This document shows, piece after piece, positions 1 to 32,000 of a DNA stretch of 32,000 nt (positions are counted from its first letter, which is position 1; every line of letters begins with the position of its first letter). The notes beneath the pieces are model-generated. The model was not told the origin of the DNA. It made no database searches and saw only the letters and a program-made list of their open reading frames with translations. The stretch comes from Candidatus Saccharimonadota bacterium (GTDB taxonomy: Bacteria; Patescibacteriota; Saccharimonadia; Saccharimonadales; Saccharimonadaceae): NCBI RefSeq assembly GCF_025273655.1, contig NZ_CP045921.1, positions 870,001 through 902,000 of the forward strand. The letters are read 5' to 3'. The translations under genes and the position numbers were made by a program.

Positions 1-547
1 ACTTTTCAACCTCCATCAGTCGCCCGCTCTTACTCAGTTCAGGTTCTGTACAAGCTGCTAGGTTAAAACAGCATGGCCTGCGGTGCTTACCTTCAAGCTT
101 AGATATCGTCTTGACAATACGTATCGCCCGCGTGTCGACGCTCCCAGTCGCATTGACCCAGCGAACCCATTCCCACCGTGCCATCGGTGTAATATCTTGC
201 CACTTATCTTTGACTTTTTGCGGCGCTGCTGCCAGCGCATCCGCGATATCCTGAGGTAATGTTGGCTCTGGCCATATCTCACTCGTCGTCAGCTCTACAC
301 TCACGGTATCTCCCACTTTCACATCGGCTATCCGTTGCATCTCATCGGTTACCCGCAGCCAGTGACTCCATCGCCCGTCGGGTTCAAGCACGGTCGAGAA
401 TTCATGACCGCTTAACAGTCCCGTTACACTCACTTGCCCACGCGACGGCAGCTTGATACTCTCTTCTTCTGGCACTAGCAAAATCATATGGCTTTTCAGG
501 GTGTGAAGAGTTGCATCAAATGTAACAGTAACTGGGTTTGCTTTCAT
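1..547 (-). CDS. YdeI/OmpD-associated family protein (DUF1905-type N-terminal domain plus YdeI-type C-terminal domain); C-terminus runs off the left edge
   Basis: Absent from the ORF track because it has no stop in the window. Reverse-strand translation from ATG 547..545 gives MKANPVTVTFDATLHTLKSHMILLVPEEESIKLPSRGQVSVTGLLSGHEFSTVLEPDGRWSHWLRVTDEMQRIADVKVGDTVSVELT...PQDIADALAAAPQKVKDKWQDITPMARWEWVRWVNATGSVDTRAIRIVKTISKLEGKHRRPCCF. I checked this frame for stops down to position 2 and found none. TATACT (559..554) lies 6 nt upstream of the ATG. Confidence 0.7.
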   Translation of the reverse strand, partial: MKANPVTVTFDATLHTLKSHMILLVPEEESIKLPSRGQVSVTGLLSGHEFSTVLEPDGRWSHWLRVTDEMQRIADVKVGDTVSVELTTSEIWPEPTLPQDIADALAAAPQKVKDKWQDITPMARWEWVRWVNATGSVDTRAIRIVKTISKLEGKHRRPCCFNLAACTEPELSKSGRLMEVEK

Positions 548-568
548 ACACCCAGTATACACCGACGA

Positions 569-608
569 AACAAGCAAAAATCGCCGATTCAGGCGATTTT
601 TGCTTGTT
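569..608. terminator. Bidirectional intrinsic terminator-like hairpin with a 17-bp perfect stem
   Basis: AACAAGCAAAAATCGCC (569-585), loop gattca, GGCGATTTTTGCTTGTT (592-608). The apical GC stem TCGCC/GGCGA is flanked by A5 and T5, so either strand reads stem plus U-tract. It lies just downstream of the small minus-strand ORF 616..711. Confidence 0.5.
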
Positions 609-615
609 CTCACCC

Positions 616-711
616 CTAGATTTGCTTCAGCTTGAGATCTGGGTACTGCTCTAGCTTGCGGCGGATAAATGCCGAAATACGTTGGTCGATAGATTCAGTT
701 GTTCTCTTCAC
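616..711 (-). CDS. Candidate 31-aa small protein, hypothetical
   Basis: GTG at 711 is preceded by GGAGG (725..721) with a 9-nt spacer. Translation: (M)KRTTESIDQRISAFIRRKLEQYPDLKLKQI, stop TAG at 618..616. TATACT (755..750) lies upstream and the terminator hairpin 569-608 downstream. No family recognised. Confidence 0.25.
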   Translation of the reverse strand: MKRTTESIDQRISAFIRRKLEQYPDLKLKQI

Positions 712-846
712 TCCTCTAGTCCTCCGTTTCGTTTTATCTTACATTTTCAAGTATAAGCGTTTCCACAAGTAACGTCTGTTGGATTCCTCACAGAAGCCTA
801 GTGAAAAATGTCACATTCAACGCATCTAGCGTATACTGAAAGAGAC

Positions 847-1512
847 ATGACGCCACATATAGAGATTATTCGTAAAAATGGAACCTCACGGCTATACAAA
901 GCAGGTACATCTCTGTTCTATCAAGGCGAGTTTCCTCGTCATGGTGTTTTACTCACGAAAGGGGCGGTTCGCGCCTACACAATTGCCAGTTCGGGCGAAG
1001 AACGGACAATCGGGTTCTACACTGCCGGCGACCTGCTGCCTATCGCGTGGCTGCTCGACCAAGTAGGCATATCGCTATTTCACTATGTGGCGCTCAGCGA
1101 GGTGCGCGCGCTACGTTTTTCGAAAGAAGACTTTGATCGCACGATTCTGGGTGATCCTGTCGCGCTCAAATCGCTATTTACCAATCTCAGTAGAGATTAT
1201 TCAGCAGCTATGCTGCGTATCAACGGACTTGGTCAGTCGCGTGCCGACGAAAAGATTGCATTTACACTATACTACCTGGCGTTTCGCTACGGCACGCTAC
1301 TGCCAGACGGGCGACACGAGATCAAATTACGCCTTCCTCACGTAGTAATTGCCAGCATGGTGGGACTCAGCCGAGAAAGCACCACAAAAGCCCTGCGATC
1401 CTTGCAGAGAAAAGGCATCATTTCCTACTCACGTGGCGTATATACCGTCAACAAATCATCGCTAGAGCACTACGTAGGCGAGGATATCTACCAGAGCCTC
1501 GAGCTAGCCTAA
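847..1512 (+). CDS. Crp/Fnr family transcriptional regulator (cNMP-binding-like domain plus C-terminal HTH)
   Basis: The ORF track gives 808..1512. The N-terminal half (LYKAGTSLFYQGEFPRHGVLLTKGAVRAY...GEERTIGFYTAGDLL) resembles a Crp effector domain. The C-terminus (ASMVGLSRESTTKALRSLQRKGIISY) is a Crp-type HTH. I prefer ATG 847 (MTPHIEII...) because TATACT at 832-837 lies 9 nt upstream; ATG 808 remains possible. Confidence 0.85.
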   Translation: MTPHIEIIRKNGTSRLYKAGTSLFYQGEFPRHGVLLTKGAVRAYTIASSGEERTIGFYTAGDLLPIAWLLDQVGISLFHYVALSEVRALRFSKEDFDRTILGDPVALKSLFTNLSRDYSAAMLRINGLGQSRADEKIAFTLYYLAFRYGTLLPDGRHEIKLRLPHVVIASMVGLSRESTTKALRSLQRKGIISYSRGVYTVNKSSLEHYVGEDIYQSLELA

Positions 1513-1538
1513 CTCATGTAAAATTTACGAGGCCTAGC

Positions 1539-1952
1539 TTATTGCCAGACCGCGAATATCACCGAGCCGATACTCATCACCACCAAAAAATACGCGCTAT
1601 TCAACCACAAGAAGCCCCACGCACGTTTGCTATACAGTGTCACGCCCACAGTCGTGGCCGCTACAAGTCCGAACCATAGCACTAGCCCGGCTACCATTCC
1701 TTCGGCTACTGTCGCAACATCCAGCGAATTGAGTACCAACGCCAATGTAAACGCCTGCACAAGCGACGATACCGCCACCGCCGCGATAATCTTGTTCGCC
1801 TGCTGAGTCGGGATCTTCAGTATGTCGATCTTGGTATACTTCGTCCATGCACGAGCAAATCCAGCGGTTGAATACCACCACGCACCAACCACCATATATA
1901 GCAGCCACGCTATCAGCACTGCCCAGTAATTTATCCCTGCTAATTCCAACAT
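1539..1952 (-). CDS. DUF1761 family integral membrane protein
   Basis: 137 aa with about 4 TM helices. The N-terminus INYWAVLIAWLLYMVVGAWWYSTAGFARAWTKYTKID is typical of DUF1761. SD GGAG lies 6 nt upstream, with TGgTATGAT further upstream. Confidence 0.65.
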   Translation of the reverse strand: MLELAGINYWAVLIAWLLYMVVGAWWYSTAGFARAWTKYTKIDILKIPTQQANKIIAAVAVSSLVQAFTLALVLNSLDVATVAEGMVAGLVLWFGLVAATTVGVTLYSKRAWGFLWLNSAYFLVVMSIGSVIFAVWQ

Positions 1953-2013
1953 ACCTATCTCCTGTTATGTGATGTGTTCATCATACCATGCCAAACTTGT
2001 TAGTATAGATAGT

Positions 2014-2403
2014 ATGACCAACTACAATATTCTCTATATCCACTCACACGACACAGGTCGGCACATCGAACCGTACGGCTTTCCGGTCAGTACGCCAAAT
2101 CTCGCCAACCTCGCCCAGCAAGGCACACTGTTTCGCCATGCCTTTTGTGTCGCGTCATCGTGTTCGGCTGCTCGAGCATCTCTCATGACTAGCCTCTACC
2201 CACATCAAAACGGCATGACCGGTCTCGCACATCGCGGCTGGCATCTTACAGATTATTCTAAAACCCTCGTTGCGTTTCTCAACGATCAAGGTTACCACAC
2301 GGCACTCATGGGCGAAAGCCATATCACGCCCTATGACGAGACAGAGTTTCCACACCAAAATAGATCAAGAACGCTGCAACCTACTCGAGCTGTCGCACAG
2401 TAA
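2014..2403 (+). pseudogene. Sulfatase family remnant: only the N-terminal ~110 aa are retained, with a degenerate active-site motif
   Basis: MTNYNILYIHSHDTGRHIEPYG...TPNLANLAQQGTLFRHAFCVASSCSAARASLMTSLYPHQNGMTGLAHRG...GYHTALMGESHI matches a sulfatase N-terminus, but the ORF stops after 129 aa whereas sulfatases are typically more than 400 aa. The C/S-x-P-x-R signature reads C-S-A-A-R, so the Pro is lost. No continuation was recognised in other frames. Confidence 0.6.
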
Positions 2404-2521
2404 AGCAAGCATGGCCAGTGTGCTGACAAGGAAGCCGAATCTTTGCACATTTCATGTTGCACCGTGTAGTCCTATCAGCATGCTTGCTTGTAGGCTTATA
2501 CTAGATGTAGGAGGACATACT

Positions 2522-2824
2522 ATGAAAGCAATTTGGCATGACACCGTAATCGCAGAAGCGCCTGAGGGGGATTTGATTCGTATCGAGGGAAATTGGTATT
2601 TTCCACCGAGTAGCCTACATCGCCAATTTTTCCAGCCGAGCGACCATCATACCACCTGTTTTTGGAAAGGCGATGCAAGTTATTACGACGTCGTCGTAGA
2701 CGGCCAGGCAAATGACTTCGGCGCATGGTATTACGCACAGCCAAAAGCAGGCTCTATCGAGCGGGTGAAGCAAGATTTCACTGATTACGTCGCGTTCTGG
2801 AACGGCATTACGGTTGAGGCGTAG
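2522..2824 (+). CDS. DUF427 domain-containing protein
   Basis: Internal ATG of track ORF 2270..2824, preceded by the SD taGGAGGacatact. MKAIWHDTVIAEAPEGDLIRIEGNWYFPPSSL...TTCFWKGDASYYDVVVDGQANDFGAWYY fits the DUF427 pattern (C-x-W/Y-KG-x-A-x-YY). Confidence 0.8.
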   Translation: MKAIWHDTVIAEAPEGDLIRIEGNWYFPPSSLHRQFFQPSDHHTTCFWKGDASYYDVVVDGQANDFGAWYYAQPKAGSIERVKQDFTDYVAFWNGITVEA

Positions 2825-2859
2825 ATACCAAACTAGCATAGAATTGTTATGATATATGT

Positions 2860-3486
2860 ATGAAGATTGTTGTCTTTGGCGCAAACGGAAAAGTTGGGCA
2901 CCGCGTAGTAGCAGAGTTGCTTCAGCGAGGTCATCATGTGCGAGCGTTTGTTCACTCTCGATCAAACCTCCTGCCGCAGCACGACAATCTCGAGATTGTG
3001 CATGGTGATGCATGCTCAGCCCAAGATGTCACAATGGCACTCGATAGTATAGATGTCGCCATGAGTACGCTTAGCAGTTGGAAGTCATCCGGCGAAGTTC
3101 TCAGTACCTGGGCTTCTCTCGTCGTCAATTCTGCGCACGCCACCCCAGCACTACGAGTTGTCAGTCTCACAGGCTCGGCGGTGTTACAGCCCAAGGATCA
3201 CGCCGCTTGGTACGATTATCTCAACCGTGTTGTCTTGCGGATAATTGCACCTAGAGTATTTCATGATGGCGCACAGCACATCGATATACTCGCCAGCTCA
3301 TCACTCGACTGGCATGTCCTACGCTCGCCGGTCATGCGCGTCAAACCATCTCATACGTACCAACTCAGTACGCACCCACCACTACCATGGCAAACTATTC
3401 CTTACGATGCCGTCGCGCGGGCATTGTGTGACATCGCCGAAAAGCCAAGAGTCGAGCATCGAACACCGTTTATCGTGCCTTATTAA
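2860..3486 (+). CDS. NAD(P)H-binding protein (atypical SDR / NmrA-like)
   Basis: N-terminal Rossmann motif MKIVVFGANGKVGHRVVAELLQRGHHVRAFVHS. 208 aa. TGtTATGAT (2845-2853) ends 6 nt before the ATG, and there is no SD. Confidence 0.75.
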   Translation: MKIVVFGANGKVGHRVVAELLQRGHHVRAFVHSRSNLLPQHDNLEIVHGDACSAQDVTMALDSIDVAMSTLSSWKSSGEVLSTWASLVVNSAHATPALRVVSLTGSAVLQPKDHAAWYDYLNRVVLRIIAPRVFHDGAQHIDILASSSLDWHVLRSPVMRVKPSHTYQLSTHPPLPWQTIPYDAVARALCDIAEKPRVEHRTPFIVPY

Positions 3487-4055
3487 TCAAGTGAGGATGT
3501 TGGTACATACATCAATATAATTCCGCCAGTATCGAGGCGCCGCTCTTCGCGCAGTACGAGTTTTTGGTACGGCACCCCTTCGGCAAATAAGCGCTTGCCG
3601 CTACCTAAAAATACCGGCGCCAGGCATAGACGATATTCGTCGAACAAATCGGCTTTCATCAGTGACTGCGACAACTCGCCGCTCCCAAACACAAACATAT
3701 TGCCATTACCCTGCTCTTTCACCGTACGTAGCTCACTCACTGCATCGCGCACGATCGTGGTATTCTCCCATTCGGGCGTATCGATCGTAGTCGAGCAGAC
3801 GACTTTTGGCATGGTGTTTAGCTGCTCGGCTTTCGGGTCATTACTGGCATTTTGCCAGTACTCGGCCATGCCATGATACGTATTGGCGCCGTACACGATC
3901 ATATTGGCCATATCGAGCTGCTCTACTGTAAACGCTTCTAGCTCGTCGCCCCACACCGTTTGATGAAACTCCAAATCCCACGGCTTCGCGCCCTCATAGT
4001 AGCCATCGAGCGTCGTCGCGACAATTAACTCATTGCTGTTTTGTGGTGTGCTCAC
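3483..4055 (-). CDS. Dihydrofolate reductase family protein (RibD C-terminal reductase-like domain)
   Basis: ELIVATTLDGYYEG...NMFVFGSGELSQSLMKADLFDEYRLCLAPVFLGSGKRLF matches the RibD_C/DHFR-like family. GTG start at 4055, overlapping the upstream gene by 26 nt. Its stop shares the TTAA tetranucleotide with the convergent gene. Confidence 0.7.
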   Translation of the reverse strand: MSTPQNSNELIVATTLDGYYEGAKPWDLEFHQTVWGDELEAFTVEQLDMANMIVYGANTYHGMAEYWQNASNDPKAEQLNTMPKVVCSTTIDTPEWENTTIVRDAVSELRTVKEQGNGNMFVFGSGELSQSLMKADLFDEYRLCLAPVFLGSGKRLFAEGVPYQKLVLREERRLDTGGIILMYVPTSSLD

Positions 4056-4518
4056 GTTTCATACGCTGATACTCTGGGTCTGATTTAGCCGCGTGGTACG
4101 CCGCATAGAATATGCGTGCAGATTCGGCTTTTACCGGATCTTCTGAGCTGCGAGGAAGTTCTGCGCGACCATGCGCACCGCTCTGACCTTTTTTGTCGGC
4201 CGGCACAGGTCCATCATATTTTTTGCCGCCTTTGTGATTAGCATAGCGGCGCGAGCGCGTATAGCCCATCTGCAAAAACTTACGCGCCATGTCCATGCCG
4301 ACGAAATCACCCTGGCTTTTGTATGTATAAAACATCTCGAGTATGGTGTCGGCCGACTGAGCAGCTTTGTCTGGAGTGGCAAATTTCCAGTGCGGCAGTA
4401 GTTCGCTTTTGTACGGCTCGGCGAGCAGCACACCTTGTTCGCCGCGGCCCACCCGATACTTCTCGGGGTGTGTGCGAAAATCGATATCGCGGTAGTGGTC
4501 TCTGTAAGTGGTAGTCAT
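4030..4518 (-). CDS. DUF4385 domain-containing protein
   Basis: MTTTYRDHYRDIDFRTHPEKYRVGRGEQGVLLAEPYKSELLPHWKFATP...FVGMDMARKFLQMGYTRSRRYANHKGGKKY is the DUF4385 pattern. Start trimmed from track 4725 to ATG 4518, because the upstream extension overlaps the pilin gene and shows no similarity. TATACT (4533..4528) lies 9 nt upstream. Confidence 0.75.
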   Translation of the reverse strand: MTTTYRDHYRDIDFRTHPEKYRVGRGEQGVLLAEPYKSELLPHWKFATPDKAAQSADTILEMFYTYKSQGDFVGMDMARKFLQMGYTRSRRYANHKGGKKYDGPVPADKKGQSGAHGRAELPRSSEDPVKAESARIFYAAYHAAKSDPEYQRMKREHTTKQQ

Positions 4519-4612
4519 CTTGTTACCAGTATACTCGCAGATATAATTAGGTCTCAGAGAAAATTTCCGGGGATATCGAAGGATACTAGGGTTTTTGCCG
4601 AGTGTTTGGAAG

Positions 4613-5125
4613 CTAGAACTGCCACGCGCCTGCCGAATAGCTCCACGACACGCCATATCCCGGCAATGTGGTCGCCACACCCGCCCGTGGGCATGCAACA
4701 CCCGAAGTCGTGATAGCATAGCCATGCTCGGCCACTACCCCACCCGGACCAACCTGAAATGCAGTACCTGATTTACTTGCGGCTACGATAGCATAGGTAG
4801 CGTCCGAACCAGTCGTGACGCGACAGTACAGTAGATTGTAGTAGCCTGTACCATTGTAGTAGCCCTCACCGTACGAGCCTTTGGATACTTTTACATCGCT
4901 AAGAGAGTTAATGGTGGCCGGGTATGCACTATTAAGTACATTGTAGTTTTCGACCAATTTGCTGAGATTTTTTAGATCGGACTTTACTGTCGTATCATTT
5001 GCTCGATTTTGAACGCCGTTGAATGCAACTATGGTGATCGCAGCGAGTATACCGATTACTACGATGACGATAAGAAGCTCCACGATAGTAAAACCTTGCT
5101 GTCGTTTAAATGTTACCCTGTTCAT
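4613..5125 (-). CDS. Type IV pilin (prepilin-type N-terminal cleavage/methylation domain), probable major pilin
   Basis: MNRVTFKRQQG|FTIVELLIVIVVIGILAAITIVAF shows a class III signal peptide with G-1, F+1 and E+5. Two Cys in the C-terminal third suggest a D-region disulfide. SD-like GGGG upstream, followed by a long AT-rich upstream region. Confidence 0.9.
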   Translation of the reverse strand: MNRVTFKRQQGFTIVELLIVIVVIGILAAITIVAFNGVQNRANDTTVKSDLKNLSKLVENYNVLNSAYPATINSLSDVKVSKGSYGEGYYNGTGYYNLLYCRVTTGSDATYAIVAASKSGTAFQVGPGGVVAEHGYAITTSGVACPRAGVATTLPGYGVSWSYSAGAWQF

Positions 5126-5254
5126 TTATCTTACTAATCCCCTTACCCTTTTATGACTCTGTAACAAATAGATGTTAAGGATATTACCTTAATTTCTACC
5201 ATCACCGCCCGGTTGTGATAAACGTGCATAGCATGTAACCCTTACTTAGTCCCT

Positions 5255-5283
5255 ATTATAGCTATGTGCAGATCAAACACAAG
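5255..5283 (-). promoter_or_regulatory. Candidate pilin promoter (TTGTGT-16-TATAAT), implying a 5' UTR of about 120 nt
   Basis: Minus strand reads gcTTGTGTttgatctgcacatagcTATAATaggg, with TATAAT at 5260..5255. Motif reading only. Confidence 0.35.
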
Positions 5284-5288
5284 CATCT

Positions 5289-5297
5289 TGATATAAT
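5289..5297 (+). promoter_or_regulatory. Candidate extended -10 promoter (TGATATAAT) for the DUF2975/HTH operon
   Basis: TGaTATAAT at 5289-5297, embedded in the direct repeat ATCTTGAT-ATA-ATCTTGAT (5285-5303), about 65 nt upstream of ATG 5363. Confidence 0.35.
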
Positions 5298-5321
5298 CTT
5301 GATGTTATATATAACGATATT

Positions 5322-5344
5322 TATTTATTGTAAAACAATAAATA
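5322..5344. promoter_or_regulatory. Perfect palindrome, candidate operator for the YozG-type HTH repressor
   Basis: TATTTATTGT-AAA-ACAATAAATA: 10-bp arms with a 3-nt spacer, between the putative -10 and ATG 5363 of the operon that encodes the HTH protein. Confidence 0.4.
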
Positions 5345-5362
5345 CTATGCTACGCTAGTAAT

Positions 5363-5860
5363 ATGAAGAAGACAACCATCTACAGTGGATCAACAATATT
5401 CTTGCGTATGGCCGTAAGCGCCATCGGCCTCGGAGTACTAGCACTTTGTGTGTATTTGCTTCCTATCATGTGGGCAGAGGCCTACCGAGAGTGGCCGCAG
5501 CATGGCTATGCCGTGCGCGCCGTAGTGGTAGCGATGTACGTCTCGACCGTGCCGTTTTATCTCGGTATTTACAAAGGCTGGCGCATACTCGATGCGATCG
5601 ACGCAGGCAAGGCATTTTCCGCCCAAGTCACGGCGGCGCTACGTGTGATTAGCTACGCAGCTGCCAGTATTAGCCTCGTCTGTACACTCAGTTTGCCTTT
5701 TTTCTACATATGGGCACAGCACGTCGATGCACCCGGGCTCATGGTGATCGGTATGTTTCTCGTGGGTATGCCCCTCATTATCAGTGTGGCGGTCGGCATA
5801 CTGCAGCGACTACTCGCCGAAGCAGTGCATATGAAATCCGAAAACGAGCTAACGGTATAA
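5363..5860 (+). CDS. DUF2975 domain-containing membrane protein
   Basis: 165 aa with 4-5 TM helices, immediately upstream (2-nt gap) of a YozG-like HTH gene. That pairing is the usual DUF2975 genomic context. Confidence 0.6.
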   Translation: MKKTTIYSGSTIFLRMAVSAIGLGVLALCVYLLPIMWAEAYREWPQHGYAVRAVVVAMYVSTVPFYLGIYKGWRILDAIDAGKAFSAQVTAALRVISYAAASISLVCTLSLPFFYIWAQHVDAPGLMVIGMFLVGMPLIISVAVGILQRLLAEAVHMKSENELTV

Positions 5861-5862
5861 CC

Positions 5863-6072
5863 ATGAGCATCGTCATCAACATCGATGTGATGCTCGCGAA
5901 GCGCAAAATGAGCGTGACAGAGCTAGCCGAGCGCGTAGGCATCACCATGGCGAACTTGTCGATTCTAAAGAATGGTAAGGCGAAAGCCATCCGCCTATCC
6001 ACTCTCGAAGCTATCTGCGATGCACTTGACTGCCAACCGGGCGACATACTTGAATACCGCGCCGATGTGTAG
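5863..6072 (+). CDS. Helix-turn-helix transcriptional regulator, XRE family (YozG-like, 69 aa)
   Basis: MSIVINIDVMLAKRKMSVTELAERVGITMANLSILKNGKAKAIRLSTLEAICDALDCQPGDILEY is the typical YozG-type short HTH. Uses the internal ATG of track ORF 5710..6072. Confidence 0.85.
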   Translation: MSIVINIDVMLAKRKMSVTELAERVGITMANLSILKNGKAKAIRLSTLEAICDALDCQPGDILEYRADV

Positions 6073-6179
6073 ATATTTGAGTTATTTATATAGCCATATA
6101 CAGCCAAAAGTGTGCACGATGTTGTGTCAAAGTCTACATTATTTGCATCTGTAAATATACATCTAGCGTGCATAGATAG

Positions 6180-6208
6180 TTGACACACACTAGCTAGTTG
6201 CTTATGCT
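6180..6208 (+). promoter_or_regulatory. Candidate sigma70-type promoter TTGACA-17-TATGCT for the LysM-CHAP gene
   Basis: TTGACA at 6180-6185, 17-nt spacer, TATGCT at 6203-6208. The gene starts at 6302 with SD AAGGAG. Confidence 0.45.
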
Positions 6209-6301
6209 AGTATTTGTGTTTTTTACGAATAGACGTAAAAGCACGAATCAAACCGTGTCAATGGCAGATTATTCACGACACGAACCTAAAGGAGAAAATC
6301 A

Positions 6302-6991
6302 ATGACAATCAAATCAGGCCTCGCGGCTGTCGTCGCGGTCTTTTCGGTAGTGCTGCTCGCCAGTCCTGCCACGCATGCAGAGGAAAAAACTGCTGCTACC
6401 CCAGTAAAAGTTACCGTACAAGCCGGCGACACATTGGAGAAAATTGCCAGTGAGCATGGTGTCACCTACGTGCAGCTCTACAACGCCAACGCTGGTATCG
6501 CCAATCCAGACATGATCGATGTAGGCCAAGAGCTCACAATACCCGCAGCCGATGCTCAACTGCCAGATCGCTACGCTGAGTTTGCTGCACAGCAAGCAGC
6601 CACACCGATCGCCGCTGCTGCTACCACGGCCAGCTACCCTGTCTACTCGCAGACCTACACACCTGGATCACAGGCAGTCTATGCGACAGACAGTAGTGGC
6701 AACACCTATTTCAAAGGCTACTGCACATGGTATGCCAAAAGTCGTCGCCCAGACCTACCCAACCAACTTGGCAACGGTGGTCAGTGGGTAGCAAACGCCG
6801 CTGCACGTGGTATCGCCACAGGTAGCACGCCGAAGGTTGGCGCTATCGCCGAGACAAGCGGCCACGTTGGCTATGTAGAAGCTGTCAATGCCGACGGCAC
6901 TATCACCATCTCGGACATGAACGGCCGTGCAGGCTTCGGCAATGTCGGCAGCTACACCGCAAACGCTGGCAACTACCAGTACATCTACTAG
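6302..6991 (+). CDS. Secreted LysM plus CHAP domain peptidoglycan hydrolase
   Basis: Signal peptide MTIKSGLAAVVAVFSVVLLASPATHA. LysM domain: VKVTVQAGDTLEKIASEHGVTYVQLYNANAGIANPDMIDVGQELTIP. CHAP domain: GYCTWYAKSRRPDLPNQLGNGGQWV...GAIAETSGHVGYVEAVNADGTITISDMN, with catalytic Cys and His. Confidence 0.85.
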   Translation: MTIKSGLAAVVAVFSVVLLASPATHAEEKTAATPVKVTVQAGDTLEKIASEHGVTYVQLYNANAGIANPDMIDVGQELTIPAADAQLPDRYAEFAAQQAATPIAAAATTASYPVYSQTYTPGSQAVYATDSSGNTYFKGYCTWYAKSRRPDLPNQLGNGGQWVANAAARGIATGSTPKVGAIAETSGHVGYVEAVNADGTITISDMNGRAGFGNVGSYTANAGNYQYIY

Positions 6992-7584
6992 AACGCTGGT
7001 ACCGTGCCGGCACCGCTCGGTACCACAATGTCTGCTAGTTTGAGCGCTTGATCCTTCGTGTTGGACGAGGGATCAGCGCCCACTCCATAGCTCAGAATTA
7101 GCCAGTCACGGCCGTCGAGTACACTCAGCTGACCGTTACTGGTATTGAAAAACGCGGCGTCACCCACACCCTGCACAACCTCCGTGGCGCCGCGTGGCTG
7201 GCTCTTCACAAAATCACGCTTGTTCTCAAGCACACCGTCGTCGTTGATACCTGAGCGAACAATTATGGCTGCCACCACCATTTGGTTTTGGTCGTGATTA
7301 CCATCTGTATAGCCGCATTTGCTCACAGCTGTATTGCGAGACACGACTGGCGCATCGTCGACACTCTGGATTGTGGCCGAACCGAGCAAGTCTGTCGCCT
7401 CTTCCGTAGTAAACAGTTTGCACGCGTTTGTCGGATCGTACACCACCTTCGGCGCAGTGGTATGCGCAAACCACACTACAAGTCCCATACCAGCAGCAAG
7501 CAAGACAATCGCAAAAAGCATTGTCAGGAGACACTGAGTGTGCTGAGCCACATATAATTTCACCGAACGCAGACGATGGTTCAT
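6988..7584 (-). CDS. Hypothetical membrane-anchored exported protein
   Basis: 198 aa. N-terminal TM anchor (LLTMLFAIVLLAAGMGLVVWF), then a soluble domain with two Cys (ACKLFTTEEATDLLG...SKCGY). Its start is coupled to the upstream small ORF by an ATGA overlap at 7581-7584. No family recognised with confidence. Confidence 0.55.
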   Translation of the reverse strand: MNHRLRSVKLYVAQHTQCLLTMLFAIVLLAAGMGLVVWFAHTTAPKVVYDPTNACKLFTTEEATDLLGSATIQSVDDAPVVSRNTAVSKCGYTDGNHDQNQMVVAAIIVRSGINDDGVLENKRDFVKSQPRGATEVVQGVGDAAFFNTSNGQLSVLDGRDWLILSYGVGADPSSNTKDQALKLADIVVPSGAGTVPAF

Positions 7585-7802
7585 GCCGATTTGTCTGTCT
7601 TTTTTGTTGTAGGCGTTTTTTTGGCCGGCTTAGGCTGCCAGGTTGTGAGTAAATATGCGATGACACCAAGCAATATAACGATGATAACGCCAGAGCCGGT
7701 GATGATCGGCATGCAAGGGTCGATAGATTCTCCGAGTGTCATGGATTCCATAGTATGAACGTGTCCTGCGTGTGCGAAAGAACTGATAAACATATGCCTC
7801 AT
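7581..7802 (-). CDS. Small single-pass membrane protein with a His/Met/Cys-rich N-terminus
   Basis: MRHMFISSFAHAGHVHTMESMTLGESIDPCMPIITGSGVIIVILLGVIAYLLTTWQPKPAKKTPTTKKTDKSA. The Lys-rich tail implies an N-out topology. The stop overlaps the next gene's start (ATGA). The start is uncertain (7802, 7793 or 7757); the track start 7850 would overlap the divergent gene. Confidence 0.4.
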   Translation of the reverse strand: MRHMFISSFAHAGHVHTMESMTLGESIDPCMPIITGSGVIIVILLGVIAYLLTTWQPKPAKKTPTTKKTDKSA

Positions 7803-7828
7803 TCTACCACGCAGAGCTCGAAGCACGT

Positions 7829-7836
7829 AGTATAAT
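7829..7836. promoter_or_regulatory. Overlapping face-to-face -10 boxes: TATAAT on plus, TATACT on minus
   Basis: AGTATAAT. Plus-strand TATAAT at 7831-7836 ends 8 nt before ATG 7845. Minus-strand TATACT at 7834..7829 lies about 27 nt before ATG 7802. Confidence 0.4.
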
Positions 7837-7844
7837 AGGGCTAT

Positions 7845-8516
7845 ATGCACAAAAACTCACCCCATGCGGTCGCCGTGGCCGCGACACTCCACTGCCTAAC
7901 AGGCTGTGCGATTGGCGAGATCACTGGTATGGTGATCGGCGAAATATTTGGCCTGACAAATGAGCTCACTATTCTGCTGTCGTTTACCCTGGCGTTCGTG
8001 TTTGGCTACACACTATCGGCACTCCCACTGGTACGCGGCGGTCTGAGTTTTGGTGCAGCACTACGACTCGTACTTGCTGCCGATACGGTGTCGATCCTCA
8101 CTATGGAACTCGTCGACAACGCAGTGATGTATGCCATACCTGGCGCCATGGGCGCAGGCCTAGTGAACCCGCTTTTCTGGGTGAGCATGGCTGTAGCACT
8201 CTTCGTCGCGTTTTGGGCGGCGTATCCCGTAAACCGCTACCTCATCGCTCGTGGCAAAGGGCACGCGCTCGTACATGCACAGCATGACCACGGTGCGCAC
8301 AGCGAGCATCATCACGAGCATGCAGGTCACAAGGAACATCACCATATGGCTCGTCTTGAGCAGACTCCCACACATAGCATGGATAATCGACCGCTGCTCT
8401 ATGCGATCATCGCGTTTCTCCTCGGCGGCCTAGTAGTATCGCTAGCCGCGACGACGTTTGACCGAGCAGAGTACGAACATCTACAGCACGCAGCAACCAC
8501 CTCTACACAGCGCTAG
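7845..8516 (+). CDS. DUF4396 domain-containing membrane protein with a His-rich loop
   Basis: N-terminus AATLHCLTGCAIGEITGMVIGEIFG is the H-C-x-x-G-C-x-x-G-E motif I associate with DUF4396. His-rich segment HAQHDHGAHSEHHHEHAGHKEHHHM, followed by a final TM helix. Confidence 0.6.
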   Translation: MHKNSPHAVAVAATLHCLTGCAIGEITGMVIGEIFGLTNELTILLSFTLAFVFGYTLSALPLVRGGLSFGAALRLVLAADTVSILTMELVDNAVMYAIPGAMGAGLVNPLFWVSMAVALFVAFWAAYPVNRYLIARGKGHALVHAQHDHGAHSEHHHEHAGHKEHHHMARLEQTPTHSMDNRPLLYAIIAFLLGGLVVSLAATTFDRAEYEHLQHAATTSTQR

Positions 8517-8991
8517 GAATCGGCTCTTCGGCGTAGCCGCTAGTATCGCCGCGTGCCCACACTTGTACAGCCCCTCCGTAGTTTGACAGGTCTGCCATAA
8601 CTGTCTGAGGACTCACAAAACGCCACTCGGCGATTTCGCTCGCCTGCAGCACGATCGGGCTTGTATCTTCGACAGGAGCAGTGGCGCGAAACATAAACTG
8701 ATACGTATGCATGATTTCGCTGATACGATCCACCATATAGGCAAACGACACGTCCCGAGCCACAAGCTCAATTCCCGTCTCTTCGTATAGCTCGCGCAGC
8801 GCTGCTTCGCGCGGGGTCTGGCCGTCTTCTACCCAGCCACCAGGAAACGACCAGTAGGGTTTGTAGTGCGCCTTGAGAAGCAATGCTTCTCCTGCGGCGT
8901 TTTCGAGTATGATACCCGCACTCGATGGCCGCGCCACACGGGTAGCGAGAAACTTCTGAACTTCCTCGCGCTCATACATATTATTTCGCAA
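8503..8991 (-). CDS. NUDIX hydrolase
   Basis: Nudix box GGWVEDGQTPREAALRELYEETGIE (G-x5-E-x7-REUxEExGU). 162 aa. The start overlaps the rny stop by 11 nt. Confidence 0.85.
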   Translation of the reverse strand: MRNNMYEREEVQKFLATRVARPSSAGIILENAAGEALLLKAHYKPYWSFPGGWVEDGQTPREAALRELYEETGIELVARDVSFAYMVDRISEIMHTYQFMFRATAPVEDTSPIVLQASEIAEWRFVSPQTVMADLSNYGGAVQVWARGDTSGYAEEPIPSAV

Positions 8992-10489
8992 ACTCTATCG
9001 CGCGGGTCTCGCGAATGACATTGACTTTGATAGTACCAGGATATTGCATGGTGCTTTCGATCTTGGTGGCGATATCGCGCGCGAGGCGGATAGCGCTCAG
9101 ATCATCAACCGCCTTCGGACTCACGATGACGCGAACTTCGCGGCCAGCACTGATGGCGTACGCTTTATCGATGCCCTTGAAGCTAGTAGCAACGTTTTCG
9201 AGTTCACGCATACGTTCAGCAAAGTTCTCTGCCGAGATATTACGAGCGCCTGGACGAGCTGCACTCGCAGCATCGACTACGCGCACCACAAGCGCTTCTG
9301 GCGTGGTGGCTTCGATATCATCGTGGTGAGCTTCTATGGCATGGACAACTTCGGGTTTCATACCATATTTGCGCGCAAGTTCCGCTCCAATATGATGATG
9401 TTTGCCTTCAACTTTATGTGTGACAGCTTTGCCTACGTCATGCAGCAAGGTGGCGATTTTGACCGTACGAATATCTGCGCCGATCTCATCGGCGATCATA
9501 CCGGCGATCTGCGCCATTTCGGTACTATGCTTGAGCACGTTCTGCCCATAACTCGTGCGAAATTTGAGTTCACCGAGCAGGCGCAGCATTTCTTTTGGTA
9601 TACCGACGACACCGACTTCGCGAGCCGCGTCTTCACCGGCCTGTTTGATTTCTTTGTCGACTTGCTTCTGGGCTTTGGCCACCACTTCTTCGATACGACC
9701 CGGATGAATACGACCGTCTTTCATGAGCATTTCCATAGTGACACGAGCTACCTGGCGACGCACAGGGTCAAAGCTAGACAGCACCACCATACCCGGCGTG
9801 TCATCTACGAGCACATCCACACCGGTCTCGCGTTGGATAGCCTGGATATTGCGGCCTTCTTTGCCGATGATACGGCCTTTCATCTCGTCATCGGTAAGTT
9901 TGAGTGCCGTCACAGTGCGTTCGGCCGTCACTTCGCTGCTCATACGTTCCATGGCCGTGAGCAGGATCGTCTGCGCACGCTCTTCGGCATCTTCCATGGC
10001 GTCGTTTTGCAGTTTACTGACAAGTCCTACGAGATCATGTTTGATATCTCGCTCCGTCATCTCCATGAGCTTTTCAGCCGCATCTTCTTTTTTCAGCTTG
10101 GCAATCTTCTCCAGCTTTTCCTGCTGCTTGCCACGAATATCACGAATCTCGATTTTTAGCTTCTCGATCTCATCCTCTTGCGTACGCATTCTCTCGGCAC
10201 GTTTGTCGAGCTCATCGAGTTTACGGTCGAGTGAGGTCTCGCGGTCGAGCAAACGGTCTTCGGTACGCTTGAGCTCTTTGCGCGCCTGAGCTTCGTCTTT
10301 TTTGGCACCGTCGGTAATTTCGATAGCCTTGTGTTGGGCTTTTAGTACAATATCGTTGGCTTTTTTCTCGGCGTCGGCTATAGCGTGTTCGCCTTTGCGC
10401 TTGGCGCCAGCGCGCTGCGAGCGCTCGTAGCCAACCGCCCCACCTACACCCAAAAGAAGTCCTACCACTGCGGCAAGAATCTCTATCAT
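8981..10489 (-). CDS. rny: Ribonuclease Y
   Basis: 502 aa. N-terminal TM helix and a coiled-coil Lys/Glu-rich region. KH domain: GRIIGKEGRNIQAIQRETGVDVLVDD. HD domain: LLHDVGKAV...HHHIGAELARKYG...IEAHH. This is the canonical RNase Y architecture. Confidence 0.95.
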   Translation of the reverse strand: MIEILAAVVGLLLGVGGAVGYERSQRAGAKRKGEHAIADAEKKANDIVLKAQHKAIEITDGAKKDEAQARKELKRTEDRLLDRETSLDRKLDELDKRAERMRTQEDEIEKLKIEIRDIRGKQQEKLEKIAKLKKEDAAEKLMEMTERDIKHDLVGLVSKLQNDAMEDAEERAQTILLTAMERMSSEVTAERTVTALKLTDDEMKGRIIGKEGRNIQAIQRETGVDVLVDDTPGMVVLSSFDPVRRQVARVTMEMLMKDGRIHPGRIEEVVAKAQKQVDKEIKQAGEDAAREVGVVGIPKEMLRLLGELKFRTSYGQNVLKHSTEMAQIAGMIADEIGADIRTVKIATLLHDVGKAVTHKVEGKHHHIGAELARKYGMKPEVVHAIEAHHDDIEATTPEALVVRVVDAASAARPGARNISAENFAERMRELENVATSFKGIDKAYAISAGREVRVIVSPKAVDDLSAIRLARDIATKIESTMQYPGTIKVNVIRETRAIEFAK

Positions 10490-10582
10490 ATATCCATCCT
10501 TTCTCCTGCTGACCCCTGTCTCGGGCTTTGCTACATATAAAAGGTATCGGTAGCCCGCTTCTTGTGGGGCGCTGTAATGCAG

Positions 10583-10624
10583 AAATCAGTTAATCAGTAA
10601 ATCAAACGCTTAATATAAATCAGA
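10583..10624. repeat. Tandem 8-mers (A/T)AATCA(G/A)N x3 plus a fourth copy 11 nt away
   Basis: AAATCAGT (10583-10590), TAATCAGT (10591-10598), AAATCAAA (10599-10606) and AAATCAGA (10617-10624), within the rny upstream region. Confidence 0.6.
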
Positions 10625-10635
10625 AAGCTATTTCT

Positions 10636-10665
10636 ATTGTAGCCCTAGCCCGAGCAAAAGTGCAA
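10636..10665 (-). promoter_or_regulatory. Candidate rny promoter TTGCAC-18-TACAAT
   Basis: Minus strand reads TTGCACttttgctcgggctagggcTACAAT, directly after the tsaB stop. It would give a leader of about 140 nt before the SD AGGAGA and ATG 10489. Confidence 0.3.
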
Positions 10666-10669
10666 CCAC

Positions 10670-11056
10670 TTATTTGCGCGGGGCAGTGATACGCGCCTCA
10701 CGGCCGTATTCTGGCAGCACAATCTGGTCGTTTTCGCCGGCAGCAAGCCGGGCCAATGCGTCGTCTCGCCATTGCTCACCCAGTGTGCCCACGATAGGAA
10801 TGTGCTCACTGTCGGCGACAGTGTTGAGGGTGGTGATGCCGATACGCAGGCCAGTGAAGCTTCCTGGGCCACAGAGCACGCCGATACCGTCTAGGCCTGC
10901 CAGCGTTTGCTCGTGTTCGGCAAGCTTGGCAACGAGAAACTCGAGCAGCCCACGTGCCAGCTCACGATCAGCCTGCCAGGCATATTCATATCGCGCTTCG
11001 CCGTCGACAAGTGTCAGTTTACACTCCGGCGTCGATGTATCGAGGAGCAAAATCAT
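10670..11056 (-). CDS. tsaB: tRNA t6A37 biosynthesis protein TsaB, short form (128 aa)
   Basis: MILLLDTSTPECKLTLVDG...GIGVLCGPGSFTGLRIGITTLNTVA is the TsaB N-terminal ASKHA-like domain. The protein is about half the usual ~230 aa. ATGA overlap with tsaE. Confidence 0.8.
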   Translation of the reverse strand: MILLLDTSTPECKLTLVDGEARYEYAWQADRELARGLLEFLVAKLAEHEQTLAGLDGIGVLCGPGSFTGLRIGITTLNTVADSEHIPIVGTLGEQWRDDALARLAAGENDQIVLPEYGREARITAPRK

Positions 11057-11508
11057 GTGCTTGCCTCCATCAATTCCTTCGAACGTTCACCGCCCGTCGT
11101 CCATGACACATCTCGGGCTTGCTCGTCGTCGGCCACCAACCTTATCGTAAGCGTCACTCGGTCGGTCGGCAATATGCTAGCCACTGTCTCAGCCCACTCG
11201 ACCACTGTCACGCCGTGCTCGTCGGCCAGAGATTCGGCCAGCTCATCCGCCATAATACCCGCGTTGTCGAGGCGATAGAAGTCATAGTGCACCAGGTGTA
11301 AACCACGCTCACCATCGTACTCGCGACTTATAGCAAACGTCGGACTCTGCACCGCGTCATGCACACCCAGACCACGCGCTAGACCTTTTGTAAACGTCGT
11401 CTTGCCAGCCCCTACGTCACCGACCAGCTCCAGCACTTCGCCACCATGAAGATTCCGGGCAACGCGCTCACCAAAAGTCAACATTTCACCAAGTGATGAT
11501 ACTATCAT
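11053..11508 (-). CDS. tsaE: tRNA t6A37 biosynthesis ATPase TsaE
   Basis: P-loop GDVGAGKTTFTKGLARGLG, then SPTFAISREY and HYDFYRL motifs. The track start 11514 is GTG. I prefer ATG 11508 because TATACT (11521..11516) lies 7 nt upstream. Confidence 0.9.
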   Translation of the reverse strand: MIVSSLGEMLTFGERVARNLHGGEVLELVGDVGAGKTTFTKGLARGLGVHDAVQSPTFAISREYDGERGLHLVHYDFYRLDNAGIMADELAESLADEHGVTVVEWAETVASILPTDRVTLTIRLVADDEQARDVSWTTGGERSKELMEAST

Positions 11509-11513
11509 TGCCA

Positions 11514-11570
11514 CTAGTATACCGATATAATTATGCGCTAGTCAAAACAAATATGACTAGGGTATACTAG
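11514..11570. promoter_or_regulatory. Divergent tsaE/pilB control region with nested inverted repeats
   Basis: Outer 10-bp inverted repeat CTAGTATACC (11514-11523) / GGTATACTAG (11561-11570); each arm carries a TATACT box pointing outward. Inner 7-bp inverted repeat CTAGTCA (11538-11544) / TGACTAG (11554-11560). TATAAT at 11526-11531. Confidence 0.45.
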
Positions 11571-11582
11571 AGCGTAAGCAGT

Positions 11583-13361
11583 ATGCGTATTTCAGATAAA
11601 ACATTTCTGGCGATGGTGGGCATGGGCGATACGCTCACGCAGGAACAAATGGACACTCTCAAACAAGAGAGTGCCAAAACCCATATGCCCATGCAGTCGC
11701 TTGCCACAAAGAAAGAAATGCTGACCGACGAAGCAATCACCCGTCTCTTCTCCGAATACACCCAAATCCCCTATGCCGAAATCGACCCAAAAAAGATTCC
11801 TGAAGCTGCCCTGAAAAAGATTCCTGAACGTATCGCCCGCCAATATAACGCCATCATCTTCCAAATTGACGACGATGGTCTGATCCATTTGGCCATGGAA
11901 GATCCCGATGATGTCGAAGCAATCAACTTCCTCCAAAAGCAAATCGGCACCAACACAAAACTGTATGTCTCTCCGCATGATGTCATCTTGAGTGCACTTG
12001 ACGCCTATCGTGGTGATGTCAACAAAGAGTTGGGTGAAGTCATCAGTATCCAATCCGAAGACACCAAAAACGAAGCCGTCCGCGAAGAAGACGTCGCCGA
12101 AGATTCGCCTATCGCCAAAACCGTCAACCTCTTGCTTGAATATGCCATCCGCTCTGGTGCGTCCGACATCCATATTGAGCCACGAGAAGAATATATTCAG
12201 GTGCGCTACCGTGTCGATGGTGTCCTGAAAGAAGTCAACCGCCTTCCGAAAAATATCGCAAATGCACTCGTCAGTCGCGTCAAGATCTTGTCCAACCTCA
12301 AAATCGACGAACGTCGCGTACCACAAGACGGCCGCTTCAAAATCCATCTTGGCGGCCGCCAGTTTGCATTTCGTGTCAGCACACTGCCAATCACCGACGG
12401 CGAGAAGATCGTTATGCGCGTGCTCAACGAGTCAAACGAAGCCCTACCACTCGAGAAACTCGGCTACTGGGGTAAGTCGCTCGAAGTTATCAACAACGCA
12501 CTCGAAGAACCAAATGGCATGATCCTAGTAACAGGCCCGACTGGATCCGGTAAATCTACCAGCCTTTTCAGTGTTCTGAGCCGCATGAACACGCCAGATG
12601 TCAACATCTCCACTATCGAAGACCCCGTGGAATACAAAATTCCCGGTGTCAACCAGACGCAGACAAACGTAAAAGCCGGCATGACCTTTGCGTCCGGCCT
12701 ACGTGCACTTCTCCGCCAGGACCCAAACATCATCATGGTCGGTGAGATCCGTGACGGCGAAACAGCAAATCTGGGCGTCCAGGCCGCACTGACTGGACAC
12801 CTCGTTTTCAGCACACTCCACACCAACAACGCGGCCACCTGTCTGCCGCGCCTGCTCGACATGGGTATCGAACCGTTTCTTATTGCAAGTACTGTCAAAG
12901 CCGTCGTGGGTCAGCGCTTAGTGCGTCGCTTGCGTTACCAAACCCGCGAGCAGTACGAACCGACAGAGGAAGAGAAGAAATACGTTACCAGCCTTTTTCA
13001 TCTACGCGAAGGACAGACCTTTGCTCATATTCACGAGCTCGAGAAACAGGCTGCTGCTATGGGTATTGGGGGTGACGCACCACTAGCAACCGACGAGCAT
13101 GGTATCAAGTTACTCTGGCGTAACAATACCGACGACAACGACGATGGCGCCCACAGCGGCTTTAAAGGGCGTGTTGGTATATACGAAGTCCTAGGTATAT
13201 CGGTGCCAATCCAGAAAATGATCACCGGCAACGCTACGAGCAACGATATCCAGGACGCAGCAATCGGCGAAGGTATGACCACCATGCAGACAGACGGCCT
13301 CATCAAAGCACTGCGTGGTGAGACGACTGTCGAAGAAGTACTGAGGGTAACTAAGGAGTAA
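11583..13361 (+). CDS. pilB: Type IV pilus assembly ATPase PilB (GspE/PilB family)
   Basis: 592 aa. N-terminal T2SSE_N-like domain, Walker A GPTGSGKSTSLFS, Asp box, Walker B IIMVGEIRD, His box TGHLVFSTLHTN. Confidence 0.95.
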   Translation: MRISDKTFLAMVGMGDTLTQEQMDTLKQESAKTHMPMQSLATKKEMLTDEAITRLFSEYTQIPYAEIDPKKIPEAALKKIPERIARQYNAIIFQIDDDGLIHLAMEDPDDVEAINFLQKQIGTNTKLYVSPHDVILSALDAYRGDVNKELGEVISIQSEDTKNEAVREEDVAEDSPIAKTVNLLLEYAIRSGASDIHIEPREEYIQVRYRVDGVLKEVNRLPKNIANALVSRVKILSNLKIDERRVPQDGRFKIHLGGRQFAFRVSTLPITDGEKIVMRVLNESNEALPLEKLGYWGKSLEVINNALEEPNGMILVTGPTGSGKSTSLFSVLSRMNTPDVNISTIEDPVEYKIPGVNQTQTNVKAGMTFASGLRALLRQDPNIIMVGEIRDGETANLGVQAALTGHLVFSTLHTNNAATCLPRLLDMGIEPFLIASTVKAVVGQRLVRRLRYQTREQYEPTEEEKKYVTSLFHLREGQTFAHIHELEKQAAAMGIGGDAPLATDEHGIKLLWRNNTDDNDDGAHSGFKGRVGIYEVLGISVPIQKMITGNATSNDIQDAAIGEGMTTMQTDGLIKALRGETTVEEVLRVTKE

Positions 13362-13363
13362 TC

Positions 13364-14590
13364 ATGCCAAAATTTAGCTACGAAGCCACCTCCACTACTG
13401 CACCGGGCACTATCGTCAAAGGTGAAATTGAGGCAGCTGATCGGGAGAGCGTTGTAAGTGCACTCGGCAAACAACACCTCAATCCCGTCAGTATCAAGGA
13501 AGCCAAAGCGGGCGGCTTCAATCTTAGTCTTGGTGGTGGCAAAGTCAAGTCAGACGAGCTCGTGATCTTTACACGACAACTCAGCGCCATGATCAGCGCT
13601 GGCGTACCGCTTCTGCGCTCACTCAATTCACTCGCTGAGCATGCTGAAAATCCAGCCTTCAAAAAGATCCTCAATACAGTCATTATCGATATCCAAAGCG
13701 GTACCGGTTTTGGTGAAGCACTCGAAAAATACCCGCGCGTCTTCAGCGATGTCTATGTCAACATGGTCAAAGCCGGCGAAACCGCTGGTATCCTGGACGA
13801 CATCCTCAAGCGCCTAGCGACGCAGCAAGAAAAAAACGCCACTATCCGCAAAAAGATCAAAAGTGCTATGTCCTATCCGATGGTACTGGTTGTCATCATG
13901 ATCGGCGCATTCTTCGGGCTGATGCTGTTCGTGATCCCGCAAATCGGCAAGATTATCACTGATTTGGGCGGTCCAGATGCCAAGCTTCCACTACTCACTC
14001 AAATCATGCTCGGAATTAGCGCCTTTTTGCTCGGCTATTGGTTCCTATGGATGCCTGCGCTTGTTGGTGCCGTCTTTGGTGTGACACGCTACTTACGTAC
14101 TCCTGGTGGTAAACGCAATTTTCACATTCTTATTCTCAAGCTTCCGCCTGTCAACACTATTATCAAAAAGGTTGCCGTTGCCCGCTTTGCACGAACCTAC
14201 TCATCACTCATCGGTGCTGGCGTTTCAGTCATCGAGGCCATCCATGTAACCGGACGCGCCATCGGTAACACCGTCTACATGGAAGCGCTAGAAGACGCAG
14301 CCAATCGTGTCAAAAATGGTGAACAGCTATCAAAGATCGTCGAAGAGCGTGAAGATCTCTTCCCCTCTATTCTTTCTCAGATGCTATCTGTGGGAGAAGA
14401 GACAGGACAGACCGATGTCGTGCTCATCAAAGTCGCCGATTTCTACGAAGAAGAGGTGGATGTAGCAATCGACGGCATCAGTTCCATCATCGAGCCAGTC
14501 ATGATCGTATCGATGGGCTCCATGGTCGGTCTGATTGCCGCAAGTGTGATGGGACCTATCGCAAGCATCTCGCAAAACATCAAAGGCTAG
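13364..14590 (+). CDS. pilC: Type IV pilus inner-membrane platform protein PilC (GspF family)
   Basis: 408 aa with a duplicated T2SSF domain (FTRQLSAMISAGVPLLRSL... and FARTYSSLIGAGVSVIEAI...) and 3 TM segments. SD AAGGAG. Confidence 0.95.
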   Translation: MPKFSYEATSTTAPGTIVKGEIEAADRESVVSALGKQHLNPVSIKEAKAGGFNLSLGGGKVKSDELVIFTRQLSAMISAGVPLLRSLNSLAEHAENPAFKKILNTVIIDIQSGTGFGEALEKYPRVFSDVYVNMVKAGETAGILDDILKRLATQQEKNATIRKKIKSAMSYPMVLVVIMIGAFFGLMLFVIPQIGKIITDLGGPDAKLPLLTQIMLGISAFLLGYWFLWMPALVGAVFGVTRYLRTPGGKRNFHILILKLPPVNTIIKKVAVARFARTYSSLIGAGVSVIEAIHVTGRAIGNTVYMEALEDAANRVKNGEQLSKIVEEREDLFPSILSQMLSVGEETGQTDVVLIKVADFYEEEVDVAIDGISSIIEPVMIVSMGSMVGLIAASVMGPIASISQNIKG

Positions 14591-14647
14591 CACTAGTATA
14601 AGCATGAGCTTCATGCTATAGTGAAGACAAACTAACGCGTGGGCGAC

Positions 14648-15700
14648 ATGGGAAAGCTGTTTTACAAAGACAAAACATTAATTGGGCTCGACATCAACAC
14701 CACCGAAATCAAAGTTATGTCGGTCGATGCAGAAAAATGGCTCGTACGTGGATACGGAGCTATTGATGTCGATGCCGCACGCATGAAAAAGGTCTTCGAC
14801 AAAGGCGATCCGTATCTCGAGACACAGATCAAGACATTACTGTCTGAAAAGGTCATCGGTGATATAAATACTGATCAGATTGTAGTCAGCCTCCCCACCT
14901 CACGCACCTACGCGCGTGCGTTTACTGTACCAATTTCCGCAGAGAAAAATCTCAAAGAGGCAGTCGAACTTGAAGTCGGGCAATATGTGCCTATCCCCGT
15001 TTCACTGCTCTACGTCGATTATGAAGTAGTCGATCGTACCAAAGACACTCTCACCGTTATCATGTCGGCTGTGCCACAGGCACTTGTCAACAATGTCATG
15101 ACCTCAATCGACGCAGCCGGTCTAACTACAAACGCAATCGAACCAAGCATTAACTCGATTGCACGCCTCCTGCGTACCACCGAAGAAGGCGATCTGCCAA
15201 CGCTTATCGTCGATATCGGCCCCGCCAATACCGACATTGCAGTACTCGACGGATCGATTCGTGTCACGGGAGGTACGACGGTTGGGGGTAATACTTTCAC
15301 ACTTGATATCGCCAAAAAACTTGGCGTCGCACTCGAAAACGCACACCAGCTCAAAGTTCTTAACGGTCTCAACCCTGGCCCCAGACAAAAGAAAATTACT
15401 TCGGCCGTCGAACCAAGTCTGCAACGTATCACTTCTGAGATTCGCCGCGTTATGCGCTACTACAACGAACGTATCTCTAGCGAGAAAAAACTCGAGCAAC
15501 TCCTCATCGTAGGCGGCGGTAGCAACATGCCCGGTATCGGCGAATACTTCACCAACGATCTGCTCATGCCGTCTCGCGTCGCCAGTCCATGGCAAAAACT
15601 TGACTTTGGCGCACTAGCTCAACCTGCTAAGCAGTTTCGCTCGCGTTACATCACTGTCGCAGGGCTTGCTAGCTTGACGAACGAGGAGGTCTGGAAATGA
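14648..15700 (+). CDS. pilM: Type IV pilus assembly protein PilM (actin-like ATPase fold)
   Basis: LIGLDINTTEIKVMSVD...TLIVDIGPANTDIAVL...LLIVGGGSNMPGIGEYF gives the ASKHA phosphate and adenosine motifs typical of PilM. The track start 14639 is GTG; ATG 14648 is preferred. Confidence 0.9.
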   Translation: MGKLFYKDKTLIGLDINTTEIKVMSVDAEKWLVRGYGAIDVDAARMKKVFDKGDPYLETQIKTLLSEKVIGDINTDQIVVSLPTSRTYARAFTVPISAEKNLKEAVELEVGQYVPIPVSLLYVDYEVVDRTKDTLTVIMSAVPQALVNNVMTSIDAAGLTTNAIEPSINSIARLLRTTEEGDLPTLIVDIGPANTDIAVLDGSIRVTGGTTVGGNTFTLDIAKKLGVALENAHQLKVLNGLNPGPRQKKITSAVEPSLQRITSEIRRVMRYYNERISSEKKLEQLLIVGGGSNMPGIGEYFTNDLLMPSRVASPWQKLDFGALAQPAKQFRSRYITVAGLASLTNEEVWK

Positions 15701-16296
15701 TCAATCTCCTACCCCCAGAGTCTGCCAAGCAACTACGTGCAGCTCGCCACAACACACTGCTCCTCAAATACGTTGTCGGACTCGGCATTACACTTGGTCT
15801 CATCGTACTCGTATACGGTGCGACATTTGTCCTCATGAAATCTACAGAGCTCGCCAACAACGCGTCGTCGGCAGCAAGTAAGCAGAAAATTGCTAACTAT
15901 AACCAAGCGGCAGCAGAAGCGAAAGCATATACAGCAAATCTCAGTATGGCAAAATCTATTTTTGACACAGAAGTTTCATACACGACGGCGCTTCACAAAA
16001 TTGCTGCTGCACTCCCTAGCGGTACGGTTATCGAGGCACTTAATCTTTCTCCTACTACTATTGGCACACCGAGTACGCTTACGTTGCTTGCCAAAACAAA
16101 ACAAGATGCACTCAACGTTAAGCCCGCACTTGAAGCGCACAAAATAGCAAACGGCATCACTATCGCTAGCCTCAATGAAGGTAAAGACAGTGCACAAGCA
16201 GCTCCAACAGCCGCCTCTGATCAAACATATCCTGTCACCCTCAATCTCAATCTCACATTTGACAAAACTGTCTTTGTTGCAGAGGAGAAGTCATGA
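15697..16296 (+). CDS. pilN: PilN-like type IV pilus biogenesis protein
   Basis: MINLLPPE... N-terminus (the PilM-binding INLLP motif) followed by a single TM helix and a periplasmic-type domain. ATGA coupling to pilM. Confidence 0.7.
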   Translation: MINLLPPESAKQLRAARHNTLLLKYVVGLGITLGLIVLVYGATFVLMKSTELANNASSAASKQKIANYNQAAAEAKAYTANLSMAKSIFDTEVSYTTALHKIAAALPSGTVIEALNLSPTTIGTPSTLTLLAKTKQDALNVKPALEAHKIANGITIASLNEGKDSAQAAPTAASDQTYPVTLNLNLTFDKTVFVAEEKS

Positions 16297-16934
16297 ACAA
16301 AAATCCCCTAGGTCAACTTACCGCCAGCAAGCTTCGGCTTATTTTGCTCGGCTCCGCCGTGATACTTGTACTGGCTTCAGCTGGGCTAATCATCCTCGGA
16401 CAACAAGCAGTATCTAGCTACGGTAAAGAAGTATCATCTACCGTTGCCGTGTCATCATCTGACGAAAAAACGCTTCAAGATCTCGAAATCGTTAGTCGAG
16501 CACTCGCGTCACAAAAACCAATAGTAGACAAATCCAAGCTTATTATCGCAGACAAAAACAATACCTATACATACCAAAAGCAAGTCATCCAAGATATTAC
16601 GCGTTATGCGGATATGGCAGGCGTACAAGTTGTCGGCTTCACTTTTGCAGAGACAGGCGGAGTAACAACTGGTGCTCCAGCCACAGCAGCCGCATCTACT
16701 CCCGCAGCAGGCACGAAAGCCGGGGGCATCGCAACTCCAGCTGGAGTCACACCAGTCAACGTGACTGTCGCGCTCGGTGGCGACGTTTCCTATGACACGC
16801 TTTACAAGCTTCTCCAGCTCCTCGAGGGTAATCTACTGCGCATGGAAATCGAAAGCCTAGACCTAAGCCGCCCGAGTGGCACTGAAGCATCAGCCGTCTC
16901 ATCATTAACCATACGGATATACACACAAAAATGA
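16293..16934 (+). CDS. PilO-like type IV pilus biogenesis protein (positional and topological call)
   Basis: 213 aa with an N-terminal TM helix, an Ala/Thr/Pro/Gly-rich linker, and a C-terminal VNVTVALGGDVSYDTLYKLLQLLEGNLLRMEIESLDLSR...LTIRIYT resembling the PilO core. ATGA overlaps on both sides. Confidence 0.5.
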   Translation: MNKNPLGQLTASKLRLILLGSAVILVLASAGLIILGQQAVSSYGKEVSSTVAVSSSDEKTLQDLEIVSRALASQKPIVDKSKLIIADKNNTYTYQKQVIQDITRYADMAGVQVVGFTFAETGGVTTGAPATAAASTPAAGTKAGGIATPAGVTPVNVTVALGGDVSYDTLYKLLQLLEGNLLRMEIESLDLSRPSGTEASAVSSLTIRIYTQK

Positions 16935-17206
16935 GTAAACCAGCAAATCCAGCAGAGCAGTTCTTTGTCCGCTATAATCTCGTCATATTAATAGTGCTCG
17001 CCACGGGCATTCTTAGTGTCAGTATTGTACTAGCCTATCAAGCCTATCTCGCCGCCTCTACGCCAACGACATCCGATATCAAAAGCGAAATACCGACTAA
17101 TTTTGACAAGGCAACAGGCAAGAAGATTGAGCAGTTGCACACTAGCGATCAACAAAACATCAATGTCACTCCACCAGAGGGGCGCTACAATCCATTTTCT
17201 GAGTAG
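16931..17206 (+). CDS. Small single-pass membrane protein, pilus-operon associated
   Basis: 91 aa with TM helix LVILIVLATGILSVSIVLAY, ending ...PPEGRYNPFSE. Translationally coupled (ATGA) to the PilO-like gene. No family recognised. Confidence 0.5.
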   Translation: MSKPANPAEQFFVRYNLVILIVLATGILSVSIVLAYQAYLAASTPTTSDIKSEIPTNFDKATGKKIEQLHTSDQQNINVTPPEGRYNPFSE

Positions 17207-17229
17207 GACAGAGGAGGTATACTAGAGAC

Positions 17230-17817
17230 ATGCTACTTCCCGCGCAAGAATTGCTCAATATGCCAGTGATGAGCCTGCAGACAGGCACCGAGATTGCTGA
17301 AACTGTCGGCTGTGTCATAGATCCTGATACGCTCAATATTCTCGCGTATGAAATCAATGGCAAAAGCCTTGACGAACACCCGGCATTTCTCAAGATCGAG
17401 GATATTCGCGAGCTCAGTGATATTGGCTTTATTGTTGACTCAAGCGATGAAGTGATATCACTTGATGATATCGTGACACACAAACAGCTCTATGAAGCAC
17501 CTGTACAGCTCGAGTCAATGCACGTCATAGACGAGCAGCACACTAAGCTCGGCAAAGTAGAACAACTCGTGATGGACACGCAGTCGTTTCGTGTTGAGCA
17601 GCTCCAAGTTCGTAGACCTTTTTTCAAAAGCCTCTCCGACACCAGCCTCGTGATTCACCGCCAACAAATTATCGCTATCACACCAGATGCAATAATCGTA
17701 CGCACACCAACTGTACGCGAGTCAAACCAATCACCGCTAGAAAAGCAGCCATTGATAAATCCGTTTCGAGGCACGCGACCGCCGCAACCAGAATCAGTCA
17801 AGTCCGATCGTCACTGA
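17230..17817 (+). CDS. Tandem PRC-barrel-like domain protein, last gene of the pilus operon
   Basis: Two segments resemble PRC barrels (YlmC/YmxH-like): LLNMPVMSLQTGTEIAETVGCVIDPDTLNILAYEING and LESMHVIDEQHTKLGKVEQLVMDTQSFRVEQLQVRR. SD GGAGG and an overlapping TATACT lie upstream. Confidence 0.5.
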   Translation: MLLPAQELLNMPVMSLQTGTEIAETVGCVIDPDTLNILAYEINGKSLDEHPAFLKIEDIRELSDIGFIVDSSDEVISLDDIVTHKQLYEAPVQLESMHVIDEQHTKLGKVEQLVMDTQSFRVEQLQVRRPFFKSLSDTSLVIHRQQIIAITPDAIIVRTPTVRESNQSPLEKQPLINPFRGTRPPQPESVKSDRH

Positions 17818-18451
17818 GCGCATGTTTGATGTCGTCATAACTAAATCCTTGACGAGCAAGGTACTGCATCAGTTTTTGTTCATCACTATATTTGCTACGC
17901 TTTTTGGCCAGGATCTTCTGTAATTCGTCGTCGTCTGTACGAGCAGATTCCGCCAGTAAGCGCTCTACAACACCGCGCTCCACACCTTTTGCCGCCAGTT
18001 CGCTCGAGAGCTTCCGGCGACTTGCTCCCTTCGTGAGATTGCGGTTTTCTACCCAGTACCGCGCAAACTTCTCGTCGTCAATATACTGCTTTTCTACAAG
18101 CTTGTCATACACTCTATCTGCTAGTTCTGGCGCCACACCATCGCGCGTTTTGATCTCGCCTGTCCGGCGCGATTTATATTTTGTCTCGCGAGTCTTACGC
18201 CACAAATAATCCCTTACCTCTCGTGCGCTATGTGGCCGCATCAAGCAGTATTCGAGCGCTCGTGCGTACAGCTTGCCGAACTGACTCTCGCCCTCTATCT
18301 CCGCCAGCTCTGCATCGCTATACTCTCGCCCAACTTTGACACCCAGCGACACTACTTGCGAGATATCGAGACTGAAGCGATATTTACTGTCGACCATTAC
18401 ATTGATGCGATTAGGATCTTTTTGCTGAGCAGTGAGGGCAGTGACTTTCAT
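17798..18451 (-). CDS. recX: Recombination regulator RecX
   Basis: 217 aa, directly downstream of recA. Repeated three-helix RecX pattern (ARALEYCLMRPHSAREVRDYLWRK..., ELADRVYDKLVEKQYIDDEKFARYWVENR...). Confidence 0.85.
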   Translation of the reverse strand: MKVTALTAQQKDPNRINVMVDSKYRFSLDISQVVSLGVKVGREYSDAELAEIEGESQFGKLYARALEYCLMRPHSAREVRDYLWRKTRETKYKSRRTGEIKTRDGVAPELADRVYDKLVEKQYIDDEKFARYWVENRNLTKGASRRKLSSELAAKGVERGVVERLLAESARTDDDELQKILAKKRSKYSDEQKLMQYLARQGFSYDDIKHALSDDRT

Positions 18452-18472
18452 CTCGACAATATGACGCGGGGG

Positions 18473-19516
18473 CTATTCGTCTTCTGTAGCAACTTTCGCG
18501 CGCACTTTGGCGTCAATTTCGGCCAGTAACTCTGGATTTGCCTTCAGGAACTCTTTGGTCTTATCGCGACCCTGGCCGATTTTCTCGTCGTTGTAGTCGA
18601 ACCATGCGCCAGATTTGCCAACGATACCGTGTTGCACGGCCAGGTCGAGGATGTCACCGGTCCTAGAAATACCTTCGTTGTACATGATGTCAAACTCGGC
18701 GATGCGGAATGGCGGTGCAATCTTGTTTTTGACAATCTTCACCTTGGTGCGGTTACCGAGTATCTCCTCGCCTACCTTGATCTGGCCAGTACGGCGAATA
18801 TCCATGCGGACGCTGGCGTAGAATTTGAGCGCGTTGCCACCAGTGGTTGTCTCTGGATTGCCAAACATCACTCCGATCTTCATACGAATCTGATTGATGA
18901 AAATGACTGTCGCCTTGGACTTGTTGATAATACCCGTTAGCTTGCGTAGCGCCTGACTCATCAGGCGTGCCTGGAGGCCCATGTGACTATCACCCATGTC
19001 ACCATCGATCTCGGCCTGTGGTACCAGTGCGGCTACTGAGTCAACTACGATCAGATCAACTGCGTTACTACGCACAAGTGTCTCGGCGATTTCCAGTGCT
19101 TGCTCACCGTTGTCCGGCTGCGATACGAGTAGGTTGTCTACGTCGACACCAAGCTTGCGCGCATAACTCGGATCAAGCGCATGCTCCGCGTCGATGAATG
19201 CTGCGGTACCACCCTGCTTCTGAATCTCGGCGATTGCATGCAGTGTCAGAGTTGTCTTACCGGAACTTTCTGGACCATAAATCTCGATAATACGACCCTT
19301 CGGATAGCCGCCACCTAGTGCCAAGTCCAATGAAAGCGCACCACTTGGCAACAGTTCCACATCAACTTTTTTGGCCTCGCCCAGCTTCATGATAGAGCCG
19401 TCGCCAAACTGCTTAGTGATTTGATCCATCGCGAGATTCAGCGCCTTTAGCTTGCCCTCGTCTTTTTTGTCGACTTTTTCTACTGGTGTGTCTGTCGTGT
19501 CTGCCTTTTTCGCCAT
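18473..19516 (-). CDS. recA: Recombinase RecA
   Basis: [20 protein letters not shown] (Walker A), [24 protein letters not shown] (Walker B), and L1/L2 loop regions. 347 aa. SD GGAGG. Confidence 0.98.
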
Positions 19517-19543
19517 ATACCCTCCGTGGTTATCTATAGTTCT

Positions 19544-19552
19544 ATTATACCA
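19544..19552 (-). promoter_or_regulatory. Candidate extended -10 promoter (TGGTATAAT) for recA-recX
   Basis: Minus strand reads gaTGGTATAATagaactatagataaccacGGAGGgtatATG, giving a leader of about 25-30 nt. Confidence 0.45.
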
Positions 19553-19630
19553 TCAGCTACTACTACGGAATAGCTCCCTAAGATAACTTCAAGTCAGTAT
19601 AACGGTGTTGTATCCAAGCACACGAGACTT

Positions 19631-19639
19631 TGCTATACT
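19631..19639 (+). promoter_or_regulatory. Candidate extended -10 promoter (TGCTATACT) for the second pilin, ending 8 nt before its ATG
   Basis: TGcTATACT at 19631-19639, then ggatgtat, then ATG 19648. No SD. Confidence 0.45.
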
Positions 19640-19647
19640 GGATGTAT

Positions 19648-20082
19648 ATGAGAAAATCTGCGGGCTTCACTATCATCGAGCTACTCGTCGTAGTGGTGCT
19701 ATTTCTATCGATGTGCGGGCTTTTCCTATATCAGAAGAACACCATCGAAGCTGTCGCGCGGGACGATCGCCGAAAAGCCGATATTAATACGATGTACCAC
19801 AATCTCGAGAAGGTCTATTACCCCGCCCACCAATCCTACCCTGACACGCTCAACACCACAACCTTGCCATCGGTACAAGCCGACACATTCAAAGATCCAG
19901 CTGGTCTTGCCGTCAACGAGCTGCGTATTGACAATTCAGTCCTCGGCACTACAACCCGCTCTACTTACACATACGAACCAACTAACTGCAAAAACAATCA
20001 GTGTAGCGGCTACACGCTTCGTGCCGATCTCGAAAAAGAAGCAGATTATGTGCGTACATCTGTCCACGGCAACAAAAAGTAA
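19648..20082 (+). CDS. Prepilin-type N-terminal cleavage/methylation domain protein (second type IV pilin or minor pilin)
   Basis: MRKSAG|FTIIELLVVVVLF shows a class III signal peptide. C-terminal C-x4-C (CKNNQC). The track start 19630 is TTG; ATG 19648 gives a canonical 6-aa leader. Confidence 0.85.
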   Translation: MRKSAGFTIIELLVVVVLFLSMCGLFLYQKNTIEAVARDDRRKADINTMYHNLEKVYYPAHQSYPDTLNTTTLPSVQADTFKDPAGLAVNELRIDNSVLGTTTRSTYTYEPTNCKNNQCSGYTLRADLEKEADYVRTSVHGNKK

Positions 20083-20083
20083 T

Positions 20084-20872
20084 CTAGTCTAGGTCGACAG
20101 GGCGACCGTTCTTGAAAGCTTCGACTGCATTGTTGATAGTAGCCGTTTGCGTGCGCGGATCAGACACATAATGAAATCGATAGGTTGTTTCTTCACCCTC
20201 AGTACTCAGGCGGATCGTGCCGTAGTCGAGCATCGTCTGCAATACACCGGTCTGCACAAAACTCACGTCTTCGATACTGCCAAGGCTGACAGTCTGCTCA
20301 TGTTTCGAAAATAAACTGTGTTGAATCTCCTGGATAACACTTTCATTTGTGAGGAAAAAGGTATTGCGCATATACACCCATACCGCGATATATCCCAGTA
20401 GACCCGTGAGCAGCATGAGGCATAACGCCACAAGACTGACAACACCAGTAGATGGTAGCCCCGAAGCGGGGTTCTGATCTAGCACGACCGGATACATAAT
20501 CCACGTCGCCACCAGCAGCGACAATACAAGCGTCGTCACAAGCACTGGTGCGAGGATACCGATAACATGACGATTTACCTTGAGTAATACCACTTCACCG
20601 GCAGACAGATTGAGATCGGGATACTGCTGCTTGGCAGCTTCGTGGCGCTGCTGCAGTTCCGGACTGATTGCACCGACCTCCGGCTCAATAGCTCGCGAGG
20701 CATGGACGACATTTGGCTCGTTTGACAGCTGTACACGCAGACGTGGATCATAGTTTTCTCCCTCGACTTGACCAGGGATTGCAGTAACATGCGAATCTGT
20801 CGTAACGGGTTTTTCGGCCGCTGCGGGCGGAAGAGTTGGTGCTGGATCGCGCTCGGGAGCTTGTGGATTCAT
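20084..20872 (-). CDS. PH-domain (bPH_2 / YdbS-YdbT-like) membrane protein
   Basis: Pro/Ala-rich N-terminus, then GEVVLLKVNRHVIGILAPVLV... with two TM hairpin helices. The C-terminus TGVLQTMLDYGTIRLSTEGEETTYRFHYVSDP is typical of a bacterial PH domain. Confidence 0.6.
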   Translation of the reverse strand: MNPQAPERDPAPTLPPAAAEKPVTTDSHVTAIPGQVEGENYDPRLRVQLSNEPNVVHASRAIEPEVGAISPELQQRHEAAKQQYPDLNLSAGEVVLLKVNRHVIGILAPVLVTTLVLSLLVATWIMYPVVLDQNPASGLPSTGVVSLVALCLMLLTGLLGYIAVWVYMRNTFFLTNESVIQEIQHSLFSKHEQTVSLGSIEDVSFVQTGVLQTMLDYGTIRLSTEGEETTYRFHYVSDPRTQTATINNAVEAFKNGRPVDLD

Positions 20873-20884
20873 ACTGTTAGTATA

Positions 20885-21895
20885 TCACGCTGCCGGCTCG
20901 CTACCCAGATGACGACGAGCTTTCTGCGTCACACGGCGACCGCGCGGCGTGCGCTCAATAAAGCCAATTTGCAACAAGTATGGTTCGTAAAAATCTTCGA
21001 TAGTACTCGTCTCATCGCCAGTGAGCGCCGCAAGCGTGGTGAGGCCCACGGGATTATCACCGTAGTTTTCGATCATACTCCGCAGTAACTGACGATCGGC
21101 CGGGTCAAGGCCAAGTTCATCCACTTCGAGCAGCGCCAGTGCCTTTTTTGTCGTAGCGCCGTCGATGATTCCGTCGCCGTTCACATCGGCATAGTCACGC
21201 ACGCGCTTGAGTAGGCGATTGGCAATACGCGGCGTCAAGCGCGCACGAGTTGATAGGTCTTGGGCAGCTGCTTGGTCTATCTGGCTCTCCAATATACCTG
21301 CAGCACGGGTGATAATTTGCTCGATTTCGGCGGGCGTATAGAACTCTAGCCGATGAATCAGTCCAAACCTATCGCGAAGCGGTGCAGCCAAGCTGCCCGT
21401 CCGCGTCGTAGCACCGATCACTGTAAACTTCGGCAAATCGAGTCGCACACTTCGTGCAGCTGGCCCTTTGCCGATCACAATGTCGAGTTTGTAATCTTCC
21501 ATAGCGCTATACAGCACCTCTTCTACAGCACGACTCAGGCGGTGGATCTCATCGATAAATAGCACGTCGCCGTCTTGGAGATTCGTGAGGATACTAGCCA
21601 GATCACCGGCACGCTCGATAGCTGGCCCGGCCGTGACACGTATATTCGTACCCATTTCGTTGGCAATCACCGTTGCCATGGTCGTCTTGCCGAGACCAGG
21701 AGGTCCATACAGCAACACATGGTCAATCGGTTCACTGCGCTTCTTGGCCGCGTCGATCGCAAGCTTGAGATTCTTCTTGAGTCGCTCTTGACCTATGTAG
21801 TCATCAAACGTCTGCGGACGCAGCGTTATCTCTATAATCTGCTCGTCGCTGTCGTCGTCTGTCGCACCGGTATCTACTATTCGTTCTATGGCCAT
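20885..21895 (-). CDS. ruvB: Holliday junction branch migration helicase RuvB
   Basis: [13 protein letters not shown]..., Walker [13 protein letters not shown], Walker [11 protein letters not shown], sensor residues, and a winged-helix C-terminus. Confidence 0.97.
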
Positions 21896-21904
21896 TGCTA
21901 TATA

Positions 21905-22393
21905 TTATGACACATCTCGCTCTATCTGCAGACCAAGTTTACTTACAATTACTTTGCGAATAGCCCGCAGGGTTGGTTTCTCTACTTGGTGGGGTACGAT
22001 TTTTTTCGAGCCAAAGCCTTGATCTTCAAATACCTCGCCTTCGAATTGCACAGCGTGCGCATAGCGTGGTCGCAGCTTGAAGTGTACATGTGCTGGTTCG
22101 CCGTCACGCGCGGCGTCGTTCATGTCGCAGGCAAAATTGAAATAGACTGGATGAAACGCCCGACTGACAGCACCTTCGAGCTCGCGCACAAGATCACGCA
22201 GGCCGAGCCACTGCCTATCAGACAGATCGCCAAGCGTCTGATAGTGCCGCTCGGTGGTAATATACATCGCACCGAGCACGCCTTGATTTTCCATCAATAT
22301 AACGCGCCAGCCGTGAGTTTTAAGTAGCACGACGTCATCATTGGTCGGCGAGGTAATGATGTCGCAGATTGAGCAACGTGTCGCCACGCGCAC
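21905..22393 (-). CDS. HIT-like family protein with a variant H-x-H-x-K motif
   Basis: N-terminal C-x-x-C (CSICDI), a beta-rich core, and AHVHFKLRPR where canonical HIT proteins read H-phi-H-phi-H-phi-phi. The GTG start at 22393 shares its G with the ruvA TAG stop. Confidence 0.5.
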   Translation of the reverse strand: MRVATRCSICDIITSPTNDDVVLLKTHGWRVILMENQGVLGAMYITTERHYQTLGDLSDRQWLGLRDLVRELEGAVSRAFHPVYFNFACDMNDAARDGEPAHVHFKLRPRYAHAVQFEGEVFEDQGFGSKKIVPHQVEKPTLRAIRKVIVSKLGLQIERDVS

Positions 22394-22971
22394 TAGCCTT
22401 TCAACGCCCGCGTCACGCGCTCAGCTGTCGATAGTTCAGTTGATACACCTTCGAGTGCTTTCGTCGCGTCATTTAGATTGTACCCGAGCGCCATCAGCGC
22501 CTCGAGTGCTTCATCGGTATGCGAGAGCACGGCGGATTCACCAGTCGCCATATTATTGTCGTAGCGTAGCGCCAGACCGACTTTGTCGTGCAAATCTACC
22601 ACTACGCGCTCAGCGGTCTTTTTGCCGACGCCACTCGCTTTCGTCACGAACGCCACATCTTCACTTGCGATGGCATTTCGCACCACTTCGCTATCCGCCA
22701 GACTTAGGATTGCCAGTGCAGCTTTTGGCCCGACGCCTTGCACTGTGATAAGGAGCTCGAACAGCTTCTTGGCTGCCAGACTCGAGAAGCCAAACAGATC
22801 CTGCGATTGCTCACGGATATGATGGTAGGTATAAAACTTCACTTCTTCGTGCAGCAGCGCTCGCTCGTAATCACCCAGCGCTGTCTGTACTTCATAACCT
22901 ACACCATGCACATCCACGATGATAGCATTGCCAAACTTTTCTGCAACCGTACCGTGTACATGTGCAATCAT
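22393..22971 (-). CDS. ruvA: Holliday junction DNA-binding protein RuvA
   Basis: MIAHVHGTVAEKFGNAIIVDVHGVGYEV (OB domain I), HhH motifs LITVQGVGPKAALAIL and KASGVGKKTAERVVVDL, and C-terminal domain III. Confidence 0.93.
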   Translation of the reverse strand: MIAHVHGTVAEKFGNAIIVDVHGVGYEVQTALGDYERALLHEEVKFYTYHHIREQSQDLFGFSSLAAKKLFELLITVQGVGPKAALAILSLADSEVVRNAIASEDVAFVTKASGVGKKTAERVVVDLHDKVGLALRYDNNMATGESAVLSHTDEALEALMALGYNLNDATKALEGVSTELSTAERVTRALKG

Positions 22972-25412
22972 CGTGCACCTCCTGTAGTACTTTGACCATT
23001 TGTGCCTGCATTACCATTATTACCAGAAGATGAAGAGTTCGTCGTGATGAGATATGTAGCAGACGAGCTAGTAGCTGATTTAAACTTCGTCGGATCGCTC
23101 GAGGTAAATGTCGCGCTCAGTTGGTGTGTGCCGACAGGCAGAGAAGACGAGGTAATCGATGCTTTTCCACCAGACACCGTCGCTGAGCCAAGTGACGCGC
23201 CATCGATCATAAATGTCACAGTACCAGTTGCGTCTGCAGCGGATACACTCGCCGTAAATGTCACGCTCGTACCCACGGGCGCACTTCCGTTTGGGCTACC
23301 AGCCACAGACAGCGACGTCTCGACAGGCTTACTGGTATCTTGCTCTTCTTCTTTTGGCTTCTCTTCTTGGCGCTGTTGAGTCTGTACGTTACAGCCTACT
23401 TCCGGCAGCGCACTCGACAGATAGTATTCCTTGTACGTATTACCGCCAGATGTACTCGCAAGCTTACCGGTACCATAGCAGGTATCTTTTTGTACTACGC
23501 CGCTCGGTGCCTTGAACGGATCACCCGACTCAGTGACGATATCGTTCATGCTGTTACGCCAGATAGGACCCGCCAGCGAGCCGCCGCCACTCGACATCTC
23601 GGTATTGTCGTTGTTGCCGACCCATACACCCACAGTGATAGACGGCGTATAGCCAATCGTCCATGCATCACGATTCTCGTCTGTCGTACCGGTTTTCACG
23701 GCCGCCTTCTTGTTGCCACTTAGGCTCAGTGAACTACCAAACATACCCGAGCGCGCTTGATTATCAGAAAGTACGTTAGAGATTAGGAACGCGCCTTCTT
23801 CGCTAATAACGCGCTTGGACTGTTCTTTGTTTTTATAAATGATCTGATCGTATTTGGTCTTAATCTCTTCTTCGTAGGCTACCTGTTTTTGGTCGCCTCC
23901 GTTGGCAAAGCCAGCATAGGCATGCGTCATGTCGAGCAGTTTCGCTTCGCCAGCGCCAAGCGCAAGTGACAGACCGTAGTTGTTTTTCTTCTGAATCGTG
24001 TCGATACCCATGCGATTTGCCGCCTCAATCGATTTGTCGACGCCATATTGCTGCATCACCTTCACGGCCGGGATATTCAGCGACCAGTTGAGTGCTTTGC
24101 GCACCGTCACGTTGCCATTATAGTTGCGCAGGGCGTTTTTTGGCTGGTAGCCATCGATATTGATAGGTTCGTCTTTGAGTATCGTGGCCGGATTTATCAC
24201 ACCGTCCGCCATCGCTGCCGCATAGTAGATAGGCTTAAAACTACTACCAGGCTGGCGCGCTGATGTCACCATATTTACCTTGCCGTCTTGCTCGTCGTTC
24301 CAATCATAGCTACCGATCAGTGCACGAATCGCACCGGTTTTCGGATCTATAGCGACAGCTGCCGCATTGGAGCCGCCACTACGACGGATAGCTGTCATGT
24401 TTTTGTTGATATTGTCTTGCAGTTCGGCCTGCATATTGAGGTCTAGCGTTGTCTTGACCTGGTAGCCAGAGCGAGCGACTTTTTCCTCGCCGTAGCGTTT
24501 GTTGAGATCAGCCAATACCATTTCAGCAAAATGAGGAGCAGGGCTATTGTCGGTCGAAGACTCCGGCGCAGCAAACGCTAGCTGCTGAGCAAGTGCCTGA
24601 TCCTTCTCGGCTTGCGTGATGAAACCGTTTTTCAGCATGCGGTTCAGCACAGTCTCTTGGCGCTCTTTGGCGTACTTCATCTCTCCATAGATCGGCGAAT
24701 ACGCGTTTGGCGCCGGCAGCACACCGATAATCATGGCGCTCTCTGCCAGCGTCAGATCCTTAGGGGACTTGTTGAAAAATGTCCGTGCCGCATCGCCGAT
24801 ACCGAACGCATTACCGCCGAAAAACGCTGAGTTAAGATACATCTCGAGTATCTCATCTTTGCTATACGTCTGCTCAATCGCTATCGATACCGATAGCTCT
24901 TGGAACTTACGCAAATAGCTCTTCTGATCCGTCAGCAGTGTGTTCTTTGCCAGCTGCTGTGTGAGTGTGCTGCCTCCATAATTTTTGCCTCCTGTCACCA
25001 CGTTGCCATAGACCGCACCCAGCATGCTCACAAACGAGAAGCCGCCGTGATTGTAAAAATCTTTGTCTTCACTAGCGAGTAGCGCTTTCTTGGTCGTATC
25101 ATTCATCTCACTGAGTGGTACCAGGTCACGGTGTTTGGCACGGCCGCTTTCATAGATAGTCGTGCCGTGTACGTCCGTTAGGACGATACCAGTGTTATTA
25201 CGGTTCATCAAGCGCTCTTTGTCAGAGATGTCACGGGCAAAATAAAGATATGTCAGCAGTGGGATCAAGATCAGTACGATCAATATTGGCGTCACAATAA
25301 CAGAGATTTTCTGCCAGCGCTTCAAATTGCGAAACCACAGTATATAGGTGTTGACAGTCAACCATGCAGCGCGTGTCTTGCGCTGTTTTGTGTATTTTCC
25401 TACTCTTCGCAT
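22968..25412 (-). CDS. Class A penicillin-binding protein (PBP1A-type glycosyltransferase/transpeptidase) with a C-terminal Ig-like domain
   Basis: N-terminal TM helix. GT51 motifs (ASEDKDFYNHGGF, GGSTLTQQLAKN, RKFQE). Transpeptidase motifs SSFKP, SLN and KTGTT. C-terminal tail ...VGTSVTFTASVSAADATGTVTFMIDGASLGSATVSGGKASITSSSLPVGTHQLSATF, then a Ser/Asn/Gly-rich end. Confidence 0.95.
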   Translation of the reverse strand: MRRVGKYTKQRKTRAAWLTVNTYILWFRNLKRWQKISVIVTPILIVLILIPLLTYLYFARDISDKERLMNRNNTGIVLTDVHGTTIYESGRAKHRDLVPLSEMNDTTKKALLASEDKDFYNHGGFSFVSMLGAVYGNVVTGGKNYGGSTLTQQLAKNTLLTDQKSYLRKFQELSVSIAIEQTYSKDEILEMYLNSAFFGGNAFGIGDAARTFFNKSPKDLTLAESAMIIGVLPAPNAYSPIYGEMKYAKERQETVLNRMLKNGFITQAEKDQALAQQLAFAAPESSTDNSPAPHFAEMVLADLNKRYGEEKVARSGYQVKTTLDLNMQAELQDNINKNMTAIRRSGGSNAAAVAIDPKTGAIRALIGSYDWNDEQDGKVNMVTSARQPGSSFKPIYYAAAMADGVINPATILKDEPINIDGYQPKNALRNYNGNVTVRKALNWSLNIPAVKVMQQYGVDKSIEAANRMGIDTIQKKNNYGLSLALGAGEAKLLDMTHAYAGFANGGDQKQVAYEEEIKTKYDQIIYKNKEQSKRVISEEGAFLISNVLSDNQARSGMFGSSLSLSGNKKAAVKTGTTDENRDAWTIGYTPSITVGVWVGNNDNTEMSSGGGSLAGPIWRNSMNDIVTESGDPFKAPSGVVQKDTCYGTGKLASTSGGNTYKEYYLSSALPEVGCNVQTQQRQEEKPKEEEQDTSKPVETSLSVAGSPNGSAPVGTSVTFTASVSAADATGTVTFMIDGASLGSATVSGGKASITSSSLPVGTHQLSATFTSSDPTKFKSATSSSATYLITTNSSSSGNNGNAGTNGQSTTGGAR

Positions 25413-25419
25413 TTCCCCT

Positions 25420-25428
25420 ATTATACCA
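25420..25428 (-). promoter_or_regulatory. Candidate extended -10 (TGGTATAAT) ending 7 nt before the PBP1A ATG
   Basis: Minus strand reads gagTGGTATAATaggggaaATG. It lies in the 19-nt gap after the kinase-like gene. Confidence 0.4.
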
Positions 25429-25431
25429 CTC

Positions 25432-26187
25432 TTAGCTTAAAGAGTCGTATGCAGCGGCGAGCGCTATGAAGAAATTCGCTGGCGATTTGTAGCGATGGCT
25501 TGGCTCCCGTGAGAGGGCAGCGGTGAATACCCTACGTACAGGCTTAGGTAAATCCTGATTTACGGAAGCAGCGTGGAATTTGCGCCACATATGCGTGTCG
25601 TGTTTGCGCGGTTTTCGTACAAATGGCAACTCACCGCACAGCACCAAATGCGCCACTATAGCCGTACGATAGGTTGCCGTACGCAAATCAAGCACGACTG
25701 GTCGCCGAAACTCCTCGAGTGCCATCGTCTCCCAGGTTCCGCGATTGCTCGCGGCGCCATCAAGCATCCACCCTGCGTCGCTGCGTACCAGCGAGGCTTC
25801 TAGATCAATCATCCGCGCACCCGCATCAGTAAAAAATACATGCTCCAGATTGAGATCCCGATACATCACACCGTGAGCCAGTAGCTTCGTTTCAAGTACC
25901 ATGTATAGCTCGAGTCGCAACTTTGCTTGAGCCCACGCAATCTTCGTTGCGTGCCATTCGTCGGTAAGCTGTATCCACGACTTGAGATCCGTACCGTCAA
26001 ACCGCTCTATGACAAGACTAGCCAAGCCATCACCCTCTTGATGACTCAATATGTTCGCCACACAACCAGTGTCCGCCAAACAGGAGAGTATCTGAAGTTC
26101 ACGCGTGATTCTCGTCACACCGTCTTGAGTTGATGCCGTCTTGACCACTCGCGTCGGCTCGACACGAGTGGCGACAGTGTTATTCAC
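25432..26187 (-). CDS. Minimal eukaryotic-like Ser/Thr protein kinase fold protein with degenerate catalytic motifs (possible pseudokinase)
   Basis: 251 aa, GTG start with SD GAGGGGG 7 nt upstream. Candidate subdomains: VVK (K16), RELQIL (E30), LVIERFDGTDL hinge, HGVMYRDLNLEHVFF (Y-R-D-L-N-L-E-H instead of H-R-D-L-K-P-x-N), IDLE instead of DFG, GTWETMALEE instead of APE, DLRTATYRTAIVAHLVLCGELPF, and HRY. No Gly-rich loop, TM segment or PASTA domains. Confidence 0.55.
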   Translation of the reverse strand: MNNTVATRVEPTRVVKTASTQDGVTRITRELQILSCLADTGCVANILSHQEGDGLASLVIERFDGTDLKSWIQLTDEWHATKIAWAQAKLRLELYMVLETKLLAHGVMYRDLNLEHVFFTDAGARMIDLEASLVRSDAGWMLDGAASNRGTWETMALEEFRRPVVLDLRTATYRTAIVAHLVLCGELPFVRKPRKHDTHMWRKFHAASVNQDLPKPVRRVFTAALSREPSHRYKSPANFFIALAAAYDSLS

Positions 26188-26203
26188 TTCACTACCCCCT
26201 CGT

Positions 26204-26683
26204 TCATAACGCTCTCGTCATCATCGAGTGAGTAATTGCTGCCGCAAGTGCATCTGCGGCATCGTCGGGCCTAGGAATATCTTTCAGACCAAGATGGATA
26301 CGTACCATTTCCTGCATCTGTTTTTTGTCTGCCTTGCCGTAGCCAGTCAACGTCTGCTTGATCTGCTGTGGTGTATATTCGGCAATCGGCAATTTCGCGC
26401 GCCTGCCGGTGAGCATAGCCACGCCGCGCGCTTGTGCGACACTGATAGCCGTGGTAACGTTCTGTGAGAAAAAGAGTTTTTCGATCGACATAATCTCCGG
26501 TTTTGTCTCAGCAATAATATCCGTCAGGCCGTCGAAGATCTCTTCAAGCCGTTCATCGAGCGGTGTGTGTGCGGGTGTCGTGATGACACCGCCCGTCACC
26601 ATACGGACTTTGTTATCTTTCGTCACATCGATCACACCGAAGCCGAGGATACCCGTGCCCGGGTCAATACCAATAATTCTCAT
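26204..26683 (-). CDS. ruvC: Crossover junction endodeoxyribonuclease RuvC
   Basis: MRIIGIDPGTGILGFGVID (catalytic Asp), MSIEKLFF (Glu), and the C-terminal DAADALAAAITH acidic/His motif. 159 aa. Confidence 0.93.
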   Translation of the reverse strand: MRIIGIDPGTGILGFGVIDVTKDNKVRMVTGGVITTPAHTPLDERLEEIFDGLTDIIAETKPEIMSIEKLFFSQNVTTAISVAQARGVAMLTGRRAKLPIAEYTPQQIKQTLTGYGKADKKQMQEMVRIHLGLKDIPRPDDAADALAAAITHSMMTRAL

Positions 26684-26699
26684 ATCCCCAGTATACCCA

Positions 26700-28562
26700 C
26701 TATTTCACAAACGGCAGCATACCGAGTAGACCGGATAGTCCGCTCCATATCTCGCGCCGCCACTCCCAGCCTGCATAGCCAAACGATACCACGCCCACAC
26801 CAGCGAGGGCGAGCCATGACAGTACTTGGTCGGAGGTTGCAGGAGTCTCAACAACCGAGAAACCAGCATCTCCGTCGCCTTGCGTCACTTTGCGGCAACG
26901 ATTCGTATCGAGATTGCGCTCCTGGCCCACAGCGCAGGGCTTCAGGTCTGTGGAGGCAGTCGCGAGCGAGCGACAACGATTGGTTTCCGGGCTGCGGTAT
27001 TGCCCCTCTTTGCAGGGTGTCAGGCTCGACGCTGTAGCACTGGTTAGCTTACGGCAACGACCGGTGTCGGGACTACGATATTCGTCGATGTCGCATGGTG
27101 TCAGTGTACTCGGCACTGCAATTTTGTTACATCTGCCGGTATCGAGATTTCGCTCATAGCCGGCTTGACATGGCACATATGGCTCATACACATTGACCGC
27201 GCCGGGTGTCGTTACAAATGTCTGCTGCCAGACACCATCAACCAATGCATAGCTGGTATTCTCGCTCAGATTCTCGTAACTGCGCGCATCCACCTCCGTC
27301 TGCCCGTCGCTTGAAAGTACGTACACGGTGCCAGTCGTAGTCTTCGTCAGGCTGAGTTTGGTATCGGCTACATTCACCGACACAAATGCACCCGGTGCTA
27401 CTATCTGCTCACCAAATACATGGCTGATTTCGGTAGAGCGATTGGTCTGCAATTGACAGCCGCGCAGATTCACGGATTCGCTAGACGCATTGTATAATTC
27501 GATGAACTGCACGCTCAGATTCGCGCCAATCTCACTCAGACGCAAACTACTACAACTGTTAACCGGCTGCCCGTCGGTAAATTGATTTGGCATATCATAC
27601 GGCGAGGGATACTGCGTCCAGCGCCATAGCCCGTTCGTATCCTGTGACCACGCTTGGCCTTTTTTGGCCGACGCATCACCGTACGCGACCATAGAATCTT
27701 GGTACTGCACCACTCCGTAGGCATCTTCGAGCCATACCCAATTACCACTATTGGTGAGTGAGAGGGGAAATACACCGTACGCACTCGGCGCGAGCGTGCC
27801 ACCCAATAACACAGTGTTACTACTTGTAGCATTTTGCTCTACCGAACCAGTTCTCAGGCGCAGACCCGCTAGATCTAGCGTGCTAGCACTGGTGTTATAG
27901 ACCTTCACGTAATCGTTACAGGTCAACATAGTGTCGAACGGCTGACACGCAGCAGGATTTGGTAGTACTTCAACAATGCGCAGCGGTGTCGCAGACAGTG
28001 GTATATAGAGCGGTGTTTGCCAGAGTTCTGTGCGAGTCTCGACAGCATAAGCAGTCGTGTAGCCGCTCGCGCCCTGGTTGAGTCGCATCGGAACCTGGGT
28101 GGTGGTAGCCGTAAACGTTCGCTCATACGAACGATACTGTGCATGATCAAGATGCATCTTGCTTAGGAAATTGTCAGTGTTTATCGTCGGACTCGACACC
28201 TGCACATGCGCACCTGGCACCGTCGCACCAAATCCTACCAGCACATAGCCACCTGGCGCGATATAGTGGGAATCATCCGCAGATAGCCCTACTACTAGGC
28301 GCGGTGTCGCGAGAGCTGTCGTCGTTTTGGCGCTCCAGTCGAACACGAGCGACCACTCCCTCAGCTTCAGGGGTATATCGCCGTCATTGTAGATTTCGAC
28401 ATACTGAGGTAGGCCGACCTGCGTCACGGAATACGCGGTAATCGCAAGAGGCGACTGTGGCAGTAAGGGGCTCGGCGAGACAGTCGATATCGCGGACGTG
28501 GGGCTCACGACCAGAAATGCAGCACAGGCAATCAGCGTAGTAAGATATCGGAAAAAGCGCAT
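26700..28562 (-). CDS. Membrane-anchored surface protein with three lamin-tail-domain (LTD)-like modules and four C-x12-C repeats
   Basis: Signal peptide MRFFRYLTTLIACAAFLVVSPTSA. LTD-like cores: QYVEIYNDGDIPLKLREWSL, LRIVEVLPNP...DYVKVYNTSASTLDLAGLRL and LRLSEIGAN...QFIELYNASSESVNLRGCQL. These are followed by four Cys repeats, a C-terminal TM helix (VLSWLALAGVGVVSFGYAGW) and a short tail. Confidence 0.75.
   Translation of the reverse strand: MRFFRYLTTLIACAAFLVVSPTSAISTVSPSPLLPQSPLAITAYSVTQVGLPQYVEIYNDGDIPLKLREWSLVFDWSAKTTTALATPRLVVGLSADDSHYIAPGGYVLVGFGATVPGAHVQVSSPTINTDNFLSKMHLDHAQYRSYERTFTATTTQVPMRLNQGASGYTTAYAVETRTELWQTPLYIPLSATPLRIVEVLPNPAACQPFDTMLTCNDYVKVYNTSASTLDLAGLRLRTGSVEQNATSSNTVLLGGTLAPSAYGVFPLSLTNSGNWVWLEDAYGVVQYQDSMVAYGDASAKKGQAWSQDTNGLWRWTQYPSPYDMPNQFTDGQPVNSCSSLRLSEIGANLSVQFIELYNASSESVNLRGCQLQTNRSTEISHVFGEQIVAPGAFVSVNVADTKLSLTKTTTGTVYVLSSDGQTEVDARSYENLSENTSYALVDGVWQQTFVTTPGAVNVYEPYVPCQAGYERNLDTGRCNKIAVPSTLTPCDIDEYRSPDTGRCRKLTSATASSLTPCKEGQYRSPETNRCRSLATASTDLKPCAVGQERNLDTNRCRKVTQGDGDAGFSVVETPATSDQVLSWLALAGVGVVSFGYAGWEWRREIWSGLSGLLGMLPFVK
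26892..27173 (-). repeat. Four tandem coding repeats (~26 aa each) of a C-x12-C motif
   Basis: PCQAGYERNLDTGRCNK / PCDIDEYRSPDTGRCRK / PCKEGQYRSPETNRCRS / PCAVGQERNLDTNRCRK, at aa 464-557 of the LTD protein. Confidence 0.8.
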
Positions 28563-28570
28563 ATGCTTAA

Positions 28571-28599
28571 AATATACGCTACAAATTCTGAGTTGTAAA
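28571..28599 (-). promoter_or_regulatory. Near-consensus promoter TTTACA-17-TATATT ending 8 nt before the LTD gene ATG
   Basis: Minus strand reads TTTACAactcagaatttgtagcgTATATTttaagcatATG. It starts 5 nt after the yebC stop. No SD. Confidence 0.5.
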
Positions 28600-28603
28600 T
28601 GAA

Positions 28604-29317
28604 TTATTCGACAATATTTGCGTTGGTATGTACGTTCACCACATCTGCTACGTCATCGAGTGCATCCATCACCTTCATGACTTTTGCAGCAGTTTCTTCG
28701 TCGGTGATGTCGATCTCGCTATTTGGTACATACTGCAGCTCGGCATCCGTCACGCTTAGCCCCGCGTCAATAATTGCTTGGCGTACTTTTGCCAAATCTT
28801 TCTGGTCGGTATATACCACCAACTCACCATCGGCTTCGAGCGCGTCTTCAGCACCCGCATCAAGCACCGTCAGCAGTGCGTCTTCGCCGCTTGCCGCGAC
28901 ACGAATCACTCCTTTGCGTGTAAACTGAAACATCACACTACCAGCGTCAGCAATACGTCCGCCATTTTTCACCAGTGCGTTTTTCACTTCTGGCAGGGTG
29001 CGGTTACGATTGTCAGTCGCTGTTTCGATGATAAGACCTACGCCGCCAGGTCCGTAACCTTCGTACGTAATCTCTTCAAGTGCAGCCGCGTTTTTGTCAT
29101 TCACTCGGTCGATCGCACGCTGGATGTTGGCGTTTGGCATGTTGGCAGCCTTGGCTTTTTCGACTGCCAGGGCAAGTGCCGAGTTCATATTCACATCAGT
29201 TCCAGCACGTGCTGCAATCGCAATCTGGTTGCCGAGCTTGGTAAAAATCGCCCCACGCTTAGCATCGTTGGCACCTTTTTGGCGTTTGATAGTTTCCCAT
29301 TTACTGTGTCCTGACAT
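28604..29317 (-). CDS. yebC: YebC/PmpR family DNA-binding transcriptional regulator
   Basis: MSGHSKWETIKRQKGANDAKRGAIFTKLGNQIAIAARAG is the hallmark YebC N-terminus. 237 aa. Confidence 0.93.
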   Translation of the reverse strand: MSGHSKWETIKRQKGANDAKRGAIFTKLGNQIAIAARAGTDVNMNSALALAVEKAKAANMPNANIQRAIDRVNDKNAAALEEITYEGYGPGGVGLIIETATDNRNRTLPEVKNALVKNGGRIADAGSVMFQFTRKGVIRVAASGEDALLTVLDAGAEDALEADGELVVYTDQKDLAKVRQAIIDAGLSVTDAELQYVPNSEIDITDEETAAKVMKVMDALDDVADVVNVHTNANIVE

Positions 29318-29357
29318 AGTGGATTCTCCGTCTTGGTTTGATGAGGTAATTACACAT

Positions 29358-29366
29358 ATTATAACA
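29358..29366 (-). promoter_or_regulatory. Candidate extended -10 (TGTTATAAT) for yebC
   Basis: Minus strand reads cTGTTATAATatgtgtaattacctcatcaaaccaagacGGAGaatccactATG. It lies in the comEC-yebC gap next to the comEC stop. Confidence 0.4.
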
Positions 29367-29368
29367 GA

Positions 29369-30829
29369 TTACTCGACCAGGTTCACCTGTCGGAAGCTGA
29401 GCCGGGTACGGCGCTTGAGCCAGACGATCAGTAGGATGATGAATCCGTAGAGCACTAATGCCGTCGGCACATCTACCGACACTTCGCTACTCGCCCAGGG
29501 CAACTCGGCGAGTAGCCCGATAATCCACGTCATATAGCTCAGCAGCCAGTACGCCGGCAACGCCATAAGTCCTGCCAGCCATGGTAGCCACATCGCGGCG
29601 AGACCTGCCACAAATGTCAGTAGCATGGCGAGTGGCACCAGTGGTAAGACAAGCAAATTTGCCACCAGCGCGACGTTGGATATCACACCAAACGTCACCA
29701 ATATCAGCGGCAGCGTGAGCACCTGGGCAGAAAAAGTCTCGCCGAGCACCTGCCGCACCAGACCAGGCTTCTTGTCGCCGTAGAAATACACCTGCAGCAA
29801 CGGCGCTAGGAACATCACGCCCGCAAATGACGCGAAGCTAAGCATCCAGCCCACGTCACCCCACAGATAGCTCGGCTGCACTAGTACAGATATAGCCGCC
29901 GTCACCACCAGTAGTACCGCCGGATGAATCGTGCGGCCATAATACCAAGCTATCAAGCTCAGTCCGGCCACCAGCCCTGCGCGCGACATACTCGGACTCA
30001 AACCCGTAATACCGACAAATGCCACAATGAGTGTGCCGCTCGCCAGCACCGCCATATAGCGCGACACTCGTTCAAAGAGGCGCCGACTCACACGTACCAA
30101 TATTGTAAGATTGTAGCCGCTTGCGACCACCACGTGCGTCAGACCGACAGTCAGCAGCGCCGCTTCAAAATCAGCAGGCAGCGCTCGCTTCTGCCCCAAT
30201 ATATAGCCGATCCCGAGCGACGCTTGCGGATCGGGCAACGCAGTGCGAATCATGTCAGCAAAGTAGTTGCGTACTTCGAGCATCGGGTCAAACCGTACGT
30301 GTTTTTGCAGTTCCACCAGCCCAACGCGAAACATCGTGGCCGCAAACGTACCGAAGCCTTCGTCGAGCGTACCGCGTACCGTCACCCGGTCACTGCGCTC
30401 AATAGCCTTCGCTCCGCTGCCACTCACGCTCACCCAGTACACGCCGCCGTAGCGTACACCATTGATCTGCACACTATCGAGCCGCAAGCGCACCTCACTG
30501 CCGCTACCGCTTGCTGGATCTTCACGCACAGTTCCGCTCATCGTGACCGTGCGGCCGGTATAGTGCGACAAATCTACCCACGACGCCAGCTCATATGCGC
30601 CGCGACCATAGCCTATTGTCGCGCCAACCATGCATAACACAATCAGTGTCCAGCGCCGCGCCTTCCAGAAGCACAGAGCGAGCCAAAACAGCCAGACCAC
30701 CCACCACGATGCAGCCGTGAACCACTGGCTCGGGAAGTAATATGACAATAGCACCCCGGCCAGCACACCGCACGACAGGCCAGATATCAGAAAGACAGAG
30801 TGGATACGACGAGAGAGCCAGGAAAACAT
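29369..30829 (-). CDS. comEC: ComEC/Rec2 family competence channel protein: DUF4131/OB plus Competence domain, without the metallo-beta-lactamase domain
   Basis: 486 aa. N-terminal TM helices and an OB-like insert (GRTVTMSGTVREDP...VTVRGTLDEGFG), followed by a polytopic competence domain (GLTHVVVASGYNLTILV...). The protein ends right after the last TM helix. Confidence 0.88.
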   Translation of the reverse strand: MFSWLSRRIHSVFLISGLSCGVLAGVLLSYYFPSQWFTAASWWVVWLFWLALCFWKARRWTLIVLCMVGATIGYGRGAYELASWVDLSHYTGRTVTMSGTVREDPASGSGSEVRLRLDSVQINGVRYGGVYWVSVSGSGAKAIERSDRVTVRGTLDEGFGTFAATMFRVGLVELQKHVRFDPMLEVRNYFADMIRTALPDPQASLGIGYILGQKRALPADFEAALLTVGLTHVVVASGYNLTILVRVSRRLFERVSRYMAVLASGTLIVAFVGITGLSPSMSRAGLVAGLSLIAWYYGRTIHPAVLLVVTAAISVLVQPSYLWGDVGWMLSFASFAGVMFLAPLLQVYFYGDKKPGLVRQVLGETFSAQVLTLPLILVTFGVISNVALVANLLVLPLVPLAMLLTFVAGLAAMWLPWLAGLMALPAYWLLSYMTWIIGLLAELPWASSEVSVDVPTALVLYGFIILLIVWLKRRTRLSFRQVNLVE

Positions 30830-30895
30830 AGCTTAAGTTTAGCATAGAGATATTGCCTTGCGATTCGCTGGAAGCCCGCGGATACGCTGAAGTTT

Positions 30896-30942
30896 CTCCA
30901 TAGAAAAAGACTCATCACGGAGATGAGTCTTTTTCTATGGAG
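30896..30942 (-). terminator. Intrinsic terminator after tRNA-Lys, extended to a 21-bp perfect hairpin
   Basis: CTCCATAGAAAAAGACTCATC (30896-30916), loop acgga, GATGAGTCTTTTTCTATGGAG (30922-30942). On the minus strand this reads an apical 8-bp stem GACUCAUC/GAUGAGUC followed by U5. The outer stem pairs with the tRNA 3' end, including CCA. Confidence 0.6.
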
Positions 30943-31014
30943 GGACCACTGGGGCTTGAACCCAGGACACCCTGCTTAAAAGGCAGGTGCTCTAACCAGC
31001 TGAGCTATGGTCCC
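30938..31014 (-). tRNA. tRNA-Lys: tRNA-Lys (anticodon UUU), CCA encoded
   Basis: Reverse complement: GGGACCA TA GCTC AGCTGGTTA GAGC A CCTGC CTTTTAA GCAGG GTGTC CTGGG TTCAAGC CCCAG TGGTCCC T CCA. This folds as a full cloverleaf, with anticodon loop C-U-UUU-A-A. Confidence 0.93.
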
Positions 31015-31059
31015 AAATTGTTAATTCATGAAAGCTATATTCAGCTTTTCGCTCCGTAC

Positions 31060-31089
31060 ATATTAGCATGCACCTCTGATATTTGTCAA
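31060..31089 (-). promoter_or_regulatory. Candidate promoter TTGACA-18-TAATAT for tRNA-Lys
   Basis: Minus strand reads caTTGACAaatatcagaggtgcatgcTAATATgtacgg. The -35 box overlaps the stop codon of the upstream membrane-protein gene. It would give a leader of about 40 nt containing the hairpin AAAGCTgaatatAGCTTT. Confidence 0.5.
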
Positions 31090-31577
31090 TGTTTTGCGTG
31101 ATGCTCGTCTTTTTTGCCGCCACTCGATCGGGCATGCATGATATCTACTACCGCCCCAGCTAGTGCTCCCGTGAGGATAATCTGCTGATACTGCACGAGA
31201 AAGTCAAAGACTTGCTTGCCCGGACCCATCAACACTAGCGTATATTGCAGTGCATCGAGGCTGAATACTACCGCCAGCACAGCATAGAGGAGCGATCCAA
31301 TCAATCGCCCGCGCTTCGTCTTGTACGTCGGCCCACCAAATAGCAGTACCACCGACGGCAACAAAATCACCGCCAGTGTTGCAAGTGTCACAGGCGACAC
31401 CATCTCTAGCTCAATACCGCTATTACTCACGAGATCAGCGATGCTCGTTTCCCATAGCTTGCTCAGTACATACCCAGCTGCCAACGCCAGACCTAGTACA
31501 CCAAAGCGCCGCTTCGTCATGTAGGCAAATACAAATAGCAGTAGTACAATTGCGCCGACAATCACCGCCACTTCCAT
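31086..31577 (-). CDS. Hypothetical integral membrane protein (4-5 TM helices)
   Basis: 163 aa, hydrophobic throughout, with a basic C-terminal tail (SSGGKKDEHHAKH). The start lies 1 nt after the upstream gene's stop. No family recognised. Confidence 0.5.
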   Translation of the reverse strand: MEVAVIVGAIVLLLFVFAYMTKRRFGVLGLALAAGYVLSKLWETSIADLVSNSGIELEMVSPVTLATLAVILLPSVVLLFGGPTYKTKRGRLIGSLLYAVLAVVFSLDALQYTLVLMGPGKQVFDFLVQYQQIILTGALAGAVVDIMHARSSGGKKDEHHAKH

Positions 31578-31578
31578 G

Positions 31579-32000
31579 CTAGCCGCCGTACTCGAAATTA
31601 ACTATCTTACCGGGCGAGATATTGTATTTTGTCACCGCTCCAGCAGGTAGAATCAGCACATAGCGAGACTTGCCGCCGGGCTTGTACGTGCTTGTCGACG
31701 AAGGACGTGCGTCTTTGGCTACATACGCTACTTTTTTGCCTTCCGAAATCCATGCGATATCGACAGAGAACTTATTGCCTTGTGTGCGAATCGGCCACTC
31801 ACCACTATAATCGTAGACCATCAATAGCGCCTGATCATCCGACATTGTACCAAGACCCGTCACACCAGCACTACGCCGATCTTCGGTATCCGCTACGTCA
31901 GCACGAAACGTCTTAGCTCCCACCGACACATCCGTCGCACCGAGTGACTCGGGCCAAAACTTCCAGGCAACAAACAATACTAGCGCGCCTACGACAAGCA
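31579..32000 (-). CDS. DUF192 domain-containing protein; N-terminus runs off the right edge
   Basis: FRADVADTEDRRSAGVTGLGTMSDDQALLMVYDYSGEWPIRTQGNKFSVDIAWISEGKKVAYV...YVLILPAGAVTKYNISPGKIVNF fits the DUF192 (COG1430) pattern. The frame stays open upstream of the track TTG start (…LVVGALVLFVAWKFW reads as a TM helix), so the true start is outside the window. Confidence 0.7.
   Translation of the reverse strand, partial: LVVGALVLFVAWKFWPESLGATDVSVGAKTFRADVADTEDRRSAGVTGLGTMSDDQALLMVYDYSGEWPIRTQGNKFSVDIAWISEGKKVAYVAKDARPSSTSTYKPGGKSRYVLILPAGAVTKYNISPGKIVNFEYGG

What the first reader, a model, noticed from the sequence alone, without database searches (positions are those of the whole stretch)
26700..28562. 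Triple-LTD, Cys-repeat, membrane-anchored surface protein next to comEC: candidate extracellular DNA receptor
Seen in sequence:
- The 620-aa ORF has a signal peptide and three modules with the lamin-tail-domain-like core (x-YVE/FIELYN-x-s-x-x-v-x-L-x-g-w-x-L).
- The second and third modules are closed by a W...(S/T)P(Y/G)..(P/V)N segment; the first is less clear.
- Four ~26-aa repeats follow, of the form P-C-x5-(Y/E)-R-(N/S)-(L/P)-(D/E)-T-(G/N)-R-C-(N/R)-(K/S). The Cys pairs are C465/C478, C490/C503, C517/C530 and C543/C556.
- The protein ends with one TM helix and a short tail. I recognise no catalytic domain.

Established knowledge: bacterial LTDs are mostly appended to secreted nucleases (ExeM/NucH type) and to some ComEC proteins, which is a DNA-facing context.

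Inference: the gene sits between yebC and ruvC, 0.8 kb from a ComEC that lacks its nuclease domain. No ComEA-type HhH DNA receptor is present in the window. The gene has its own near-consensus promoter (TTTACA-17-TATATT). It may therefore be the surface DNA-capture component of a CPR-type uptake pathway, with the Cys-hairpin repeats acting as a rigid stalk.
Basis: partly seen in the sequence, partly recalled or inferred. Interest (0 to 1): 0.7.

Follow-up and report, generated by a model that had tools for sequence, protein, structure and literature searches.

The report
Saccharibacteria membrane-anchored lamin-tail surface protein
This is a real surface protein found in essentially all Saccharibacteria, built from three lamin-tail-type immunoglobulin-like domains on a disulfide-stapled stalk with a membrane anchor; it usually sits near the DNA-uptake channel gene comEC, but current evidence does not show that it captures DNA, and some evidence points to a different, growth-related envelope role.

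Summary
ORF 26700..28562(-) encodes a 620-aa type-I membrane protein of Ca. Mycosynbacter amalyticus (GII36_04935). It has a signal peptide, three LTD beta-sandwiches, four C-x12-C hairpin repeats, one TM helix and a conserved WEWRRE juxtamembrane motif.

It belongs to a uniform family found in at least 569 Saccharibacteria species genomes and is the only LTD protein annotated in S. epibionticum. ComEC lies upstream in 43 of 57 evaluable loci and RuvC downstream in 61 of 70, but each linkage breaks in one clade.

The gene has its own positionally conserved, mostly leaderless promoter, which probably also drives ruvC and PBP1A.

The DNA-receptor idea is neither proven nor refuted.
- For: ComEC proximity; no ComEA in transformable S. 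epibionticum; LTDs occur on extracellular nucleases.
- Against: all three LTDs are acidic; LTD was not among domains fused to 4,935 Competence-domain proteins; the S. epibionticum orthologue is a class II essential gene while comEC is dispensable. That last result may be a polar artefact.

My best reading (0.4) is an envelope-spanning surface receptor or scaffold for epibiotic growth. DNA capture remains a live rival (about 0.2).

The parts
26700..28562 (-). Whole gene: 620-aa type-I membrane protein (GII36_04935 of Ca. Mycosynbacter amalyticus)
   Evidence: ORF list. 100% identical database entry P0001. Pfam LTD at 79.4 bits.
28571..28599 (-). Sigma-70-type promoter-like element TTTACA-17-TATATT in the 41-bp YebC-LTD gap; the -10 box ends 8 nt before the ATG, implying a leaderless or near-leaderless transcript
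   Evidence: An equivalent promoter sits at the same position in L001, L003, L005, L008, L009, L011, L013, L023, L024 and L052.
28485..28562 (-). Signal peptide (aa 1-26; hydrophobic core aa 7-25). The LIAC resemblance to a lipobox is not conserved in homologues.
   Evidence: Hydropathy, AF2 helix 2-19, alignment.
28113..28457 (-). LTD module 1 (aa 36-150), the distal and most variable domain (mean 27% identity; absent or replaced in divergent members)
   Evidence: Pfam LTD 20.4 bits, E 7e-4, sub-threshold. Confident AF2 beta-sandwich. Conservation.
27588..27992 (-). LTD module 2 (aa 191-325), containing the C206/C215 pair and ending in W..SPY..PN
   Evidence: Pfam LTD 28.9 bits, E 1.5e-6. AF2. 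Mean 39% identity.
27198..27563 (-). LTD module 3 (aa 334-455), the membrane-proximal conserved core with near-invariant C337/C369 and the LTLTKTTTGTVY motif
   Evidence: Pfam LTD 39.5 bits, above the gathering score. Mean 58% identity. Near-invariant columns.
26889..27173 (-). Four ~26-aa Cys-hairpin repeats (P-C-x5-[YE]-R-[NS]-x-[DE]-T-[GN]-R-C-[NR]-[KS]) separated by S/T/A-rich linkers. This is the basic stalk (net +5, pI 8.9). A regex count gives 2-7 copies per protein across 80 species loci.
   Evidence: AF2 beta-hairpins. Weak Pfam TNFR_nem hit at 22 bits, below the gathering score of 27. DPAM 'TNF receptor-like' assignment for the orthologue.
26769..26825 (-). Single transmembrane helix (aa 580-598)
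   Evidence: Hydropathy. AF2 helix 577-615.
26745..26768 (-). Conserved cytoplasmic juxtamembrane motif WEWRREIW (family pattern [WFY][EQ][WYF][RK]x[ED]; E604 invariant), followed by a variable basic tail running to the stop codon at 26700
   Evidence: Alignment. 80 loci. 70% mean identity versus 18% for the distal tail.
29369..30829 (-). Context: ComEC (DUF4131 + Competence, no metallo-beta-lactamase domain)
28604..29317 (-). Context: YebC/TACO1-family protein
26204..26683 (-). Context: RuvC, 16 bp downstream of the LTD stop codon and probably co-transcribed with it
22968..25412 (-). Context: class A PBP (transglycosylase + transpeptidase + Big_3_5) in the same tightly packed gene string

Best explanation
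The gene encodes a Saccharibacteria-specific, envelope-spanning, type-I membrane-anchored surface receptor or scaffold. It is the only LTD protein annotated in S. epibionticum.

Shown:
- A Sec-type signal peptide.
- Three lamin-tail (Ig-like) beta-sandwiches.
- A stalk of 2-7 Arg-rich, disulfide-stapled hairpins joined by S/T-rich linkers.
- One TM helix.
- A conserved aromatic/charged juxtamembrane motif.

Inferred: the conserved membrane-proximal module (LTD3 + stalk + TM) fixes the protein in the membrane and carries it through the cell wall. The fast-evolving distal LTD1 and LTD2 domains face outwards and bind an extracellular ligand that differs between lineages, most plausibly a host or own envelope polymer. 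The protein contributes to growth on the host independently of ComEC-mediated transformation. Its place next to comEC would then be inherited gene order in a highly syntenic, operon-dense phylum, not a functional coupling.
For: Architecture.

Family uniformity and distribution: at least 569 species genomes, nearly all labelled Saccharibacteria. 754 clusters at 50% identity match at E <= 1e-30, with the module at the C-terminus in nearly all of the best 150. The stalk/anchor module was never found with another ectodomain.

Conservation gradient: LTD1 27%, LTD2 39%, LTD3 58%, Cys repeats 61-69%, juxtamembrane motif 70%. In divergent members the N-terminal region is replaced. This is the pattern expected for a variable outward-facing ligand domain on a fixed anchor.

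Charge: the LTDs are acidic (family median net charge -3, -5, -7) and the ectodomain pI is about 4.7-4.9.

Transcription: the gene has its own conserved promoter, including in the clade where comEC is the immediate upstream gene.

Genetics: SEML1_0775 is a Patescibacteria-enriched core family and a class II essential gene (normalised reads 451, 104, 13). comEC (12,586, 11,147, 12,301), yebC, dprA and the ComF-like gene SEML1_0021 are non-essential, and the comEC deletion strain is viable.

Precedent: the same study found that other essential envelope proteins with binding-type domains are candidate host adhesins. Mans et al. 2004, as cited, list tandem-LTD secreted proteins and LTDs combined with oligosaccharide-binding domains as known bacterial contexts.
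Against: No ligand is identified, and no adhesin-specific or glycan-binding domain reaches significance (CBM_2 E 0.06 only).

The Tn-seq phenotype may be polar. Transposon T36 carries the tuf terminator. The LTD gene lies 5 bp upstream of ruvC in S. epibionticum, and ruvC, the PBP gene and ruvA themselves score as growth-defect then essential.

The most conserved part of the ectodomain is LTD3, which could equally be a conserved binding site for an invariant ligand such as DNA.

ComEC adjacency is retained in a clade that lost YebC and RuvC from the locus.
Confidence: 0.4

Rival explanations
1. The protein is the ComEA-equivalent, membrane-anchored extracellular DNA receptor of the Saccharibacteria competence pathway. 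It would capture dsDNA, delivered by type IV pili, at the cell surface and hand it to the nuclease-less ComEC channel. The Arg-rich Cys stalk and/or the conserved LTD3 would be the DNA-contacting part.
For: ComEC lies upstream on the same strand in 43 of 57 evaluable species loci and in all 7 metagenomic loci looked up. Adjacency persists in a clade where YebC and RuvC are gone.

S. epibionticum is transformable through ComEC yet has no ComEA signature. [quoted passage not shown]

LTDs occur on extracellular nucleases (ExeM) and on haloarchaeal eDNA proteins. Deleting the ExeM LTD slows DNA degradation in vitro.

The stalk is basic with invariant Arg residues. Type IV pilus genes and recA, recX and ruvABC share the window.
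Against: The LTDs are acidic family-wide.

The gene has its own promoter and is co-transcribed with ruvC and PBP1A, not with comEC.

One whole clade keeps the gene without ComEC nearby.

The Tn-seq phenotype differs from comEC, dprA and the ComF-like gene, subject to the polarity caveat.

The ExeM LTD is dispensable for eDNA degradation in vivo, and the role of the LTD is unresolved.

LTD is not a fusion partner of Competence-domain proteins. ComEC without Lactamase_B is common in competent bacteria and needs no special explanation.

The distal domains vary although DNA is an invariant ligand.
Confidence: 0.2
2. The protein captures nucleic acid for nutrition, independently of ComEC. It would hold host-derived DNA or RNA at the surface for secreted nucleases or nucleotidases, feeding nucleotide salvage in organisms that cannot make nucleotides. 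This would explain both the LTD-nuclease association and a fitness requirement.
For: LTD is associated with eDNA-degrading enzymes. CPR bacteria lack de novo nucleotide synthesis. ComEC is not needed for growth, so nucleotide acquisition must use another route. The orthologue shows an essential-like phenotype.
Against: The acidity argument applies here as well. No nuclease is consistently linked to the gene; an SNase + Excalibur gene was seen upstream only in L007. The polarity caveat also applies. There is no direct evidence.
Confidence: 0.1
3. The protein is an envelope-biogenesis accessory. It would partner the co-transcribed class A PBP, or the division and wall machinery. The conserved TM and juxtamembrane motif would contact the PBP, and the stalk and LTD3 would sit in the wall.
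For: The gene string LTD-ruvC-(kinase-like)-PBP1A-ruvA is tightly packed, with gaps of 19 bp or less. PBP1A lies downstream in most loci. The PBP orthologue is essential. The membrane-proximal module is the most conserved part of the protein.
Against: PBP1A is missing from the neighbourhood in the 'no ComEC' clade and in several other loci that have RuvC followed directly by RuvA. No domain known from PBP regulators was found. The operon mixes unrelated functions (ruvABC).
Confidence: 0.12

Closest known systems
ExeM / Xds / NucH-type extracellular nucleases (LTD + OB-fold + EEP domain, C-terminal hydrophobic anchor)
   Same: Signal peptide, N-terminal LTD, cell-envelope association through a C-terminal hydrophobic segment, and an extracytoplasmic location.
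   Different: No OB-fold or EEP nuclease domain, and no catalytic domain of any kind. Three LTDs instead of one. A Cys-hairpin stalk. No recognised C-terminal sorting-signal model matched.
ComEA (HHH_3 +/- SLBB), the membrane-anchored dsDNA receptor of Gram-positive competence
   Same: Extracytoplasmic, membrane-anchored and encoded near comEC. The ComEA niche appears empty in S. epibionticum.
   Different: No HhH or SLBB domain. Anchored at the C-terminus rather than the N-terminus (the N-terminal ComEA anchor is from my own knowledge). Acidic ectodomain. The orthologue's Tn-seq phenotype differs from that of the other com genes.
Haloarchaeal LTD proteins (ComA-like LTD + metallo-beta-lactamase; Hvo_1477 LTD + thermonuclease)
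   Same: An LTD on a membrane-associated protein that has been linked to extracellular DNA (PMC5118699).
   Different: Those are lipobox-anchored enzymes with a hydrolase domain. This protein has none.
Nuclear lamin tail Ig-fold (PDB 2LLL, 3GEF, 1IFR)
   Same: Same fold: Foldseek probability 1.00, TM about 0.6. Pfam PF00932.
   Different: 12-21% identity. The context is extracellular and bacterial, and the domains are in tandem.
TNF-receptor-like / small disulfide-rich hairpin repeats
   Same: C-x12-C hairpins in tandem. ECOD 'TNF receptor-like' was assigned by DPAM to the orthologue (probability 0.941). Weak PF25314 hit.
   Different: Only one disulfide per unit. The Pfam score is below the family cut-off (22 versus 27 bits). 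The repeats are separated by S/T linkers and serve as a membrane-proximal stalk.
Tandem Ig-domain surface adhesins of Gram-positive bacteria
   Same: An array of Ig-like domains displayed on a wall-spanning stalk, with the most variable domain distal.
   Different: Anchored by a TM helix rather than by a sortase LPXTG signal. The domains are of LTD type. No ligand is known.

Membership tests
Lamin tail domain (Pfam PF00932) proteins | Significant match to the LTD profile above the gathering score | tested here: met
   Whole protein scores 79.4 bits against a gathering score of 34.3, with 3 stretches. Module 3 alone scores 39.5 bits; modules 2 and 1 score 28.9 and 20.4 bits.
Lamin tail domain (Pfam PF00932) proteins | Ig-like beta-sandwich fold superimposable on solved lamin tails | tested here: met
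   AF2 mean pLDDT is 83, with domain blocks at 86-97. Foldseek matches 2LLL, 3GEF and 1IFR at probability 1.00 and TMt 0.57-0.61.
ComEA DNA receptor | Helix-hairpin-helix DNA-binding domain (HHH_3, PF12836), with or without SLBB | tested here: not met
   No such hit even at E <= 10 on sub-segments.
ComEA DNA receptor | Binds dsDNA and is required for transformation | not testable with these tools
   Indirect evidence only. The orthologue's Tn-seq profile differs from comEC, dprA and the ComF-like gene, and the ectodomain is acidic.
ExeM/Xds/NucH LTD-nucleases | EEP (Exo_endo_phos) nuclease domain plus OB-fold region | tested here: not met
   No Pfam or NCBIfam hit other than LTD. No nuclease fold in the model.
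TNFR-like cysteine-rich repeats (PF25314 / ECOD TNF receptor-like) | Profile match above threshold; disulfide-stapled hairpin modules | tested here: inconclusive
   PF25314 scores 22.0 bits, E 1.7e-4, below the gathering score of 27. AF2 hairpins have pLDDT of about 52-87 by 10-residue block. DPAM assignment for SEML1_0775 has probability 0.941.
Bacterial lipoproteins | Conserved lipobox [LVI][ASTVI][GAS]C at the end of the signal peptide | tested here: not met
   L10-I-A-C13 resembles a lipobox but lies very early in the sequence. The Cys position and context are not conserved in homologues.
Sortase or C-terminal sorting-signal substrates (LPXTG, GlyGly-CTERM, PEP-CTERM) | Recognisable sorting motif before the C-terminal TM helix, with a short basic tail | tested here: not met
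   No NCBIfam model matched at E <= 0.1. There is no LPXTG-like motif before the TM helix, and about 22 residues follow it.
comEC operon component | Conserved co-transcription and co-occurrence with comEC | tested here: inconclusive
   Adjacent in 43 of 57 loci, but separated from comEC by its own conserved promoter and unlinked in one clade. Genome-wide co-occurrence could not be tested.

The most novel reading that the evidence does not exclude
The family is the missing extracellular nucleic-acid receptor of Saccharibacteria, an LTD-based functional replacement for ComEA. It would bind DNA at the surface through the conserved LTD3 and Arg-rich stalk module. It would feed ComEC for transformation, or a ComEC-independent salvage route. 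This would give the first assigned molecular function for a bacterial lamin-tail domain.
Probability: 0.2. Interest if true: 0.8.

Novelty: new variant of a known kind. Interest (0 to 1): 0.5.

Why it matters
Saccharibacteria and other CPR bacteria are naturally transformable through ComEC, but most lack a recognisable ComEA, so what binds incoming DNA is an open question.

This family is phylum-wide and is the only LTD protein annotated in S. epibionticum. It is surface-exposed and usually encoded next to comEC. It is scored as essential in the only genome-wide fitness screen of a Patescibacterium, yet it was never discussed there.

Both outcomes would be informative. If it is the DNA receptor, it would give bacterial LTDs a function and complete the CPR uptake pathway. 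If it is an adhesin or envelope scaffold, it is a conserved, accessible handle on the epibiotic lifestyle. Both are directly testable in the existing S. epibionticum genetic system.

Tried and rejected
1. Lipoprotein anchor. The LIAC sequence at aa 10-13 is not conserved, so I rejected it.

2. Sortase, GlyGly-CTERM or PEP-CTERM sorting. There was no NCBIfam hit, so I rejected it.

3. Hidden catalytic or HhH domain. Pfam at E <= 10 on five sub-segments gave only LTD, a weak TNFR_nem hit and noise. A PDB profile search gave nothing at E <= 0.01. Foldseek against the PDB gave only lamin tails and generic FnIII or transglutaminase Ig arrays.

4. The stalk/anchor as a generic module shared with other ectodomains. 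A search with aa 456-620 returned only fragments of the same family.

5. Recent DNA-level duplication of the Cys repeats. Only one weak 23-nt pair was found.

6. Using synteny to discriminate between ComEC and RuvC linkage. The two linkages are symmetric, with 1-2 clade-level breaks each.

8. Literature searches for characterisation of this family, by locus tags and annotation names, and for M. amalyticus cryo-ET or pilus papers mentioning it. Nothing was found.

9. Biochemical evidence that a bacterial LTD binds DNA. Only the ExeM domain deletions turned up, and they are inconclusive.
Full report
**1. What is there**

ORF 26700..28562 on the minus strand encodes a 620-aa protein. It is 100% identical to GII36_04935 of Candidatus Mycosynbacter amalyticus, which is annotated only as hypothetical or LTD domain-containing.

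There is an N-terminal hydrophobic signal segment (aa 7-25) and three modules with the (Y/F)(V/I)E(I/L)YN...L.G(W/C).L core. Four C-x12-C units sit at 465/478, 490/503, 517/530 and 543/556, spaced 25-27 aa apart. One C-terminal TM helix (about aa 580-598) is followed by a 22-aa tail.

Pfam LTD (PF00932) matches at 79.4 bits, E 3.2e-22, in three stretches. Scanned separately, module 3 passes the gathering score (39.5 bits). Modules 2 and 1 fall below it at 28.9 and 20.4 bits.

An AlphaFold2 model built on a 37-sequence alignment has mean pLDDT 83. It shows three confident beta-sandwiches (strands spanning aa 39-149, 194-316 and 340-448), four short hairpins at the Cys units and one continuous helix over aa 577-615. 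Foldseek matches single domains to solved lamin tails (2LLL, 3GEF, 1IFR) at probability 1.00 and TM about 0.6. Otherwise it returns only generic tandem Ig/FnIII arrays.

No catalytic or HhH domain appears in Pfam, in NCBIfam or in a PDB profile search. The Cys units give only a sub-threshold TNFR_nem hit (22 bits against a gathering score of 27).

**2. Family and conservation**

The protein belongs to a uniform family. There are 196 hits at E < 1e-5, nearly all about 600-655 aa, and all listed hits carry PF00932. For the C-terminal module alone, 754 clusters at 50% identity match at E <= 1e-30. In nearly all of the best 150 the module lies at the C-terminus of a 450-700 aa protein.

A scan of one genome per species found at least 569 genomes with a relative. 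Nearly all are labelled Saccharibacteria or Saccharimonadia.

Conservation rises towards the membrane:
- LTD1: 27% mean identity
- LTD2: 39%
- LTD3: 58%
- Cys repeats: 61-69%
- Juxtamembrane motif WEWRRE: 70%
- Distal tail: 18%

In divergent members the N-terminal half is replaced by a different LTD-containing region. A regex count gives 2 to 7 Cys repeats per protein across 80 species loci.

The near-invariant residues are C337/C369 in LTD3, the C...R..T(N/G)RC pattern in each repeat, and E604. A search with the stalk and anchor alone found only fragments of the same family, so this is not a shared module.

**3. Genomic context**

In the window the minus-strand string runs as follows:
1. DUF192
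2. TM protein
3. ComEC (DUF4131 + Competence, no Lactamase_B)
4. YebC
5. LTD protein
6. RuvC
7. kinase-like protein
8. PBP1A
9. RuvA
10. unannotated ORF
11. RuvB

From the LTD gene onwards the intergenic gaps are 19 bp or less. RecA, RecX and a PilB/PilC/PilM block lie further along. No ComEA-type protein is in the window.

All seven metagenomic loci I looked up, down to 29% identity, keep ComEC-YebC-LTD.

Across 80 species-representative loci:
- ComEC lies upstream in 43 of 57 evaluable loci, 7 of them without YebC in between.
- RuvC lies downstream in 61 of 70 evaluable loci.
- Where both sides are evaluable (54 loci), 36 have both, 11 have RuvC only, 6 have ComEC only and 1 has neither.

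A neighbour-joining tree of the conserved module shows that each variant is essentially one clade. Each linkage was therefore broken only once or twice, and the evidence is symmetric between ComEC and RuvC.

**4. Transcription**

The TTTACA-17-TATATT element is real. It lies at 28599..28571(-) in the 41-bp YebC-LTD gap, and its -10 box ends 8 nt before the ATG.

On its own it is not statistically remarkable: the region holds 9 promoter-like sites against 10.6 +/- 3.5 in shuffles. However, an equivalent -35/-10 pair recurs at the same place in most orthologous loci inspected, with the -10 box ending 6-11 nt before the start codon. One locus, L026, instead has a longer leader with a GGAGG Shine-Dalgarno sequence.

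Promoter-like elements also lie in the ComEC-LTD gap in several loci of the clade where comEC is the immediate upstream gene.

I infer that the LTD gene starts its own transcription unit, mostly leaderless, and that in this window the unit runs on into ruvC and PBP1A. Proximity to comEC is therefore not co-transcription.

**5. Experimental data on the orthologue**

Wang et al. 2023 (PMC10633639) showed that S. epibionticum is naturally transformable. Deleting comEC abolishes transformation but leaves the cells viable.

[quoted passage not shown] It is flagged as a core and Patescibacteria-enriched family. Its calls are NE/ES/ES, which makes it class II essential. Insertions fall from 53 in the input to 30, 6 and 1, and normalised reads fall from 451 to 104 to 13.

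ComEC gives 12,586, 11,147 and 12,301 reads. YebC, DprA and the ComF-like gene SEML1_0021 are non-essential at every time point. The main text never discusses SEML1_0775.

Table S2 assigns two LTD Ig domains and a 'TNF receptor-like' region to it. It is the only LTD protein and the only TNFR-like protein in that proteome.

Taken at face value, the protein matters for growth on the host under conditions in which the whole com pathway is dispensable. There is an important caveat. The transposon is an hph cassette flanked by the tuf promoter and terminator. The LTD gene lies 5 bp upstream of ruvC. RuvC, the PBP gene and ruvA are themselves scored as growth-defect then essential. If the promoter I infer in front of the LTD gene drives these genes, polarity alone could produce the phenotype. 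I treat this evidence as roughly even.

**6. Is there a vacancy for a DNA receptor?**

Yes. The S. epibionticum tables contain no ComEA, PF12836, PF10531/SLBB or K02237. Meheust et al. 2019 found the ComEA annotation in 31% of CPR genomes against 67% of other bacteria and suggested an alternative DNA-binding mechanism.

**7. What speaks against LTD as a DNA binder**

- All three LTD modules are acidic across the family, with median net charge -3, -5 and -7 and pI 4.3-5.0. The ectodomain pI is about 4.7-4.9. Only the stalk is basic (median +5, pI 8.9). This is a soft argument, because cation-bridged or stalk-mediated binding is possible.
- In ExeM, the one LTD-nuclease dissected, LTD deletion slowed DNA degradation in vitro but left degradation in vivo almost at wild-type level. 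The authors state that the role of LTDs 'has not yet been elucidated'.
- Mans et al. 2004, as cited there, list LTDs with several hydrolase classes, with oligosaccharide-binding domains and as tandem repeats. The domain is not specific to DNA.
- In a survey of 4,935 Competence-domain proteins, LTD was not among the co-occurring domains. DUF4131 + Competence without Lactamase_B was the second commonest profile among known competent strains.

**8. Verdict**

The protein is a new, lineage-specific variant of the poorly understood class of bacterial tandem-LTD surface proteins.

My best explanation (confidence 0.4) is an envelope-spanning receptor or scaffold. A conserved LTD3-stalk-TM module anchors it, and variable distal LTDs bind an extracellular ligand, probably an envelope polymer, during epibiotic growth. 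Its comEC neighbourhood would then be inherited synteny.

The rivals are:
- the ComEA-substitute DNA receptor (0.2);
- ComEC-independent nucleic-acid capture for salvage (0.1);
- a PBP-linked envelope role (0.12).

Existing Tn-seq reads, a non-polar mutant and simple binding assays would decide between them.

Noticed in passing
window 1969-2824 (+): The ORF at 1969..2403 (144 aa) matches only the first ~113 of 301 positions of Pfam Sulfatase. It overlaps a second ORF at 2270..2824 in another frame. This may be a frameshifted or pseudogenised sulfatase / LTA-synthase-like gene.
   Followed up: no
window 28563-28603 and the orthologous loci L001-L052: A leaderless-type promoter, with the -10 box ending 6-11 nt before the ATG and no Shine-Dalgarno sequence, is conserved in front of the LTD gene across Saccharibacteria. 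L026 instead has a 25-nt leader with GGAGG. This suggests leaderless translation is common in this phylum.
   Followed up: partly
window 25432-26187 (-): A 251-aa kinase-like ORF lies between ruvC and PBP1A, with sub-threshold Pkinase (25.7 bits against a gathering score of 31.7) and Kdo/WaaP hits. In the 80 species loci it was detected only in L090. Many other Saccharibacteria instead carry a Peptidase_S51 gene between the LTD gene and ruvC.
   Followed up: no
window 22968-25412 (-): The class A PBP carries a C-terminal Big_3_5 Ig-like domain followed by an S/T/G/N-rich tail. L009 has the same extension; other orthologues lack the Ig domain.
   Followed up: no
window 4613-5125 (-), 19630-20082 (+), 11583-16934 (+): Two pilin-like ORFs with N-terminal methylation motifs lie outside the PilB-PilC-PilM block. 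The two ORFs after PilM (15697..16296 and 16293..16934) have no Pfam hit and may be divergent PilN/PilO-like components.
   Followed up: no
loci L028-L030, L034, L044, L054, L056, L078, L079, L084 (and L051, L053): One Saccharibacteria clade, including several termite and insect-gut MAGs, keeps LTD-RuvC but has no ComEC within about 8 kb upstream. In the same clade the juxtamembrane motif has drifted from WEWRRE to F/W-Q/E-Y/F-R/K. Whether these genomes have ComEC elsewhere could not be checked.
   Followed up: partly
PMC10633639 Table S1, SEML1_0772-0777: ruvC, ruvA and the PBP gene all score as growth-defect then essential in S. epibionticum. The transposon carries a terminator. Class II essential calls for genes at the head of tight operons in that dataset may therefore include polar artefacts.
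   Followed up: partly
locus L007, 1218-4028: In one divergent relative, a secreted SNase + Excalibur nuclease gene and an OLD-family (AAA_21 + TOPRIM) gene sit just upstream of the ComEC-YebC-LTD block. This was not seen in the other loci.
   Followed up: no
P0313 (1646 aa) and P0321 (845 aa): Two much longer proteins match the conserved module. P0313 has 9 matched stretches and may be a giant multi-LTD protein. Their organism and genomic context are unknown.
   Followed up: no
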